From positions 718 to 64,717 of the forward strand of contig CANSAP010000010.1 of the NCBI GenBank assembly GCA_947644715.1: a DNA stretch of 64,000 nt, in the 5' to 3' direction. The notes beneath the pieces were generated by a model that was not told the DNA's origin, did not search any database, and saw nothing but the letters and a program-made list of their open reading frames with translations. The DNA is from an uncultured Bacteroidales bacterium. Lineage in GTDB: Bacteria > Bacteroidota > Bacteroidia > Bacteroidales > Muribaculaceae. Below, in pieces: positions 1 through 64,000 of this stretch (within the stretch, counting starts at the first letter, position 1; the number at the start of each line of letters is the position of its first letter). The translations under genes were made by a program, and so were the position numbers.

Positions 1-1257
1 GCTTATTGGAGTGACGGCGCCCAGATGATTGCTCCCCACGATGTCAAGACCATCGAATATGTGAACGCAATCACCTCCGTTGACCAGATTAAATTTACTC
101 CCAACAAGGAGCTTATCGAAATCATCGGCTCAAAGATTGATGATGAATATCTGACCGACGTCAAGAAACTCTCCCTCTCTCCCGAGGCAATCGAGCGTCA
201 CAAAGACATGAAGATTGTCTACACTCCCATTCATGGCACCGGCATGATGCTCATCTACGATTCACTGAACCGTTGGGGCTTCAAGAATGTTATTCATGTG
301 CCCGAGCAGGATGTGAAGAGCGGCGACTTTCCCACCGTTGATTCCCCCAACCCGGAGAATGCTTCCGCAATGGCCATGGCCATCGCCAAGGCTCGCGAAG
401 TGGGCGCCGATGTAGTAGTGGCCTCCGACCCCGATGCTGACCGTATCGGCCTCGTGGTGCGCGACAAGAAGGGTGAGTATCAGCTCGTAAACGGCAATCA
501 GATTGTGATGATTTTCCTCTACTATCTGATTACCCGCAACGTGGAGCTTGGCCGCCTGAACGGCACCGAATACTGCGTGAAGACCATCGTGACCACCGAG
601 TCAATCAAGCGCATTGCCGACGCCAACAACATCACCTGCTTCGACTGCTACACCGGCTTCAAATGGATTGCCGACGTTATGCGCAACCATGAGCAGACCG
701 CCCGCTACCTTGGCGGTGGCGAAGAGAGCTACGGCTTCCTGGCTGAAGACTTCGTGCGCGACAAGGATGCGGTGTCAGCCATCTCCCTGATGTGCGAAAT
801 CGCTGCTTGGGCTGCCGACCGCGGTCAGAATCTCTATGAGATGCTGATTGACATCTATGCTCAGTATGGCTTCTCCCGCGAGCGCGGCATCAGCGTGGTG
901 CGTCCCGGCAAGAGTGGCGCCGAAGAGATTGTGGCCATGATGAAGAACTTCCGCGAAAATCCCCCCGCAACCCTCGCCGGAAGCCCCGTGACCGCAGTCA
1001 AGGATTATCTTGATCTCAACTGCCGCAACCTCAAGACCGGCCAGGTTGAGAAACTCGACTTCCCCACCACGAGCAATGTGCTCCAGTTCTTCACCGAGCG
1101 TGGCGACAAGGTTTCCATCCGTCCCTCCGGCACCGAGCCCAAGATTAAGTTCTATATCGAAGTGCGCGAGGATATGCCCTCCAAGGAGGCCTACGAGGAA
1201 ACCGTGGCCAAGGCCGAGGAGCATATCGACGCAATCCTCGCTGACCTTAACAAGTAA
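1..1257 (+). CDS. Phosphoglucomutase/phosphomannomutase family protein, C-terminal ~418 aa (5' end lies outside the window)
   Basis: Reading frame is open from base 1 (AYWSDGAQMIAPHD...). Contains alpha-D-phosphohexomutase motifs: TPIHGTG, SDPDADR, GGEESYG, RPSGTEPKIKFY. Confidence 0.9.
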   Translation, partial: AYWSDGAQMIAPHDVKTIEYVNAITSVDQIKFTPNKELIEIIGSKIDDEYLTDVKKLSLSPEAIERHKDMKIVYTPIHGTGMMLIYDSLNRWGFKNVIHVPEQDVKSGDFPTVDSPNPENASAMAMAIAKAREVGADVVVASDPDADRIGLVVRDKKGEYQLVNGNQIVMIFLYYLITRNVELGRLNGTEYCVKTIVTTESIKRIADANNITCFDCYTGFKWIADVMRNHEQTARYLGGGEESYGFLAEDFVRDKDAVSAISLMCEIAAWAADRGQNLYEMLIDIYAQYGFSRERGISVVRPGKSGAEEIVAMMKNFRENPPATLAGSPVTAVKDYLDLNCRNLKTGQVEKLDFPTTSNVLQFFTERGDKVSIRPSGTEPKIKFYIEVREDMPSKEAYEETVAKAEEHIDAILADLNK

Positions 1258-1269
1258 ATATAGAAAAGA

Positions 1270-2022
1270 GTGTTTGATTTTCTTCACATACATAAGGTGA
1301 GACGTTTGCCGGAATTATTCTGGCAAACAGACCTGCACAGTCATGTCTGTCCGGGCATTGACGATGGCAGCCCTAACGCGGAGCGCTCTGTGCAGCTCGT
1401 GGCCGGGATGCATGAACTCGGTTTCCGGCGCATGATTGTGACACCTCATGTCACTGACGAAGTCTTTCCGAACACTCCTGAAATAATAGCGGAGTCTTAC
1501 ACAAGACTTGTGGAGAGTTGCCGTCAGGCCGGGGTGGAGATGAAGTTCAACTATTCGGCGGAATACCGCATTGATGAACTGCTGTTCCACTTCCTGCGCA
1601 CCGGGCAGGTGCGCCCCCTTCCGGGAGGCTACCTGCTGGTGGAGAATTCCTGGATGCAGGAGCCGGCCAACCTGGATGCTTTCCTCTTCGAGCTGCGGAG
1701 CAACTACGGGTATATGCCCGTGCTTGCCCATCCCGAGCGTTACCAGTATTACCAGCGGCATCGCGAGCGCTATCGCCTCTTGCGCGAGCAGGGAATCATG
1801 TTTCAGATAAATCTGCTCTCCTTGGCCGGACATTATGACAAGGCCTGCAAGAACACGGCCGAGTGGCTGCTCGAAAACAAGATGGTGGAGTTCATCGGCA
1901 GCGACATGCACCGTCCCAGTCATCTTGAGTCAATTCGTAACTATCTGATGTCGAAGGATTACAGACGCTTGGAAGCCGTGGCTCCGCTAATACTCAATGA
2001 CACATTGGTGCAGGACACGTAA
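1270..2022 (+). CDS. PHP-family protein-tyrosine phosphatase, CpsB/YwqE-like (capsule-associated)
   Basis: DLHSHVCPGIDDGSPN...TPHV...AHPERY...GSDMH metal-ligand pattern typical of CpsB/YwqE. Start is GTG at 1270. Confidence 0.75.
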   Translation: MFDFLHIHKVRRLPELFWQTDLHSHVCPGIDDGSPNAERSVQLVAGMHELGFRRMIVTPHVTDEVFPNTPEIIAESYTRLVESCRQAGVEMKFNYSAEYRIDELLFHFLRTGQVRPLPGGYLLVENSWMQEPANLDAFLFELRSNYGYMPVLAHPERYQYYQRHRERYRLLREQGIMFQINLLSLAGHYDKACKNTAEWLLENKMVEFIGSDMHRPSHLESIRNYLMSKDYRRLEAVAPLILNDTLVQDT

Positions 2023-2183
2023 CGCCTGTACATCTCCCACACTCCTGACCGGGGCATCTGCCGATTTATTGGCGGATGCCCCGGTTCAATTATCGTTAGA
2101 CCCGCTCCACATCATAGGTGAAACCGATTTCAGAAATCGTAAAAATCCTCGGACGCCATGCCGGCTTGCCGTTGCAAACGATG

Positions 2184-2191
2184 TAATTTTG
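2184..2191 (+). promoter_or_regulatory. Bacteroidetes-type -7 promoter box TAATTTTG
   Basis: Matches the TAnnTTTG consensus. Lies upstream of the 19-nt palindromic leader motif and the ThrE-like operon. Confidence 0.5.
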
Positions 2192-2359
2192 CGGAGTGAT
2201 TTTTAGACTCAGAAGTCAAGATGACTTCACACTCTTAACTATTAATGATTATGATGAATCCTATGGTTATATGGTATCTCCTTGTGAGTGCCGTCTTGAT
2301 TGCGTCGCTTTGCCGGCTGATATGTTATTTGAAAGGGCAACATCGCTTGCCTCATATGT

Positions 2360-3199
2360 TTGGACGTTACAGAGAGAAGGAGATTTGCTATGTGCCGGGC
2401 GACAAAGACACTGATGACCTCGATGCAGACTGAGCCGGCGGAGGTTGAAGATTCGATGGCGCTCGCCGGTCGCTTCCTGACTGACTACACGGCGAGTCTT
2501 TGGGGCTGTGGCGCAACATGCGTGCGCGTTGAGAAGAATGTGCGTCGCATAGCCGGCAGCTACGGCTATCGGTCAGAGATAACGATTCTTCCCGGGCATC
2601 TCTCAATAGTGCTCAGCAGAGAGGGGGAGGAGCCTCGACTCTTTACGCAGATTATTCATCCCAAAAGCATTGACTTCACTATGAATGCCGAGCTGAGCGC
2701 CCTGAGCTGGAATATCAGTGACAACCGTGTGCCGATAGCGCAGGCGCGACGTGAGTTCAATCGCATTGTTGAGCCGCATCGCCATGGAGATATGCGCATC
2801 GCGCTGCTGGCCTCGATGGCTAATGCCTCCTTCTGCCGCTTGTTCGGAGGTGATGCCGGGGCTATGGGTGTGGTGTTTGCCGCAACTTTGGTCGGGATGT
2901 TTTTCAAGCACATTCTGATGGGCGCTCGTGTGGATAACAGAGTGGTCTTCTTTCTGTGCGCCATGCTTTCGGCAATGCTTTGCGCCGGCGCCACACTCTT
3001 CAACATTAGTGCTACGCCGGAAATAGCGCAGGCCACATGCGTGCTCTATCTCATTCCCGGCGTGCCATACATCAATGCCGCGGGCGACTTCATAGCCCGC
3101 CACTATCTGTGTGCGGCCAGTCGTCTGGCTGATGCTGCGGTGCTGACCGCAGCGCTCTCCGCCGGACTCTATCTCGGACTCTATTTAGAGCGGATTTAA
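2360..3199 (+). CDS. Threonine/serine exporter family protein, ThrE/YjjP-like (DUF1212-type)
   Basis: Multi-pass membrane protein, paired with the DUF3815-type partner immediately downstream. Start is uncertain: TTG at 2360, ATG at 2390 or ATG at 2414. Confidence 0.7.
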   Translation: MDVTERRRFAMCRATKTLMTSMQTEPAEVEDSMALAGRFLTDYTASLWGCGATCVRVEKNVRRIAGSYGYRSEITILPGHLSIVLSREGEEPRLFTQIIHPKSIDFTMNAELSALSWNISDNRVPIAQARREFNRIVEPHRHGDMRIALLASMANASFCRLFGGDAGAMGVVFAATLVGMFFKHILMGARVDNRVVFFLCAMLSAMLCAGATLFNISATPEIAQATCVLYLIPGVPYINAAGDFIARHYLCAASRLADAAVLTAALSAGLYLGLYLERI

Positions 3200-3210
3200 T
3201 AATTAATGCG

Positions 3211-3714
3211 ATGTTACTCAACGAAATAATCAGTCTGTCAGCCCTGGGAGAGGATGCGCTTTTTGCCGCCATGGCCGCCATAGGGTTTGCCTGCATAAGC
3301 CACACTCCGCGCCGCACGGCACTCATCTGCGGACTGGCGGGCGCAGCAGCTCATGCCTTCAGAAGCCTGCTGATGGCTCCCGGGGTGTGTGACATGAATA
3401 TCATTCCGGCCGGCACGATTGCCGCTTTCCTCGCCGGGGTCATTGCCGTGTTGCTGTCACCCTTGGTGAAGGTGCCGGCAGAGGCCTGCCTCTTTCCCGC
3501 TCTGCTTCCGATGATTCCCGGCATGTATGCATATAAAGCCGTAGCCGGACTGGCCGGATGTCTGACCTGCGCCTCGGAGGGTGCGGCGGCTCATCAGATG
3601 TATCTCTTTTTCAGCAATGCACTGACCTGCACGGCGGTAGTAATAGGGATGGTGCTGGGGGCCAATCTGCCGATATTCATGCTTAAAAAGATTTCTTTTC
3701 AGGCCACCCGATGA
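3211..3714 (+). CDS. Threonine/serine exporter family protein, YjjB-like (DUF3815-type)
   Basis: 167-aa hydrophobic protein directly downstream of the DUF1212-type gene, which is the usual two-gene arrangement. Confidence 0.65.
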   Translation: MLLNEIISLSALGEDALFAAMAAIGFACISHTPRRTALICGLAGAAAHAFRSLLMAPGVCDMNIIPAGTIAAFLAGVIAVLLSPLVKVPAEACLFPALLPMIPGMYAYKAVAGLAGCLTCASEGAAAHQMYLFFSNALTCTAVVIGMVLGANLPIFMLKKISFQATR

Positions 3715-3722
3715 AGTTTTTG

Positions 3723-3730
3723 TAATTTTG
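3723..3730 (+). promoter_or_regulatory. -7 promoter box TAATTTTG
   Basis: TAnnTTTG match ending 19 nt upstream of the LysR ATG at 3750. Confidence 0.55.
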
Positions 3731-3749
3731 CAACCTCAATATTTCGATA

Positions 3750-4655
3750 ATGGAACTACGCCAGATAAAATACTTTGTCAAAGCAGCCGAATTGCTGAGC
3801 TTTTCCGAGGCTGCCAGGGTGCTGAACATAGCTCAAAGCACCCTGTCGCAGCAGGTGCGGGTGCTTGAGGATGAGCTTGGTATTCAGCTTTTTGACCGCC
3901 ATTCCCATGTCATCTCTCTGACCGAAGCCGGGCGCGAGCTGCTCCCCTTGGCTTTGCGCACACTGCATGAGGCCGACAGCTGTCTGGCTCGAATGCAGGA
4001 TTTGGGAAAACTGGCCACCGGCACTCTCAATATCGGTGTCACCTATTCCTTCTCGCCGATTCTGACCGAAACCCTCCTGGAGTTCGCAAAGCGTTATCCC
4101 GGGGTACGGCTCAATGTTCTCTACAAACCGATGGCGGAGCTGATGGAGCTTCTGAGTGCACGCTCGCTTGACTTTGTGCTTGCCTTTCGCCCCTCGGAGC
4201 GGATTGAGGGGATAGAGTCACACGTGCTTTTTGACAACCATCTGGGGGTTATCGTGCGCGACTCGCATCCGCTGGCTGCCAAGCAGAGCGTGGGTGCCGA
4301 CGACCTGCGCCGCTATAACCTGATTTTGCCTTCGAAAGGGTTGCAGGCCCGCAATGCTTTTGACCGATGTGTGGCGCAGGCCGGCCTGGCGTTCGACATC
4401 CACATCGAGCTTAATGAGGTGAATATTCTGCTGGAGCTAATCAGGCACAGCAATATGATTACCGTGCTCTCCGAGGCCACCATCTATAACCGCACCGGCA
4501 TCAAGGCCATACCTCTGGAGCTGCCCGGGAGCGAGATGGAGGGTTGTGTGCACATGCTCCGCAACTGCTATCGGAAGCACTCGGCTTTGGAGTTTATCCG
4601 CCTGCTTCGTGACTCTGATGCAGTGCGGGCGAGAGCCCGGAGCTGGCTCGATTAA
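3750..4655 (+). CDS. LysR-family transcriptional regulator
   Basis: N-terminal wHTH (MELRQIKYFVKAAELLSFSEAARVLNIAQSTLSQQVRVLEDELGIQLFDR) followed by a LysR substrate-binding domain. Confidence 0.9.
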   Translation: MELRQIKYFVKAAELLSFSEAARVLNIAQSTLSQQVRVLEDELGIQLFDRHSHVISLTEAGRELLPLALRTLHEADSCLARMQDLGKLATGTLNIGVTYSFSPILTETLLEFAKRYPGVRLNVLYKPMAELMELLSARSLDFVLAFRPSERIEGIESHVLFDNHLGVIVRDSHPLAAKQSVGADDLRRYNLILPSKGLQARNAFDRCVAQAGLAFDIHIELNEVNILLELIRHSNMITVLSEATIYNRTGIKAIPLELPGSEMEGCVHMLRNCYRKHSALEFIRLLRDSDAVRARARSWLD

Positions 4656-6670
4656 TCGCCGTTGGAGAGCATTTTAAGAAACTCCTCTTCGGAGAGCATC
4701 GGTATGCCGAGCTTGGCGCACTTCTCAGCCTTGGCCGGACCCATGTTCTCACCCGCCAGCACGAAGCTGGTCTTCTTGGAGATGGAACCGACGTTCTTCC
4801 CCCCTTCGCGCTCAATGATTTCCTTATATTCATCGCGGCTATGGCGGGAGAATGTGCCTGAGATTACAATCTGTTTTCCCTCGAGCGCAGTGCCTTTGGG
4901 TTGCATCTGCTCCTCGCTCAGACTCATCTGCACTCCGGCCTCGCGGAGGGCATCGATGGTTGAGATGTTGGCCGGCTCGCGCAGGAAGTCGAATATGCAG
5001 CGGGCAATTATTGGTCCGACGTCAGGAATACTTGTCAGTTCTTCTTCACTCATTTCCAGTAATCGGTCCATGCTCTGCACGGTGCGGGCAAGCCGCTTGG
5101 CCGTGGTCTCACCCACGTTGGGAATCGAGAGAGCATACACCACTCTCTCAAACGGCACTGACTTCGAGGCCTCGATGCCACGGATTATGCGCTGCGCGCT
5201 GCGCTCTCCCAGTCCTTCGAGATGCGAGAGGTCAGCAGTCGTGAGCTTATATAGGTCGGCAATGCAGGTGACGATGCCATGCCGATAGAGCTGCTCGACG
5301 GTCTCTTCGCCTATGCCGTCGATGTCCATCATGCGGCGGGCGCAGAAGTGCTCGATGCGACCCGTGATTTGCGGAGGACAACCGTAGCGGTTCGGACACC
5401 ACCAGGCGGCTTCACCCTCGATGCGGGTGAGGGGTGTGCCGCAGGAGGGACAGTGCGAAACAAACTCCACCGGGCGAGAACCCTCAGCGCGTGCTTTGAG
5501 GTCGACGCCGGTGATTTTAGGAATAATCTCGCCCCCTTTCTCCACGTAGAGCCTGTCATGCTCATGGATGTCGAGCTGCCGGATGATATCCTCATTATGA
5601 AGCGATGCGCGCTTGACGATGGTGCCGGAGAGGAGCACCGGTTCAAGATTGGCCACGGGGGTCACGATGCCCATTCGCCCGGTCTCGAAGCTGACGAAGC
5701 GCAGCGGAGTGCAGGCCCGTTCGGGGTTGAATTTATAGGCAATAGCCCAGCGAGGAGACTTGGCTGTGTAGCCCAGGTTGAGCTGCTGGCGCAGAGAGTT
5801 GACTTTGAACACGAGTCCGTCGGTGGCCACCGGCAGTTTGCGTCGTTCCTCATCCCAATAATTGATGTAGGCATTCACCTGCTCCAGGCTGTCCATGAGT
5901 TTCATGGCCGAAGATACTTTGAAACCCCAGCTGCGGGCCGCCTCCATATTCTGATAATGGTCAGGGAAGGGGAGGTCTTCTCCCAGCAGATAGTAGAACC
6001 GGGCATCCAGGCGGCGTGCGGCCACGATGCGCGGGTCGAGCGTCTTCAGTGTGCCGGATGCTGCGTTGCGCGGGTTGGCGAAGAGGGGCTCCTCATTCTC
6101 GAAGCGCTCGCGGTTCAGCCGTTCGAAGCTCTCCCAGGGCATGAGAATCTCGCCACGAATCTCGAAGCGTTCGGGCCAGTTGCCCGGCTGCAGCCGGAGC
6201 GGAATGGAACGGATAGTCATAACGTTGCGGGTCACGTCGTCCCCTTGGGTTCCGTCCCCTCTGGTTACGGCGCGCACCAATTGACCCCGCTCGTAGGTCA
6301 GGGAGATGGAGGTGCCGTCGAATTTCATTTCTCCCACCACTTGCCAAGGCTCTCCACCCAGACCGTCGCTCACACGGCGGAACCAGTCGTCCACCTCCTC
6401 AATGCTGTAAGTGTTGGCAAGCGACATCATCGGGCGTTCATGCACCACATGCTCAAACCCTGAAGAGAGGTCGGAGCCGACACGCTGAGTGGGGGAGAGG
6501 GGATCATGCAGTTCCGGATGCTCACGCTCCAGCTCTTCAAGCTCACGCATCATCAGGTCAAATTCCTTGTCGGAAATCTCGGGTGCGTTCAGCACATAGT
6601 AATTATGGTTGTGGCGGTGAAGCTCCTCGCGCAATTGCTGCACACGCCCGGCGGGGGTCAATTCAGTCAT
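4652..6670 (-). CDS. ligA: NAD-dependent DNA ligase
   Basis: 672 aa with the KxDG adenylation motif (EMKFDG), a Zn-finger (CPSCGTPL...CPN), HhH repeats and a C-terminal BRCT. Confidence 0.97.
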   Translation of the reverse strand: MTELTPAGRVQQLREELHRHNHNYYVLNAPEISDKEFDLMMRELEELEREHPELHDPLSPTQRVGSDLSSGFEHVVHERPMMSLANTYSIEEVDDWFRRVSDGLGGEPWQVVGEMKFDGTSISLTYERGQLVRAVTRGDGTQGDDVTRNVMTIRSIPLRLQPGNWPERFEIRGEILMPWESFERLNRERFENEEPLFANPRNAASGTLKTLDPRIVAARRLDARFYYLLGEDLPFPDHYQNMEAARSWGFKVSSAMKLMDSLEQVNAYINYWDEERRKLPVATDGLVFKVNSLRQQLNLGYTAKSPRWAIAYKFNPERACTPLRFVSFETGRMGIVTPVANLEPVLLSGTIVKRASLHNEDIIRQLDIHEHDRLYVEKGGEIIPKITGVDLKARAEGSRPVEFVSHCPSCGTPLTRIEGEAAWWCPNRYGCPPQITGRIEHFCARRMMDIDGIGEETVEQLYRHGIVTCIADLYKLTTADLSHLEGLGERSAQRIIRGIEASKSVPFERVVYALSIPNVGETTAKRLARTVQSMDRLLEMSEEELTSIPDVGPIIARCIFDFLREPANISTIDALREAGVQMSLSEEQMQPKGTALEGKQIVISGTFSRHSRDEYKEIIEREGGKNVGSISKKTSFVLAGENMGPAKAEKCAKLGIPMLSEEEFLKMLSNGD

Positions 6671-6691
6671 GAAGTTAAAAGTATTTCACTG

Positions 6692-6699
6692 CAAAATTA
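6692..6699 (-). promoter_or_regulatory. -7 promoter box (TAATTTTG on the minus strand) for ligA
   Basis: Plus-strand caaaatta, about 21 nt upstream of the ligA ATG at 6670. Confidence 0.5.
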
Positions 6700-6761
6700 A
6701 GAAAAAACGGGTGAGCTGTAAAATAATCAGGCTAAAATGTGAAAATGCAGAAAATTATTCT

Positions 6762-6769
6762 TACCTTTG
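6762..6769 (+). promoter_or_regulatory. -7 promoter box TACCTTTG for the amylase gene
   Basis: TAnnTTTG match about 90 nt upstream of the ATG at 6859. Confidence 0.55.
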
Positions 6770-6858
6770 CGCGTAATTTGGCCTGCGCGTAAAAGCGCAT
6801 CTATCCATAGATTAGACTCAAAAGACAGTTAACTTAATAAATCTTACATTTTATCTAC

Positions 6859-9594
6859 ATGTTGAAGAAACTCTTTCTCTCGCTCGCCTTGGCAGGTGCA
6901 GCGCAAGGAGTCTTTGCAGCAGGATCTTACAATTTCCCGGACAATATCCAGGATTGCAACATCCTCCATTGCTTTGACTGGAAATTCAGCGACATCAAGG
7001 CCGAACTTCCCAATATTGCAGAAGCCGGTTTCGGCGCAATTCAGGTGAGCCCCGTGCAGGGCAACTGCGCTACGGGCGCCGAGTGGTTCTATGCCTATAT
7101 GCCCTATGACTTCGCTTTCAAGGCTAACGGCAACGGCTCACGTGCGGAATTGCAGGCTCTCTGCCAGGAAGCAGAGAAGTATGGAATCAAGATTGTTGTG
7201 GACGTTGTGGCCAACCATGTTAATCAGGCTGCCGGTTATCACGACACTTGGTGGGACTCCAATAACCGTGTGCGTTGGAACGGCGGCGTGGACTACAATA
7301 GCCGCTACTCAATCACTCATAACCAGCTTGGCGAATATGGCGACGTGAACTCTGAGGATGCTCAGGTGCAGGCGCGTGCCAAAGCCTTTATCGAAGACCT
7401 CAAGAGCCTTGGTGTCAAGGGTATACGTTGGGATGCCGCCAAGCATATCGGCCTCCCCTCCGAGAGCTGCGGGTTCTGGTCAGCCGTGACCTCCGTGCCC
7501 GGCATGTGGCACTACGGCGAGATTCTCGACGGCCCCGGCGGCGACAAGTATGGCCTGCTCAAGGAATATACCAACTATATTTCAGTGACCGACTCCGAAT
7601 ACTCTGAATGGGCTAAGAATCAGGTGCTTAACGGTCAGGTGCCCACCGGTGGCGGTTCTTGGACTGCCAATCAGGTTCCCTCAACCGGCATCGTGTACTG
7701 GGGTGAGAGCCATGACACCTACTCAAACGACGGTCAATATGGCTGGAACTCCTCTCAGACCTCTCAGGACAAGATTGACCGCATCTGGGCCATCGGCGCC
7801 TGCCGCAACGGCGAAAGCTCTCTCTACTTCTCTCGCCCGGCAGCCACTACCCGCACCTCAATCAAGATGGGTCAGAAAGGCTCCACTCACTTCACCAGCA
7901 AGGAGATAGCAGCCGTTAACCACCTGCGCAACGCAATGGTTGGCACAGCTGACTGGTACTCCCACAGCGACGGTGTGGCCTGCATCACCCGCCAGGGTGG
8001 CGGTGCCTGCATCGTGGTCGGTGCCGGCGGCAGCCGTCAGGTGAGTGTGACCAACGGCGGCAGCTATGTGCCCGCAGGTGAATATATCGACGAAGTGAGC
8101 GGCAACAAGTTCACTGTGACTTCATCCACCATCTCCGGCCAGGTTGGCTCCACCGGTATCGCCGTAATCTATGGCGAAGTGAAGCATGACCCCGCCGTAA
8201 ACTTCACTCCCAACGGCGGCAACTTCCGTGAGACCATCACCGTGACTGCCACCACTCAGTATGCCACCTCTGCCTGGTATAAGGTCGGTTCCGGCTCACA
8301 GGTAAGCTTTACCGGCACCAAGACCTTCACCATCGGCGAAGGCATGGAAGTGGGCGACGCAGTGACTGTGACCTGGAGCGCTACCGGCGACGAAGGCACC
8401 AAGACCGGCTCCGTAACCTTCACAAAGGTTGACAAGCCTGTGGCTGAACCCAACACTATCTACTACGATAACTCTCTGACCAACTGGGCTACTCCCTATA
8501 TCCACTATTGGGATGCAACGACATCAAGCACATGGCCCGGCGAGCCGATGGAAAAAGTCGAGGGCAACATCTGGAAAAAGACTGTACCTGAAACCACTAC
8601 CGGCTGCTTGTTCAACGCAGGCGATGGCGATGCCACCAAGACCGGCGACATGGTAGTCGTTATGGGTCACCTTTACAATAAGAACGGCGACCAGGGTGAG
8701 TATGGCGACGGTGGCGGCCAAGGCAGCGGCGGCGACGATGATGAGACCGTTACCGTGCCTGATGATGGCAAGATGCGTATCTTCTACGACAACTCCGTAT
8801 CCCGTTGGACCACTCCTCACATTCACTACTGGGGTGGCACCTCAGAAAGCACCTGGCCCGGTGTGGCTATGCAGCCGTTCAATGGCGACGTTTGGGTAGC
8901 CATCGTGGCTGACGGCACTACCGGCTGTCTGTTCAATGCCGGTGACGGCGATGCCACCAAGACCGGCGACATGGTTGCAACCAACAACCACAAGTATAAT
9001 CAGGGTGGCGACCAGGGTCAGTATGCAACCATCGGTGGCGGTGGTGGCGACGATGATGTAGAGATGCCTGCCGCTCTCTATATCCTCGGCACTATCCGCG
9101 GCATCACTCCCGCCTGGAACACCGCTCAGTCTCTGCCCATGACCAAGGATGGCAACACCTTCACCATCAGCAACGTGACCATCGACAAGGCTGAAGAGGG
9201 CACCCTCGGCTACTTCACATTCGTAACAGTGCTTGGCGCTGACTGGGATGCTGTCAACATGTCTGACCGCTACGGCTCTGAGGCCGGCCTGACCGACCCC
9301 GACGGCAACACTCTCGTTACTCCCGGCATGGACGCAACAATCGTTCGCTATCCCGTGAACGTAAGCGCAATGGGCGCCACCTCCTGGAGCATTGACCCCG
9401 GCACTTACAACATTGTGGCTGACTTCAAGACCATGAAGCTCACCATCAACAGTGTGACCGGTGTGGAAATGGTAATCGACATGCAAGCCGAACCCCTGTA
9501 CTTCGACATGCAGGGTCGCCGCGTGATGAACCCCGAAAAGGGCATCTATATCGTGCGTCGCGGTAACACCGTTACCAAGGAATATGTGCGCTAA
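6859..9594 (+). CDS. Secreted GH13 alpha-amylase with two tandem CBM25/26-like starch-binding modules and a T9SS C-terminal sorting domain
   Basis: Signal peptide is present. GH13 motifs are VDVVANH, GIRWDAAKH and ESHD. Two ~80-aa repeats (IYYDNS..W..PYIHYW..STWPG..GCLFNAGDGDATKTGDM) are separated by Gly/Asp linkers. The C-terminus (...FDMQGRRV..PEKGIYIVRRG...) looks like a T9SS CTD. Confidence 0.9.
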   Translation: MLKKLFLSLALAGAAQGVFAAGSYNFPDNIQDCNILHCFDWKFSDIKAELPNIAEAGFGAIQVSPVQGNCATGAEWFYAYMPYDFAFKANGNGSRAELQALCQEAEKYGIKIVVDVVANHVNQAAGYHDTWWDSNNRVRWNGGVDYNSRYSITHNQLGEYGDVNSEDAQVQARAKAFIEDLKSLGVKGIRWDAAKHIGLPSESCGFWSAVTSVPGMWHYGEILDGPGGDKYGLLKEYTNYISVTDSEYSEWAKNQVLNGQVPTGGGSWTANQVPSTGIVYWGESHDTYSNDGQYGWNSSQTSQDKIDRIWAIGACRNGESSLYFSRPAATTRTSIKMGQKGSTHFTSKEIAAVNHLRNAMVGTADWYSHSDGVACITRQGGGACIVVGAGGSRQVSVTNGGSYVPAGEYIDEVSGNKFTVTSSTISGQVGSTGIAVIYGEVKHDPAVNFTPNGGNFRETITVTATTQYATSAWYKVGSGSQVSFTGTKTFTIGEGMEVGDAVTVTWSATGDEGTKTGSVTFTKVDKPVAEPNTIYYDNSLTNWATPYIHYWDATTSSTWPGEPMEKVEGNIWKKTVPETTTGCLFNAGDGDATKTGDMVVVMGHLYNKNGDQGEYGDGGGQGSGGDDDETVTVPDDGKMRIFYDNSVSRWTTPHIHYWGGTSESTWPGVAMQPFNGDVWVAIVADGTTGCLFNAGDGDATKTGDMVATNNHKYNQGGDQGQYATIGGGGGDDDVEMPAALYILGTIRGITPAWNTAQSLPMTKDGNTFTISNVTIDKAEEGTLGYFTFVTVLGADWDAVNMSDRYGSEAGLTDPDGNTLVTPGMDATIVRYPVNVSAMGATSWSIDPGTYNIVADFKTMKLTINSVTGVEMVIDMQAEPLYFDMQGRRVMNPEKGIYIVRRGNTVTKEYVR

Positions 9595-9631
9595 ACCAAC
9601 TCTTAGAAAGATAGAGTTTAATTAATATATC

Positions 9632-9673
9632 GGAATCCGCCGCGTCGAGAGATACGGCGGATTCATTTTTTTT
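9632..9673 (+). terminator. Rho-independent terminator after the amylase gene
   Basis: gaatccgccg / cggcggattc stem followed by a T8 run. Confidence 0.8.
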
Positions 9674-9756
9674 ACATGCATGATGCAGCCCCGGATTCAG
9701 AACCTTTTTCCGGCGCAGATTGTTATTATTACAAAACACACAAAGAAAACTCTGCT

Positions 9757-9915
9757 ATGTCAACACACAAGGAAAACCGCGAGGAGCAAGCTCGCGAACA
9801 ACGCAATCACCAACGTCTGAGTAAACTATGGTTATGGGTGGGAGTGCTCGTGCTCTGTGCCATCCTCTTCTTTTGGATTTTCGATATAGGCACCTTCATC
9901 GGCCCCAATCAGTAA
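9757..9915 (+). CDS. Hypothetical small membrane protein (52 aa from ATG 9757)
   Basis: Charged N-terminus followed by one clear TM helix (LWLWVGVLVLCAILFFWIF). Flanked by terminators. No family recognised. Confidence 0.3.
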   Translation: MSTHKENREEQAREQRNHQRLSKLWLWVGVLVLCAILFFWIFDIGTFIGPNQ

Positions 9916-9938
9916 GATGGTGTGTCGAAAATCCATCT

Positions 9939-9985
9939 GAATCCGACGCCCGGCGCAGAGCGCGCAGCGTCGGATTCCTGTTTTT
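9939..9985 (+). terminator. Rho-independent terminator-like hairpin
   Basis: gaatccgacgc / gcgtcggattc stem followed by ctgttttt. Confidence 0.65.
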
Positions 9986-10065
9986 ATACCCACATGCGTT
10001 TGTTTATAAGCGCTTATATATTTTCTTAGTTGCCGGAAACAGGCCGGAGTCTGCAAACTTTTTAG

Positions 10066-10073
10066 TAATTTTG
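10066..10073 (+). promoter_or_regulatory. -7 promoter box TAATTTTG for mltG
   Basis: TAnnTTTG match ending 23 nt upstream of the ATG at 10097. Confidence 0.55.
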
Positions 10074-10096
10074 CAGTTGTTTAGCACTGAATCCAT

Positions 10097-11215
10097 ATGA
10101 ACCTCAGTAATTATTGTGCTGATCCCCGAAAAGAGGGGAAGGGACAGCCCGGCAATTCCGGGTATAGCGATCTTGATGAAAAGACACGGCAACGTCGTCC
10201 TCATTTCCGTAAGGCATGGTTCTACATTGCCATAGCGGTGGTGGTGCTCGGTTTTGCCGCCATGGTGATTATACCTCTGATAAATCTGCGCGCTCCGCAC
10301 ACAGCCATCATTCGTGTGCCCAAAGGGGCTACCGAGCAGATGGTGGAGGATTCGGCGGCGAAGTATCTTGGTGCAGACTACGCCAAACGTCTTCGTCAGG
10401 CTCTCCCGATAGCCACCGGCGGAGAGGCGCTCCGCCATGGTGCCTGGAAAATAGACCAGGGCATGACGGCCATTGCTGCCGCCCATCGCATTGCCAAGGG
10501 TGCTCAGGCAGGCATACGCGTGACTTTCCTGAACGAGCGCACCCCCGAGCAGGTGGCTGCCAAAATCGCTGCCAAGCTCGACATCCCCAAGGATTCCATG
10601 CTGCGCGCAATGACTGACCCCACGCTCCTCTCAAACCTGCGCACGGATGCCGACCACGTTATCGGCTATTTCCTGGCAGACACCTATGAGTTTTATTGGA
10701 CTGCTACCCCCGAAGAGGTGATTAAAAAAATGCATGACCATTACAATCGGTTCTGGACTCCGGAACGTCTCGACCGCGTTGAGAGTATGCACATGCTCCC
10801 TCGAGAACTGGTGGTGCTCGCTTCCATCGTGGATGAGGAGACCAATCAGACCTCGGAGAAAGGCACCATAGGACGCCTCTATCTCAATCGCTTGCAGAAG
10901 GGGATGAAGCTTCAGGCTGACCCCACGGTGAAATATGCCGTAGGTGATTTCAGCATACGCCGCATCACGGGCGACATGCTTCGCAATCCCTCCCCCTATA
11001 ATACTTACATGCATGAGGGGCTCCCCCCGGGTCCCATCCGCATTACCTCCGCGGCTACGATTGATGCCATTCTTTCCGCTCGTCCGCACGGCTATCTCTA
11101 CATGTGCGCCTCCGAGGATTTCAGCGGTCATCACAACTTCGCAGTTGACTATGACACCCACCTGGCCAACGCCCGCCGCTATCAGCAGGCGCTCGACCAG
11201 CGAGGCATCAAATAG
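10097..11215 (+). CDS. mltG: Endolytic murein transglycosylase MltG (YceG-like)
   Basis: N-terminal TM anchor plus YceG-like domain (LASIVDEE, ADPTVKYA, YNTYMHEGLPPGPI). Confidence 0.88.
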   Translation: MNLSNYCADPRKEGKGQPGNSGYSDLDEKTRQRRPHFRKAWFYIAIAVVVLGFAAMVIIPLINLRAPHTAIIRVPKGATEQMVEDSAAKYLGADYAKRLRQALPIATGGEALRHGAWKIDQGMTAIAAAHRIAKGAQAGIRVTFLNERTPEQVAAKIAAKLDIPKDSMLRAMTDPTLLSNLRTDADHVIGYFLADTYEFYWTATPEEVIKKMHDHYNRFWTPERLDRVESMHMLPRELVVLASIVDEETNQTSEKGTIGRLYLNRLQKGMKLQADPTVKYAVGDFSIRRITGDMLRNPSPYNTYMHEGLPPGPIRITSAATIDAILSARPHGYLYMCASEDFSGHHNFAVDYDTHLANARRYQQALDQRGIK

Positions 11216-11292
11216 AGTGACGGCATGAACCTTTGAGTCTCAACGAGTGTTTTAGTGTTACAAACCATCCTTAACACACACACATTAGTACT

Positions 11293-11502
11293 ATGAGACT
11301 CCTTAAAATTTATGACACCGAGGCCATTGCCTATATTGACAAGGGCTTCCTTGAGAATAACGATATACCCGCATTCGTGGAGCAGAACGCAATGTCAAGC
11401 GTTTTTCCCGCTCCCGATTCAGGCACCTCCAGCATCGGCCTTTTTGTGGATGATGCCAAGTATGGAGATGCGGCGCGGTTGCTCGCCTCCCGGCCCAAAT
11501 GA
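11293..11502 (+). CDS. Small DUF2007-like protein (putative signal-transducing fold)
   Basis: 69 aa. The layout (N-terminal beta-strand, IPAFV, DDAKYGDAARLL) resembles DUF2007. Its stop overlaps the next gene's start. Confidence 0.45.
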   Translation: MRLLKIYDTEAIAYIDKGFLENNDIPAFVEQNAMSSVFPAPDSGTSSIGLFVDDAKYGDAARLLASRPK

Positions 11503-12719
11503 AGCTCAGACTCACAGCATTACTTACATACCTGCTGCTTCGGCTGACAGCCTCTCCGCTGTCGGCCGCTGATATTTTGCCCCCTCCCGAGGACAGCCGG
11601 GCTGATTCATGCCTAACACCGGCTTGCCACCTTCAGCACCCGGACTCATGCCCGGAAGAGGTTGCGCCGCTCCGGTCGCTCCCTCCCGTATATGAAAACC
11701 GAAAGGATAACCCGAACTTCTGGACAAACCGAATCAGGAGCAAGACCTTCGATATCTCTGACTCCACCATAATCTATCCCCGTTTTCCCGGCTTCTGCGT
11801 GAAGGTCTACAATTGGGCTGACCGTGTCTTTAATACCTATGACCATGACTACGTCGTGCCCACCGGAAAGAAATGGAAAGTCTGGTGGAAGACCTCGGGA
11901 TGGACTGACTCCTATTCGCTCGACATGCCCGACAACATCCATATCCGGATGCTCTCCCACATGTATATGTCCACCGGCCCCTACATCTCCTTCATGGCCG
12001 TCTCAGTGGGCTATGCGGCCAACCTTAACCGCCTGATATCGCATGAGCCTGCCCGCCAAAAACGCTTCGATTTCAGCTTCTCCACCTCCCTGTTTGAGTT
12101 TGATATCTATTACACCCGCAACCGTGGCGGCACAGCTATCCGCCGCTTCGAACCTTACAGCCAGGGTAAATATATCGACGTGGATTTCCCCTCATTACAA
12201 TTGGAAAACTACGGCTTGGCCGCTTTCTACTTTCTGAACCATGGCCGGTACTATCGGGGTGCCGCTTACAATTATTCAAAGATTCAGAAACGCACGCAGG
12301 GCTCCTGGATTTTCGGCGTTGCCGCATCTCATCAGTACATAGACTTCGACCTCTCAACCCTCCCTTACGAGATGATTATGTACATGCCGGCCGACGCCCG
12401 CATGCACTTCAAGTTCGTCTATAATGACTACTGCCTGATAGCCGGTTACGGCTGGAATCTCGTGTTTAATCCTCATTGGGTGTTCAATGTGACCGGTATG
12501 CCCGCCTTCGGCCTTCGTCACTGCATGGCCGACAATGATGATGGCCGAAAGAATCTTCCGGCCATCAGTCTGGCAGCGAGGTCCGGCCTCGCCTATAATC
12601 TGAGAAATTTCTTTGTGGGGGGATATGCCTCAATTCAGGCCAATTGGTATCTGAACAAGCAATACTCCTTTATCAACGGTGTCGGCTCCTTCGGTATGTG
12701 CGTCGGCCTTCGTTTCTAA
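11499..12719 (+). CDS. Hypothetical exported/outer-membrane protein (possibly DUF4421-type)
   Basis: Signal-like N-terminus. Aromatic-rich with alternating beta-strand-like segments and ends in ...GLRF. The family name comes from memory only. Confidence 0.4.
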   Translation: MKLRLTALLTYLLLRLTASPLSAADILPPPEDSRADSCLTPACHLQHPDSCPEEVAPLRSLPPVYENRKDNPNFWTNRIRSKTFDISDSTIIYPRFPGFCVKVYNWADRVFNTYDHDYVVPTGKKWKVWWKTSGWTDSYSLDMPDNIHIRMLSHMYMSTGPYISFMAVSVGYAANLNRLISHEPARQKRFDFSFSTSLFEFDIYYTRNRGGTAIRRFEPYSQGKYIDVDFPSLQLENYGLAAFYFLNHGRYYRGAAYNYSKIQKRTQGSWIFGVAASHQYIDFDLSTLPYEMIMYMPADARMHFKFVYNDYCLIAGYGWNLVFNPHWVFNVTGMPAFGLRHCMADNDDGRKNLPAISLAARSGLAYNLRNFFVGGYASIQANWYLNKQYSFINGVGSFGMCVGLRF

Positions 12720-13595
12720 TCAGATGCGGTCGAGCACGGTCTTCATCAGCTGACGCACCGCCGGCTTGTAATTAGTGTTGGCTTTCGTCAGGCGACGCTC
12801 GGCTATGATGCAGCAGGCCGTGAGCGCCTTGTGGCCGAGCAGCTTGGCCATGCCTTGCAGGCAGGCGCTCTCCATCTCGAAATTGGTGATGGGGCGGTCC
12901 TCATAACGGAAGCTCTCAAGCTTCTCCACGAAGTCCGGAGCAGCCAGCGGCAGGCGAATCATGCGCCCCTGAGGAGCGTAGAAGCCCACGGCTGACACCG
13001 TGAAGCCATGAATCATGTCTGTTCCGCCAATGCGCTCCACAAGCTCCGGGTCGGCATCCACGATGTATGGGTCAGCCCAGGAGGGGAGCCAGCCGGTGTG
13101 ACGCATCAGCTTGTCCTGCATCACCAGGTCGCACACGGCATTGCGCCCGGCATAGAAATTCAGAATGCCGTCAGTGCCGATACCCTTGGTTGCCATCACG
13201 AAATCACCTGCATGAATATCCTCCTGAAGGGAGCCGGAGGTGCCTACGCGCACCATGGTCAGAGTGCGGTGCTCAGGCTTCACCTTGCGGGTCTCGAAGT
13301 CAATGTTGGCGAGCGCATCCAGCTCCGTCACTACAATCTCAATGTTGTCAGAACCGATGCCATGAGAGATGCACATGAGCGGCTTCCCCTGATAGGTGCC
13401 GCCTATGGCATGGAACTCGCGGGAGCGCACATCATAGTCGATGGTGTCGAAAAACTCCGCAACCACATTGACGCGGTCGGGGTCACCCACCATAATGATT
13501 TTGTCACGCAGCTGCTCGGGAGTGAGATGTATATGAAAAGCGGAGCCGTCGGAATTAATAATCAGCTCCGAGGGGGGGATAACTCTTGAAGTCAT
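12720..13595 (-). CDS. Nucleoside phosphorylase (PNP/UDP family, uridine-phosphorylase-like)
   Basis: MVGDPDRV, GIGSDNIEIV, RVGTSGSLQ and FEMESA motifs of the PNP_UDP_1 fold. Confidence 0.8.
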   Translation of the reverse strand: MTSRVIPPSELIINSDGSAFHIHLTPEQLRDKIIMVGDPDRVNVVAEFFDTIDYDVRSREFHAIGGTYQGKPLMCISHGIGSDNIEIVVTELDALANIDFETRKVKPEHRTLTMVRVGTSGSLQEDIHAGDFVMATKGIGTDGILNFYAGRNAVCDLVMQDKLMRHTGWLPSWADPYIVDADPELVERIGGTDMIHGFTVSAVGFYAPQGRMIRLPLAAPDFVEKLESFRYEDRPITNFEMESACLQGMAKLLGHKALTACCIIAERRLTKANTNYKPAVRQLMKTVLDRI

Positions 13596-13779
13596 AGCTA
13601 TGAGTATTAGTAAGGTTATATAGAGTTAACGCATCCCGACGTTGAAATGTTGCCTCAACGGCTTATCTATCTTATCATTCTTGTTGTTTTGGGCATAGTC
13701 TTGGGGATGGGGAAATCATTCATATAAGAGTGTGGAGATGTTTTATAACATAATTCATCCGGGACTTGAAAAAATTGAG

Positions 13780-13787
13780 TACCTTTG
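13780..13787 (+). promoter_or_regulatory. -7 promoter box TACCTTTG
   Basis: TAnnTTTG match upstream of the second copy of the 19-nt leader motif and the ORF at 13883. Confidence 0.5.
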
Positions 13788-13882
13788 CAATTGAAATGAC
13801 AATGAATGATCTTGAAGAAAACGATTATATTCTATTTTTAAGTTTTCGGAAAAAGTCAAGATGACTTCACAAAATTGTAATT

Positions 13883-14191
13883 ATGGCTAACATTCAACCC
13901 CCTTACAATCAGAATCAACAGGTAATCTATGTGGAGCGCAAGCGGAGCAACGGCTTCGGCGTGGCCGGCTTTGTGCTGGCTGTGCTGGGACTCGTCTTCT
14001 GTTGGGTTCCCGTGATGGATTGGATACTTTGGGCTTTGGGGTTCATATTCTCGTTGATAGGTCTATTCAAAGCTCCTCGCGGCCTGGCGATAGCCGGATT
14101 GATAATTTCGTTTATCGGAATGATATTGCTTGTTGTGATGCTCGGGCTGCTTGCCGGAGCTGTGGCGGGCGCCGTAGCCCTGCAATCATGA
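13883..14191 (+). CDS. Small integral membrane protein (DUF4190-like layout)
   Basis: 102 aa. Q/N/P-rich N-terminus followed by 3 hydrophobic helices. Confidence 0.5.
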   Translation: MANIQPPYNQNQQVIYVERKRSNGFGVAGFVLAVLGLVFCWVPVMDWILWALGFIFSLIGLFKAPRGLAIAGLIISFIGMILLVVMLGLLAGAVAGAVALQS

Positions 14192-14220
14192 CTGTTTTTG
14201 CTCATCTCGCGAAAAATCGG

Positions 14221-16163
<1,943 letters not shown>

Positions 16164-16180
16164 CCATACTCAATATAACT

Positions 16181-16230
16181 CATGCAGGGGTTGTGTCTGA
16201 ATGCGACACAACCCCTGCATGTGGTTTTTT
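16181..16230 (+). terminator. Rho-independent terminator
   Basis: 17-bp perfect stem catgcaggggttgtgtc / gacacaacccctgcatg followed by tggtttttt. Confidence 0.85.
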
Positions 16231-16235
16231 AGCAA

Positions 16236-16988
16236 TTACAGCTCGAAGCCTTGGGCGCGGAGGAAGTCGGCGAACTTGGCCGAGAAGGGGTCGGAAGTGG
16301 AGCGGGGATAACGAACGTCGGTGAAGACCTGTGCGAGGGTCTGCTTGCCGTTCTCCTCAACGAATTTGCGGTTGGGCGCGAATTCATCTTTTGCTTTGAA
16401 GAGGGTTAGAATCTCTTCATCTGAATGTTCGGGATATTCCTCCTCATGCCAGAGAGCATCCAGCGGCAGGCGCTCGCATTGCGCGGGGCGCTCCTGCGGA
16501 TAGCCTATGGCGAGTGTGCCAATCGGCACAACCCCCTTGGGGAGGTTCAATGCCTCGGCAATCTCCGGCGCATTATAGGTAGTGGTGCCAAGCCAACATG
16601 TTCCCAAGCCCTGCATTTCCGCAATTACGGTGAATTGCTGGGCGAAGAGCGAGGCGTCAAGAATAGCAGCCATCAGACCTTGCAAATTGCGGAAAGCGGG
16701 AGCGGCATTGCTCAGTTCACACCAGCGCTCGAAGCGGCGCACGTCGGCACAGATGGTGATGAGCACCGGCGCCATCGAGGCCGGCTGATTGAAATGGGCG
16801 CCCCGCAGGATGGTGAGTCGCTCAGGATCGGTGGTGACCACTGCGCTGTAAAGCTGCATGTTGCCGGTGGTGGGGGCACGCATTGCCTGCTGTGCAATTT
16901 CGCGAAGCAGCTCCCGAGAGGGTGCCTCAGGTTTGAAATTGCGCACAGTGGCACGCGAGGAGAAGTAACTGCTTGTGGGTGTTGTCAT
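16236..16988 (-). CDS. Nitroreductase family protein
   Basis: RATVRNFKPE...MRAPTTGNMQ... nitroreductase fold. I chose the internal ATG at 16988 (MTTPTSSYF...) because the upstream extension looks non-coding. Confidence 0.8.
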   Translation of the reverse strand: MTTPTSSYFSSRATVRNFKPEAPSRELLREIAQQAMRAPTTGNMQLYSAVVTTDPERLTILRGAHFNQPASMAPVLITICADVRRFERWCELSNAAPAFRNLQGLMAAILDASLFAQQFTVIAEMQGLGTCWLGTTTYNAPEIAEALNLPKGVVPIGTLAIGYPQERPAQCERLPLDALWHEEEYPEHSDEEILTLFKAKDEFAPNRKFVEENGKQTLAQVFTDVRYPRSTSDPFSAKFADFLRAQGFEL

Positions 16989-17201
16989 TATATAGATTTG
17001 ATAGGTTCTTTCAGGGCAACAAAGATAATAAAACCCTGCGAGAAAATCAAGCACAAATTTCATGTTGCATAACATTGTTTTGGTGATAGTTTTCCGATTT
17101 GGTTCGGTTTGGCTTTGATTACTAATGTGTTAGGAAAATTGTCGTGTCTGAAAGTTTTCCAAAAGAGAAAATTTCGGTTTGGGAGGCTTGGAATTTTTGC
17201 T

Positions 17202-17209
17202 TACCTTTG
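17202..17209 (+). promoter_or_regulatory. -7 promoter box TACCTTTG for nrdJ
   Basis: The TAnnTTTG match lies inside the long ORF extension, which supports the ATG at 17266 as the true start. Confidence 0.55.
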
Positions 17210-17265
17210 CATTGAATTTTCCGTACACCCGAACAGGCAATTTATCTCTAACTCCCTATATAACA

Positions 17266-19818
17266 ATGGCAACTGACCAACTGCGACCATACACCTACGA
17301 TGAGGTCTATCAGGCCTCGCTGGAATATTTCAAGGGCGACGAACTGGCCGCCCGTGTATGGGCCAACAAATATGCGCTGAAGGATAGCTTCGGCAACATT
17401 TATGAGCGCACCCCCGATGACATGCACCACCGCCTGGCAAAAGAATTTGCCCGCATCGAGGCCAAGTATCCCAACCCTCTTTCCGAACAGGAACTGTTTG
17501 ATCTGATGAAAGGCTTCCGTTACATCGTGCCCCAGGGTAGCCCCATGGCCGGCATAGGCAACGGTTTCCAGGTGGGAAGCCTCTCCAACTGCTTCGTAAT
17601 CGGCCTCGATGGTCGCCCCGACTCTTACGGCGGTATCATCAAGATTGATGAGGAGCAGGTGCAGCTCATGAAGCGCCGCGGCGGAGTGGGTCATGACCTT
17701 AGCCATATTCGTCCCAAGGGAAGCCCCGTCAAGAACTCCGCATTGACCTCCACCGGTTTGGTCCCCTTCATGGAGCGATACTCCAACAGCACCCGCGAGG
17801 TGGCGCAGGATGGACGCCGCGGAGCGCTGATGCTCTCAGTCAGCATCAAGCATCCCGATGCCGAAAGCTTCATCGATGCAAAGATGACCGAGGGAAAAGT
17901 GACCGGAGCCAATGTCTCCGTGCGCATTGACGACGACTTCATGCGCGCCGCCTCCGAAGGAACTGAATACACTCAGAGCTACCCGGTGGATTCCGACACA
18001 CCCCTCTATCCGCAAAAGCAAATCGACGCCGCTTCCCTGTGGAAGAAAATCGTGCATAACGCCTGGCGCAGCGCCGAGCCTGGCATCCTCTTCTGGGACA
18101 CCATCACCCGCGAAAGCCTGCCTGACTGCTATGCCGACCTCGGCTTCCGCACCATCTCCACCAATCCCTGCGGCGAGATTCCCCTCTGTCCCTACGACTC
18201 CTGCCGCCTCATTGCCATCAATCTTTACAGCTACGTGGAGAACCCCTTCACTCCCCACGCCCGATTTAATTTCGACCTCTTCAGCGAACATGTGGCCAAG
18301 GGGCAGCGCATGATGGACGACATCATCGACCTGGAGATGGAGAAAATCGATCAGATTATTGCCAAAATAAAGAGCGACCCCGAGACGCAAGAGGTGAAGC
18401 ACACCGAACTGCACCTCTGGGAGAAAATACGCGAAAAAACCCTCAAAGGTCGTCGCACAGGCTTCGGCACCACCGGCGAGGGTGACATGATAGCCGCACT
18501 CGGACTGCGCTATGGCACTCCTGAAGCCACGGAATTCTCCGTGAGCGTGCATCGTGCCCTTGCGCTCGCTTACTACCGTGCCTCCACTGCCATGGCCGAG
18601 GAGCGCGGCGCCTTCGAGATTTTCGATGCCGAGCGCGAAAAAAACAATCCCTTCATGCAGCGCCTGGCCGAAGCCGACCCTGAACTCGTGGAAAAGATGA
18701 AGCGTGTGGGTCGACGCAATATCGCCTGCCTCACAATAGCCCCCACCGGCTCAACCTCACTGCTGACGCAGACCACCTCCGGAATCGAACCGGTCTTCCT
18801 CCCCGTCTACAAGCGTCGCCGCAAGGTTAATCCCGGAGACCCGGATGTGCACATCGACTTCGTGGATGAAGTGGGCGACGCCTTCGAGGAATATATCGTC
18901 TACCACCACAAGTTCCTCGAATGGATGCGCATCAACGGCCTGGAAGTCAAAAAGAATATGACGGCCGAGGAAATTGAAGCCCTCGTCGAGAAATCGCCAT
19001 ACCATAAGGCCACGAGCAACGACGTCGACTGGATGGAGAAAGTACGTATGCAGGGTGCTGTCCAGAAATGGGTGGACCACAGCATCTCCGTGACCATCAA
19101 CCTCCCTAACGATGTGACCGAAGACCTCGTAGGTCAGCTCTACATGCAGGCATGGCAGGCCGGCTGCAAAGGCTGCACAGTTTATCGCGACGGCTCCCGC
19201 AACAACGTGCTCGAGAGCGTAAAAAAGAAAGAACCCAAGGCCGACCTCATAGCACATCCCTCCAACACAGTGCTCAAACGCCCCATGGAGCTTGAGGCCG
19301 ACGTCGTGCGTTTCCAGAATAACAAAGAGAAATGGATTGCCTTCGTGGGACTCGCTGAGAACGGAATGCCCTACGAAATTTTCACCGGTCTTGCTGACGA
19401 TGAAGAGGGCATCTTCTGCCCCAAGAGCGTAAGCAAAGGCAAGATAATCAAAGCCATAGATGGCTCCGGAAGAAAGCGCTACGACTTCCAGTTCGTCAAC
19501 AAGCGCGGCTACAAAACCACCATCGAAGGCTTGAGCGACAAATTCAACCCCGAATTCTGGAACTATGCCAAACTGATTTCCGGCGTATTGCGCTACGGAA
19601 TGCCCATCGACCAGGTGCTGAAACTCGTAGACGGACTGCAACTTGACTCCGACAACATCAACACCTGGAAGAACGGCGTGGTGAGAGCCCTGAAAAAATA
19701 CGTTCCCGACGGCTCCAAAGCCAGCGGCCAAAAATGTCCGCATTGCGGCCAGGAAACCCTGATATATCAGGAGGGCTGCCTGATCTGCACCTCCTGCGGT
19801 AACTCCAAGTGCGGTTAA
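17266..19818 (+). CDS. nrdJ: Class II (adenosylcobalamin-dependent) ribonucleotide reductase
   Basis: ~850 aa. Has SNCFV, NPCGEIPL and TIAPTGS motifs and the C-terminal Cys-rich tail CPHCG...CLICTSCGNSKCG typical of monomeric/dimeric NrdJ. Confidence 0.9.
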   Translation: MATDQLRPYTYDEVYQASLEYFKGDELAARVWANKYALKDSFGNIYERTPDDMHHRLAKEFARIEAKYPNPLSEQELFDLMKGFRYIVPQGSPMAGIGNGFQVGSLSNCFVIGLDGRPDSYGGIIKIDEEQVQLMKRRGGVGHDLSHIRPKGSPVKNSALTSTGLVPFMERYSNSTREVAQDGRRGALMLSVSIKHPDAESFIDAKMTEGKVTGANVSVRIDDDFMRAASEGTEYTQSYPVDSDTPLYPQKQIDAASLWKKIVHNAWRSAEPGILFWDTITRESLPDCYADLGFRTISTNPCGEIPLCPYDSCRLIAINLYSYVENPFTPHARFNFDLFSEHVAKGQRMMDDIIDLEMEKIDQIIAKIKSDPETQEVKHTELHLWEKIREKTLKGRRTGFGTTGEGDMIAALGLRYGTPEATEFSVSVHRALALAYYRASTAMAEERGAFEIFDAEREKNNPFMQRLAEADPELVEKMKRVGRRNIACLTIAPTGSTSLLTQTTSGIEPVFLPVYKRRRKVNPGDPDVHIDFVDEVGDAFEEYIVYHHKFLEWMRINGLEVKKNMTAEEIEALVEKSPYHKATSNDVDWMEKVRMQGAVQKWVDHSISVTINLPNDVTEDLVGQLYMQAWQAGCKGCTVYRDGSRNNVLESVKKKEPKADLIAHPSNTVLKRPMELEADVVRFQNNKEKWIAFVGLAENGMPYEIFTGLADDEEGIFCPKSVSKGKIIKAIDGSGRKRYDFQFVNKRGYKTTIEGLSDKFNPEFWNYAKLISGVLRYGMPIDQVLKLVDGLQLDSDNINTWKNGVVRALKKYVPDGSKASGQKCPHCGQETLIYQEGCLICTSCGNSKCG

Positions 19819-19837
19819 TCCCGGACCTCTCCAACAG

Positions 19838-19883
19838 TAACGGCTCGCAGCGTCAAACCGCGCTGCGAGCCGTTACCGTTTTT
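19838..19883 (+). terminator. Rho-independent terminator of nrdJ
   Basis: 15-bp stem taacggctcgcagcg / cgctgcgagccgtta followed by ccgttttt. Confidence 0.85.
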
Positions 19884-19890
19884 AGAAGCC

Positions 19891-20489
19891 TTTTTAGAAT
19901 GCCATGTAGAGGCTTATGCAGGATGGTTAGACGAGAGTGCAGAGGCAAAGCGAAAAGCTGTAACCCAAGCTGTCGAAGACCGCACTCATAAGGAAACCGG
20001 CGTAATCATTCCTGCAACGATGAAAGTTGATGACAGGCAGGTGTATATCATTGCCCGCAATGTTGTGATGCATGAAGATGTCAGCGGTGTTGATGTCCGT
20101 AATTCCGATTCAAGTGTAGTCGTGATGGATGCCGAGAGCGGTAAGCTGGAATTCGCCTCGCCTGACTGAATGTAGAGTATGACCCGCGCAAGATTCGCGA
20201 TGTTGAGTTTGATTTGTCTATCGTAGAGAGTACGGCAACCCCGGCATACCGAGCAATCAGGAATGAGATGCTGATGCAGTTGTGGCAGGCGCAGGCTATC
20301 AGCGTAGAGCAATTGCTTGAGCATGGCGACTTCCCGTTTGCCGACAAGCTGCTGCAAAGCATTCAGAGCCAGCGGGAGCAGATGGAGCAGGGACAAATGC
20401 CTGATGGAGTCTCCCCCGAGCTTGCTCAACAGACACAACAGGGCGTGAACATGCAAGCTGTACAAAATGCGCAGAGAATGTTGAAATAA
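19891..20489 (+). pseudogene. Phage morphogenesis gene fragment (portal-like C-terminus), 5'-truncated and frameshifted
   Basis: An open frame starts straight after the nrdJ terminator with no start context. That frame ends at TGA 20167-20169. The reading then continues in another frame from 20166 (LNVEYDPRKIRDVEFDLSIVESTATPAYRAIRNEML...). The portal assignment is tentative. Confidence 0.35.
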
Positions 20490-20532
20490 TTAGCAGCTGG
20501 TGTATTCTGAAATCGAATACGTCAGCTGCTAA
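20490..20532. terminator. Long hairpin between the convergent portal-like fragment and the toxin gene
   Basis: ttagcagctg / cagctgctaa outer stem plus gtattc / gaatac inner stem. The flanking T-runs are only weak. Confidence 0.5.
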
Positions 20533-20561
20533 AAATAAAGCCTTATTGGGGGGAATAAGAA

Positions 20562-20981
20562 TCAATAGAAGAATTGTTTCTTCTCCTTTGGCGAAAAAAG
20601 TTTACTTGCGCGACAGGCTTCAAGTATAGTAGTCAAATCTTCATTGGTCAATTGTCCGACAATGGAGGTTTGTCCAATCTGCATTGTATTTACCAAATCT
20701 GACACAGAACGCGTAAGCAACTCATTGGCGCCAAGGAAAGAATCATATCGCAGGAAATCATAATCTTTTTTGCGAAGTTGATATTGCATTGCAAACTGTT
20801 CAGGCTTGGCCTGCAAAATCGGATGAATACGCGAATTTATGAAAAAGAACCCCGCTATTCTATCCTCATAGACACCTATTACTGCAAAAAATTTGGCGTG
20901 ATTGATATCTTCGAAACTTTCAGAGAGCAGGACTGAACCACGTCTGATGCCTTGTTGTAGCAATTGTATTGGCAAGTCCAT
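20562..20981 (-). CDS. Uncharacterised 139-aa protein, candidate PanA-associated toxin (PanT)
   Basis: Its ATG overlaps the PanA stop in TAATG. It is soluble with no TM helix. The layout K-FFAVIGV...GFFFINSRI...FLRYDSFLGANELL...IVGQLTNEDLTTILE is reminiscent of MazF/PemK-type toxins. That similarity is my inference, not a search result. Confidence 0.55.
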   Translation of the reverse strand: MDLPIQLLQQGIRRGSVLLSESFEDINHAKFFAVIGVYEDRIAGFFFINSRIHPILQAKPEQFAMQYQLRKKDYDFLRYDSFLGANELLTRSVSDLVNTMQIGQTSIVGQLTNEDLTTILEACRASKLFSPKEKKQFFY

Positions 20982-21529
20982 TATAAGAAAGCGGCTTGAA
21001 GTCTCTGACAATCCGCAATGTATTCCACGTAGGCCTCCTCATCACCAATCTCACGTAGAATATCCTTCACTGACATCTCACGGTCGCGCCGTGTATTGTT
21101 CCAAGCAAGACCATGCGAGTATTCTGTTAATTCTGCGAAATTCTTATTCCTGCATATATCTATTGCATATGACAGGCATTCAACATCAGTTTCTGATAAT
21201 TCGTCCATATCGGGAGCCACGAGAGAGCGCACGATATATCTGTTATCAAACACAATAGATTTCTTGAGGGGCTCTATTTCTTCGCTCGCAGAAAAGAAGC
21301 TATCTCCTCGCAGGGCCTTGAGTATATCATCGACACATGAGGGGACCGGTCCAAATTGCATGGCGATATATGTATCGCCGGTTATACTGCGACCATACAG
21401 AGACAAATGACGCTGGTCTGCAAAATATAAAATCTTGCAAAGCTTGTGCATGTCTGTTTTCCCTCCCAATTGTTGTAGAGAGAATAGAAGTGAGTTTACT
21501 GCCTTATCGTATTTGAATAATTTATTCAT
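20981..21529 (-). CDS. Panacea (DUF4065, SocA-like) domain antitoxin
   Basis: Signature HKLCKILYFADQRHLSLYGRSITGDTYIAMQFGPVP plus C-terminal ...EYSHGLAWNNT. Start taken at MNKLFKYD (21529). An upstream ATG at 21556 is also possible. Confidence 0.8.
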   Translation of the reverse strand: MNKLFKYDKAVNSLLFSLQQLGGKTDMHKLCKILYFADQRHLSLYGRSITGDTYIAMQFGPVPSCVDDILKALRGDSFFSASEEIEPLKKSIVFDNRYIVRSLVAPDMDELSETDVECLSYAIDICRNKNFAELTEYSHGLAWNNTRRDREMSVKDILREIGDEEAYVEYIADCQRLQAAFL

Positions 21530-21548
21530 GATATCAAAAATTGAGCAG

Positions 21549-21803
21549 CTAAACATTGCTAAAACATTCCCAACCGTGTGACCTCAAATCAGCGACCAAA
21601 GTTTTGTGAGACAGGCCAAAGTCAAGAAACTCAGTTTCCGCAATATGGAATGATTCCTTTGCTTCCTCATCAGTATAGCCTGAGCCGCATAAGTCCAACG
21701 CAGGGCTATATGCGATAACGGTATTATCTTAAGTAAAGATATACACGTCTAATTTTATGGACATTCCGGTCGAGGTCTGTCTTATTTCGTTAACTGCAGC
21801 CAT
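21549..21803 (-). pseudogene. HicB/UPF0150-like antitoxin-fold gene inactivated by an in-frame TAA
   Basis: Minus-strand frame reads MAAVNEIRQTSTGMSIKLDVYIFT*DNTVIAYSPALDLCGSGYTDEEAKESFHIAETEFL... The stop codon is at 21729-21731. The x-AYSPxLxxCGSGxTxEEA core is typical of HicB-like N-domains. Confidence 0.5.
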
Positions 21804-21868
21804 ATCAGAGGTTATTTGAAATTTAGTTGGTTGCAATGCGGTATCATTGATGATGCTGCTGTCGAATG

Positions 21869-21876
21869 CAAAGTTA
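21869..21876 (-). promoter_or_regulatory. -7 promoter box (TAACTTTG on the minus strand) driving the HicB-like/PanA/PanT unit
   Basis: Plus-strand caaagtta, 65 nt upstream of the ATG at 21803. Confidence 0.5.
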
Positions 21877-21928
21877 CAAAAAAGTAACTAAAGCACCAAA
21901 GTAGTAACCGCAAATTATAGTTAAAAGT

Positions 21929-22468
21929 TTAGAGAACAGCTTCGGAAACGGAGCTGTTTCTTTTTGGTGGCCTAAGTTGTTTCCTTGGAATAATCCGTGG
22001 AATCTCCATATCGTGAAAGCAGATGTGCAGACCGATAGCTCGGGTCATGAGCATGTCGTCATGCTTGCCCACTATAGCTCCATATGCACCGTTGGGTTTA
22101 CGTTCATAGACGAGGTATTCGTCAAGGCAACGGCGGTCACGCTCTGTATATAAGTGCTCACGGATGACTTTCACCAATGAGGAAATAATCATGGGTTTGG
22201 TGGCCACATTGGTGTGGAATCCATATTTACGTGGAATTCCTTGTAATATCTCATCCTCTGACTGGCGACGTGCATAGAGATTAGGATAAATAGACGAAAT
22301 CTGATTGAGGATGTATTGCGATTGGTCGCCACCTTCAACCTGACGCTCCCGGTCGTGAGTCTCTAATGTATTGCTTTTTTGGTGCAATTGGTGCAGAAAT
22401 TTTTCCTGCACCAATTTTGTACCATTAATTATTACTGCTTTAATATGGAAACGATATACCTTGCTGAA
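21929..22468 (-). pseudogene. Phage terminase large subunit, C-terminal (nuclease-domain) fragment only
   Basis: GFHTNVATKPMIISSLVKVIRE...LDEYLVYERKPNGAYGAIVGKHDDMLMTRAIGLHI is the conserved TerL C-terminus. The frame opens just after a stop at 22469-22471, with no ATPase domain and no ATG context. Confidence 0.7.
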
Positions 22469-22560
22469 TTATTATAACAGTCTTAAAAGTTTGTGATACA
22501 GTGCGTTATATCGAATTTATATCAGGGGTATATCGTGGCTATATTGCAGGGGAATTGCCG

Positions 22561-24135
22561 TTAGAACTCGCTCGCGAAATGGAAGCGGATGGCGGGGAAG
22601 TCGCTTTGAGCCATCTGGAGGACGTAGCCGCTGTCGGCCAGGAAGACGTCGCGGCCATCTTTGTCTGTGGCCATGAACTGGTGTTTGCGGCGCTTGAAGG
22701 CTTCCAGCTCTTTCTCGTCGTCGCTCTCAATCCAGCAGGCTTTGTAGAGGCTTATCGGCTCCCAACGGCACTGCGCGCCGTATTCGTGCAGCAGGCGGTA
22801 TTGGATTACCTCAAACTGCAGCTGGCCAACGGTGCCGATAATTTTGCGGCCATTGAATTGGTTGGTGAACATCTGTGCCACACCCTCATCCATGAGCTGG
22901 CGGATTCCCTTGTCAAGCTGCTTGGCTTTCATGGGGTCGGCGTTCTCGATGTATTTGAACATCTCGGGGCTGAAGGAGGGGAGTCCCTTGAAGTGCAGTT
23001 GCTCACCCTGAGTCAGCGTGTCGCCAATCTTGAAGTTGCCGTTGTCAGGGATGCCGACGATGTCGCCGGGGAAAGCCTCGTCCACAATATTTTTCTTCTG
23101 AGCCATGAATGCGGTGGGGGCAGCAAAGCGGAGTTGCTTGCCCAGGCGCATGTGGCTGTAAGGGGCGTTGCGCTCGAATTTGCCGCTGCATACCTTCACA
23201 AAGGCTATGCAGGAGCGGTGATTGGGATCCATGTTGGCATGTATCTTGAAGACGAATCCGGTGAACTGGTCCTCTCCAGGTTTCACTTCGCGCTCCTGAG
23301 CCATGATGGGTTGCGGACAGGGAGCAATCTCCACGAAGCAGTCGAGCAGCTCCTTGACGCCGAATGTGTTCAATGCCGAGCCGAAGAAGACGGGTGCCAC
23401 TTCGCCGCGCAGGTAAGCCTCGCGGTCAAATTCCGGATAAACGCCCTCGATGAGTTCGAGGTCTTCGCGGAGCTTGGCGGCATCGGTCTCACCCACGAGT
23501 TCATCCACTTGCGGGTCGGCTACATCGGCTATCTCCACGCGCTCGGAGATGGTCTGCTTCGAGGGGGTGAAGAGATCGAGCCCCTGCTCATAGATGTTAT
23601 ACACACCCTTGAACTTTGCACCGATATTGATAGGCCAGGAGAGGGGGCGAACACTGATTTTCAGTTCTTGCTCCAGCTCATCGAGGATGTCGAAGGGATC
23701 GCGACCCTCGCGGTCAAGCTTGTTTACGAAAATGATTACCGGAGTGTTGCGCATGCGGCATACCTCCATGAGGCGGCGGGTCTGGGTCTCTACACCCTTG
23801 GCCACGTCCACAACAATGATTACCGAGTCCACGGCCGTCAGCGTTCGGAACGTGTCTTCAGCGAAGTCCTGGTGGCCGGGGGTGTCAAGGATATTGATTT
23901 TATAGTCACCGTAGTTGAAACCCATTACGGAGGTAGCCACCGAGATGCCGCGCTGTTTCTCGATTTCCATCCAGTCTGAGGTAGCGGTCTTTTTGATTTT
24001 ATTGCTTTTCACGGCACCGGCCACATGAATGGCACCGCCGAAGAGCAGCAGTTTTTCAGTGAGAGTAGTCTTACCGGCGTCAGGGTGAGAGATGATGGCG
24101 AACGTGCGCCGGCGGTTTATTTCGTCTTGTAACAT
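22561..24135 (-). CDS. prfC: Peptide chain release factor 3
   Basis: [35 protein letters not shown] GTPase motifs. 524 aa. Confidence 0.97.
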
Positions 24136-24165
24136 TTCCGGGTAATCTATTGTGGAAGTGTGGAA

Positions 24166-25032
24166 TCAGTTTGCTTTAATGGTGTTGATGCAATCGCGCA
24201 ATGAGGCGCGCCAGTGGGGAAGAGTGACCCCGAAGGTGTCGCAGAATTTCTTTTTGGAGAGAAGCGAATAGGCGGGGCGGCGAGCCGGGGTGGGGTATTG
24301 CTCGGTGGGTATAGGGAGTACGCGGCAGCTGCGGATTCCGGCCTCTTCGAGCGTGGCCACAGCTAAGTCATACCATGAGGCCACGCCGGCATCCGTGAGA
24401 TGATATATGCCGGGTTGCCAGCAGGGCGCATCAATCACGGTGAGGATAGCCCGAGCCAAAGTCAAGGCAGAGGTCGGGGTGCCTATTTGGTCATCCACCA
24501 CTGAAATCTGCTCACGCTCCGAAGCCAGGCGCAGCATCGTTTTGACGAAGTTGGCGCCGTAGGGGCTGTATAACCAAGCGGTGCGCAGAATCAGGCAATC
24601 TGCGGGGAGCAGCTGCAAGGCCATCTGCTCGCCGAGCAGCTTCGTGCGTCCATAAGCCGAGCGCGGGTTGGGGATATCCTCCTCTGCCCAGGGGCGGAAA
24701 CTCTCGCCTGAAAACACGTAGTCGGTGCTGACATGCACCAGCCGAGCACCATAGGCGCGGGCAGCCTCAGCTAAATTCTTAACGGCCTCAGCGTTTATGC
24801 GCCGGGCTGTTTCCTCGTCGCTCTCAGCCTTGTCGACAGCCGTATAAGCCGCGCAATTGATAATGTAATCCGGGCGGAGGCGTGCCACATATTCGTTGAC
24901 AGCCCCGGCATCCGTGATGTCAAGGTCAGCCACATCAGTGAAATGGGCATCAATATCCGTGCCCCGGTCAAGCAGCTCGCGCAGCGTTGAGCCGAGCTGA
25001 CCCCGTGAGCCGGTAATCAACAGGCGCTTCAT
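24166..25032 (-). CDS. rfbD: dTDP-4-dehydrorhamnose reductase
   Basis: GSRGQLG Rossmann motif, YxxxK (YGRTK), 288 aa RmlD pattern. Confidence 0.92.
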   Translation of the reverse strand: MKRLLITGSRGQLGSTLRELLDRGTDIDAHFTDVADLDITDAGAVNEYVARLRPDYIINCAAYTAVDKAESDEETARRINAEAVKNLAEAARAYGARLVHVSTDYVFSGESFRPWAEEDIPNPRSAYGRTKLLGEQMALQLLPADCLILRTAWLYSPYGANFVKTMLRLASEREQISVVDDQIGTPTSALTLARAILTVIDAPCWQPGIYHLTDAGVASWYDLAVATLEEAGIRSCRVLPIPTEQYPTPARRPAYSLLSKKKFCDTFGVTLPHWRASLRDCINTIKAN

Positions 25033-25580
25033 TCTGAAAACTCCAGCTCGTTATTGAAATCCTTCTTGTAGAGCGCCGAGAGAGCAGCCAGATACTTAGA
25101 AATCTGCTGAGTGGCCTTCAGCGTCTCCTCGCTGATCTCCTTCCCCTGCATCCGGAGAAGCATGAGACCGTAGAGAGCGCTGAAGCAGGCTTCCAATTCA
25201 CCCGGCTTATTGTCGCCGGCCTTAGCGCGCAGCTCCACAATGAACGGAAGCGTGGCGTAGTACTGGTTGGCATAAGCGGCATACTTCGGGTCGGCCATCA
25301 GGCGGTTATGCAGGTCGGTCAGGGTGAGGATAACATTCTTGTTGATTTGCAGATGTCCCTTCTCAGTGACCCCTTCACGGCGCATCATGTCGATGAGACT
25401 CTCATACCATTCCTCCATCTGCCGGCGCTGTTCATCCGACAGGTCAGAGTACCGGTCTATAATATTCTTGCGGATGAGGTCCATATCGAGCTTGCAGGCA
25501 CGGATAAGATCCTCAATATGCCACATATAGAGCAGATACTCAGCAATATTTTCCTTCTTCTTAATACTGGCGTTAATCAT
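25029..25580 (-). CDS. DUF4924 family protein
   Basis: 183 aa: NIAEYLLYMWHIEDLIRA... Overlaps the rfbD start by 4 nt. This gene pair is common in Bacteroidetes. Confidence 0.6.
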   Translation of the reverse strand: MINASIKKKENIAEYLLYMWHIEDLIRACKLDMDLIRKNIIDRYSDLSDEQRRQMEEWYESLIDMMRREGVTEKGHLQINKNVILTLTDLHNRLMADPKYAAYANQYYATLPFIVELRAKAGDNKPGELEACFSALYGLMLLRMQGKEISEETLKATQQISKYLAALSALYKKDFNNELEFSE

Positions 25581-25699
25581 AGTGCAAAATTAGTAAAAAT
25601 CCCTCAGACGGCGAAAACCATCAGCAGCAAAGTGCGGGAGTCTTGAGGAATCGGAGTGAATATTTTTTTTATAACGTTGCGGGAGTGAAAAAGTATTGT

Positions 25700-25707
25700 T
25701 AACTTTG
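25700..25707 (+). promoter_or_regulatory. -7 promoter box TAACTTTG for ncRNA-like element A
   Basis: Same box and same context (attgNtaactttgcg) as at 45718. Confidence 0.6.
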
Positions 25708-25711
25708 CGGC

Positions 25712-26026
25712 GCTGGCCGACAATGCAGAAGCCCGGTTGCGGGCAAAGCGGGAGGGTTAGCGCGACATACTAAAAGCGTTTACTGACGCACATTCCTGGC
25801 ACTTGGAAATCTGGAAAATTTCAATTGGAGTCAAGAATGCGGCAAGCGGTAGATGTCTTAGTGGATATGTGTATTCTGCCTGAACCGACGCGAGAGCGTG
25901 GGTGTCGGGCGCATAGCATATTCTGCGTGAGGCTTCTGCATGTTTGCTCGTTCTACTCCAATGGGCATTCCAGAGCCTCCAAGTGTGGGACGGGCAACAA
26001 AGTGGCTTCACGCCTTTGTTTTTTCG
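25712..26026 (+). ncRNA. Unclassified structured RNA element, copy A (stand-alone sRNA or cis-regulatory leader)
   Basis: Homologous to 45730-46042. Conservation is not frame-consistent. Shows compensatory changes in several predicted helices and a 3' stem plus U-tract. See findings. Confidence 0.55.
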
Positions 26027-26111
26027 GAACCTTTGGGAGATGTCGTGATTCAGTCGCTTTTTGCAGCGTGAGAACAGAACTTATACATATAACCACTTAA
26101 AATCAAATAAG

Positions 26112-26669
26112 ATGAAAAAAATCATTTCCGCCATCCTGCTGTGTGCCATCGCACTCCTTGGCCTGTCAACCACATCATGCAAACGATTCAAGATTCCCGT
26201 TGGGAAAGTGGCGAGCCACATGTCGTCCGGTTCGCACTCCGGTAGTGAATTGACCGATACAGAGGAACAGCTCCACGGCACCTGGACGACGACATCCACC
26301 GAAACCGAATATGAGGATGGAGAAAAATTTGAGTACAAGACAATTGTTTCAACTTATTACATCAACCATTCGTTTCATACGACAGTAAAATATCAGCAAG
26401 TGTCACCAATGCCGATGACTTTGTTCGTTATCAAATATTCAGGTAAATATCACGCCGATTCCGAATCTCTGACGGAGATTCTCAATGAGGATAGCGTGAG
26501 TGTGGAGTTTGTCCTTAAGGGGGGTGATCCGGAGGATGTGAAAGAGGAGTTCCTCCAGGCTCTGAGAGAGGAAGGAAAGAAAGATGTCTATAAGATTCTG
26601 GAGCTTACAGATGACCGCATGCTCCTTGAGGATGAAGACGGAAGTGTTGGTAAATTTGTGCGGGAGTAA
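26112..26669 (+). CDS. Hypothetical lipoprotein
   Basis: Lipobox MKKIISAILLCAIALLGLSTTSC. No family recognised. Confidence 0.7.
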   Translation: MKKIISAILLCAIALLGLSTTSCKRFKIPVGKVASHMSSGSHSGSELTDTEEQLHGTWTTTSTETEYEDGEKFEYKTIVSTYYINHSFHTTVKYQQVSPMPMTLFVIKYSGKYHADSESLTEILNEDSVSVEFVLKGGDPEDVKEEFLQALREEGKKDVYKILELTDDRMLLEDEDGSVGKFVRE

Positions 26670-26703
26670 TTCCGGCAGCTGTTAAACGCTAATAAGGAAA
26701 CTC

Positions 26704-27234
26704 ATGAACAGAGAGACATATAACGGCGAGGCAAAAGCCTCTTTGCGGAAATTCACCGGTTTGATTCCTCGGGGTCTCAGACATTCAGTATTGGGCTTGT
26801 CTCTGCTCGTTGCAGGTGCGGGCGCATTGACTGCCCGGGCCGCAGAGATAGCAGATATTGAAGAAGAGCGTGTGACTGAGTGCTCCGCAGAAAACACCAC
26901 CCCCGATGCTGAGAAAATCTTTGCAGCCGCAGATCAGCCGGCATCATTTCCCGGGGGCAAAGCGGCTCTGATGCAATGGATAGGCACCAATCTCCGCTAT
27001 CCCGTAAGCGCGCAAGAGAAAGGTGTGCAGGGCAAGGTTGTGGTGAAATTCGTTATAGAAAAAGATGGAAGCATTACGAATCCCACAGTAGTGCGCAGTG
27101 TCAATCAGGATCTTGATAAAGAGGCCATACGCATAGTGCACATGATGCCGAAGTGGGTTCCGGCCAAGATTGACGGCAACGTGGTGCGGTCTTACTGCAC
27201 TTTGCCGATAGGATTCCGTTTGCGGGGCAATTAA
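26704..27234 (+). CDS. TonB C-terminal-domain protein (energy transducer TonB family)
   Basis: PASFPGGKAALMQWIGTNLRYPVSAQEKGVQGKVVVKFVIEKDGSITNPTVVRS... Confidence 0.8.
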   Translation: MNRETYNGEAKASLRKFTGLIPRGLRHSVLGLSLLVAGAGALTARAAEIADIEEERVTECSAENTTPDAEKIFAAADQPASFPGGKAALMQWIGTNLRYPVSAQEKGVQGKVVVKFVIEKDGSITNPTVVRSVNQDLDKEAIRIVHMMPKWVPAKIDGNVVRSYCTLPIGFRLRGN

Positions 27235-27284
27235 CGCCGCCTCGGATGCGCGCCGCCATGAAAAATCAGGGATAGTTTTGGCGC

Positions 27285-27321
27285 TTCAGGATTTTTTTCT
27301 ACCTTTGCCAAAAATCCTGAA
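27285..27321 (+). promoter_or_regulatory. fbp promoter: TACCTTTG -7 box (27300-27307) bracketed by a perfect 12-bp inverted repeat (candidate operator)
   Basis: ttcaggattttt (27285-27296) and aaaaatcctgaa (27310-27321) are exact reverse complements. A third half-site, ttcaggatt, is at 27345-27353. Confidence 0.5.
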
Positions 27322-27390
27322 TTGCCGGCGAATGTTGCAGCGTCTTCAGGATTGAGGATGCTGCAACTGCATTGTCGGAACACACACTCA

Positions 27391-29397
27391 ATGACCTCTA
27401 CCATGCACAACACATCTCCCGACATCTCTGACCGCGACTTGCGCTATCTGCAATTGCTGGCCAAAAGCTTCCCTACGGTGGCGGCTGCGAGCACTGAGAT
27501 TATCAATCTCGAAGCTATCCTTAACCTGCCGAAAGGCACAGAGCATTTCCTCACGGACATTCATGGTGAGGATGAGGCTTTCCGCCATGTGCTCAAAAAT
27601 GCCTCAGGCACCATCCGCCGCAAAGTGGATGAGATTTTCGGCACTTCGCTGAGTGGACGCGAGCGCCAGGAGCTGTGCACACTCATTTATTATCCGCATG
27701 AGAAGATGAAGCTGATGCGCCGCACGGAGACCCCCGAGAAGATGGAAGAATGGTATCAGCTCACCCTGAACCGCCTGGTGAAAGTTTGCCAGAATGTCAG
27801 CTCAAAATATACGCGCTCAAAGGTGCAAAAAGCTCTGCCCAAGGAATTCAGCTACATCATCCAGGAGCTGCTGCATGAGACTGAGGCCGACCCGAACAAA
27901 GCCGCCTATTTCGGACAAATCATCTCAACGATTATCGACACACAGCGCGCCGAGGCTTTTATCGAGGCCATGTGCAACCTGATTCAGCGCCTGGCTATCG
28001 ACAGCCTGCACATCGTGGGCGACATTTACGACCGCGGTCCGGGCGCGCATATCATAATGGAGACCCTCTGCGACTATCACAACGTGGATGTGCAGTGGGG
28101 CAACCATGACCTGCTTTGGATGGGCGCCTATGCAGGCAACGATGCCTCCATCGCCAACGTGGTGCGCATCTGTCTGCGCTATGCAAACCTCGACACCCTC
28201 GAGGAGGGCTACGGCATAAATCTGCTCCCCCTGGCCACATTCGCCATGGAGACTTATGCCGACTCGCCGCTGGAGGTTTTCAATCCGAAAATCAAGTTCG
28301 TCCATAAGTATTACACCGACAAGGAGCAGCGCATCATAGCTCAGATGCACAAGGCCATCACCGTGATTCAATGGAAGCTCGAGGGCCAACTGATAGACCG
28401 CAGGCAGGAGTGGGGAATGGCTGACCGCAAGCAGCTGCATCTCATTGACAGCGAGCGCGGAGTCATAACCATTGATGATGTGGAATACAAGCTCAAGGAT
28501 TCGCACTTCCCGACCATCAATCCGGCCGACCCCTATCGCCTGACCCGCGAAGAGGTGAACATCATTGTGCACATGCACGGCTCCTTCACCGGCAGCGAGA
28601 AGCTGCGTCGTCATGTGCGCTTCATGCTTCATAACGGCTCCTTCTATCTGGTGCGCAACAACAACCTGCTTTATCATGCCTCCATTCCGCTGACGGAGCA
28701 GGGAGAGTTCAAGGAGGTGGAAGTGGCCGGCGAAACCTTCAAGGGGCGCGCTCTGCTCGACCGTCTTGACCGATTGGTTCAGCTGGCCTGCCGCCACAAG
28801 TCAGAGATTACGCCCGAGCATCAGTATGCCATTGACTACATGTGGTATCTGTGGTGCGGCCCTTGCAGCCCCTCGTTCGACAAGAGTCGCATGGCCACCC
28901 TGGAACGCTATCTGCTCAGCGAGAAAGAGCCGCAGCGTGAAGACAAGGGATGGTATTACAAGCTTCAGGACTCAGAAGAGATCTGCGACATGATTCTTCG
29001 CGAATTCGGCCTCAACCCCGAGGGTGGTCATATCATCAACGGCCATGTGCCGGTGAAGACCGTCAAGGGGGAGAAACCGGTGAGAGCCGGAGGCAAGCTG
29101 CTCGTCATTGACGGCGGCTTCTCCAAGGCCTATCAGCCGGAGACCGGCATAGCCGGCTACACACTCGTGTTCCACTCGCGCGGGCTTCAGCTCGTGCAGC
29201 ACAATCCCTTCGAAAGCCGCCAGAAAGCAATCATGGAGGGATGCGACATTATCGGCAACACGGTGCTGGAGGAGTGGGGCGCACATCGCCTGCGTGTGCG
29301 CGACACCGACATGGGTCGCGAGCTTCAGTCGCAGGTCGATGAGCTGCACCGCCTGCTCCGGGCCTACCGCTCCGGCCTGATTAAGGAGCGCGGATAG
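27391..29397 (+). CDS. fbp: Fructose-1,6-bisphosphatase, class 3
   Basis: YLQLLAKSFPT...HFLTDIHGE...HIVGDIYDRGP...WGNHD metallophosphatase pattern of FBPase III. Start taken at ATG 27391, downstream of the promoter box. ATG 27358 is also possible. Confidence 0.92.
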   Translation: MTSTMHNTSPDISDRDLRYLQLLAKSFPTVAAASTEIINLEAILNLPKGTEHFLTDIHGEDEAFRHVLKNASGTIRRKVDEIFGTSLSGRERQELCTLIYYPHEKMKLMRRTETPEKMEEWYQLTLNRLVKVCQNVSSKYTRSKVQKALPKEFSYIIQELLHETEADPNKAAYFGQIISTIIDTQRAEAFIEAMCNLIQRLAIDSLHIVGDIYDRGPGAHIIMETLCDYHNVDVQWGNHDLLWMGAYAGNDASIANVVRICLRYANLDTLEEGYGINLLPLATFAMETYADSPLEVFNPKIKFVHKYYTDKEQRIIAQMHKAITVIQWKLEGQLIDRRQEWGMADRKQLHLIDSERGVITIDDVEYKLKDSHFPTINPADPYRLTREEVNIIVHMHGSFTGSEKLRRHVRFMLHNGSFYLVRNNNLLYHASIPLTEQGEFKEVEVAGETFKGRALLDRLDRLVQLACRHKSEITPEHQYAIDYMWYLWCGPCSPSFDKSRMATLERYLLSEKEPQREDKGWYYKLQDSEEICDMILREFGLNPEGGHIINGHVPVKTVKGEKPVRAGGKLLVIDGGFSKAYQPETGIAGYTLVFHSRGLQLVQHNPFESRQKAIMEGCDIIGNTVLEEWGAHRLRVRDTDMGRELQSQVDELHRLLRAYRSGLIKERG

Positions 29398-29446
29398 ATT
29401 GACCTTTTTTCTACATACCTTATATAACAATAAAAGAACTGAAACA

Positions 29447-30640
29447 ATGCCAGAAATTTCACGACGCGCCGCAGAGATGCCGGCTTCCCCGATACGCAAG
29501 CTCGTGCCCTTCGCCAATGAGGCCAAGGCACGCGGAGTAAAGGTGTATCCGCTCAACATCGGTCAGCCCGACCTCCCTTCACCCCCGCAGGCTTTTCAAG
29601 CACTGCGCGAGGTGAATCGCGACCTGCTCGAATACAGCCCCTCCGAAGGACTGCTCTCTCTGCGCGAGAAACTGACTGAGTATTACGGACGATTCAACAT
29701 ACGCACCTCTGCCGATGAGATAATCGTGACCACCGGCGGCTCCGAGGCACTTCTCTTCTCATTCATGACCTGCATGAACCCCGGCGACGAGATAATAATT
29801 CCCGAGCCGGCTTATGCCAACTATCTTGGCTTTGCCGAAATGTGTGGTGTGAAAGTAGTGCCGGTGGTTTCCTCCATCGAGAGCGACTTCGCGCTCCCCC
29901 CGGTGGCAGAGCTGGAGCGACTGATCACTCCCCGCACGCGCGCCCTGCTCATCTGCAACCCCAATAACCCCACCGGCTATCTTTACAGCCGCAGCGAGAT
30001 GGAGACCCTGCGTGACCTCGTCAAAAAGCATAACCTCTTCCTTATTTCTGACGAAGTCTATCGCGAGTTCTGTTACAGCGACGAGCCTTACATGTCGGTC
30101 TATCATCTCGAAGGGATTGAGGATAACGTCGTTATGGTTGACTCCGTCTCCAAGCGTTACAACGAGTGCGGCATACGCATAGGCACCCTGCTGACCCGCA
30201 ACGCCAAGCTGCGCGCGGCCGTAATGAAACTCTGCCAGGCGCGTCTCTCCCCCCCGCTTCTCGGTCAGCTCGTGGCTCAGGCCAGCATTGATGCTTCGGC
30301 CGAATACATGCAGGCCACCTATGATGAATACATCTCCCGCCGCGACTTCCTCGTGGAAGGGCTCAACAGAATCCCCGGTGTCTATTCCCCGAAACCTCGC
30401 GGCGCCTTCTACACGGTGGCCGCCCTGCCCGTGGAGGATGCCGACGACTTCTGCCGCTGGTGTCTCAGCTCGTTTGACTATGAGGGGCAGACCGTTTTCA
30501 TGGCTCCCGCCTCAGGATTCTACTCAACTCCCGGAGCCGGACGCAATCAAGTGCGCGTGGCTTACGTTCTCAAGAAAGAGGAGTTGGCCAAGGCGCTCCT
30601 CGTGCTTGAAAAGGCCCTGGAGGCTTACAACAAACAATAA
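29447..30640 (+). CDS. PLP-dependent aminotransferase, class I/II (aspartate-aminotransferase-like)
   Basis: PIRKL...NIGQPD...NPNNPTG...SVSKRY (PLP lysine). Start taken at MPEISRR. Confidence 0.88.
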   Translation: MPEISRRAAEMPASPIRKLVPFANEAKARGVKVYPLNIGQPDLPSPPQAFQALREVNRDLLEYSPSEGLLSLREKLTEYYGRFNIRTSADEIIVTTGGSEALLFSFMTCMNPGDEIIIPEPAYANYLGFAEMCGVKVVPVVSSIESDFALPPVAELERLITPRTRALLICNPNNPTGYLYSRSEMETLRDLVKKHNLFLISDEVYREFCYSDEPYMSVYHLEGIEDNVVMVDSVSKRYNECGIRIGTLLTRNAKLRAAVMKLCQARLSPPLLGQLVAQASIDASAEYMQATYDEYISRRDFLVEGLNRIPGVYSPKPRGAFYTVAALPVEDADDFCRWCLSSFDYEGQTVFMAPASGFYSTPGAGRNQVRVAYVLKKEELAKALLVLEKALEAYNKQ

Positions 30641-30649
30641 CCCCGCGGG

Positions 30650-31912
30650 GTGCTCAGCAGCACCACCCGCCTGAAACTGTATCGAATCTTGAACATTGAC
30701 CTTTTTATCTCGCGTCGCATCTCGGCAGGCGACGGTCAGGGACGCACATCCCCGGCAGTGAAAGTGGCCATAGCTTCAGTGGCCTTATCCATAGCCATAA
30801 TGATTATGGCCGTGAGCATCGTGGGCGGATTCCGGCGCGAGATAATGCAGAAGGTCACCGGCTTCAATGCCCATATCACCCTTTATTCGGGCGACTCCGG
30901 TTCCGGCGTGCTCTTCTTCACGCCGGAGCTTGACTCCATAATATCCAAGACACCGGGAGTGCGCTCCCGCTCACTGAGCCTGAGCGCGCCGGTGCTTCTC
31001 AAAACTCCGGATGCGTTCAAAGGGATGTATCTGCGCGGCCTTGGAGCCGATGCCGATACATCCTTCCTGCATTCATGCCTGATGGAGGGACGACTGCCCC
31101 GGGCTGACCGGCGCGAGCTTATCCTCTCGCAAGGGGTGGCCCGACACCTCAGCCTGCATGCAGGCGACAGTCTCAACCTCTTCATGGTGAGCGACCGCAT
31201 CAGCGCGCGCCGCATGTGCGTGAGCGGCATCTTTAATTCCCACTTTGAGAGCTATGATGAATACTATGCCTATGCCCCCTTGCAGCTCGTGCAGCAGCTC
31301 TCCGGCCTGCGCAGCGGCGAAGGCTCTTCGGTGGATATTTTCCTGAATGATTTCGAGGCCACGCCGGAAGTCTCATCCTCGCTGATTGAGCGCCTGAACG
31401 ACGGCATCGTAGCCGGGGAATTGAATCAGGTCTACAACCTTGACACGGCACGCAACCGCGGAGCCAACTACTTCGCATGGCTCGATATGCTCGACACTAA
31501 TGTGTGGATAATCCTGACGCTTATGACCCTCGTGGCTCTGTTCACGCTGATTTCCGGCATCCTGATCATTATCCTTGAGAAGGTGCGCTTCATCGGAGTG
31601 ATGAAAGCCATCGGCGCCTCCTCCTCCCGCCTGCGGCATATCTTTGTGCTGCTGGCCGTCAGAATAGCCGGCATCGGATTGGTGATCGGCAATGCCGTGG
31701 CGCTGATGCTTGTCGGCGCGCAGGCGCTTTGGCATCTGGCACCACTGAACCCTGATGCTTATTACATTGACTTCGTTCCGGTCAGCCTCTCACTCCCGGC
31801 TCTGCTGGGCATCAATGCAGCTTTCATCCTTATTATCTATCTGGTCTTGATACTCCCGGCGCGGCTGGTCAGCCGCATATCCCCGTCGGAGAGTATGCGC
31901 TTTGAGCAATGA
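30650..31912 (+). CDS. FtsX-like ABC transporter permease (LolC/E-type)
   Basis: N-terminal TM, large periplasmic loop, C-terminal FtsX 3-TM bundle. The GTG start at 30650 is uncertain; a TTG near 30689 is an alternative. Confidence 0.75.
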   Translation: MLSSTTRLKLYRILNIDLFISRRISAGDGQGRTSPAVKVAIASVALSIAIMIMAVSIVGGFRREIMQKVTGFNAHITLYSGDSGSGVLFFTPELDSIISKTPGVRSRSLSLSAPVLLKTPDAFKGMYLRGLGADADTSFLHSCLMEGRLPRADRRELILSQGVARHLSLHAGDSLNLFMVSDRISARRMCVSGIFNSHFESYDEYYAYAPLQLVQQLSGLRSGEGSSVDIFLNDFEATPEVSSSLIERLNDGIVAGELNQVYNLDTARNRGANYFAWLDMLDTNVWIILTLMTLVALFTLISGILIIILEKVRFIGVMKAIGASSSRLRHIFVLLAVRIAGIGLVIGNAVALMLVGAQALWHLAPLNPDAYYIDFVPVSLSLPALLGINAAFILIIYLVLILPARLVSRISPSESMRFEQ

Positions 31913-32439
31913 AGCGATACTATCTGGAGCTTGACGGCCTGACGGTCTATATCGAGGTCAAGATGGTGCGGAGCATGCGTCTGCGCATCACGGAGCGTGG
32001 AGTCTTTCTCTCCGTGCGTCCCGGTACTGACCCGGAAGCCTGCCGCAGCTTCCTGCGCAGCAACCGCGAATGGATTGACAAGCATCTGGCCACACTCAAG
32101 GAGCGCAAATCGGCTCAACCGGAGTTAACCCGCGAGTTGGCGCATCAGTTCATAGAGCGCTTCAAACCGCGGTTTGAATACTGGCAGCAGAGAATGCAGC
32201 TGCGTGCCGGGAGGGTTACCTTCCGCCTCATGAGCTCCCGATGGGGCTCATGCAATCATGCCACCCGTGCCATATCCATCAACGTAAGGCTTGCCCTGTA
32301 TCCGGAGGAATGCACCGACTATATTATAGTGCATGAATTGGCTCACCTCGTGCACCCTGACCATTCACCCCGCTTCTGGGCGCTCGTGGCCGAGTATATC
32401 CCCGGCTGGAAAAACCTGCGCAGAAAATTGCGCGAATAA
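31909..32439 (+). CDS. M48-family/YgjP-like metal-dependent hydrolase (DUF45)
   Basis: HELAHLVHPDHSPRFW zinc motif. ATGA overlap with the upstream gene. Confidence 0.8.
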   Translation: MKRYYLELDGLTVYIEVKMVRSMRLRITERGVFLSVRPGTDPEACRSFLRSNREWIDKHLATLKERKSAQPELTRELAHQFIERFKPRFEYWQQRMQLRAGRVTFRLMSSRWGSCNHATRAISINVRLALYPEECTDYIIVHELAHLVHPDHSPRFWALVAEYIPGWKNLRRKLRE

Positions 32440-32509
32440 CAGATTACGACGCATAAGTCAGGCTTCACTGTCACACTGCCGGGGCGCCATGCGTAATATA
32501 AACAACTGA

Positions 32510-32980
32510 ATGGACGCTCAGAGCTTTAAGCAAATCATATTACCCTGCTACGGCCGTATGCTTGCCTTGGCCTCACGGATGCTTGACGGCGACCGTGACC
32601 GCGCTGCCGACGTGGTGCAGGACACCATCGCGCATCTTTGGCAGAAGCGCGCCTCGCTTGAAGCCTCGATGGCTCCCGAGTCTCTCTGTATGACAGCAGT
32701 GCGCAACCGGTGCATATCGCTCATTAGAGCCGAACGCCCTTTCGGCACGCTCGAAGAGGCTTCCGTGCAGATGACACGCACCGACAGCTCTATGGATTGC
32801 GAATATCTTTACCGCGCCATTGAGAGGCTCGATGAGAACCGCAGGCGGGTCGTGGTTATGAGTATGCGCGGATTCAATTGCGAGGAAATCGCTGCCGAAT
32901 TGGCACTCTCTCCGGCTAATGTCAGGCAACTGCTGTCGCGCGGGCGCCGTCAGTTAAAGGAAATTCTCTCTCAACTCTGA
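32510..32980 (+). CDS. ECF-type RNA polymerase sigma-70 factor
   Basis: Region 2 (DVVQDTIAHLW) and region 4 HTH (EEIAAELALSPANVRQLLSRGR). Confidence 0.88.
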   Translation: MDAQSFKQIILPCYGRMLALASRMLDGDRDRAADVVQDTIAHLWQKRASLEASMAPESLCMTAVRNRCISLIRAERPFGTLEEASVQMTRTDSSMDCEYLYRAIERLDENRRRVVVMSMRGFNCEEIAAELALSPANVRQLLSRGRRQLKEILSQL

Positions 32981-32987
32981 AAAAAGT

Positions 32988-33722
32988 ATGAACAACACTC
33001 GATTGACAGAAAAGGAAATAAGAGATTTGCTGACCCGATGGTATGATGCCGAAACCACAGCATGCGAGGAGCAGCAAATCATTGACTGGTTTGCCTCCGT
33101 TGATGCAGCCATGCTCCCGGCCGACCTGCGGGAGGAGCGGCTCATCTTCCTGCCGTTGCGCGCACCTGAGACTGATACCTCCGAGGCCGAAATAGCCCTG
33201 GACACAGTCCTCGGCCGCAGTGCCCGCAAAGCCTTCCTCCGTCGCGCAGTCATGGGCGCGGCATCAGTGGCAGCAGTTGTAGCCGTAGTACTCTCCGTCG
33301 GGCTCCGTACTCCGACCGACAATACGCCGACTTCTTTGCCCCTGATAGCCTTAACCCCTCCGCAGGCCGAGGAGCAACCGCCGACCGAGCGGCAACCGGA
33401 CGTTGAAGCGTCGAAACCGAAGCCTGCACAATCAGCTTCTGCGGCGTCGGCCAAAAAAACTCGTAAACAGGCGCGTCCGGCCAGGCCGGTTGATGCCAAC
33501 GGCTACGAGATTCTGACCCCTCAGGAGGCATCCGAAGTAATCGGCCAAAGTCTCGCTATGACCCGGGCTGCATTGCGAACCGGAAAGGCTGATGTGAAGG
33601 TGGCGGAACTCCTGACGTGTGATGCTATGGAGGAGTTGCGCATTGCCTGTTGCAACACTCGCCGCGATCTTAAAGATGCGAAAAAATGCACCAATAATAT
33701 CATAAATGAACTCAGCATATGA
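32988..33722 (+). CDS. Hypothetical single-pass membrane protein, probable anti-sigma partner
   Basis: Lies directly after the ECF sigma gene. One TM helix (AVMGAASVAAVVAVVLSVGL) and a low-complexity P/A/Q region. Confidence 0.4.
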   Translation: MNNTRLTEKEIRDLLTRWYDAETTACEEQQIIDWFASVDAAMLPADLREERLIFLPLRAPETDTSEAEIALDTVLGRSARKAFLRRAVMGAASVAAVVAVVLSVGLRTPTDNTPTSLPLIALTPPQAEEQPPTERQPDVEASKPKPAQSASAASAKKTRKQARPARPVDANGYEILTPQEASEVIGQSLAMTRAALRTGKADVKVAELLTCDAMEELRIACCNTRRDLKDAKKCTNNIINELSI

Positions 33723-34168
33723 AAAGAATATTCGGACTTATAATGCTTGCAGCCATATGCCTGGTGGCTCATGGCGAACAGGTTTTCAAGGAGCTCCCCT
33801 CAGGCAACAATGTGGAGAAAACCTACATAGGAAAGACGCTGTTGCGCATGGCCGGAGCAGTTATTAATTTGGATGGAGGAGTATCACTCGGCGACCCCTC
33901 CCGGCTGGATTCTCTGGAGAGGGTCACCGTGGAAGGCAAGAAGGAGGCTCGCGAGGCTATCACGATTCTGGAAAACTATGTTGCGAAAGAGAACCTCGAA
34001 GTGCTTCTTTCCCAGCAGGATGACGGCGATGAAACAATCATCTACGGCAAACTCTCACCCAATGAAACAATCATCACTACAATGATTGTTTTTCACCGAG
34101 ATGCCTGGAATCTTAACATTGTTGTGTTGCAAGGCTCCATTGATTCATCATCCATTTACCGACGATAG
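33719..34168 (+). CDS. DUF4252-like exported protein
   Basis: Signal peptide. Part of the sigma/hypothetical/DUF4252 operon arrangement common in Bacteroidetes. ATGA overlap with the upstream gene. Confidence 0.5.
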   Translation: MKRIFGLIMLAAICLVAHGEQVFKELPSGNNVEKTYIGKTLLRMAGAVINLDGGVSLGDPSRLDSLERVTVEGKKEAREAITILENYVAKENLEVLLSQQDDGDETIIYGKLSPNETIITTMIVFHRDAWNLNIVVLQGSIDSSSIYRR

Positions 34169-34189
34169 ACGAAATAGTGATTATGATTT

Positions 34190-34229
34190 CCCGCAAGCTC
34201 AATAGTTTTTGAGTCTGCGGGATTTTTTG
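34190..34229 (+). terminator. Rho-independent terminator
   Basis: cccgca...tgcggg stem followed by attttttg. The next promoter box follows immediately. Confidence 0.7.
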
Positions 34230-34237
34230 TAATTTTG
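34230..34237 (+). promoter_or_regulatory. -7 promoter box TAATTTTG for the ridA/ABC-F unit
   Basis: TAnnTTTG match 60 nt upstream of the ATG at 34298. Confidence 0.55.
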
Positions 34238-34297
34238 CACCATTGCCGGTTCTGCCGGCACATCATTCTAATTGAACATTTGATAATCTAAATTCCC

Positions 34298-34672
34298 ATG
34301 AAAGAAGAAATCAAGAGCGCCGGCGCTCCCGGCGCAATCGGTCCTTACAGCCAGGCTATCAAAGCCGGAGGCTTCATTTATGTTTCCGGTCAGCTCCCCA
34401 TCAATCCCGCCACCGGCGAGATGCCCGCTGACATCAAGGCTCAGACCGCTCAGAGCCTCGAGAACGCCAAGGCTATTCTCGAAGCAGCCGGCTCCGGTCT
34501 CGACAAAGTTGTGAAGAGCATGGTGCTGCTCGCTGACATGAGTCTGTTCGGCCCCATGAACGAAGTGTATGCCGAATACTTCAAGGCTCCCTTCCCCGCC
34601 CGCTGTGCCTTCGCAGTGAAGGAACTTCCGAAGCAGGCTCTCGTGGAAATCGAAATCGTAGCTGAGGCCTGA
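34298..34672 (+). CDS. ridA: RidA family reactive-intermediate deaminase (YjgF/L-PSP)
   Basis: [12 protein letters not shown]...[10 protein letters not shown]...ARCAFAV..LP..ALVEIE. Confidence 0.92.
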
Positions 34673-36453
34673 TGAACGCGCTCCAGGTAGAAACTCTCAC
34701 GAAGAGCATCGGCGACCGAATCCTCTTCTCAGATGTGAGCTTTGTCCTCCAGGAAGGGGACAAGGCAGGTATCATAGCCCCCAACGGCACCGGCAAGAGC
34801 ACGATGCTCTCAATCATAGCCGGGGAGGGGGAGGCCGACTCCGGAACGGTCAAAACCGCGCCGGGACTTCGTGTGGGCTACCTGGAGCAAACCCCTCCTT
34901 TCCGCCCGGAACAGACTGTGCGGGAATACATGGAGGAGATGCCCCGCGATGCCGAGGACTGGAACTTCGAGGACAGGATGCGCTCCATGCTCACCTCACT
35001 GCGCATCACCGATCTTGAACAGCCCATGAGTCAGCTCTCCGGTGGTCAGGTGAAGCGTGTGGCTGCCGCCCGCGTACTGCTCGGTGAGCCGGATATTCTG
35101 CTTCTCGATGAGCCTACCAACCATCTGGACATCGACATGATTGAGTGGCTGGAGAGTCGCCTGAGCCGTCAGCGCTGCACACTGCTCATGGTCACTCATG
35201 ACCGCTATTTCCTCGACCGCGTCTGCAACCGAATAATCGAGATTGACGGCGGACGCGTCTACACCTACGACGGCAACTATGACTACTACCTGACCAAGCG
35301 CGAAGAACGCCACGATGCTCAGGATGCCGAGCTGGCGCGAGTGCGCAACCTGCTCCGCACCGAGCTGGAATGGATGCGCCGCCAGCCGCAGGCTCGCGGT
35401 TCAAAAGCCAAGTATCGCATAGACAATTTCCATCAACTCGAAGCCCGCAGCAAGCAGCGCAGGCAGGAGAGTGATGTGGCGCTCGAGATGCAAGGCTCCT
35501 ATATCGGCAGCAAAATCTTCGAGGCCAGGAATGTGGCAAAGTCCTTTGGCGACAAATTGATTCTTCGGGGATGGAACTACAATTTCGCCCGCTATGACAA
35601 GGTGGGCATAATCGGCGACAATGGTGCCGGCAAATCCACCCTGATTAAAATGCTTCAGGGAATTGTGCCCCCCGATTCCGGCAGCTTCGATGTAGGCACC
35701 ACCGTGCGCTTCGGCTATTACAGCCAGGAGGGGATGCAGTTCGATGAACAGAAACGCGTGATTGACGCCGTGCGCGAGATTGCAGAGGTAGTGAAAATCG
35801 ACGATAAGACCACACTTACCGCCGCCCAGTTCCTCTGCCGATTCCTCTTCCCGGTGCCTGATCAGCAGAAATACATATATAAACTGAGCGGAGGCGAACG
35901 GCGTCGTCTGTATCTGGCCACAGTGCTCATGCGCAATCCCAACTTCCTGATTCTGGATGAGCCGACCAATGACCTCGACATCCCGACGCTTGCCATTCTT
36001 GAAGATTATCTGACTCACTTCAAAGGATGTGTGCTCGTGGTGAGCCATGACCGCTATTTCCTCGACCGTGTGGCCGAACATCTGTTCGTAATGCGCGGTG
36101 ACGGCGAGATACTTGACTTCCCCGGCGATTACAGCACCTGGCGCCATTGCCTGGAGCAAGAGCGACGCGAAAAAGCGGAAGCGCAGAAAAAGACAGAGTC
36201 GGCGGCTGCTCCCGTCCGCCAACGCACACCGCAACCGGCTCGCCTCACCTTCAAAGAGCGCAAAGAAAAGGAGGCGCTCGAAGCGGAATTGCCAGCATTG
36301 GAGCAGGAAAAGACCGAATTGGAGGCAGCCATGTCTTCAGGCGAAATGAACCCGCAGGCCATAGTAGAGGCCGGCGCGCGAATGCAGCAGCTCATCGACC
36401 AAATTGACGAGAAAGAAATGCGTCTGCTCGAACTGATGGAAAAGGGAGAGTAA
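34672..36453 (+). CDS. ABC-F family ATPase (Uup-like, C-terminal coiled coil)
   Basis: Two NBDs (GPNGTGKST, GDNGAGKST; LSGGQ, LSGGER) plus a K/E-rich C-terminal helix. Its start overlaps the ridA stop (TGATG). Confidence 0.9.
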   Translation: MNALQVETLTKSIGDRILFSDVSFVLQEGDKAGIIAPNGTGKSTMLSIIAGEGEADSGTVKTAPGLRVGYLEQTPPFRPEQTVREYMEEMPRDAEDWNFEDRMRSMLTSLRITDLEQPMSQLSGGQVKRVAAARVLLGEPDILLLDEPTNHLDIDMIEWLESRLSRQRCTLLMVTHDRYFLDRVCNRIIEIDGGRVYTYDGNYDYYLTKREERHDAQDAELARVRNLLRTELEWMRRQPQARGSKAKYRIDNFHQLEARSKQRRQESDVALEMQGSYIGSKIFEARNVAKSFGDKLILRGWNYNFARYDKVGIIGDNGAGKSTLIKMLQGIVPPDSGSFDVGTTVRFGYYSQEGMQFDEQKRVIDAVREIAEVVKIDDKTTLTAAQFLCRFLFPVPDQQKYIYKLSGGERRRLYLATVLMRNPNFLILDEPTNDLDIPTLAILEDYLTHFKGCVLVVSHDRYFLDRVAEHLFVMRGDGEILDFPGDYSTWRHCLEQERREKAEAQKKTESAAAPVRQRTPQPARLTFKERKEKEALEAELPALEQEKTELEAAMSSGEMNPQAIVEAGARMQQLIDQIDEKEMRLLELMEKGE

Positions 36454-36630
36454 ACCGGGGGATAGAACCCTAAGAGAAATAAAAATAGGGGGTATATTTC
36501 AATTTTTAGACCGAAGTATAATATGTTTCCGACTGCATCTTTTTCTGGTTGAGACCCCGCATGAATAAAGGAATTGAAAAATATTTTCAAAAAAGTTGTT
36601 GAAATATTTGTAAAATACGTTTTGAATTGT

Positions 36631-36638
36631 TAACTTTG
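36631..36638 (+). promoter_or_regulatory. -7 promoter box TAACTTTG
   Basis: TAnnTTTG match 49 nt upstream of the ATG at 36687. Confidence 0.55.
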
Positions 36639-36686
36639 TGGCGATTGGAGGAATAGTCCTCAATATAACCTAATACCCTTTCTCCT

Positions 36687-37394
36687 ATGAAGCAGTTATT
36701 ATTCTTAGGTGTATTGTTTACTCTGCTGTTAGCATCATGTTCGTCAGACGAGCCTGTGCTGACTGAGGCTATGACTCGCAGCGAAGCGGCAGAGCAGCCG
36801 CAGCATGTCAGCAAAGCTGACTTTGAGAAATATGCCATCGGCAAGATTTGGGCTTGCTGCACTCCCGATGCGTTGGATTTTATAGGAGAGTTGTCCTACG
36901 TAAATTCCGAGGGGGAATATGATCTTAATCTTTTGACCGGTTATTGGCGAAGTAGAGCCGGATTCCTTATGACCTCTGATGTATATGTGGAGTTTGTAAT
37001 GAAACCCTACGAGCGTTACGGCGTAAAGCCCATGTCATGTGCTTATGAGTATGACGAAACCACAGGAATGATTAACTGTTCAATGATGGTTAATTGTTTT
37101 GGTGTGAATGAGCATTCTCTATATGTGGAGAAACTGACTGAGGATGAACTGGTCTTGCGTGAAGATTTCGGCATATTGCCGATAGGTTACAATATGGATG
37201 ATTATTCCTGGACCTCTAACGAGCGAGATCCGGAGAGTTATACGAGGGTTAAGTTCGTAGCCGTGGATGACGCTGATGCTGAGGCATGGGGGCTTATTCA
37301 GCTTAATCGACAGCCCTTACGCTATAATGGAAAAATTAATCTCAAAGCTATCAAGAATCTCAATCTTGAATATAAGGCCGTAGATTTGATATAA
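36687..37394 (+). CDS. Hypothetical lipoprotein
   Basis: Lipobox MKQLLFLGVLFTLLLASCSS. No family recognised. Confidence 0.65.
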   Translation: MKQLLFLGVLFTLLLASCSSDEPVLTEAMTRSEAAEQPQHVSKADFEKYAIGKIWACCTPDALDFIGELSYVNSEGEYDLNLLTGYWRSRAGFLMTSDVYVEFVMKPYERYGVKPMSCAYEYDETTGMINCSMMVNCFGVNEHSLYVEKLTEDELVLREDFGILPIGYNMDDYSWTSNERDPESYTRVKFVAVDDADAEAWGLIQLNRQPLRYNGKINLKAIKNLNLEYKAVDLI

Positions 37395-37419
37395 CCCGCC
37401 GGAGACTTTAGAGGATAAA

Positions 37420-37460
37420 GACTGGGGAGCAATACATCGGTTGCTCCCCAGTCTCAGTTT
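37420..37460 (+). terminator. Terminator hairpin
   Basis: 13-bp perfect stem gactggggagcaa / ttgctccccagtc. The T-run is weak. Confidence 0.65.
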
Positions 37461-37626
37461 AGATAGTTTGTGTTTGGCAAAATGCGACGGGGTAGGGTGG
37501 GTAACCTCTTAAAATTCAGGGGTGAAATTGCAAACTGACGCTCTCTGCCCTAAAAATATGTTGAGAAACATGTTTTTTTGAGGTGAAATTCTTGGGAAAA
37601 AGTTTGCGCATATCAAGAATCGGTTG

Positions 37627-37634
37627 TAATTTTG
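37627..37634 (+). promoter_or_regulatory. -7 promoter box TAATTTTG for gdhA
   Basis: TAnnTTTG match about 117 nt upstream of the ATG at 37752. Confidence 0.5.
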
Positions 37635-37751
37635 GCGCAGAATTCAGAGGGTAATTCAAGGGGCGCAAGGCCTGCTCTGATTTACCGCAGATGAATTCCG
37701 ACTCTTCCTGAGCCTAACCCAATATAATAACCATAAATCTAACTGGTACCT

Positions 37752-39092
37752 ATGAACATTAACGAAATCATGGCCAACCTTGAGGCCAAGCATCCCGGTG
37801 AAAAAGAATATCTCCAGGCTGTAAAAGAAGTGCTTCTCTCCGTAGAGGAGGTGTACAATCAGCACCCCGAATTTGAGAAAGCTCGCCTCATCGAGCGCAT
37901 GGTGGAACCCGACCGCATCTTCACCTTCCGCGTAACTTGGGTAGACGACAAGGGCGAAGTGCAGAATAACATCGGCTATCGCGTGCAGTTCAACAACGCC
38001 ATCGGCCCCTACAAGGGTGGTATCCGTTTCCACGCTTCCGTTAACCTCTCCATCCTGAAGTTCCTCGGCTTCGAGCAGACCTTCAAGAACGCTCTGACCA
38101 CTCTGCCCATGGGCGGCGGCAAGGGCGGTTCCGACTTCTCCCCCCGTGGCAAGAGCGACGCTGAAATCATGCGTTTCTGCCAGGCCTTCATCCTTGAGCT
38201 GTGGCGCAACCTCGGTCCCGACCGCGACGTGCCCGCAGGTGACATAGGCGTAGGTGGCCGTGAAGTTGGCTACATGTATGGCATGTATAAGAAGCTCGCC
38301 CGCGAAAACACCGGCACTTTCACCGGCAAGGGTCTCAGCTTCGGCGGTTCTCTCATCCGCCCCGAGGCTACCGGCTTCGGCGCTCTCTACTATGTGCAGA
38401 ACCTCCTCACCAAAGATATGAACACTGACCTGAAGGGCAAGACCATCGCTATCTCCGGCTTCGGCAACGTTGCCTGGGGTGCCGCTACCAAGGCTACCGA
38501 ACTCGGTGGTAAGGTTGTGACCATCTCCGGCCCCGACGGCTACATCTATGACCCCGCCGGTCTCGATGCAGAGAAGATTGACTACATGCTCGAACTCCGT
38601 GCTTCCGGCAACGACATCGTAGCTCCCTACGCTGAGAAGTTCCCCGGCTCACAGTTCTTCGCAGGCAAGAAGCCCTGGGAGCAGAAGGTGGACATCGCTC
38701 TTCCTTGTGCTACTCAGAACGAGCTGGGCGGCGAAGATGCCAAGCAGCTTATCGCTAACGGCGTGATGCTCTGTGCTGAGGTGTCTAACATGGGTTGCAC
38801 CCCCGAGGCTATCGACGCTTTCATCGCTGCCAAGGTGCCCTACGCTCCCGGTAAGGCTGTAAACGCTGGTGGTGTGGCTGTTTCCGGTCTGGAAATGACT
38901 CAGGACGCCGAGCACCTCATGTGGACTGCCGAAGAGGTAGACGCCAAGCTCCACCAGATCATGGAGTCCATCCACCACGAGTGCGTGAAGTATGGCAAGC
39001 AGGCTGACGGCTACATCAACTACATGAAGGGCGCCAACATCGCCGGCTTCATGAAGGTGGCTGACGCTATGATGGGTCAGGGCATCATCTAA
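37752..39092 (+). CDS. gdhA: NAD(P)-specific glutamate dehydrogenase
   Basis: KGGIRFH, LPMGGGKGG, GFGNVAW motifs. 446 aa. Confidence 0.96.
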   Translation: MNINEIMANLEAKHPGEKEYLQAVKEVLLSVEEVYNQHPEFEKARLIERMVEPDRIFTFRVTWVDDKGEVQNNIGYRVQFNNAIGPYKGGIRFHASVNLSILKFLGFEQTFKNALTTLPMGGGKGGSDFSPRGKSDAEIMRFCQAFILELWRNLGPDRDVPAGDIGVGGREVGYMYGMYKKLARENTGTFTGKGLSFGGSLIRPEATGFGALYYVQNLLTKDMNTDLKGKTIAISGFGNVAWGAATKATELGGKVVTISGPDGYIYDPAGLDAEKIDYMLELRASGNDIVAPYAEKFPGSQFFAGKKPWEQKVDIALPCATQNELGGEDAKQLIANGVMLCAEVSNMGCTPEAIDAFIAAKVPYAPGKAVNAGGVAVSGLEMTQDAEHLMWTAEEVDAKLHQIMESIHHECVKYGKQADGYINYMKGANIAGFMKVADAMMGQGII

Positions 39093-39122
39093 TTCAGAGA
39101 ATAGATAATTCCCCATACAGTC

Positions 39123-39165
39123 GCGGGAGACAGATTCAGATGAATTTGTCTCCCGCTTTCTTTTG
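39123..39165 (+). terminator. Rho-independent terminator of gdhA
   Basis: gcgggagaca / tgtctcccgc stem followed by tttcttttg. Confidence 0.8.
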
Positions 39166-39251
39166 TGATGTCAACAGATGGAAAACCGGACCACAAAAAC
39201 GGTTAAGTGGCCATAAGGGGGCAATAATTGGTGATGAAGAAGGAGTCGGAA

Positions 39252-40352
39252 TCAGCAATTGAGCTGAAGTCGCGATCCGGGCCAGCGGAGCAGCAATCCG
39301 CGGAATTCCATCTCTGCAACTTCCGCCATAATCACATGCACGGGCAAAGAGCAGGCTCGGGTTATTTCGTCGATGGTCATCGGGGCATCCGTGGCTCGCA
39401 ATGCATCGGCTATCCGGGCGGCGTTACCCTCGAGGGTGGGGAACAGCGAGGGATGTCGGGAGGGTGTGGCGCCGGTCGGTTGCCATTCGGCTGATTCCGC
39501 GATGTCGTCTCCGCAGGTGATTAGCTGTGCGCGACCGGTGCGTATCAGCTTGTTGCAGCCTGCGGATGCTTGGTCATTTGTGCGCCCCGGAAGGGCAAAC
39601 ACTTTTCGGCCGGCCGCAGCAGCATGTGCGGCAGTTCCCAATGCGCCTCCTCGAATGTCGCTTTCCACAACGAGGGTGGCATCAGAGAGCGCGGCAATTA
39701 TGCCGTTGCGCTCCAGAAAATGATTCCGGAAGGGGCGCAAGTCATGAGTATAGGCGGTTAGGATGGCACCCCCGGCAGCCACAATGCGGCCTGCAAGGTC
39801 GCGGTGAGCTGCCGGATAAATCATTCCCAATCCGTGGGCAACAACGGCTATGGTCGGCATCCCGGCTTTCAGAGTAGCCTCATGTGCGGCGGCATCAATG
39901 CCGTATGCAAGGCCGCTGATGATGGTCACCGGTGGCGTCAGCTCCGCCAGGCGGTTGATTATGCGCGATGTATTGTCTACGCCATAGGGGGTGCATTTGC
40001 GTGTCCCGACTACAGCTAATGCCCGCTCCGGCGAGAGTGAAGCGGAGCCGAGGCGAGTCAGCATCCGTGCTTCATTGCGTGTGCCGAGGAGCCGCTGCGG
40101 ATATTCCGGGTCAAGCGGAGTCAGCAGCGTCAGATTATGTGTAGTGATGAAGTCAGCCTCCCGCTCCGCTTTTTTCAGGGCGGCATCGCGGGCTGCTGCC
40201 GTCTCCTTCGGAGTGGAGCGGGTCATCTCTGCCAGCTCCGTGGCGGGAAGCGAGAGCACCTGAGAGGCGGAAAGCCTGCGTGCAATCACCTCCGGGTAAG
40301 CCACCTGAGAGAGCAGCGCCAAAGCTATGCTGGCTTGCAGGTCGGCGCTCAT
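39252..40352 (-). CDS. dprA: DNA-processing protein DprA
   Basis: GTRKCTPYG, ISGLAYGIDAAAH, Rossmann-like DprA core, C-terminal wHTH-like tail. Confidence 0.9.
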   Translation of the reverse strand: MSADLQASIALALLSQVAYPEVIARRLSASQVLSLPATELAEMTRSTPKETAAARDAALKKAEREADFITTHNLTLLTPLDPEYPQRLLGTRNEARMLTRLGSASLSPERALAVVGTRKCTPYGVDNTSRIINRLAELTPPVTIISGLAYGIDAAAHEATLKAGMPTIAVVAHGLGMIYPAAHRDLAGRIVAAGGAILTAYTHDLRPFRNHFLERNGIIAALSDATLVVESDIRGGALGTAAHAAAAGRKVFALPGRTNDQASAGCNKLIRTGRAQLITCGDDIAESAEWQPTGATPSRHPSLFPTLEGNAARIADALRATDAPMTIDEITRACSLPVHVIMAEVAEMEFRGLLLRWPGSRLQLNC

Positions 40353-40777
40353 CGCATGTATTTTCCGAAGATTGAGGCCAGCTCGTCGCCACGGCTCAGC
40401 TTGCCATCTTTCAGGGCGACGATGGTGACAGTGCCTTGTGCGGCATAGGTGCCGTCAGGAAAAATAATATCCTGCTTGAACACGAATCGGGCACCCTTGC
40501 GCTCCACCTTGAGGCAGGAGATGAAGCGGTCACCCACACGCAGCGAGTTCTTATACTCCACTTCAATCTTGCGCACCACCGGGTCAATGCCCATGCGGTG
40601 CATCTCGCCGAACGACATTCCGGCTTCTGCACAGAACGTGTGGCGCGTGTGCTCCATGTAGTGAAGATAGTTGGCATTGTTGACAATCTCTTGACTGTCA
40701 AGCTCATAGTCGCGCACCACCATTTCCAGGGCGAAGCAATACTTCTTGTTGTCCTTAAGAATCGGCATATCCGTCAT
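40349..40777 (-). CDS. Acyl-CoA thioesterase, hotdog fold (YbgC/4HBT family)
   Basis: VRDYELDSQEIVNNANYLHYMEHTRH... Start taken at ATG 40777, just downstream of the promoter box. Confidence 0.8.
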   Translation of the reverse strand: MTDMPILKDNKKYCFALEMVVRDYELDSQEIVNNANYLHYMEHTRHTFCAEAGMSFGEMHRMGIDPVVRKIEVEYKNSLRVGDRFISCLKVERKGARFVFKQDIIFPDGTYAAQGTVTIVALKDGKLSRGDELASIFGKYMR

Positions 40778-40792
40778 TGTTTGTGTGAGCTG

Positions 40793-40800
40793 CAAAATTA
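40793..40800 (-). promoter_or_regulatory. -7 promoter box (TAATTTTG on the minus strand)
   Basis: Plus-strand caaaatta, 15 nt upstream of the ATG at 40777. Confidence 0.5.
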
Positions 40801-40895
40801 ATGATTTTTGACAATATAACAAAGAGGCCGGGCAGATGGTTGATTTTTCAACCAATTAACCTCTTTGAACGTTTCTTAAATAAAACGCTCTAACT

Positions 40896-41657
40896 ATGAA
40901 ACTACAACCCGGCACCCGCCCTTATCATTATGTCTTTCTCGTGCTGCACCTGATAGTGCTGGCACTCTCCGTCTATCTCGTCATCACCATAAGTCTTGAC
41001 ACCTTCCGTGATGTGAACTTCTATTCCCCCGGCTTTCTGCGCACACAGTTCTATATCTGCATGGCCTTCATTGCCGACTTCTTTGTGGAGCTGATGCTCT
41101 CGCCTCACCGATGGCGTTTCTTCAGGAACAATGTTGTGTTTCTGATTTTCTCGATTCCTTATCTTGAGATTTTTAATCTGCTCGATGTGACCTTTACCCC
41201 TATGGCTGCTTACCTGGTGCAATTCATTCCGCTGGTGAGGGGTGGATATGCATTGGCCATCGTGGTCGGATGGTTCACCTACAACCGCGCGGCATCAATC
41301 TTCGTGACCTATCTGGTTACGCTGCTGGCCACCGTCTATTTCGGGTCGCTCATTTTCTTCCTGTTCGAGCATAAGATTAACCATGAGGTGCAGACCTATG
41401 GCGATGCTCTTTGGTGGGCGCTGATGGACATGACCACCGTAGGCAGCAATATCAACCCCATGAGCTATGTGGGGAAAGTGCTCGCTGTGGTTCTGGCCGC
41501 GTTGGGGATGATGATGTTCCCGATATTCACGGTCTACATTACGAGCATCATCACGCAGCGCCGGTCAAAGCCGTTGCCCGGCATTCCCGGCCGCCGGGCC
41601 GATGTGGCGCAACCCGGAGGAGCCTCGACCCGGAGTGATGCTCCTCAAAAAGAGTAG
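40896..41657 (+). CDS. Ion-transport (voltage-gated-channel superfamily) protein with an atypical pore sequence
   Basis: Multi-TM protein with a P-loop WWALMDMTTVGSNINP, where K+ channels have TVGYGD. Confidence 0.7.
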   Translation: MKLQPGTRPYHYVFLVLHLIVLALSVYLVITISLDTFRDVNFYSPGFLRTQFYICMAFIADFFVELMLSPHRWRFFRNNVVFLIFSIPYLEIFNLLDVTFTPMAAYLVQFIPLVRGGYALAIVVGWFTYNRAASIFVTYLVTLLATVYFGSLIFFLFEHKINHEVQTYGDALWWALMDMTTVGSNINPMSYVGKVLAVVLAALGMMMFPIFTVYITSIITQRRSKPLPGIPGRRADVAQPGGASTRSDAPQKE

Positions 41658-41687
41658 GTAAAATTTGGGCGATTGGAGGGAAAGTGG

Positions 41688-41695
41688 TAACTTTG
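41688..41695 (+). promoter_or_regulatory. -7 promoter box TAACTTTG for the fur-family gene
   Basis: TAnnTTTG match 59 nt upstream of the ATG at 41754. Confidence 0.5.
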
Positions 41696-41753
41696 CAGGT
41701 GATTAACGGCAAAGGCTCCGCAAGGGGCCGCGCCGTGACATCATGAGTGCATA

Positions 41754-42224
41754 ATGACCCATCAGGAGTACTACATACAGGCCGTGAAGCGCTTCAACGG
41801 TTTTCTGGAGAGCAAGCGGCTGCGCAAGACTCCGGAACGCTTTGCCATTCTGCGACAGGTGTGGCAGATGAAGGCACATTTCGGCATCGACGAGCTTCAT
41901 GCCGCGCTGGAGAATGTGGGCTACCATGTGAGCCGTGCCACGGCTTACAATACGGTCGACCTCCTCGTGGAATGCGGCGTGCTCAGAAGGCACACATTCG
42001 TCTCCGGCGAAGCGCAGTATGAGGCAGCCCGTGAGGGGCATCTCCATCTGATTTGCACCCGATGCGGAGCAATCACGGAGGTCTCCACACCACCCCCGAT
42101 GGCTCACATGCTCGATGATGACTTATATGGAAGCTTCAGACCGGCTTACTTGCTGGCCTATGTTTATGGGCTGTGCGGCGAGTGTGCCGCCAAGCCGGAG
42201 CCGCAAGTGCGGCCGAAGAAATAA
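41754..42224 (+). CDS. Fur-family transcriptional repressor (Fur/Zur/PerR type not resolvable)
   Basis: wHTH (SRATAYNTVDLLVECGVLRR) plus HLICTRCG...GLCGEC metal-site cysteines. Confidence 0.85.
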   Translation: MTHQEYYIQAVKRFNGFLESKRLRKTPERFAILRQVWQMKAHFGIDELHAALENVGYHVSRATAYNTVDLLVECGVLRRHTFVSGEAQYEAAREGHLHLICTRCGAITEVSTPPPMAHMLDDDLYGSFRPAYLLAYVYGLCGECAAKPEPQVRPKK

Positions 42225-42279
42225 TAACCCGTAGCCGGGTCCCTTCCCGTGGGGCGTGGCGCAATGCAAATATCAGGAA

Positions 42280-43554
42280 ATGAAAGTAGACGTGCTTCTG
42301 GGTCTCCAATGGGGAGACGAAGGCAAAGGTAAAGTAGTGGATGTGCTCACCCCGCGTTACGATGTGGTGGCTCGTTTTCAGGGAGGCCCCAATGCCGGCC
42401 ACACCCTCGAATTCGGCGGACACAAATATGTGCTTCGCTCCATCCCCTCGGGCATCTTTCAGCCCGGCAGCGTCAATATCATAGGCTCCGGTGTCGTGCT
42501 CGACCCCGTGCTCTTCGCCCAGGAGGCCCGCGAACTCGAAAAGAGCGGAGTGCCCATCAAGGATATACTCCGCATCTCCCGCAAGGCGCATCTGATTCTG
42601 CCCACTCATCGCCTGCTCGATGCCGCCAATGAGAAAGCCAAAGGCTCCGGCAAAATCGGAACTACAGGTAAGGGTATCGGCCCTACTTACACTGATAAAA
42701 TCTCACGCAACGGTCTGCGTGTAGGAGACCTCACAACCTCCTTCTCAGAAAAGTATGCAGCAGCCAAGAGCCGCCATCTCGGAATGCTTGAGGCCATGGG
42801 ATGCCCCGCTGACGCCGACGCGCTTGCCGCGCTCGAAAAAGACTGGATGGAGGCCGCCGAATACCTGAAGAGCTATCCGCTCATTGACTCCGAATATGAA
42901 ATCAACGAAGCGCTCGCAGTTGGCAAGAAAGTGCTCTGCGAAGGTGCCCAGGGCACGATGCTCGATGTGGACTACGGTTCCTATCCTTTCGTGACCTCAT
43001 CCAACACTGTCACCGCCGGCGCCTGCACCGGCCTCGGCGTTGCTCCCGGCAAAATCGGCGACGTGTTCGGAATCTTCAAGGCTTACTGCACCCGCGTGGG
43101 CAGCGGCCCGTTCCCCACAGAACTCTTCGACGAAACCGGCAAACGCATCCGCGACCTCGGCCATGAATATGGCGCCGTAACAGGTCGCGAACGCCGCTGC
43201 GGCTGGATTGACCTCGTGGCTCTCCGCTACGCAATCATGATTAACGGTGTGACCAAACTCATCATGATGAAGAGCGACGTGCTCGACGACTTCCCCGTTG
43301 TGAAGGCATGCACGGCCTATCGCATCAACGGCAAGGAGACCGATCGTGTCCCCTTCGACATTGATGCAGCAGAAATTGAACCTGTCTACACTGAACTGCC
43401 CGGCTGGCAGACCGACATGACCTCAATCAAGAGCGAAGAGGAATTCCCCGAACAGTTCAAGCAGTATATCAGCTTCCTTGAAAGAGAGCTGGGTGTGCCC
43501 ATCGCAATCGTGAGCGTAGGCCCCGACCGCACCCAGACCATCGAACGCAAGTAA
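42280..43554 (+). CDS. purA: Adenylosuccinate synthase
   Basis: LGLQWGDEGKGKVVD, GTTGKGIGPTY. Start taken at MKVDVLLG (42280). Confidence 0.97.
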   Translation: MKVDVLLGLQWGDEGKGKVVDVLTPRYDVVARFQGGPNAGHTLEFGGHKYVLRSIPSGIFQPGSVNIIGSGVVLDPVLFAQEARELEKSGVPIKDILRISRKAHLILPTHRLLDAANEKAKGSGKIGTTGKGIGPTYTDKISRNGLRVGDLTTSFSEKYAAAKSRHLGMLEAMGCPADADALAALEKDWMEAAEYLKSYPLIDSEYEINEALAVGKKVLCEGAQGTMLDVDYGSYPFVTSSNTVTAGACTGLGVAPGKIGDVFGIFKAYCTRVGSGPFPTELFDETGKRIRDLGHEYGAVTGRERRCGWIDLVALRYAIMINGVTKLIMMKSDVLDDFPVVKACTAYRINGKETDRVPFDIDAAEIEPVYTELPGWQTDMTSIKSEEEFPEQFKQYISFLERELGVPIAIVSVGPDRTQTIERK

Positions 43555-43684
43555 CCCCACTTCCCATACACGTCAGAGCCGGGACCTTTCCCGACTCTGA
43601 CGCTTCCCCATCTCTCACTCCTCACCCCCCTACATAAACTAATTCCTTAAATATTAACACCAAAAACACTGAGAACAATTTACT

Positions 43685-44929
43685 ATGGCTAAAGTAAAAC
43701 CGTTCCGCGGCCTGCGTCCGCCCAAAGAAATGGTAGAAGAGGTAGTATCACGCCCCTACGATGTGCTGAACTCCGAAGAAGCTCGCGCAGAGGCTGAAGG
43801 TAACCCCAAGAGTCTCTACCACATCATTAAGCCTGAAATTGATTTCGCTCCCGGCTTTGATGAGCATGACCCTGCCGTTTATGACAAGGCTGTTGAGAAT
43901 TTCAATGCTTTCCAGAAGAATGGCTGGCTCGTGCAGGATGAGAAAGACAAGTATTACATCTATGCGCAGACCATGGATGGCCGCACTCAGTATGGCTTCG
44001 TAGTAGCTGCATGGGTTGACGACTACATGGAGGGTCGCATCAAAAAGCATGAGCTTACCCGCCGCGACAAGGAGGAGGACCGCATGAAGCATGTGCGCAT
44101 CAACAACGCCAACGTTGAGCCGGTGTTCTTCGCTTTCCCCGACAATGAACCCTTGCAGAAAATCATCGATACCGTAACCGCCGGTAAGCCCGAATATGAC
44201 TTCGTTGCTCCCGACGGCTTCGGCCACACATTCTGGGTAATCGAGGATGAGGCCATGATTGAGGAAATCACCCGCCAGTTCGCAGCCATACCCAACCTCT
44301 ACATCGCCGACGGCCACCATCGCAGTGCCGCCGCAGCCCTCGTAGGCGCCGAGAAGGCCAAGAACAATCCCAACCATAAGGGCGACGAGGAATACAACTA
44401 CTTCCTGGCAGTTGCTTTCCCCGCATCTCACCTCAAGATTATTGACTACAACCGCGTGGTGCGTGACCTCAACGGCCTCACCTCCGAAGAATTCCTTCAG
44501 AAGGTTGCCGAGAACTTCGAAGTGAAGAAGATGGGCAAGGAGACTTATCATCCCACCGGCCTGCACAACTTCTCTCTCTATCTCGACGGCGAATGGTATT
44601 CACTGACCGCCAAGCCCGGCACCTACAATGACCAGGACCCCATCGGTGTGCTCGACGTGACCGTAAGCTCCGACCTCATCCTGCGCGACATCCTCGGCAT
44701 CACCGACCTGCGCAGCGACAAGCGCATCGACTTCGTAGGCGGCATCCGCGGCCTTGAGGAACTGAAGCGCCGTGTTGACAGCGGCGAGATGAAGATGGCT
44801 CTGGCACTCTATCCCGTGACCATGGACCAGCTCATCAACATAGCCGACACCGGCAACATCATGCCGCCGAAGACCACCTGGTTCGAGCCCAAACTCCGCT
44901 CCGGCCTCGTGATCCACAAGCTCGACTGA
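43685..44929 (+). CDS. DUF1015 domain protein
   Basis: MAKVKPFRGLRPP...SRPYDVL...YIADGHHR... Typical DUF1015 N-terminus and core. Confidence 0.8.
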   Translation: MAKVKPFRGLRPPKEMVEEVVSRPYDVLNSEEARAEAEGNPKSLYHIIKPEIDFAPGFDEHDPAVYDKAVENFNAFQKNGWLVQDEKDKYYIYAQTMDGRTQYGFVVAAWVDDYMEGRIKKHELTRRDKEEDRMKHVRINNANVEPVFFAFPDNEPLQKIIDTVTAGKPEYDFVAPDGFGHTFWVIEDEAMIEEITRQFAAIPNLYIADGHHRSAAAALVGAEKAKNNPNHKGDEEYNYFLAVAFPASHLKIIDYNRVVRDLNGLTSEEFLQKVAENFEVKKMGKETYHPTGLHNFSLYLDGEWYSLTAKPGTYNDQDPIGVLDVTVSSDLILRDILGITDLRSDKRIDFVGGIRGLEELKRRVDSGEMKMALALYPVTMDQLINIADTGNIMPPKTTWFEPKLRSGLVIHKLD

Positions 44930-44932
44930 TTC

Positions 44933-45084
44933 TCTTGAGAGTAATGAGAGAAATGAGAGTTTTGAGAGGTATAAGAGAATTGAGAGGAATAAGAGGAATA
45001 ACCTCGCCGACCATTCTCGCAAGTGCCAATCTCTCTCAGTTCTCTCATTACTCTCAAAACTCTTAAAAACCCTCAAACCTCTCA
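44933..45084. repeat. Two inverted arrays of 9-nt units (core TGAGAG / CTCTCA) forming a long imperfect palindrome
   Basis: Seven head-to-tail 9-mers run from 44933 to 44995 (tcttgagag, taatgagag, aaatgagag, ttttgagag, gtataagag, aattgagag, gaataagag). The mirror array spans 45031-45084. 44935-44952 is the exact reverse complement of 45040-45057. Confidence 0.85.
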
Positions 45085-45117
45085 CTACACCACAATCACT
45101 AACTTAAACTCACGACC

Positions 45118-45675
45118 ATGGGGCAGATAATCGAGCACACAGGTAACTACCGGAATTGGAATGTTTACCGCAAGTCAGTGATTGTCTGCGACCTTACAGA
45201 GATATTCATTACGCGCTTCCTTGGCAAAGGGAATCGCACAGTCGACCAAATGCGCCAGGCAGCCCGCTCATGCAAGCAGAACATAGTCGAAGGGTCTTGT
45301 GCCGCATCTGTGTCGCGGGAGACTGAAATCAAACTCACCGGAGTTGCCAAAGCCTCACTGCAAGAATTAGCGGAGGATTACAGGGATTACTTGCGACAGC
45401 ACTCGTTGTCGCTATGGGCGGTATCCGACCCTCGAGTGCACCGTACCCGCGCTTATCTACGCGCTCATGATGACCCGGAGACCGTCGTGTCAACATGCAG
45501 AAACAGCACTGACGAAGTCATAGCCAACATCATGCTAACCCTGATTTCCCAATTGGACTACATGTTGCGAGCCGTAATAGAACGGGCGGAAACGCTCTTC
45601 ATACAGGAAGGAGGCATCCGCGAAAAAATGTCAGCCACCCGCCGCCAGTGGCGCAAAGACCATCTCGGCTATTAG
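45118..45675 (+). CDS. Four-helix-bundle protein (23S rRNA-intervening-sequence-protein-like, with C-terminal suffix domain)
   Basis: NYRNWNVYRKS...RQAARSCKQNIVEGS...ASLQELAEDYRDYL... Confidence 0.7.
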   Translation: MGQIIEHTGNYRNWNVYRKSVIVCDLTEIFITRFLGKGNRTVDQMRQAARSCKQNIVEGSCAASVSRETEIKLTGVAKASLQELAEDYRDYLRQHSLSLWAVSDPRVHRTRAYLRAHDDPETVVSTCRNSTDEVIANIMLTLISQLDYMLRAVIERAETLFIQEGGIREKMSATRRQWRKDHLGY

Positions 45676-45717
45676 TATAAAAAAGAAAAGATATTTTGCT
45701 GAGTTGGCAATTATTGC

Positions 45718-45725
45718 TAACTTTG
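45718..45725 (+). promoter_or_regulatory. -7 promoter box TAACTTTG for ncRNA-like element B
   Basis: Identical box and context to the one at 25700. Confidence 0.6.
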
Positions 45726-45729
45726 CGAC

Positions 45730-46042
45730 ATTACCACATCGCAGAAGCCCGAGAGAGGGGAAATGCGGGTGGGGAAAATAAAGGAAAGCGTTTATCTGCG
45801 CTCATACTTGACGTTCTGAAATCCGGTAAATTTCAATCGCAGTCAAGAATGTGGCAACGGTAGATGCCTTGTGGATATGTATATTTACACATTGGCTGAA
45901 TGTCGCGAGGCATTTGGCTTATGTGTCTTGCATATTCTGCGTGAGGCTTCTGCGGGTTGCTCTTCTACTGCGATGGGCTTACCGGAGCCTCAGAACGTGA
46001 GAAGGGCAATACGGTATGGCTCCTCACGCTTTTTGTGTTTTC
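45730..46042 (+). ncRNA. Unclassified structured RNA element, copy B
   Basis: Homologous to 25712-26026, with the same helices and a 3' stem plus U-tract (46022-46041). See findings. Confidence 0.55.
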
Positions 46043-46118
46043 AGATTAGCCTGCGAGGGGAGACCGGAGGCAAAACTAACCTCGACACGAAACGTGTCGG
46101 CAAACTTCAGGCAATTCT

Positions 46119-47867
46119 ATGAAGAAACAAATGATGATGGTAAAAGTCTGCCTCGCAGTGTGCTTGGCGATGCTTATTGCAGCTTGTAGCCGGCAGGATG
46201 CATCATTAGCTGATGCCATTGACCTTATCCCGGTCAGAACCACCAAGGATGGTAATTGGAGCATGATGAATAAAAAGGGAGAGATTGTATATGACTCCGA
46301 GTTCAAAAACGAACCTACACTGTCGGTCAACGGCATCTTCTCCGTTCAGGAGGGGGAGGGCTACACGCTCTATTCTTCGGCCGGCGATAAGCCCAAGGCG
46401 CTGTCAGGATGCGACAATCTTAAGGGAGTCGGCATCTGTGTCGACGGACTCATCCCTATCGTCAAACCTAAGGAACGCATTAGCGTAGTGGATGCAAGCG
46501 GCAAGAAACAATTTGAGCTCGGCCCGATTAAGGATGTGGAGGTTGAGCGTTGCGTCGCCCGCTACTTCGACGGCCTGCTTATGGTATGTACTGAAGAGGG
46601 GAAATGGGGATACGTTGACACATCCGGCAAAGTTGTCATAGAACCTAAATATGTTGACGCATATCCTTTCTCTGAAGGTCTTGCCGTTGTGCAGATAGGC
46701 GGGATTGAGGGTAAGGAAGATTATTATGAAGTGATTGACAAGAGCGGGAAAACAGTTGTAAAACTGAAACCGGATCAGCATCCCATATCAGGGCTCATGT
46801 ACCAAGATGGTCGGTTGCTGATAGAGCGTGATGACCAACTGAGCTTTATGGACACTAAGGGCGAAATGAAGAAAGTGCCGGGCAAGGCAGAGTCTGTACT
46901 TGGGTGGAATGACAAATACATCGTCTATACCAACGAGGAGGGACAACGCGGTGTGATGGATTTCTCCGGTGAGGTGGTAGTTCGTCCGAAATATGAGCAT
47001 CTCGGTGTTATGCCAGACAACTCCGGTTTCTATGCTGAAAAAGATGACCACACCTTTGTAATTCTTGACTCTAAGGGCGAGGTAGTACGCACCTTGGATG
47101 ATTACGAAAGCTTACAAAACCATGGAGACTTTGGCTGGATTGTTAAAGAGGGTTCGCATTACACTCTCCTTGACGAAGATTTCAAGCAGAAGGGTAAGGA
47201 TGATTTTTACGACTATGGCACGAAATTAGCTTCCGATGGTATCCTTGTAAGTGACTATTTCAGTGTGGAACAGGCTGTGAACGCGCTTGTCTCCAAAATT
47301 GATGGTAATGGTGTCAAGGGATATCAGATAGGAGCGTCGGCTGCTGCTATATTTAAGGACAAGGAATTGGACCCGGCGAATTTTACTCAGGGAGTTAGGT
47401 TCGAAATACCGGAAGTCTCCACATATCGTTCCAAATATGCTATTGAAGGAGAAGCCTGGTTTTCGGCTGCAATTGCTGATTATAGTTATGAACGTCATTA
47501 CTATTGGAATCCTGAAAGTAAGTTAAACTCAATTAATTTAACGCTTAAGTCAGATTATGAGTTGGGAGCCGAGGCTTGTAATCTCATAGCCAAGCATATG
47601 TCAGCCAAGGGATACCAAATCATAAAAAAAGGCGAGGCAAAGAGCGGAAGTGCCTATGTAGCTTTTATGAAGAAAGGCAATACTTACTTGATTGTGGTTG
47701 TTAATAGAGACAATGGAAAGGAAGTGACCCTCGGCTTGGCGGACAATTCAGTGGTAGATGAGGCGTATGTAAAAAGCCAATTTGAAGGTGAGGCGGATTA
47801 TGAACCGGTAACAGAGACTGAGGCCGTGGTGGCAGAAGATGTCCCGGCGGTTGATACTGCAATATAA
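46119..47867 (+). CDS. WG-repeat (KWG) containing lipoprotein
   Basis: Lipobox LAMLIAACS. Repeated GKWGYVDTSGKVVIEPKY..A.PFSEGLA units. Confidence 0.8.
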   Translation: MKKQMMMVKVCLAVCLAMLIAACSRQDASLADAIDLIPVRTTKDGNWSMMNKKGEIVYDSEFKNEPTLSVNGIFSVQEGEGYTLYSSAGDKPKALSGCDNLKGVGICVDGLIPIVKPKERISVVDASGKKQFELGPIKDVEVERCVARYFDGLLMVCTEEGKWGYVDTSGKVVIEPKYVDAYPFSEGLAVVQIGGIEGKEDYYEVIDKSGKTVVKLKPDQHPISGLMYQDGRLLIERDDQLSFMDTKGEMKKVPGKAESVLGWNDKYIVYTNEEGQRGVMDFSGEVVVRPKYEHLGVMPDNSGFYAEKDDHTFVILDSKGEVVRTLDDYESLQNHGDFGWIVKEGSHYTLLDEDFKQKGKDDFYDYGTKLASDGILVSDYFSVEQAVNALVSKIDGNGVKGYQIGASAAAIFKDKELDPANFTQGVRFEIPEVSTYRSKYAIEGEAWFSAAIADYSYERHYYWNPESKLNSINLTLKSDYELGAEACNLIAKHMSAKGYQIIKKGEAKSGSAYVAFMKKGNTYLIVVVNRDNGKEVTLGLADNSVVDEAYVKSQFEGEADYEPVTETEAVVAEDVPAVDTAI

Positions 47868-47889
47868 AAGGATTTTTCCTGACACATAT

Positions 47890-47921
47890 GACCCGGTGGC
47901 TGTGGCTGCCGGGTCTTTTTT
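47890..47921 (+). terminator. Rho-independent terminator
   Basis: gacccggtggc / gctgccgggtc stem (two G-U pairs) followed by a T6 run. Confidence 0.8.
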
Positions 47922-47998
47922 GTGGGGTGGCGAACTATTTTGGGTTGGCGGTGGTTTTATTTGTATGTATTAGCTTTCTGTAACTTAATTTAAGAACT

Positions 47999-48700
47999 AT
48001 GAAAAAGTTGTTTGCCGAGGGTATCGGCACTATGTTTCTGGTAATTCTTGCGTGCGGCAGCGCTGTGCTGGCCGGTCCCAAGATTGGTACGCTCGGCATC
48101 GGCCTCTGTTTCGGTCTGGTGCTCCTGGGTTTGTGTTATGCTATCGGCGGCATCTCGGGCTGCCATGTCAATCCGGCTGTTTCGTTCAGCATGTGGCTGT
48201 CCGGGCGGATGAAATTCGGCGAGATGGTGGGCTATATTGTGGCTCAGCTCGTGGGTGCCACCATTGGAGCCGGCTTCCTGTTTTGGCTCACTAAGGTGGG
48301 TGCCGGATTTGAGTATGGAGGCACTACCGCACAGTCGGGGAGCTTCCTGGCTACGAATGTGTTGCAGTCAGGCGCCACGCCCCTGATGGCTCTCATTACT
48401 GAGGCTCTGCTGACATTCTTCTTCGTGCTCGTTGTGCTTGGCTCCACTGACTCCCGCACATCCTTCACCAAGTTTGGCGGACTGGCAATCGGTTTGGCTC
48501 TCGGCTTGGTGAACATCGTGGGTATCCCTGTGGATAACTGCTCCGTGAATCCCGCCCGTTCCTTCGGCCCTGCTGTGTTTGACCCCACCGCTTGGGGCGA
48601 CTTCTGGATTATGGTTGTAGGCCCGCTCGTAGGCGCGATTTTAGCTACTCTCGCTTGGAAAGCCTTGGCTCCCGCCAAGGAGCAGACTCAGGGAATCTGA
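47999..48700 (+). CDS. aqpZ: Aquaporin Z (MIP family)
   Basis: Two NPA boxes (HVNPAVS, SVNPARS). 233 aa. Confidence 0.93.
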   Translation: MKKLFAEGIGTMFLVILACGSAVLAGPKIGTLGIGLCFGLVLLGLCYAIGGISGCHVNPAVSFSMWLSGRMKFGEMVGYIVAQLVGATIGAGFLFWLTKVGAGFEYGGTTAQSGSFLATNVLQSGATPLMALITEALLTFFFVLVVLGSTDSRTSFTKFGGLAIGLALGLVNIVGIPVDNCSVNPARSFGPAVFDPTAWGDFWIMVVGPLVGAILATLAWKALAPAKEQTQGI

Positions 48701-48725
48701 TAGAGTAGCTCCCAATAATAAATAA

Positions 48726-48990
48726 GGGAGTGTGTCGAAATAGGACTTAGACGCTGCATGGCGCGGAGCGCCTATCCTCTGTTAGCCGGGGGGCTTTAGC
48801 CCCCCGGTATGCATGCAGTGACAACCCAGCCCCGGAAGGGCTGCCCTATATCGTTGGTTATCAATATGTTGGGCAGCCCCACCGGGGCTGGATTCGTCCA
48901 TCGGGCTACCGGGGGGCTGAAGCCCCCCGGCTAACAGAGGATAGGCGCTCCGCGCCATGCGTTTGCTTCAGTAAGAATTTCGACACACCC
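48726..48990. repeat. ~260-bp nested palindromic element (REP/MITE-like) between convergent aqpZ and galE
   Basis: 40-bp perfect inverted repeat 48756-48795 / 48921-48960. Outer inverted repeat gtgtgtcgaaat / atttcgacacac. Two local GC hairpins (ccggggggct-NN-agccccccgg) and a central ~22-bp inverted repeat. Confidence 0.9.
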
Positions 48991-49010
48991 CATTGGGAGA
49001 AGTGGAGTTA

Positions 49011-50039
49011 TTACTTCTTTTCTGCCAGGCGGCACTGCCAGGCCCATGCGTTGCGCATGGTGTCGTCGATGGGCATTTCCGCTTTCCAGCCGAGCACGGT
49101 ATTGGCCTTGTCGGGGATGGCCCATATTTTCTCTATGTCGCCGGCGCGGCGTGGACCGATTTTGTAGGGCACTTTAACGCCGGTGGAGCGCTCGAAGCTC
49201 TCGATGAGCTCCAACACAGAGAGGCCGCGCCCGGTGCCGAGGTTGAAGATTTCGATGGCATCGGTGTCCTCCTTGTCGAGCATACGGTGCATGGCCTTTA
49301 CGTGAGCTTTAGCCAGGTCCACAACGTCGATGAAGTCGCGGATGCAGGAGCCGTCGGGGGTGTCGTAGTCATCGCCGAAGACAGTGAGCTGACCCCGGAT
49401 GCCGGCAGCCGTCTGTGTCAGATAGGGCACGAGATTGTTGGGCACACCGTTGGGCAGTTCGCCGATGAGAGCCGAAGGGTGAGCCCCTACGGGGTTGAAG
49501 TAGCGCAGGATGATGCTTTTGATGGGTGCACCGGAGGTGATGTAGTCTGTGATAATCTCCTCGGAAATCTGCTTCGTATTGCCGTAGGGGGATGTGGCCG
49601 GCTTGATGGGAGCGGTCTCATCAATGGGGTTCACGTCCGGCTCGCCATAGACGGTGCATGAGGAGGAGAAGACGATACCCTTCACTCCGAACTCAGGCAT
49701 ACACTCGAGCAGGTTCATCAGCGAGTTGAGGTTGTTGCGATAGTAGAGCAGGGGCTTCTCCACGCTCTCGCCGACGGCCTTTGAGGCAGCGAAGTTGATG
49801 ATGCCTTTGATGCCGGGGTGCTCGTTGAAGAGACGGCGGAGAGTCTCGATGCAGCAGACGTCGCCCTGCACGAATGCGGGGCGGATGCCGGTGATAGCCT
49901 CGATGCCGTCGAGCACTTCGATTGATGAGTTGGAGAGGTTGTCGATGATAACAACCTCGTAGCCTGCCTTTTGCAGCTCAACGGTGGTGTGTGAGCCGAT
50001 GTAGCCAGTGCCACCGGTCACGAGTATTTTAGTTGCCAT
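49011..50039 (-). CDS. galE: UDP-glucose 4-epimerase
   Basis: VTGGTGYIGSH, SSSCTVYG, YGNTK (YxxxK). 342 aa. Confidence 0.95.
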   Translation of the reverse strand: MATKILVTGGTGYIGSHTTVELQKAGYEVVIIDNLSNSSIEVLDGIEAITGIRPAFVQGDVCCIETLRRLFNEHPGIKGIINFAASKAVGESVEKPLLYYRNNLNSLMNLLECMPEFGVKGIVFSSSCTVYGEPDVNPIDETAPIKPATSPYGNTKQISEEIITDYITSGAPIKSIILRYFNPVGAHPSALIGELPNGVPNNLVPYLTQTAAGIRGQLTVFGDDYDTPDGSCIRDFIDVVDLAKAHVKAMHRMLDKEDTDAIEIFNLGTGRGLSVLELIESFERSTGVKVPYKIGPRRAGDIEKIWAIPDKANTVLGWKAEMPIDDTMRNAWAWQCRLAEKK

Positions 50040-50049
50040 GTCGCGTGTC

Positions 50050-50955
50050 TTATTTATAAAGGGGTGAGGGATAGGTTCCGTCGGCAGCGAGGGCTGCGAA
50101 GCGTTCTACCGTAGCGGGACGGTCGGCAGCGAAGGTTACGCCGAACCATTTGGAGGGGGTGCCGATAACCTTCAGGGTGATTTTGCCCTGCTGGATGAGG
50201 TCGTTGACCACCGAGGGGATATAGAATTCGCTCTTGAGTTCAGTGCCGTGAGCCTTGAGGAATTCGATGAAGGCGGCTTCGGAATAGTCGAAGAAGTCGG
50301 GAGTGAAGCCCCACATGTTCATGCTGACGTGTGCGCCGGCGGGGAAGGGAGCTTCGCTGCCATCCTCCATAACCTGAATCAATTTGCCCTCTTTCATCTG
50401 AATGCCGTGGCGCTCAGAAACACCGGTAAGCATACCCTCCTCCGACACTTCGCAGAGGCCGCGGCTCACACCGCCATTTTCGCTCAGAGTGTTTTCTATC
50501 TCGAAGCCAATCATGCAGTACTGACCCTTCTTGCCCTCCACGGAGGTGAGGAAATCGGCCAGGGCTTTGAAGCTGTCGCGACCGTAGTAGTCATCGGCAT
50601 TGATTACGGCAAAGGGCTCTTTGATGGCTCCTTTACCCATGAGAGTAGCGTGGCCGGTGCCCCAGGGTTTGGTGCGTCCCTCAGGCACGGTGAATCCCTC
50701 GGGCAGGGCGTCGATGCTTTGGAAGACAACCTCCACCGGAACATGGCCTTCGTACTTGGCCACCACCTTCTCGCGGAATTCCTGCTCGAAGTCCTTGCGG
50801 ATTACGAATACGATTTTGCCGAAGCCGGCGCGGAGAGCGTCATATACTGAGTAGTCCATGATAGTCTCGCCGTTGGGGCCGAGACCGTCAAGCTGCTTGA
50901 GACCGCCGTAGCGTGAGCCCATGCCGGCGGCAAGTATGAAAAGAGTAGGTTTCAT
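50050..50955 (-). CDS. Sugar-phosphate nucleotidyltransferase (NTP-transferase family)
   Basis: ILAAGMGSRYGGLKQ nucleotide-binding loop. 301 aa. Substrate cannot be determined. Confidence 0.7.
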   Translation of the reverse strand: MKPTLFILAAGMGSRYGGLKQLDGLGPNGETIMDYSVYDALRAGFGKIVFVIRKDFEQEFREKVVAKYEGHVPVEVVFQSIDALPEGFTVPEGRTKPWGTGHATLMGKGAIKEPFAVINADDYYGRDSFKALADFLTSVEGKKGQYCMIGFEIENTLSENGGVSRGLCEVSEEGMLTGVSERHGIQMKEGKLIQVMEDGSEAPFPAGAHVSMNMWGFTPDFFDYSEAAFIEFLKAHGTELKSEFYIPSVVNDLIQQGKITLKVIGTPSKWFGVTFAADRPATVERFAALAADGTYPSPLYK

Positions 50956-50976
50956 GTCGGTTTTATATAGTTAAGA

Positions 50977-52113
50977 TTATTTAATCACGGGTTTTCGCAG
51001 ATGCACGATGAGGCGCAGCAGCGTGTCGAACATCACAATTTTTGCATTGGCGTTCCTGGCGATGTCGGAGGCGGCAGAATCCATGTCGGAGACCATGGCT
51101 TCGACGTTGCCGGAATGAATGAACGGGGAGAATCGGCGCGAGAAGTTCTCTTCCTCGGGCGTCATTCGGTTCAGCTCGGGCATTGCGAGATTATAGATGA
51201 AGTTCTCGCGTGCCATACGGGTGAAGTATTCCAGCAGGCGGCAGTTCTTTTCGCGACCAGTGGCGGCAATTTTGTCGGCCATCTCGCGCAGCGCCTTGAC
51301 GTCGCGGGAATATGCTTTGCGCATCACTTCGCGGAAGAGGGAGGCAAATTCTTCGGTTTCCCCCTGCGAGTCGAGTGCATCGAGCGCAGTGCAGGCATTC
51401 CCGTCGGCCACATGGGCGAGGGTCTGCGCCTCCTGCGGATTGATGGAGTAACCCTCCACGAGCAGAGATTCAATCTCTCGGGCTGTCAGACGCGGGAGGT
51501 TGATGCGTTGTGTGCGGGAGAAGATGGTCGGCAATATTGCCGAGGCATTATTGCTGACGAGGATGAAGCGAGTGTCCTCCCATGGTTCCTCGATGATTTT
51601 CAGCAGTTTGTTGGCGGCATCCGGGCCGAGCTTTTCGGGGAGCCAGATGAGCACCACCTTTATCGGCGATGAGAGGGTGGACATGTTGGCCACGCGCAGG
51701 ATGTTCTCAGCCTCGTCCACATATATGGCGGGTCGGGAATTGCCGGCGTCAAGCGTGTTCAGCCAATCCTGCCAAGAGGCGAAGGTTCGCCCGCTCAGGA
51801 ACTCGCGCCACTGAGGGAGATAGTCGTTGCTGATCAGCAGCCCCTCGCTTTTTTTCTTGACCACGGGAAAGACGTAGTGCATGTCGGCATGGTTGAGGCT
51901 ACGGTGTTGCAGGCATGAGGGGCAGTGTCCGCAGCTGTCGCCGCCGTTGCGGTCGGTGCATTGCAGATATTGCGCCAAGGCTCTGGCCAAGGCAAGCTTG
52001 CCGGTGCCTTCCGGGCCGGAGATGAGCAGAGCGTGAGGGAGACGGCCGGTGTCGACCATCTGCTTCAGACGGCTCTTTACGGAGCTGTGTGCGGGTATTT
52101 CGCTGAATTTCAT
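50977..52113 (-). CDS. holB: DNA polymerase III subunit delta prime
   Basis: RLPHALLISGPEGTGKLALA plus Zn module CGHCPSC. Confidence 0.8.
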   Translation of the reverse strand: MKFSEIPAHSSVKSRLKQMVDTGRLPHALLISGPEGTGKLALARALAQYLQCTDRNGGDSCGHCPSCLQHRSLNHADMHYVFPVVKKKSEGLLISNDYLPQWREFLSGRTFASWQDWLNTLDAGNSRPAIYVDEAENILRVANMSTLSSPIKVVLIWLPEKLGPDAANKLLKIIEEPWEDTRFILVSNNASAILPTIFSRTQRINLPRLTAREIESLLVEGYSINPQEAQTLAHVADGNACTALDALDSQGETEEFASLFREVMRKAYSRDVKALREMADKIAATGREKNCRLLEYFTRMARENFIYNLAMPELNRMTPEEENFSRRFSPFIHSGNVEAMVSDMDSAASDIARNANAKIVMFDTLLRLIVHLRKPVIK

Positions 52114-52123
52114 AAGTAACTTA

Positions 52124-52131
52124 CAAAGGTA
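52124..52131 (-). promoter_or_regulatory. -7 promoter box (TACCTTTG on the minus strand) for holB
   Basis: Plus-strand caaaggta, only 10 nt upstream of the ATG at 52113, so the leader would be very short. Confidence 0.4.
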
Positions 52132-52187
52132 GTAATTTTTCGGTTGGCTTGCAATTCCGGTTCAGTTTTTTTTAGTAATTTCGGAGC

Positions 52188-55100
52188 ATGAAATCATCCA
52201 CCCCCATGATACCCTTCCTGCGTGCTGTGGCTCGAGAAACTGTGGCCCGCTATGGCGCTGACCTGCGCGACATCTGTTTTGTGCTTCCCGGCAAGCGTGC
52301 CTGCCTGTTTCTGGAGCGGCATCTGCGAGATGTGGTCGAGGTGCAATATGAGCGTTTGCAGCGGCGCGGAGAGCGCCCGATGGTCATGACGTTCGCCGAG
52401 TTTGCGGAGAAGGTTACGGGGCGTCGCACAGGCTCCTCTCTCGAGCTGCTCTTCTCGCTCTTCGACGCCTGGCAACGGCTGCGTGGTGCCGGTCAGGACT
52501 TCGAGCAGTTCCGTTCCTGGGCTGACACGGTGCTCTCTGACTTTGACGAGATTGACCGTTACGATGTGGAGGCTGCGGCATTGTTCCGCAACATTGAGAC
52601 GCATAATGAGATTTCCACTGACTATCTCTCTGATGAGCAGCGGCGCGTCGTGGCGGAGTATTTCGGTGTGGAGAGGCTGCCGCGCAGCGGAGAGCGGATG
52701 TGGGCGCACATGCGCGGGGAGAGTGAGCTGAAGCGGAATTTCATGGATTTGTGGCAGATGCTCGCCCCGCTGTATGACACGTTCCGTGAGGTGCTTCGTG
52801 AGGGTGAATACTCTTACGGGGGAGCGCTCGCGCGTGAGGCGGCTGACCTGATTCAGCTGAAAGGGGAGAAGGCCTTGCCCGGCAGACGGGTGATTATGGC
52901 CGGTTTCGATGCGTTGACCACTGTGCAGCTGCGCATGTTTGACGCTTTGAAGAAACTCCGGGATGCCGACGGTGAGCCTGTGGCAGAGTTCTTTTGGGAT
53001 GCGCCCGGCACCCCGCTGTCGCAGGAGTCGCCTGTGGATGCCGGCCGGTTCCAGTGGCTCAATATGGAGCGCTACCCTTGTCGGGTGAAGGGGATGGAGG
53101 GCTACACGCGAGGCCTGACTTTTCCTGCGATGACGGATGTGGTGGCCTGTCCCGGTAACACGGCGCAGGCCAAGGTGGCCGGATTGCTGCTTGAGGATAT
53201 TGTGGCCGGGAGAGGAGCTCCGTTCACCGACCCGGCCCGCGTGGCGGTCGTGCTCCCTGACGAGGGCTTGCTTTTCCCGATGTATTATGCTGTGCCGGAG
53301 CGGATTGCGCCGGATGTCAATCTGACCATGGGTTATCCGCTGCGGATGACTTCGGTCTACTCCTTCGTGGTGCTTTTGCGCAAGTTGCAGCGCTCGGTGA
53401 GGAGGGGCGAGGCGGGAGTCTGTTTCCACCATAAGGAGACGCGCACGCTGCTCTCACATCCCTTCATGCAGATGATGCTAGGGGTTGAGACGGTGGAGCG
53501 GATTCAGGGGGCTGTGCTGGCCCGCCACCTCTTCTATGTCACGCAGGATGACCTGCTGGAGTTGCTTCCGGAGGAGACCCGCCGGGCTGCCGGGCATGTG
53601 CTGGCCGCCACTCTTCAGGCCATGGGACGCGAGAGCACGGGTGAGGATGTCTGCCGATGGCTGCGCGGCTGTCTGGAGCTTGTCCTGCAGTGCATGGTGC
53701 GCAATATCCGCCTGAAGGAGCGGAAGCGGCTGGATGTGGCGCTGGTGCAGGCTTATCTGGGTGCCCTTGATGAGTTTGAACGGCTGACGGGCCGACATGG
53801 ATTGGCGGGGATAAAATGGCGCACGGCGCTGATGCTGCTCGACCGTGTGTTGCAGAACTATACGGTGCATCTTCAGGGGCAGCCGCTCACCGGTGTGCAG
53901 GTGATGGGTATGCTTGAAACCCGCGCTCTCGACTTTGATTATCTGATTATTCCCTCGATGAATGAGCGCATATTCCCCCGCAGGTTGAGGATTCACACCT
54001 TTATCCCCGACACGCTCCGGCGGGGATGGATGCTGCCGACTCTGCGACAGAAGGAGCAGGAGTATGCCTATCACTTCTATCGCCTGATAGCGCGCGCCAG
54101 GGAGGTGCATCTGCTCTATGATGCCTCGCAGAGCGGGAGGAAGAGTGGCGACCCGTCGCGCTACCTGTTGCAGCTGAAGTATCTGTTTGAGAAGGAGTGC
54201 GGACTGCGGTGGCGCTCTGCCCGGTTCAATATCAATACGCCTGTGACTCCGGCGCTCCGGGTGGAGAAACATGCCGAGGACCTGGCTCCGTTCCTGACGC
54301 GTGGCTCAGGCCGGAATCTGTCGGCCTCCAGCCTGAAGGATTATCTTGCCTGCACACTGCGGTTCTACCTGGCGCATGTGCTGAAGAAGAAGCTTCGCAA
54401 GGAGCCTGAAGAGTTTATGGATGCAGCCACACAGGGCACCATCCTGCATGATTCCATGGAGGCTATCTATGACTCGCTGCTTCCCGAAGGTTTTGACAAG
54501 AGGAAGGATCCCCCTTGTGTGCGCCGCATAGAGAAGCAGACCGTGAGGGATTGGCTTGAGGGACGCACCATGAATCTTGATGCTGTCGTGGAGCGAATGG
54601 TGCGCAAGAATTATCCGGCGGCCACGCGCATGGAGGCTCTCTCGGGTGATTCGCAGATTATGGCGGAGGTTATCGGCAAGTATGTCAGAGCCTGTCTGCA
54701 TGCTGACCTCGAGCTGGCTCCGTTTGAGTATATTGACAATGAGCATAAGGTGACGGTGGAGTATCCGCTCGGGCAGGGCCGGAATGTGAATATGACGTTT
54801 ATCATTGACCGCCTGGACCGACTGATGTTGCCGGGCGGGGAGCGACGCCTGCGCATTGTGGATTACAAGACCGGTTCTGACGACTTGAATTTCAAGAAGG
54901 TGGCTGCGTTGTTTCATCCCTCGTCGGGGGACGGGAATACGAAGGGCATCTTTCAGCTGATGCTCTACGCGCTGCTATATCCGCTGCATGATGCTGAATG
55001 GCGCGCGGAGAACCCTATCGCTCTCTCGATTTATCGCACACGCACTCTGGAGGTGAGCGGCTATCAGACTATGGTGGAGATGAACGGCGTTCCGCTCTAT

Positions 55101-55244
55101 TCGCATCTGCCTCTGCTGGAGGAGTTCCGCACTTTGCTGCATGAGGAGCTGTCAGGCCTGTTTGACCTGAGTCGTCCGTTTGAGCAGACTGATGACCTGA
55201 CCAAGTGTGCCTTCTGTGATTTCCGTCAGATGTGCGGGCGTTGA
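52188..55244 (+). CDS. PD-(D/E)XK nuclease family protein, AddB-like (inactive-helicase scaffold plus C-terminal nuclease)
   Basis: 1018 aa. C-terminal RIVDYKTG... nuclease core and terminal cysteines CAFCDFRQMC. Confidence 0.75.
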   Translation: MKSSTPMIPFLRAVARETVARYGADLRDICFVLPGKRACLFLERHLRDVVEVQYERLQRRGERPMVMTFAEFAEKVTGRRTGSSLELLFSLFDAWQRLRGAGQDFEQFRSWADTVLSDFDEIDRYDVEAAALFRNIETHNEISTDYLSDEQRRVVAEYFGVERLPRSGERMWAHMRGESELKRNFMDLWQMLAPLYDTFREVLREGEYSYGGALAREAADLIQLKGEKALPGRRVIMAGFDALTTVQLRMFDALKKLRDADGEPVAEFFWDAPGTPLSQESPVDAGRFQWLNMERYPCRVKGMEGYTRGLTFPAMTDVVACPGNTAQAKVAGLLLEDIVAGRGAPFTDPARVAVVLPDEGLLFPMYYAVPERIAPDVNLTMGYPLRMTSVYSFVVLLRKLQRSVRRGEAGVCFHHKETRTLLSHPFMQMMLGVETVERIQGAVLARHLFYVTQDDLLELLPEETRRAAGHVLAATLQAMGRESTGEDVCRWLRGCLELVLQCMVRNIRLKERKRLDVALVQAYLGALDEFERLTGRHGLAGIKWRTALMLLDRVLQNYTVHLQGQPLTGVQVMGMLETRALDFDYLIIPSMNERIFPRRLRIHTFIPDTLRRGWMLPTLRQKEQEYAYHFYRLIARAREVHLLYDASQSGRKSGDPSRYLLQLKYLFEKECGLRWRSARFNINTPVTPALRVEKHAEDLAPFLTRGSGRNLSASSLKDYLACTLRFYLAHVLKKKLRKEPEEFMDAATQGTILHDSMEAIYDSLLPEGFDKRKDPPCVRRIEKQTVRDWLEGRTMNLDAVVERMVRKNYPAATRMEALSGDSQIMAEVIGKYVRACLHADLELAPFEYIDNEHKVTVEYPLGQGRNVNMTFIIDRLDRLMLPGGERRLRIVDYKTGSDDLNFKKVAALFHPSSGDGNTKGIFQLMLYALLYPLHDAEWRAENPIALSIYRTRTLEVSGYQTMVEMNGVPLYSHLPLLEEFRTLLHEELSGLFDLSRPFEQTDDLTKCAFCDFRQMCGR

Positions 55245-55253
55245 GAAGTATGG

Positions 55254-55685
55254 TTACTCCTCATCGTCGTCTTCCCAATCGAGGAAGAACTCGTCGGCGG
55301 TATAGGATGCCTCTTTGAATGAAGCCATTTCGCGAGCGTCTCGCTTTGTGGGTCGACCGAGTCCTTTGCGGCGGTCTACGAAGCCTGAGATGCGGGTCAT
55401 CTCCAGCAGTTCATATTGGTCGGGGGAGGTGATGTTCTCCAGGTATTCGGGCACGAGTCGGGCGCCGAGTCGTCCGCCGGGGATGTCTTTCACTCGGAAG
55501 GTGTAGGTAATCGGGGGCTTGCGCACACTGATTTCGTCGCCCGGTTTAACGGTGCGGGAGGGTTTGGCTGTGGCTCCACCGATTGTCACGCGTGAGTTTT
55601 TGCAGGCATCTGTGGCCTGAGTGCGGGTTTTGAACACACGCATCTCCCAGAGCCATTTGTCAATGCGTTCTTCTGTCTTAGGCAT
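55254..55685 (-). CDS. S4-domain RNA-binding protein (Hsp15/HslR-like)
   Basis: RIDKWLWEMRVFKTRTQATDACKNSRVTIGG... S4 fold with an acidic tail. Confidence 0.8.
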   Translation of the reverse strand: MPKTEERIDKWLWEMRVFKTRTQATDACKNSRVTIGGATAKPSRTVKPGDEISVRKPPITYTFRVKDIPGGRLGARLVPEYLENITSPDQYELLEMTRISGFVDRRKGLGRPTKRDAREMASFKEASYTADEFFLDWEDDDEE

Positions 55686-55689
55686 GGGG

Positions 55690-56253
55690 CTATTTGTTGT
55701 TGAAGTGGTTCATGGCCCAGGCGAGTCCGCTGAGGCAGAACGCGCGCACGGCTTCGGCTGCAGTCTCAAGACGCTCGGGCATGAGCTGCATCTCTTCGGC
55801 GGGGAAGCGGGAGAGGACATAGTCAATCTGTCCACCTTTAGGGAAGTCATTGCCAATGCCGAAGCGCAGGCGGGCATAGTTGGTGTTTCCGAGTTCTGAG
55901 GCGATGTTCTTCAGCCCGTTGTGGCCGGCATCGGAGCCGGAGCCTCTGAGGCGCAGTGCTCCGAAGGGGAGCATGAGGTCATCCACTATTACAAGCAGAT
56001 TCTGCAGCGGCAGTTTCTCTTTGTTCATCCAATATCGCACGGCCACTCCGCTCAGGTTCATGAACGTGGAGGGCTTCAGCACCATCAGCTGTTTGTTCTT
56101 TACGCGGAAGGTGGCCATGTCTCCGTAGCGGCATGAGGAGAAAGTTGCGCCGGCATCTTCTGCGAGACGGTCGGCCACCATGAAGCCTATGTTGTGGCGT
56201 GTGCGGTCATATTCAGCGCCGGGGTTTCCGAGGCCAACAATGAGGTATTTCAT
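55690..56253 (-). CDS. pth: Peptidyl-tRNA hydrolase
   Basis: [24 protein letters not shown]... Start taken at ATG 56253. Confidence 0.95.
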
Positions 56254-56346
56254 CAGATATAGACAAATTAGGAAATTAGAAAAGGAGCGAAGCTGCCCGT
56301 AGCGGGCTGCTCGCACTCCTTTCCGTGAGTTTGGTTAAGCTTGGGC

Positions 56347-56994
56347 TTACTCTGCCTTTGCGGCGGCACCACGGGCAGCACGGGTGAGCTGCACGGCGCA
56401 TACCACAGCGTTCTTGGCGTTCATGAGCTCGAGGCCCTCGAAGTGGAGGTCGCCAACGGCGAGGCTCTTGCCGAGGCCGAGGTGGTCAACGTTTACAACG
56501 AGACGCTCGGGAATCTGCTCGATGTTAGCCTTAACGCGGAGCTTACGCATGGAAAGGGTGAGCTTACCACCGGCCTTAACACCTTCGGCGTGGCCTTCAA
56601 TCTGCACGGGCACTTCCATTACGATGGGCTTGCCGGGGGTTACTTCGAGGAAGTCGATGTGGAGCACGGTGTCCTTAACGGGCTGGAACTGGAGGTCTTT
56701 CATAACCACAGTGCGCTTTTCGCCGTTGAGATCCATTTCAATCTCGAAGATGTCGGGGGTGTAGATGAGCTTGCGCACGTCTTCACCCTTCACGGTGATG
56801 TCGGTGGTGATGATGCCACGCTTGGAGTCGATTTCAACAATCTTCTCGCCCTCTTTGAGGGTGCCTGCGTAGGGGAGTTCAACGAGTTTGCCGCCGTTGA
56901 TAACTGCGGGGATGCAGCCTGCTGCACGCAGAGCCTTTGTGGCTTTCTTGCCACCCTCGGTGCGGGGTGTGGCGCTGAGCTGGAATTTCTTCAT
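56347..56994 (-). CDS. rplY: 50S ribosomal protein L25 / general stress protein Ctc
   Basis: Long-form (215 aa) L25 with a C-terminal Ala/Lys tail. The pth-rplY neighbourhood is typical. Confidence 0.92.
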   Translation of the reverse strand: MKKFQLSATPRTEGGKKATKALRAAGCIPAVINGGKLVELPYAGTLKEGEKIVEIDSKRGIITTDITVKGEDVRKLIYTPDIFEIEMDLNGEKRTVVMKDLQFQPVKDTVLHIDFLEVTPGKPIVMEVPVQIEGHAEGVKAGGKLTLSMRKLRVKANIEQIPERLVVNVDHLGLGKSLAVGDLHFEGLELMNAKNAVVCAVQLTRAARGAAAKAE

Positions 56995-57169
56995 TGTCTT
57001 TTGAAAAAATAAGAATGAGTGTTACTAAAAATAAGTTGTCGCGCAGGATACTCGCACCCTCATTGGCGGACCTCCCCTCGGAGGCTACCCGCTGGAGGGC
57101 AACAGATTTCCCATCACACTTGGCCTTCGGGCAGCGGCGGGGTTGATGCCGGGTGCGCGAAAACCGCCG

Positions 57170-57177
57170 CAAAGGTA
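57170..57177 (-). promoter_or_regulatory. -7 promoter box (TACCTTTG on the minus strand) for rplY-pth
   Basis: Plus-strand caaaggta. Implies a ~165-nt GC-rich leader before the ATG at 56994. Confidence 0.55.
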
Positions 57178-57178
57178 C

Positions 57179-57214
57179 AAAAAAATTCTCACGCGTGCAA
57201 GTGCGCGTGAGAAT
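57179..57214 (-). terminator. Rho-independent terminator of malQ
   Basis: 11-bp stem attctcacgcg / cgcgtgagaat followed on the minus strand by a T7 run. Confidence 0.85.
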
Positions 57215-57244
57215 TGGTTTATGCGGTGTGTCGCACTCCGGGGC

Positions 57245-59926
57245 TTAACGGCCTGAGTGGCGGATCTTGTCGGTGATTATGGAGTTGAACTCGGTCTGCT
57301 TCATGAGGCTCTCCACGGTGAGGTGCATGCGGTAGCGCCAGTAGTGACGGGAGATGGCCGGGATGTTGATTTGCTCGTCGGCGGGGTTCTCGCGGCGGAG
57401 CTTGCCATCGGTGCTGAGCCAGTCCTGAAGCGGGAGAATGCAGAGCATGGAGGGGGAGTCGAGCTGGAGGTCTACGATGCGTGAGCAGATCCAGGGTTCT
57501 GCGAAGTAGGGTGCTTCGCCACCTTCATGCAGCACTTGGTTGTAGAAGCGTTGAGCCATTGCGTGGTCGCTCTCCCACCAGCCGCGGATGCCGGGCATGT
57601 CGTGGGTTGAGGAGGTGCAGACGCTGTAATAGGGGTAGGCCCAGGTGTTTCCGAATTCGACTGAGGGGTCTTTGGGCATACGCTGAATCTCGAGGCTGAG
57701 AATCTGGAGATTGTGCATGACGGCCGGAACGCAGTCGGGAATCATGCCGAGGTCTTCTGCGCAGCAGAGCATTGATGTGGAGTCAATGAGGGGAGGAAGC
57801 TTCCACATTGCTTTGCCATACCAGAAGTCGTTGTGGCGATGATAGAAGAAGTCGTTGTAGAGGCGGTCGAAGCACCAGCGTTCGTAGTCGCTCAGGCAGC
57901 GGTACTGATGGGTGAACTGGGCTGCGATGCGGGGGTGGTATTTGCCTTTCTCGTAGGGGTCTTCAATGAAGAGGACGTTGTCGATGAGGCCGAGCAGACC
58001 CTGGCAGATGCGGTCGTTCTCGTCAGTGTGTTCGAGAGTGCCGAAGTATGCGGCTACTTTCTTTTGGGTGTTGACGAGCTCTTTGAGTTCGTAGCGGTCG
58101 CCACCGACGTGGGTGAGGTAGTTTTCTTTGGCTGCCTGTGTGTATGGGCCGAAGAAGTCGGTGAGCATCCATTCGAGGATGAGGGGGCGTGCCTGTACTT
58201 CAGGGTTAATCCAGAAGTCGAATTCCTGACGGAGGGCGTCGGGGGTGAAGGGGAGAGCGGGGTGGAAGACGCCGAGCAGGCCATGGAGTGCATCGGTGGG
58301 AATCTGCCAGATGCGGAAGAAGCCGAGCACGTGGTCAATGCGGTAAGCGTCGAAGTATTCGCTCATTTTGCCGAAGCGTGATTTCCACCAGGCGAAGCCG
58401 TCGCGGGCCATTTCTTCCCAGTTGTAGGTGGGGAATCCCCAGTTTTGTCCGAGCACGGAGAAGTCATCCGGCGGAGCGCCGGCCTGGCAGTTCATGTAGA
58501 AGAGATGAGGGTAAACCCATGCGTCTACACTTGTGCGTGAGATGCCGATGGGGATGTCACCTTTGAGGACCACTCCTTGTTTGTGGGCGTAGTCGCGCAC
58601 GGCGCGAATCTGCTTGTCGAGGTGGAACTGCAGGAAGTAGACGAAGAGCATCTCCTGCTCTTTTTCTGCGAAGAGGCGGTCTACTTTCTCGGGGGTATAT
58701 TCGGCGTATTCTCCCCATTTGTCCATTTCAGGTGTGCCGAACATGTCGCGCAGTGTGCAGAATGCTGCGTAGGGGCGGAGCCAGGCTTCGTTGGCGGCGA
58801 CGAAGTCTTTGTATGCTTTGGTGCGGCGTGTGGATGCACCTTTTTCTGCGAAGAGTTCGCGGAGGTATTCAATCTTGCCGCGGTTGACGCGTTCGTAGTC
58901 GATTTCCGGCAGGGCATTCAGCTCGCGACCCATGCGCTCGAAGTGAGCCTGACGCTCTTTATCCTTGAGTGTGCCCACTTCCTGCAGGCGCAGGTACATG
59001 GGGTGGAGGGCAAAGGTTGAGTTGGCGTTGTAGGGGTAGGAGTCGGTCCATGAGCCGGTCATGGTGGTGTCGTTGATGGGGAGGAGCTGGAGCACTTTCT
59101 GGCCGGTGAGTTTGCACCAGTCGACCATTTTCATGAGGTCCATGAAGTCGCCTACGCCGAAGTCCTCCTCAGTGCGCACGGAGAAGACGGGGATAGCTGT
59201 GCCTGCACCCTTCCAGGGAGCCAACGGATTGACGAGTCGCATTCCGGCGGCAACGAATGTTTCTTTGGAGGGATTCTCGGGAGCGAAGTCGAAGATGCGG
59301 TTGTTGCGCATTTCCCAGGCTACGGTGTCGAGAGTCTCCTTGTCGAGGATTACGAATTTGTATTCGAGGGGGAATGTGAGTTTTTCGAGGGGGAGGTTGA
59401 TTTCCCATTCGGGATAGTTGGCATCGCTCAGGCGGAGAGCTTTGCGGGGATCCCATGCGCCGAGAACTTCACCTTCGCCGGCGATGGCGAGCACCTGGCC
59501 GGGATTAATCATGGGAGCCTGTATGCGCACGTTGAGGGTGCCGGGGGCTGCTTTCACTTCGGGGGCGCGGTGTTCGCGGTTGAGCATTCCGGAGGTGAAG
59601 GCTGAGGAGTAGTAGGGCTTGTCGTAGGGCTGATCCTGCCAACGGTCGAAGATGTTGTAGCTGTCGGTGCCGCGTGAGGCTTTGAAGAGGTGGGGTTCAC
59701 CCCATTCTAGTCTCCAGGCCTGTCCGGGGGCTTTGACTATGTATCGGTATTTGAAGTCGGGGGTAGTGTCGGGCAGGTCGAGTTCGATTTGCCAGCTTTC
59801 GCCGCCGAGGTATGTGAGCTGGAGCGCGTTCTGGTCGTTGCCGGCGCCGAGCTCGGGGATATCGCCGCAGATGAAGAGGGCTTCCCCCCATTGAGTGCGA
59901 TAGTTAATGTTGAACGTTACTTTCAT
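57245..59926 (-). CDS. malQ: 4-alpha-glucanotransferase (GH77) with N-terminal CBM20-type starch-binding domains
   Basis: 893 aa. N-terminal MKVTFNINYRTQWGEALFICGD (CBM20-like, duplicated) and GH77 core (LQLLPINDT, RIDHVLGF, CAEDLG). Confidence 0.92.
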   Translation of the reverse strand: MKVTFNINYRTQWGEALFICGDIPELGAGNDQNALQLTYLGGESWQIELDLPDTTPDFKYRYIVKAPGQAWRLEWGEPHLFKASRGTDSYNIFDRWQDQPYDKPYYSSAFTSGMLNREHRAPEVKAAPGTLNVRIQAPMINPGQVLAIAGEGEVLGAWDPRKALRLSDANYPEWEINLPLEKLTFPLEYKFVILDKETLDTVAWEMRNNRIFDFAPENPSKETFVAAGMRLVNPLAPWKGAGTAIPVFSVRTEEDFGVGDFMDLMKMVDWCKLTGQKVLQLLPINDTTMTGSWTDSYPYNANSTFALHPMYLRLQEVGTLKDKERQAHFERMGRELNALPEIDYERVNRGKIEYLRELFAEKGASTRRTKAYKDFVAANEAWLRPYAAFCTLRDMFGTPEMDKWGEYAEYTPEKVDRLFAEKEQEMLFVYFLQFHLDKQIRAVRDYAHKQGVVLKGDIPIGISRTSVDAWVYPHLFYMNCQAGAPPDDFSVLGQNWGFPTYNWEEMARDGFAWWKSRFGKMSEYFDAYRIDHVLGFFRIWQIPTDALHGLLGVFHPALPFTPDALRQEFDFWINPEVQARPLILEWMLTDFFGPYTQAAKENYLTHVGGDRYELKELVNTQKKVAAYFGTLEHTDENDRICQGLLGLIDNVLFIEDPYEKGKYHPRIAAQFTHQYRCLSDYERWCFDRLYNDFFYHRHNDFWYGKAMWKLPPLIDSTSMLCCAEDLGMIPDCVPAVMHNLQILSLEIQRMPKDPSVEFGNTWAYPYYSVCTSSTHDMPGIRGWWESDHAMAQRFYNQVLHEGGEAPYFAEPWICSRIVDLQLDSPSMLCILPLQDWLSTDGKLRRENPADEQINIPAISRHYWRYRMHLTVESLMKQTEFNSIITDKIRHSGR

Positions 59927-60015
59927 TTGACGGGAGTCTATTGAAGAATTTATTAGTTATTTCGGGTTATGGAAATGCTTTTCATGCGGGATTGGAGCCG
60001 CATGGAGTTCGGGTA

Positions 60016-60023
60016 CAAAATTA
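60016..60023 (-). promoter_or_regulatory. -7 promoter box (TAATTTTG on the minus strand) for malQ
   Basis: Plus-strand caaaatta, 90 nt upstream of the ATG at 59926. Confidence 0.5.
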
Positions 60024-60112
60024 CAAAAAAATTACCGGATGGCCACGTGGGTCACCCGGTAAAAATCTTATGTTTTACAACATGCGTGCGTAACGCGTGT
60101 TGTCAGGCCTGT

Positions 60113-63100
60113 TTATTTGACAATCAGTTTTGCAGTGGCAGTGCCTGCGCGCACGATGTAGATGCCTGCGGGCACGCTCATGCTTTCGATGCCTGTGGAG
60201 GCGAAGGAGTAGAGACAACGGCCGTCGAGAGTATGCACAGTGACGGGTGCGCCTGCGGGTGCTTTAACGATGATACGTCCGGCGTTGGCGAAGATTGTAG
60301 CGGCTGCATCGGCGGGGAGAGTGTTGACTGAGCTGTAGACTACTTCCACGGGATTCGAGAAGATTGATTCGCCGTCGGTGTAGGTGGCGGTGACGTGGTA
60401 GAGGTAGTTGGTGTCAGGGTCAAAGTCGGTGTCGATGTGTTCGGTTTCGCCAAGGCCTTCCACGAGGAGTTTCTTGTCGCGGTAGACGTTGTAGCCGGTG
60501 AGCTCTACGTCGGGCTGTGCGGGAACGTATTCGAAGTCGTCGAGCATGAAGCCGAATGCGTTCTCACTCTGGCAGACGATTGCGAAGTAGCGGGTGCCTG
60601 CGGGGAGCTGGAAGGATTGTTTGAGCCAGCTTTCGGAAGTGAGGGTGATGTTCTCGCGCAGGGGAGTGAAGTCGGCGGGGTCATTGCCGGAGCGTGAGAT
60701 CATTACGGAGTATTTCTCTGCGAACTGTGAGCCGAGCATTGCTTTTGTGTAGAAGCTGATGGTCTGAGCGTGTCCGGAGAGCGGGGGCGAGATGAGCCAG
60801 TCGTTGTTGACGTCGGCGCTGGGGAAGCTGACGAGGCAGCGGTCGCCTGAGTGGGCTGTTGCGAGCAGGCTGACACCGGCGTTCTTGGGGTTGAAGACGA
60901 TGTAGGCCTGGGGGTCGCCGGCATGGTTCCATGTGAATGAGCCCATGGATGATGATATGCCGGGCATTGTAGTGGCTTTGTCGAGGTCGAGCAGTGTCCA
61001 GGCTCCGATGTTTTCGATTGCGAAGTCGGGATAGTTTTCGATGTCGTCGGTGACGGCCACTTCGTAGGGGTAGGTCTGAGCGTCGCTCCAGAAGAGGTGG
61101 ATGCCCTGTTCAGTTGAGTTCACCTGGAGGTCGGTTACGTAGGGGAGGTTGGGAGCTTCGACGCGTATGCGCATTTCCTGGCTGTCGTTGAAGCGGTTTT
61201 CGTCACCTTCTACGCTGACGGTGGCGCGGAGTGTTACGTTGCGGTCGCTTTCGTCGAGGGCGGGTTTGAAGATGAAGGGCACGGTGTAAGTTTCACCTTC
61301 GTTGAGGTCAATGTTTTTGGCCTCGATTGTTTCGCCGTCGGCGAGCAGGGTAACGGTTACGTTCTGGAGGTCTCGTGTGCCGTTGTTTTCGACTGTAACG
61401 TTGTAGGCGTTATCGCGGCCGAGCAGAGCGGTGTAAGGACCTGAGATGCTTGTTGCGCGAGCGTCGAGGTCGGGCTTGTCGCCGGTTATGTCGATGTAGT
61501 CGAAGTGGATGCATCCTTTGGTGCTTGAGCTGATGCAGCGGAGCACTACGGATGCGCGGGAGAGGTCGGCGAAGTCAGAGAGGTCTACTTCAATCTGTTT
61601 CCAGCCTGCCTGGTCAGCCTGCACTTTGTAGATGCCGGGGATGAGGACGAGGTCTTGCTGGATGCCGTCTACTTCGGGCACGAGGCCGATCTGCACGGTG
61701 GCGTTGGCGAGATTCTGGTCGGGTGAGCAGTAGACGCTGAAGGTGAGAACGGGGTTCTTCAGAGAGGTGAGGTTGAAGCGGGGTGAGACGTAAACGCCAA
61801 GGGCCTGTGAGCTGCTGGGGATGAATGAGAGCACACGTCCTTCGGTTGCTTCGCAGCGGGGGTCGTAGCCGACGTTGCTGGCGTTGGAGAAGGATGAGAG
61901 GATTGAGCGGTCGCCGTTCCAGGGCTTGAAGTCGCCGGTGAAGGTTTCGTGTACGGGGAGTTCGTAAGCTGCGCCGAAGAGGGCGGTTTGAGATACGTGC
62001 TCTGATTCGCCGCCGAGGGTGCGTGCCACTACGCTGAAGGTTGCGTAGAGCTGGCGTTCGGTGGATGTGCCTACGATGTCGGGGATTACTACGCTTGTCT
62101 GGTCACCGGAGAGGGTGGTTACGAGCGTGTAGTTGAAGTTTTCGTAGCGGTAGATGTCGTAAGAAAGTTGGTCAGTTGTGAGGGGCTTTCCGTCGACACC
62201 GAGCATGTCTTCGGGGTAGTTCCAGGTGAGGAGTGCGTCGCGACCGTCGGAGGCTGTTGAGAGGGTGTAGCCTTCGACATTTTTGGGTACTGCGGGCTTG
62301 GTGTTGATGGAACAGAAGAGTTCAAGACCGAGACCATACTCGTTTTCGGCCATGATGACGTAGTTGTTATCGCCGAATGTGGGTGAGGGGTCTTTGATTG
62401 TGAGCTGCGTGGTTCCGTCGGGCACGTCTACACGGCTGATGAGTCGCATGCGGTTGGAGGTGTACATGCTGAGACGTGTGATTTTGCTGACGGGTTTGCC
62501 CTCGGCGTCAAGAGTGGGGAGCTTGACGGTGGCGGCTACTTGCTCACCATCTTCTTCGATTGAGACGAGGGTAGGAGCAGCGGGTATCTGCACGGGACCA
62601 TATTCCAGCACGCGGAGGTTATCGATGGAGATGTGATCCTGCCCGTCGCTGATGACGTGGAAGCCGATGTGGTAGTCGGTTGATTTGCCGGTGAAGAGGG
62701 TGGCAAAGTTTTTGGTCTGGTCGATGGGCAGTGTGTAGTCTTCGGAGTAGATTTCGCGGGTAAGGCTTTCTTCTGTGGGGAATTCGCCTACCTTGATTTC
62801 CATGCGGGTCTGAGCGGCGATTGATGAATAGCCGCGTGAGTCGAATGAAACGCGGTAAACGTATCCATCCCTAAACTTGATGGTGGGGGTTACGAGCCAG
62901 GCGTTGACTTTGTTGTAGTAGTCGTAGTTGAGCCAGTAGATGGCATTGTAGAACTGGGGGTGCCACATGAACGTGTCGCCGTTGGAGCTTGCAATTCCCT
63001 GGGGGTCGAGCACAGTGAATGTGTTGAATGCTGACTGCGAGTCGAATGTCTCGAGGTAGGGGAGAGTGCGGGGCTGTCCGATGGTTGCGGCTGTGGTGTA

Positions 63101-64000
63101 GACGGGTGTGCTCTCGCCGTTGGGGGTTACTGCGATGACGCGGTATTGAGAGAAGGTCTGCACGTAGTCGGGGGTATCGGTGAATGTGCACTCTTTAAGC
63201 CCTTCGGCGATTACGTCGAGGCCGGGAGCACGCATGATTTTATAGGTCACGTCGGCGGGGTCGAACACACCTCCGTTGACGGTTCCGGTGGGAGCGTCCC
63301 ATGTGAGGGTTACGCTTTCGCGGTGGGGAGTGTATTCGGCGCGGAGGTTGGTGACGGGTGAGGGAAGGTCATCGCCACCGAAGATTCCGATGTATGCGGG
63401 AATGCTGCGGTCAGCGGGCAGGTCGCGGGCGATTACGTAGGCTTTAACGGTGTGTTTGCCCTCGCTCAGGGTGAGGGGTGCGCTCGTGCGGAAGCTTTGT
63501 CCGGGAGTGTAGTATTGAGGACCGCGTGAAGCCACGGGCTTTCCGTCGAGGTAAAGTTCGTAGGTCATTTCTTTACCTGAGGGGATGGCGGTTCCGTCAT
63601 AGTACTTTGAGGGGAAAGTGAACTCTACGTTGCCCTCGGTGGTCTTGCCGTCGGTGTAGACGAATTTCAGGTCGGCTACCGGTGCGGGTGCCTTGGGGTG
63701 AGAGTCTACGAGGTAGAGTGATGAGAAGACTTCGTTTTCGGGGAAGTTCTTTGCGAGGGTTGCGGCACCGGTGGTTGTGTCGATTTCAAACAGGCCGGTG
63801 AGGTAGGACTCTTCGTAGTATGAGTTATAGGTGTATGTGCGAGTAGTCCAATAGAGCTTCCCGGTGCGGTGGTCAAAGCAGAGGCCGCAGTAGTCAGACT
63901 TTTGGTTGTAACCGGTGTCGCCCACTTTGGTAGTTGCGCCGGTGTTCTTGTCGATTTTGTAGAGGGCGGTTGCCTGGGGAAACTTTGTATCGCGTGCGAT
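60113..64000 (-). CDS. Giant T9SS-sorted surface protein (N-terminus outside the window) with Fn3/Ig-like repeats and a cleaved-adhesin/choice-of-anchor-J-like domain
   Basis: The frame stays open to base 64000. The C-terminus ...VPAGIYIVRAGTATAKLIVK is a T9SS CTD. The internal block ...NDWLISPPL...YSVMIS...FMLDDFEY resembles cleaved-adhesin/CoA-J domains. Confidence 0.65.
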   Translation of the reverse strand: MARDTKFPQATALYKIDKNTGATTKVGDTGYNQKSDYCGLCFDHRTGKLYWTTRTYTYNSYYEESYLTGLFEIDTTTGAATLAKNFPENEVFSSLYLVDSHPKAPAPVADLKFVYTDGKTTEGNVEFTFPSKYYDGTAIPSGKEMTYELYLDGKPVASRGPQYYTPGQSFRTSAPLTLSEGKHTVKAYVIARDLPADRSIPAYIGIFGGDDLPSPVTNLRAEYTPHRESVTLTWDAPTGTVNGGVFDPADVTYKIMRAPGLDVIAEGLKECTFTDTPDYVQTFSQYRVIAVTPNGESTPVYTTAATIGQPRTLPYLETFDSQSAFNTFTVLDPQGIASSNGDTFMWHPQFYNAIYWLNYDYYNKVNAWLVTPTIKFRDGYVYRVSFDSRGYSSIAAQTRMEIKVGEFPTEESLTREIYSEDYTLPIDQTKNFATLFTGKSTDYHIGFHVISDGQDHISIDNLRVLEYGPVQIPAAPTLVSIEEDGEQVAATVKLPTLDAEGKPVSKITRLSMYTSNRMRLISRVDVPDGTTQLTIKDPSPTFGDNNYVIMAENEYGLGLELFCSINTKPAVPKNVEGYTLSTASDGRDALLTWNYPEDMLGVDGKPLTTDQLSYDIYRYENFNYTLVTTLSGDQTSVVIPDIVGTSTERQLYATFSVVARTLGGESEHVSQTALFGAAYELPVHETFTGDFKPWNGDRSILSSFSNASNVGYDPRCEATEGRVLSFIPSSSQALGVYVSPRFNLTSLKNPVLTFSVYCSPDQNLANATVQIGLVPEVDGIQQDLVLIPGIYKVQADQAGWKQIEVDLSDFADLSRASVVLRCISSSTKGCIHFDYIDITGDKPDLDARATSISGPYTALLGRDNAYNVTVENNGTRDLQNVTVTLLADGETIEAKNIDLNEGETYTVPFIFKPALDESDRNVTLRATVSVEGDENRFNDSQEMRIRVEAPNLPYVTDLQVNSTEQGIHLFWSDAQTYPYEVAVTDDIENYPDFAIENIGAWTLLDLDKATTMPGISSSMGSFTWNHAGDPQAYIVFNPKNAGVSLLATAHSGDRCLVSFPSADVNNDWLISPPLSGHAQTISFYTKAMLGSQFAEKYSVMISRSGNDPADFTPLRENITLTSESWLKQSFQLPAGTRYFAIVCQSENAFGFMLDDFEYVPAQPDVELTGYNVYRDKKLLVEGLGETEHIDTDFDPDTNYLYHVTATYTDGESIFSNPVEVVYSSVNTLPADAAATIFANAGRIIVKAPAGAPVTVHTLDGRCLYSFASTGIESMSVPAGIYIVRAGTATAKLIVK

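Follow-up and report, generated by a model that had tools for sequence, protein, structure and literature searches.

The window, a 64,000-nt stretch of DNA from a contig of an uncultured Bacteroidales bacterium of the Muribaculaceae, contains on its minus strand a pair of genes that consists of a 182-aa Panacea (DUF4065) ORF followed by a 139-aa partner ORF. The pair is the sole intact part of a phage relic of about 2.3 kb with a low GC content. The features in and around it are the following.

20172..20483, plus strand: 3' remnant of a phage portal gene, in which all that is left of a 655-aa P22-type portal is residues 551-654
20490..20532, no strand assigned: inverted repeat forming a hairpin (arms of 18 nt, loop of 7 nt) in the gap where the 3' ends of panT and of the portal fragment converge
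20565..20981, minus strand: candidate panT, a 139-aa soluble protein; stop codon at 20562-20564
20979..20983, minus strand: TAATG junction, one base of which belongs both to the TAA that ends panA and to the ATG that opens panT
20984..21529, minus strand: panA, a 182-aa Panacea/DUF4065 antitoxin; stop codon at 20981-20983
21552..21803, minus strand: pseudogene located between panA and the promoter motif, whose 84-codon frame is interrupted by TAA at codon 25
21869..21900, minus strand: Bacteroidota-type promoter-like motif matching the consensus, with the -33 TTTG at 21897-21900 and the -7 TAACTTTG at 21869-21876
21932..22378, minus strand: 3' remnant of a phage terminase-like gene, in which residues 550-698 of a 698-aa protein survive

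The letters c-a-t-t-a at 20979-20983 on the plus strand read as TAATG on the coding strand, with the TAA at 20983-20981 and the ATG at 20981-20979, so that direct reading of the sequence agrees with the ORF positions and the TAATG coupling proposed in the first-pass annotation of this locus. The one-base stop/start overlap is identical in 32 of the 40 intact homologous pairs and thus is not an accident of one genome. The hairpin at 20490..20532, beyond the end of the second gene, is probably a bidirectional terminator.

The initial assignment of the first protein to Panacea/DUF4065 is borne out by a match of residues 30-143 to the Pfam SocA_Panacea domain (PF13274; E 1.2e-20, 74.9 bits against a cut-off of 25.7), and PHROG 1281 is matched as well (5e-19). 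PanA is composed of this Panacea core and an acidic C-terminal tail (residues 144-182; tail charge -3.2, pI of the protein 5.0), contains no N-terminal accessory domain, and has an N-terminus that is conserved from M1 among 48 homologs. The same Panacea domain is found in the antitoxin of SocAB from Caulobacter, the founding DUF4065 system and a type VI TA, in which SocA serves as the adaptor that brings the clamp-binding toxin SocB to ClpXP. The window pair differs from this system in that PanA does not reach the NCBIfam SocA equivalog (NF047745; 20.8 bits against a cut-off of 190) and that its partner, predicted to adopt a MazF fold, has no NCBIfam match.

The phage origin of the surroundings is apparent from the two flanking remnants. 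The portal remnant is 77% identical to the portal of locus L006 (tblastn, E 3e-47) and matches PHROG 156 (portal; 5.6e-7); the terminase-like remnant is likewise 77% identical to the 698-aa protein of the same locus (tblastn, E 6e-71) and matches PHROG 24361 (terminase; 1.7e-9). The gene immediately upstream of panA had been described as a dead HicB-like gene. Its frame is indeed broken by the TAA at codon 25, but the HicB label finds no support in the searches: there is no match in Pfam or in PDB, and the gene is absent beside PanA in every other locus compared. A 92-aa ORF upstream of PanA in five loci (L001-L005) was considered as an intact version of the pseudogene and rejected, as it encodes an unrelated hydrophobic protein. 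An Rfam scan of positions 19800-22600 yielded only chance-level matches on hairpins.

A promoter motif had also been reported further upstream, and it is present, just downstream of a terminator-like hairpin (21934-21959): the TTTG sits 20 nt upstream of TAACTTTG, and from TAACTTTG to the PanA ATG it is 347 nt. No other TAnnTTTG occurs in the 420 nt upstream of panA, whereas in most other loci TAnnTTTG is found 12-85 nt upstream of PanA; the window lacks the proximal promoter of the other loci, so that expression of the pair is uncertain. A sigma-70 promoter scan performed no better than on shuffled sequence (8 found against 5.7 expected), and the sigma-70 model is unsuited to Bacteroidota. 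The absence of TAnnTTTG within 340 nt of panA, together with the reduction of both flanking phage genes to 3' stumps and the pseudogene next to panA, could indicate that in this genome the module is a silent relic, carried along with phage debris, no longer expressed and decaying. This appears highly improbable, however, given that both ORFs are full length and retain every invariant and near-invariant residue, that the surroundings have all decayed and the pair has not, that a promoter-like -33/-7 pair is available behind the terminator-like hairpin, and that purifying selection is strong across the family. The pair in the window is probably a real and functional PanAT type II module.

The partner family comprises 477 clusters at 50% identity, mostly from gut Bacteroidales and their phages. 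The hosts are gut Bacteroidales of humans, mice and ruminants, represented almost entirely by uncultured MAGs, and family members are labelled 'hypothetical' wherever the sources name them. The one member for which an accession was retrieved is a GenBank MAG record and not a RefSeq protein. The first-pass annotation had suggested a comparison of gene neighbourhoods, in which homologs without synteny to antitoxin-like genes would speak against a toxin; in this comparison, a Panacea gene is located directly upstream of the partner in 46 of the 47 species-level loci and, likewise, in all four of the distant relatives (22-33% identity) that were checked. No conserved operon of more than three genes includes the pair, and its flanks differ completely between contexts, with mutually unrelated neighbours that include restriction genes, a phage portal, a glycosyltransferase, HEPN_Apea and RadC. 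The settings in which it is found are a phage moron site and defence islands, where it lies by HNH/HpaII restriction genes, YafQ, DUF4411 with M78, and HEPN_Apea.

Across the family, panA and the partner gene are both under strong purifying selection, with pN of 0.08-0.25 against pS of 0.74-0.95 in both genes. The two proteins co-evolve and diverge together, as seen in the identities to the window pair, which are correlated between PanA and the toxin over 40 loci (r = 0.93). When one of the genes decays, it is usually the second one. Six loci (L014, L024, L046, L048, L054 and L055) have a broken toxin and an intact PanA, the break in L024 being a deletion that removes K30, and in a single one, L053, the situation is reversed, PanA being broken and the partner intact. 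This asymmetry is small, with seven events in all (binomial P about 0.03), and assembly errors in the MAGs may account for some of it; if the partner by itself does harm, its loss with retention of PanA is what one would expect.

The L053 locus, the fact that the pair occurs both at a moron site of phages and within defence islands, and the proposal that Panacea is mainly a sensor domain (Ernits et al. 2023, PMC10440598) would also fit a trigger-dependent pair for phage defence or superinfection exclusion, in which Panacea is the sensor and the MazF-fold protein is harmless unless activated, or else serves a purpose other than toxicity, for example in nucleic-acid binding or in regulation. We regard this as unlikely, considering that decay favours loss of the partner with PanA kept and that the tight one-base coupling with the antitoxin gene in the first position is the classical type II layout. 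Furthermore, such a pair overlaps with a type II toxin-antitoxin (TA) module, because the freed toxins of abortive-infection TA systems are toxic too.

The partner could not be placed in a named family in the first-pass annotation, and searches of Pfam (E<=1), NCBIfam and PADLOC bring the same result; against PHROGs, only a chance-level match was obtained. More sensitive comparisons all point, if weakly, in one direction. A profile built from 94 relatives of the partner and run against 177,635 PDB sequences gave five matches at E<10, all of them to MazF/EndoA and collinear over about 95 residues, albeit weak (E 0.25-0.5). PemK_toxin, which 4 of the 94 relatives match weakly (best E 0.0044), is the sole Pfam family with matches in two or more of them. 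In hhalign comparisons of the partner family with five MazF/Kid/ChpBK sequences, P was 0.002-0.004 over 100-104 columns with an HHalign probability of only 8-14%, and the score of 22.9, compared with 10.4 +/- 2.1 in column-shuffled controls, was reached by 1 of 300 shuffles. The template consisted of five MazF-type sequences that were validated against PDB (E down to 6.5e-49) and by 100%-identity matches. Taken alone, these sequence-level comparisons would make a weak case for homology of the partner with MazF. The same five MazF sequences, when searched against a set of 5.8 billion proteins, returned only near-identical Bacillus NdoA/EndoA proteins.

Among the 94 diverse relatives, K30 is the one invariant residue, and conservation reaches 90% or more at G15, I48, N49, S50, F76, L77 and S81. 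Both the PDB profile alignment and the hhalign alignment place K30 on Arg25 of MazF; in the latter, N49 is paired with Thr48 and D80-S81 with the D-S of MazF (residues 72-73). The catalytic residues of MazF are an arginine (Bs R25 / Ec R29) and a threonine (Bs T48 / Ec T52). This Arg/Thr pair is absent at the aligned positions of the partner, where conserved polar residues, namely Lys30 and Asn49 followed by Ser50, are found instead. From the alignments and the order of secondary structure elements, K30 and N49/S50 are predicted to be the equivalents of the catalytic Arg and Thr; as a consequence of the replacement of these by Lys and Asn-Ser, the chemistry of the partner could differ or be lost. 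The pI of the partner is near-neutral (6.7; family median 6.3), which is not as expected of a typical RNA binder.

An AlphaFold2 model of the partner based on the 94 diverse relatives (pLDDT 91.6, pTM 0.82), which superseded a first model built on 27 close homologs (71% identity or more; pLDDT 68), contains an SH3-type barrel with an extra C-terminal helix (131-138) and a helical insert (54-63). In a Foldseek search of PDB with this model, ranks 1-10 are all MazF (probability 0.99-1.0, target-normalised TM 0.60-0.69), with the best matches to 6kyt_A (E 9e-5) and 4me7_C (E 1.9e-4), and in the viral BFVD set the top five matches are annotated as 'PemK-like protein' or 'Endoribonuclease'. The MazF/PemK SH3-like barrel that had been recognised only by eye is thus recovered by modelling, and the predicted identity of the partner is that of a toxin of the MazF/PemK type (CcdB/MazF fold) that has diverged very strongly. 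With MazF/PemK/Kid/EndoA (PF02452) it shares the fold, the order of secondary structure elements including the C-terminal helix, a collinear alignment of about 100 residues and conserved polar residues at the catalytic positions, and the pair shares with these systems the bicistronic layout with the antitoxin (MazE/PemI/Kis) first. The differences are that the partner is about 25 residues longer, with the helix 131-138 and the insert 54-63, that it stays below the Pfam threshold, and that the antitoxin in the window is Panacea, whereas MazF-type systems use a MazE type of the AbrB or RHH class.

CcdB, the toxin of CcdAB, belongs to the same superfamily of SH3-like barrels and matches the partner model as well (TM about 0.6), first at rank 13 with E 0.2; the earlier, shallower model gave the same ranking, with CcdB at ranks 14-22. 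Such matches, the replacement of the MazF Arg/Thr pair by Lys30 and Asn49-Ser50, and the near-neutral pI leave some room for a true PanAT pair in which the MazF-fold toxin is not an RNase but a CcdB-like DNA gyrase poison or a non-catalytic binder. This variant seems improbable: the Foldseek E-values of MazF are better than that of CcdB by over three orders of magnitude, the five PDB profile matches are all to MazF and none to CcdB, the Pfam matches among the partner relatives are to PemK_toxin, and invariant or near-invariant polar residues at the aligned catalytic positions of MazF are unexpected in a gyrase binder. In addition, CcdB contacts GyrA through a Trp-Gly-Ile C-terminal end, and the partner, which ends in KKQFFY, lacks this motif.

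Pairs of this general kind have been characterised previously. PanA proteins form complexes with cryptic EndoA/PemK/MazF-like toxins that inhibit translation, and the pairs with PanT of P. moraviensis (cluster T6) and of B. ruminantium are toxic, neutralised, complex-forming and translation-inhibiting (Kurata et al. 2022 PNAS, PMC8832971); MazF/PemK is among the commonest folds of the TA network (PMC10440598). Like the pair in the window, the PanATs of Kurata et al. have a standalone PanA without an N-terminal domain that is encoded first and overlaps or abuts the gene for a small soluble toxin, and the cryptic PanTs resemble the partner, as far as their description goes, in having no CDD/Pfam match and a predicted EndoA/PemK/MazF-like nature. 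Neither terminus of the P. moraviensis PanT is recognisable in any of the partner family members that were retrieved. Cluster T5 reaches MazF with more than 99% in HHpred, whereas the profile scores of the window family are marginal only, and the latter family, unlike those PanAT systems, is found mainly in uncultured gut Bacteroidales and their phages. For the Bacteroidales-containing clusters T1, T3 and T19 (88 PanT clusters in all), the HHpred labels in the accessible part of that source are absent or membrane-type. The toxin in the window appears to be a new sequence family, but it is of a known kind and not a new principle, because PanA has been validated with cryptic MazF-like toxins (Kurata et al. 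2022, PMC8832971); of the earlier 'candidate new PanT toxin', the new family probably stands but the new kind does not.

Altogether, with a probability of roughly two in three, the pair is a PanAT type II toxin-antitoxin module of phage origin, in which the toxin is a divergent MazF/PemK endoribonuclease neutralised by PanA. What the analysis establishes is the Panacea domain, the predicted fold of the partner, the obligate synteny of the two genes, their co-evolution and purifying selection, and the asymmetry of their decay; that the partner is toxic and cleaves RNA, how PanA neutralises it and what the pair does in biological terms are inferred. The 139-aa toxin, when free, would most likely be a sequence-specific endoribonuclease that stops translation, with Lys30 and Asn49/Ser50 in the positions of the catalytic Arg and Thr of MazF. 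PanA would be made from the same transcript, translationally coupled to the toxin through the TAATG overlap, and would bind the toxin directly and thereby neutralise it; the conserved acidic C-terminal tail of PanA may lie in the RNA groove of the toxin in a MazE-like manner. Among Bacteroidales phages, the module appears to travel as a moron that is inserted between terminase and portal genes, and it also occurs in chromosomal defence islands. In the window, it would be the only intact survivor of a deleted prophage, which is compatible with addiction-like retention or with a benefit that is still conferred, for instance phage exclusion.

A more radical and unlikely reading is that the partner family represents a distinct offshoot of the MazF fold, with a Lys and Asn/Ser chemistry, an added C-terminal helix and a target or cleavage mechanism unlike those of the known mRNA interferases, which serves as a superinfection-exclusion or abortive-infection module of gut Bacteroidales phages at a terminase-portal moron hotspot. 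Examples of targets under this reading are a specific tRNA or rRNA, or the action could be a non-catalytic block. If the offshoot reading is true, the persistence of the module as the sole intact piece of a deleted prophage would be a natural example of TA-driven retention.

With the endoribonuclease module as the preferred reading, a fold and a likely role are now assigned to an abundant partner family that until now has been 'hypothetical'. The list of Panacea partners would thereby be extended beyond a catalogue that was built on cultured RefSeq genomes, given that the window family comes almost entirely from uncultured MAGs. A natural MazF variant with Lys and Asn-Ser at the predicted catalytic positions would be useful for testing the drift of the MazF active site.

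The panA and panT genes are arranged head-to-tail on the minus strand, panA first, and re-reading of both ORFs in the sequence reproduces exactly the coordinates and description of the first-pass annotation. The reported stop/start overlap can be read directly at 20979-20983, where the plus strand is c-a-t-t-a, so that the coding strand has TAATG, with one base common to the panA stop and the panT start.

Features of the window in and around the panA-panT pair
17179-19818, ribonucleotide reductase, host flank
19833-19880, hairpin with 20-nt arms, directly after the reductase gene
20172-20483, plus strand, portal stump, last 104 codons of a 655-aa portal (77% identity to the intact phage context L006)
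20490-20532, hairpin with 18-nt arms, between panT and the portal fragment, whose 3' ends converge
20565-20981, minus strand, panT candidate, 139-aa ORF, stop at 20562-20564
20984-21529, minus strand, panA, 182-aa ORF (Pfam SocA_Panacea), stop at 20981-20983
21552-21803, minus strand, pseudogene, 84-codon frame with TAA at codon 25 in translation
21869-21876, minus strand, TAACTTTG motif
21932-22378, minus strand, terminase-like stump, last 149 codons of a 698-aa protein (77% identity to L006)
21934-21959, terminator-like hairpin closing the terminase stump
22561-24135, minus strand, prfC, host flank

The Panacea/DUF4065 assignment of PanA holds: residues 30-143 match Pfam SocA_Panacea (PF13274) with E 1.2e-20. 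PanA also matches PHROG 1281, and it scores 20.8 bits against the NCBIfam SocA equivalog, far under the cut-off of 190. It is of the standalone type, without an N-terminal domain, and carries a conserved acidic tail (residues 144-182, net charge -3.2). The 139-aa partner, which had been left without a named family, indeed has no match at E<=1 in Pfam, NCBIfam or PADLOC, and its single match in PHROGs is chance-level (E 0.08). A word-indexed search retrieved 291 relatives at E <= 0.01; nearly all of the best 120 are 139 aa long with at least 71% identity, and the named ones among these are 'hypothetical protein' entries of Muribaculaceae or Candidatus Egerieousia. A profile of 27 relatives, searched against 1.84 billion cluster representatives, detected 477 clusters at a threshold of E<=1e-3, of which 99 also passed E<=1e-10; their lengths are mostly 125-160 aa.

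The linkage to PanA is the strongest result of the analysis. A scan in which each GTDB species was represented by a single genome found 47 loci, nearly all in Bacteroidales MAGs (Muribaculaceae, Prevotella/Segatella, Bacteroides, Barnesiella and Odoribacter), together with two from Firmicutes and one from Desulfomonilaceae. In 46 of these 47, a same-strand PanA homolog directly precedes the partner gene, the exception (L056) being a bare toxin fragment, and a SocA_Panacea gene is directly upstream in all four distant relatives from the representative search (22-33% identity). Of 40 intact pairs, 32 share the one-base stop/start overlap. A PanA's identity to its window counterpart correlates with that of the adjoining toxin (r = 0.93), and in both genes pS is saturated (0.74-0.95) and pN low (0.08-0.25). 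The conserved unit is exactly two genes, panA and panT, because the genes beyond the pair vary between loci. Chromosomal pairs occur in defence-island-like settings, with HNH_2 and RE_HpaII restriction genes and a YafQ/ParE-like toxin in L001-L005 (about 1069-3655) or with HEPN_Apea/ApeA_NTD1 genes in L060 (1311-2733). Elsewhere the pair lies in a phage region with a DUF4411 and Peptidase_M78 pair and a P22-type portal, and one distant relative has the pair beside housekeeping sugar-metabolism genes. In the intact phage contexts L006-L010 (about 2500-4120; further stretches 351-2447, 5532-7499 and 7579 onward), the slot that separates the terminase-like gene from the portal holds PanAT and, adjoining it, a DUF4411 and Peptidase_M78 (ImmA-like) pair, so that two TA- or defence-like pairs are neighbours there; a 6657-aa ORF is present beyond the portal.

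In the window, the pair occupies a low-GC island (39-44%, versus 55-58% in the host flanks) in which the two stumps, portal and terminase-like, are the only surviving phage genes compared with intact L006. The order terminase-3', cargo, panA, panT and convergent portal-3' is the same in the window and in the phage; therefore, 20172-22378 is a roughly 2.3-kb internal prophage scrap in which only the TA pair is intact. Six metagenomic contigs from several samples carry the 3-kb stretch with the pair at 100% identity. The transcription unit is bordered by the hairpins at 20490-20532 and 21934-21959; the former and the one at 19833-19880, both strong, are likely terminators, for which Rfam returned only chance-level miRNA-type matches. 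A 492-aa ORF antisense to prfC (22501-23979, plus strand) is almost certainly a shadow ORF of this GC-rich gene and no gene of its own.

The TAACTTTG motif proposed as a promoter is found on the minus strand at 21869-21876, with TTTG 20 nt upstream. Since it is 347 nt from the panA start, transcription of panA from it would have to proceed through the pseudogene leader. TAnnTTTG, the Bacteroidota -7 promoter motif, lies 12-85 nt upstream in most homologous loci and occurs 36 times in the window versus 19 +/- 4 in shuffles (e.g., 21869-21876, 25700-25707 and 36631-36638), an enrichment expected of a Bacteroidota host. Of the 'dead HicB-like gene' described upstream, the dead frame stands but the HicB label is a guess: Pfam and the PDB gave no match for the pseudogene, and the other loci have nothing comparable upstream of PanA.

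The MazF/PemK-like barrel perceived by eye is backed by an independent method, structure prediction. With close homologs only, the AlphaFold2 model of the 139-aa protein was mediocre (pLDDT 68). When 94 diverse full-length members averaging 31% identity were aligned as input instead, pLDDT rose to 91.6 (pTM 0.82) and no segment was of low confidence. In a Foldseek search of the PDB, the latter model placed MazF endoribonucleases of M. tuberculosis, B. subtilis, S. aureus, E. coli and D. radiodurans at ranks 1-10 (best E 9e-5, probabilities 0.99-1.0, target-normalised TM 0.60-0.69), and CcdB first appeared at rank 13 (E 0.2); the weaker model also put MazF before CcdB. The top five matches among predicted viral structures carry the label 'PemK-like protein' or 'Endoribonuclease'.

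The sequence-level results on MazF homology, each weak on its own, all run in the same direction. The 94-sequence profile had only five matches at E<10 among 177,635 distinct PDB sequences, all MazF/EndoA, with weak E values (0.25-0.5) and collinear over about 95 residues. In a Pfam scan of the 94 members, PemK_toxin alone was matched by more than one (four, best E 0.0044). Comparison by hhalign with a template of five MazF/Kid/ChpBK/EndoA sequences, confirmed against the PDB and by 100%-identity database matches, gave P 0.002-0.004 over 100-104 columns with an HH-suite probability of only 8-14%; the score of 22.9, versus 10.4 +/- 2.1 for column-shuffled templates, was reached by 1 of 300 shuffles. 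The sole invariant residue in the alignment of the 94 members is K30; conservation is 90% or more at G15, I48, N49, S50, F76, L77 and S81. The catalytic residues of MazF are reportedly Arg25 and Thr48 (B. subtilis numbering), as identified in the B. subtilis MazF-RNA structure. Arg25 opens strand 2 and Thr48 closes strand 3; in the model, strand 2 begins with K30 and strand 3 ends with N49. K30 aligns with the catalytic Arg in both the PDB profile and hhalign alignments, and hhalign places N49 on Thr48 and D80-S81 on the MazF D-S pair. Thus placed, K30 and N49 may be the positional equivalents of Arg25 and Thr48. The protein has the MazF/PemK fold in the predicted structure, whereas it stays below the Pfam threshold of PF02452 and lacks the canonical Arg/Thr pair; for these reasons it is best described as a MazF-fold protein with a probable MazF-like mode of action, not as a PF02452 member.

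The pattern of decay suggests that the partner is the dangerous component. Six species-level loci combine an intact PanA with a disabled toxin (region near 3001-3420), by a stop at codon 16 (L014), an in-frame deletion that takes out about residues 26-41, K30 among them (L024), frameshifts (L046 and L048) or deletions (L054 and L055); only in L053 is PanA broken and the partner intact. As the toxin gene is the shorter target, the binomial P of this 6 versus 1 split is about 0.03, to which MAG assembly errors may contribute; the split is suggestive rather than conclusive.

PanAT systems have been defined and 88 candidate toxin clusters catalogued, with PemK among the recognised domains and two PanTs, from P. 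moraviensis and B. ruminantium, experimentally validated (Kurata et al. 2022, PMC8832971). Standalone PanA proteins can neutralise through the Panacea core itself or C-terminal helices, and the MazF/PemK fold ranks with the most frequent ones in the TA network (Ernits et al. 2023, PMC10440598). By the in silico part of the operational PanAT definition, the window pair qualifies as such a type II system. PanA and toxin would be produced from one mRNA by coupled translation, and the toxin would be kept inactive by bound PanA, whose acidic tail might block the groove in the manner of MazE; upon loss or inactivation of PanA, the MazF-fold toxin would cleave RNA and arrest translation. An unlikely alternative to this MazF-like RNA cleavage is that the MazF-fold toxin has another chemistry or target and serves phage exclusion. 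The locations of the PanAT module, as a phage moron and in defence islands, suggest a role in the exclusion of other phages or in stabilisation of the element.

Altogether, the first-pass observation stands, and its interpretation is supported. Given the published PanTs, the listing of PemK and the frequency of the MazF/PemK fold in the TA network, the pair is of a kind described before but represents a new sequence family, which may coincide with one of the 88 published clusters; the novelty is modest and the finding unsurprising to specialists. The finding provides useful annotation for a 'hypothetical' protein family that is abundant among gut Bacteroidales and their phages, and the family is useful as a natural variant of the MazF active site.

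Follow-up and report, generated by a model that had tools for sequence, protein, structure and literature searches.

The element analysed here belongs to a new and widespread family of structured RNAs of gut Muribaculaceae, about 320 nt long, which is unusual in its size, architecture and regulon and of a mechanistic kind that is already known. Two mutually exclusive folds are recorded in the covariation of the family, a long rod and a second fold in which a conserved stem directly precedes a U-run. The explanation that we favour, with moderate confidence, is that the element acts in cis as a 5' leader with conditional termination, the choice between the two folds being biased by a putative effector. 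Muribaculaceae belong to the dominant bacteria of the mouse gut and occur in human gut samples as well, and to our knowledge almost nothing is known about RNA-based regulation in them.

The analysis covered the window, i.e., the whole stretch of 64,000 nucleotides from an uncultured Bacteroidales bacterium, and the members of the family collected from other genomes and from metagenomes. An earlier note on this DNA had proposed a structured non-coding element with a promoter of its own, a terminator-like 3' end and no recognised RNA family. The sequence features that it listed are all present on re-reading: the TAACTTTG box at 25700-25707, the hairpin GCCCG-GTTG-CGGGC at 25731-44, ATGCAGAAGCC (25723-33) complementary to GGCTTCTGCAT (25931-41), GAAAT...ATTTC at 25806-22, GGATATG (25863-69) with CATATTC (25917-23), TTGCTC (25944-49) with GGGCAA (25992-97), GCGTGAGG (25925-32) pairing with CTTCACGC (26006-13) and followed by CTTTGTTTTTTC, and the lipoprotein ATG at 26112.

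Two copies in the window

Exactly two copies are found in the window by nhmmer with the family HMM, both on the + strand, at 25713-26024 and 45733-46040; they are referred to here as copy A (25700-26026) and copy B (45718-46042). Their homology, which had been reported for 45730-46042, is upheld by blastn (72% identity, E 1e-35), and nhmmer agrees. The MFE z-scores against shuffled sequence are -8.0 and -8.5 for the two copies, and the differences between them are fully compensated at 6, 2 and 2 positions in the rod helices Ha, Hb and Hc, respectively; structure in both copies is far beyond chance.

Copy A is flanked by a DUF4924 gene on the minus strand and by a lipoprotein gene. Its candidate promoter (25675-25707, + strand) comprises a -33-like (G)TTG at 25677-25679 and the -7 box TAACTTTG at 25700-25707, which would place the transcription start at about 25712-25714. 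The spacer to the downstream gene (26026-26111, + strand) is longer than usual (85 nt) and has no clear second hairpin, only GGGAGAU at 26035-41 being left as a degenerate remnant of the second module described below. The downstream unit (26112-27234, + strand) begins with the lipoprotein gene (185 aa, 26112-26669), for which no Pfam match was obtained, and continues with a gene for a TonB_C protein (26704-27234).

Copy B, also on the + strand, lies between the gene of a 185-aa protein and that of a 582-aa WG-repeat lipoprotein. It has the -7 box TAACTTTG at 45718-25, and its RNA is predicted to run from about 45731 to 46042. The rod helices fall at 45811-19/45990-98 (Ha), 45822-28/45980-86 (Hb) and 45836-43/45967-74 (Hc), and the terminator stem is formed by GCGUGAGG (45939-46) with CCUCACGC (46022-29), followed by UUUUUGUGUUUU. 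Here the second module is intact (46049-46071, + strand), with a GCCU/AGGC hairpin and the loop GCGAGGGGAGACCGG, and the WG-repeat lipoprotein ORF (46119-47867) begins 48 nt past it. The genes downstream of the two copies are unrelated to each other, and no recombinase adjoins either copy in the window.

Family, hosts and novelty

More than 230 members were collected from gut metagenomes and from Muribaculaceae, Barnesiella and Bacteroidales MAGs by scanning with the near-invariant 19-mer TTCTGCGTGAGGCTTCTGC (25921-25939). The scan returned at least 120 stretches in metagenome contigs, at least 119 in species-representative genomes and 4 in IMG/VR, 3 of which are real. About 115 of the 124 viral and metagenome instances that were extracted align over 250-335 nt at 70-80% identity. 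Among the matches listed, the Muribaculaceae hosts are Sangeribacter, Paramuribaculum, Duncaniella, Muribaculum and Amulumruptor, and further hosts are Barnesiella and MAGs labelled Porphyromonadaceae, Bacteroidales or Bacteroides; one of the listed hosts is cultured, namely Muribaculaceae bacterium Isolate-104 (HZI) (RIBJ01000037.1, locus L215).

Several genomes contributed more than one locus to the 19-mer scan. The fetched 8-kb pieces contain a few extra copies at distances of kilobases, some of them arranged back to back and divergently; as a rough estimate, a genome may hold copies of the order of ten or more. The paralogues are old (70-80% identical) and scattered among housekeeping genes. 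Matches to the proteins of the window came from metagenome contigs only, and none of the fetched genome loci is more than 83% identical.

The absence of a recognised RNA family is confirmed by Rfam 15 (4227 models), which gives no match at gathering score over the whole 64-kb window. At E<=10 only chance matches appear, outside the element or marginal to it (NsiR4, E 4.9; Ocean-VII, E 8; ylbH, E 0.43, at 16 bits against a threshold of 50 bits). No match to the element was found by blastn in the PLSDB plasmids or the INPHARED phages, and no description of it was found in the literature on Muribaculaceae RNA motifs, on Muribaculum sRNAs and on the core sequence, or in a 50-genome ncRNA survey.

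Promoter, strand and non-coding nature

Of 138 unique members, 129 carry the motif TAnnTTTG immediately before the conserved region, and a conserved TTG precedes this motif by some 21-23 nt, at the -33 position. Judged by this motif, the element probably has its own promoter of the Bacteroidota, sigma-A(Bfr) type, as the earlier note had suggested, and it is presumably transcribed from there.

G·U pairs exceed A·C combinations by a wide margin in all helices (433 vs 63 in the rod, 129 vs 2 in the terminator stem, and 127 vs 10 in the alternative helix Halt), which means that the structure acts as + strand RNA; such an asymmetry is unlike the prediction for DNA hairpins or for the opposite strand. 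The idea of an integron attC site or gene-cassette array was likewise discarded, given this same excess of G·U and the dispersal of the copies as single units among housekeeping genes.

A coding element was considered and rejected: there is no conserved ORF, the indels are not multiples of three, 3-nt periodicity is absent, and variability by codon position is flat (0.205, 0.191 and 0.222). Together with the conserved helices, this bears out the previous description of a structured non-coding element. A uORF in the spacer was also rejected, as the AUG of 'AUGCCAA' is not conserved.

The rod and the other domains of the fold

Covariation was scored on an alignment of 124 non-redundant members (<92% identity) with a two-sided filter; without this filter, noise from G·U pairs overwhelms the signal. 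For P1 and the terminator stem, consensus columns were used, copy A being misaligned there by 2 columns. Overall, 995 double-change cells were counted vs 339 in shuffles, and none of 500 shuffles reached 995. When the 3' partners were slid by one to three columns, pairing fell from 89% to 33-44%.

A long rod, in which 25799-25847 pairs with 25942-25986 of copy A, is strongly supported by covariation. It is a structure of about 190 nt with about 24 bp, the 5' strands of which lie within 25793-25847 and most of the 3' strands within 25955-25986, both on the + strand. Helix Ha (25799-25807 with 25978-25986) is 97.7% paired and has both sides changed in 8 of its 9 pairs; the corresponding values are 98.5% and 6 of 7 for Hb (25810-16 with 25968-74), 96.2% and 8 of 8 for Hc (25824-31 with 25955-62), and 96.1% and 3 of 7 for Hd (25841-47 with 25942-48). 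Between Hc and Hd, a GAAUG/CGUUC extension (GAAUG at 25835-39) is 96.7% paired over two countable pairs.

The 5' domain (25712-25761, + strand) has moderate support from covariation. Its 5' end (family consensus GCAGACCG; GCUGGCCG in copy A, 25712-19) can pair with CGGUC (CGGUU in copy A, 25734-38) or with GGUYNGC (25755-61). The GACCG/CGGUC helix is 87% paired, with 35 double-change cells vs 8.6 in shuffled data, and the alternative outer helix is 70-78% paired. The domain also contains P2, UGC/GCG (25724-26 with 25748-50; 87% paired), and the P3 hairpin GCCCG-GUUG-CGGGC (25731-44; 77% paired). Downstream of it lies the highly conserved P4 hairpin GCGUU-UACU-GACGC (25776-25789, + strand; consensus AAAGCGUUUACUCGACGC), which is 95% paired and shows one-sided changes only.

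The apical domain (25848-25941, + strand) consists of a conserved GGUAGAUG, helix He, a variable hairpin and the 19-mer. He (GGAUAUG/CAUAUUC, 25863-69 with 25917-23) is 97% paired, again with changes on one side only. In the variable hairpin, the apex (ACGC/GCGU, 25888-91 with 25896-99) is 93.9% paired and covaries in 4 of 4 pairs. The near-invariant 19-mer, as RNA UUCUGCGUGAGGCUUCUGC (25921-25939), includes the 5' arm of the terminator stem, GCGUGAGG (25925-32). In addition, CAGAAGCC (25726-33) is complementary to GGCUUCUG (25931-38) and 98.2% pairable, a pairing that is a pseudoknot relative to the rod; 55 one-sided changes keep it as wobbles vs 18 unpaired cells, and there are no double changes. 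This pairing, GGAUAUG/CAUAUUC and the terminator stem hardly vary, so that little covariation evidence can come from them.

The switch strand and the terminator fold

The second fold competes with the rod for a 12-nt switch strand, GUUUGCUCGUUC (25942-25953, + strand), whose partner is 25835-25847 in the rod and 25988-25997 in the terminator fold. The 3' domain (25988-26025, + strand) is made up of the 3' arm of Halt, the 3' arm of the terminator stem and the U-run. Halt, UUGCUCGUUC (25944-53) with GGACGGGCAA (25988-97), is 97.5% paired and covaries in 6 of 10 pairs. The terminator stem has 8 bp, GCGUGAGG (25925-32) with CUUCACGC (26006-13; (U)CUCACGC), and is 98.1% paired, its C-to-U and A-to-G changes keeping the pairing. 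It abuts the U-run (26014-26025), where the RNA would have its 3' end, and at least 5 T in the 8 nt after the stem are found in 109 of 118 members. The description of the 3' end as terminator-like is thereby sustained. A generic terminator scan makes no call here because the loop that the stem encloses is 73 nt long.

Both pairings of the switch strand are under selection. Alignment columns 411/412 covary with columns 251/250 in Hd (GC 91/AU 23; AU 72/GC 30) and also with columns 467/466 in Halt (CG 91/UA 8; UA 65/CG 31). Hd and Halt cannot coexist, since they overlap by 5 nt and links of a single nucleotide (1 nt) fix their ends to the two opposite ends of the rod. The two folds are mutually exclusive, and both are visible in the covariation.

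In the terminator fold, the 5' half is paired with itself: UUCCUGGC (25793-800) with GUCAAGAA (25830-37), 96.6% pairable, and within it the GAAAU/AUUUC hairpin (25806-22), 86.9% paired. The rod is the MFE structure in 80% of members, and the terminator fold, when forced, is less stable by 14.7 kcal/mol on average; with the rod so much the more stable, the choice between the folds would be kinetic or driven by a factor. Folding of successive prefixes of copy A gives, in order, a local hairpin at the 5' side, the apical domain, and the rod once the 3' strands exist; this local hairpin is also what the nascent 5' half adopts as its MFE structure. By these energetics and prefix folds, the multi-helix fold drawn in the earlier note corresponds to the metastable, terminator-forming state. 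Its 3'-domain helices are conserved; the dominant rod had been missed, and the fold as listed is not the ground state, its GAAAT/ATTTC hairpin and 3' domain being parts of the competing state, about 15 kcal/mol less stable. It is possible in principle for the terminator stem to form as a long-range pseudoknot beside the rod, in which case termination would be constitutive.

Downstream genes and a second module

The genes that the element precedes are very diverse, and most encode exported or membrane proteins. Within 450 nt, a co-oriented ORF that starts with ATG and codes for 60 aa or more is found in 207 of the 217 full-length members with enough flank, and the spacing has a sharp mode, with the start codon 40-59 nt past the model end in 122 members. 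Between the U-run and the ATG, TAnnTTTG occurs in only 2 of 138 members and is absent in the other 136. Among the downstream proteins, the commonest Pfam family is the BspA-type LRR (18 of 148), other families being Big_2, FG-GAP, peptidases C10 and S8, and DUFs, and most have no Pfam match. For proteins of at least 150 aa, an N-terminal hydrophobic stretch, scored as signal or membrane segment, is present in 82% of the downstream proteins vs 41% of other ORFs of the same loci (odds ratio 6.8, p = 6e-17). The genes have no pathway in common that would suggest a ligand. The earlier proposal of a leader for a lipoprotein-TonB unit specifically is therefore too narrow in view of the variety of genes that follow across the family.

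The spacer often contains a second module, in which a AUAAACCAAUC-like stretch is followed by a hairpin whose stem is variable and whose loop, GNGAGNY, is purine-rich. This loop motif occurs in 107 of 193 members vs 23 of 194 shuffles, a stem of 5 bp or more is formed in 61% vs 33% of controls, and the median distance from the end of the hairpin to the ATG is 14 nt. At different loci, homologous genes are found again downstream of the leader. Two loci (L089 and L152) share their upstream flank and have leaders that are 97% identical, the homology stopping exactly at the U-run, past which different modules of second hairpin plus gene follow.

A proposed conditional-termination leader and its alternatives

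The earlier note had left the choice between an sRNA and a conditional-termination leader open, and the leader is now favoured by the dual covariation and by the co-oriented ORFs at a fixed short distance. In the mechanism that we propose, the leader would be transcribed from its own sigma-A(Bfr)-type promoter. In the rod state, 25799-25847 would pair with 25942-25986, with GCGUGAGG buried in the apical part and CUUCACGC unpaired; since no hairpin would then abut the U-run, RNA polymerase is proposed to read into the downstream gene. In the terminator state, the 5' half would stay self-folded (UUCCUGGC/GUCAAGAA plus the GAAAU/AUUUC hairpin), 25942-25953 would take 25988-25997 as its partner, and GCGUGAGG would pair with CUUCACGC beside the U-run, so that transcription would stop and an RNA of about 315 nt would be released. 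The 5' half is the first to fold, so that the choice would be made while transcription is under way. A putative effector, which could be a small ligand, a protein or an RNA, would bias the choice of fold, possibly at the 5' domain or through the pairing of GGCUUCUGC with CAGAAGCC vs GUAGAUGCC. Once released, the RNA would be expected to refold into the rod, and it could have a function in trans as well.

Three other explanations have to be weighed, and none of them accounts at once for a switch strand that covaries with two partners, for the U-run and for the fixed position before an ORF. The first, which we regard as unlikely, is a stand-alone and abundant rod-shaped sRNA of about 315 nt that has a constitutive terminator and acts in trans, by base-pairing or by protein sequestration, the downstream genes being mere neighbours expressed by leak-through or from unrecognised promoters. 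It would account for the promoter motif and the terminator stem with U-run that the element has of its own, for the great stability of the rod, for the several copies per genome, as in the multicopy FopS sRNAs of Bacteroides (PMC11697453), and for a few members with a simple terminator and no nearby ORF (the phage-junction and 'CTCACGTATTCTATG' classes). However, the position of the element is tied to its neighbour, most members having a co-oriented ORF at 40-59 nt with no promoter motif in between, and the conserved second module joins the U-run to the ATG. Selection has also kept Halt, a competitor of the rod that a terminator acting constitutively could do without. This explanation does not exclude the leader, as a terminated leader could act in trans as well.

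The second, for which we see a still smaller chance, is a constitutive structured 5' UTR that does not switch, the rod serving to stabilise or process the mRNA. The rod might, for example, be cleaved by RNase III, for which a long near-perfect duplex is a plausible substrate, hairpin 2 might be a protective 5' stem-loop, and translation might be tuned; the alternative helices would be by-products of sequence mimicry. The dominance of the rod, which is the MFE structure in 80% of members and some 15 kcal/mol more stable than its alternative, agrees with a UTR of this kind, as do the long duplex itself and the place of hairpin 2 about 14 nt before the ATG. A purely constitutive UTR accounts neither for a Halt that covaries independently in 6 of 10 pairs nor for a terminator stem that abuts a U-run in 109 of 118 members.

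The third, a recombination or mobile-element site at the DNA level (a cassette junction, an att site or a MITE with hairpins in single-stranded DNA), is very improbable: a temperate phage family does appear to use the central ~140 nt as attachment site, the L089/L152 homology does stop exactly at the U-run with unrelated modules behind it, and the downstream genes are diverse and accessory-looking, but the excess of G·U over A·C in every helix indicates strand-specific RNA pairing, the promoter motif and the U-run are conserved, the paralogues are old, dispersed and not in arrays, no recombinase stands beside the window copies, and the plasmid and phage record collections contain no match.

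Beyond the conditional-termination leader itself, we put forward a broader reading only tentatively: the element may represent a new class of large RNA sensor (~320 nt plus the second hairpin), present in many copies per genome, by which a regulon of fast-evolving surface and secreted proteins of Muribaculaceae would be placed under one post-initiation signal through a kinetic switch between rod and terminator. More speculatively, the second hairpin might couple read-through to translation. Both the terminator's 3' arm and the 3' tail of 16S rRNA, which is rich in pyrimidines, are complementary to its purine-rich loop (e.g., GAGGUGA), and the coupling might be made by ribosomes with an exposed anti-Shine-Dalgarno. 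Initiation based on Shine-Dalgarno pairing is largely lacking in the phylum of the hosts, so if true, such coupling between loop and ribosome would be an unusual mechanism for the phylum.

Comparison with known systems and significance

The closest parallels are attenuation riboswitches and leaders such as c-di-GMP-I/GEMM, T-box, PyrR and LicT/RAT. The element resembles them in being a 5' leader with what is probably its own promoter, in having a conserved sensor-like part, and in its exclusive antiterminator and terminator pairings on one strand, with a stem and then a U-run; as with GEMM and T-box, many copies per genome stand before different genes. It differs from them in having no match in Rfam 15 and in being much larger (~320 nt), with a long regular rod as the dominant structure. 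Its antiterminator would be the whole rod, far more stable than the terminator, the genes behind it tend to share a putative export or surface location, not a metabolic pathway, and a second hairpin module is inserted between the U-run and the start codon. A T-box in particular gave no match even at E<=10, and the downstream genes are unrelated to amino-acid metabolism.

The FopS/GibS RNAs of Bacteroidaceae are trans-acting, seed-pairing sRNAs of 65-70 nt with a conserved 5' seed (R1'); they are paralogous and multicopy, have sigma-A(Bfr) promoters, are linked to the control of cell-surface proteins and have sequence that also occurs in phage (PMC11697453). The element is similar in being a multicopy Bacteroidales RNA with a promoter motif of the same type, a putative link to surface proteins and sequence in phage. 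In contrast, it is about 315 nt long, is found in Muribaculaceae and their relatives, lies directly upstream of and co-oriented with a gene, and has a two-state terminator design; the two are set apart here by description (length), not by sequence. With 6S RNA it shares a long imperfect rod and an apparent promoter and terminator of its own. Unlike 6S RNA, it is multicopy, with two copies in 64 kb, stands at a fixed position upstream of ORFs, has an extra 5' domain and shows no evident central bubble resembling an open promoter; the 6S models of Rfam 15 give no match even at E<=10.

A multicopy, strongly covarying leader of about 320 nt that is absent from Rfam would rank among the larger orphan cis-regulatory RNAs. 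The BspA-type adhesins, lipoproteins, proteases and unannotated exported proteins encoded behind it would point to a shared layer of control for the variable cell surface, which bears on colonisation, immune recognition and interaction with phages. The element is also a clean natural example of a two-state RNA, with both states recorded in covariation. Because cultured hosts exist, the prediction is directly testable.

A phage attachment site within the RNA

The attachment site of a temperate phage family appears to be the core of the RNA, which covers model positions ~99-240 (about 25806-25940 in copy A). The evidence concerns loci of the family; both window copies are intact. One IMG/VR contig (locus L021) carries the core only, adjoining a tyrosine integrase gene, and is attP-like. 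At eight loci, the same integrase (88-97% identity) lies beside 5'-truncated copies in which the host 3' domain and gene are kept. In a complementary class, the host promoter and 5' domain are followed by phage sequence, including a tail tape-measure-like gene.

The arrangement is like that of attB sites in tRNA and tmRNA genes, in that a phage holds a copy of the ~140-nt RNA core next to a tyrosine integrase and attL/attR-like junctions are found among the members. It differs in that the target is a putative regulatory leader, not a tRNA or tmRNA, and in that the shared core is internal (model ~99-240), not the 3' end of a gene. Integration of a phage into a regulatory leader would be an unusual case.

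Possible gene exchange behind the leader

Two of the fetched loci that carry family members, L089 (9418-11218) and L152 (reverse strand around 4703), have an upstream flank in common with 88% identity, and their leaders are 97% identical. The U-run, that is, the T-rich 3' end after the terminator stem, is the exact end of this homology; beyond it, the second hairpins, which lie between the U-run and the downstream ATG, differ and the genes are unrelated. The leader and the unit formed by the second hairpin and its gene therefore behave as separable modules, a hint that genes behind the leader may be replaced in a cassette-like manner. In the window (copy B; 43685-46042) as well as in other species (L042:341-4640 and L108), a family member is preceded by a DUF1015 gene, which shows 77% nucleotide identity. 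Despite this common gene, the one behind the leader differs, being a 582-aa WG-repeat lipoprotein in the window versus a ~1650-aa protein in L042 and L108.

Family members also occur in pairs. At L205:3849-5879 and at L247:4202-5016, two members stand back to back in divergent orientation, with 250 nt to 1.4 kb between their promoters; each member faces its own gene.

Structural variation of the element

At window 46049-46071 and in the equivalent spacers of about half of the family, the second hairpin has a purine-rich loop (GAGGUGAGCC, GGGAGUCC or GAGAGCC). This loop is complementary to the terminator 3' arm region GGCUCUCAC and also to the 3' tail of 16S rRNA, which is pyrimidine-rich. At the 3' end of the element, a sub-class of six loci (L163, L253, L040, L052, L060, and L109) has TATTCTATGTTAAWTTCCAAATAATTTTGGGAATTTTTTT, a simple terminator hairpin, after CTCACG. 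Because the contigs end ~120-145 nt beyond this hairpin in four of the six (L163, L253, L040, and L060), a junction with a repeated element is suggested there. In the 5' domain, about a fifth of the members have an extra hairpin of ~35 nt inserted after GGGU (columns 85-115 of A3, the alignment of 124 members), for which copy A has no counterpart; variable-length stems of this kind are typical of structured RNAs. No Rfam match at gathering score was obtained in the whole window (1-64000), so, apart from the two unannotated elements, the 64-kb stretch lacks known RNA families, be they riboswitch, tRNA-like or housekeeping.

Association with integrative elements

The most conserved ~140 nt of the leader (equivalent to window 25806-25940) also serve as the att core of a temperate phage or integrative element, which encodes a tyrosine integrase. 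The core and the integrase occur together at L021:373-2170, while other loci represent the integrase side (L153, L095, L128, L134, L034, L068, L051, and L144) or the other side of the junction (L022, L058, L118, L121, L180, and L237). The resulting arrangements around the leader core are attP-like, attR-like and attL-like. The phage-side junction ends with AAAAGAGGTCGnnTGACCTCTTTTTTGTTAC, and a PhageMin_Tail ORF lies downstream in L118.
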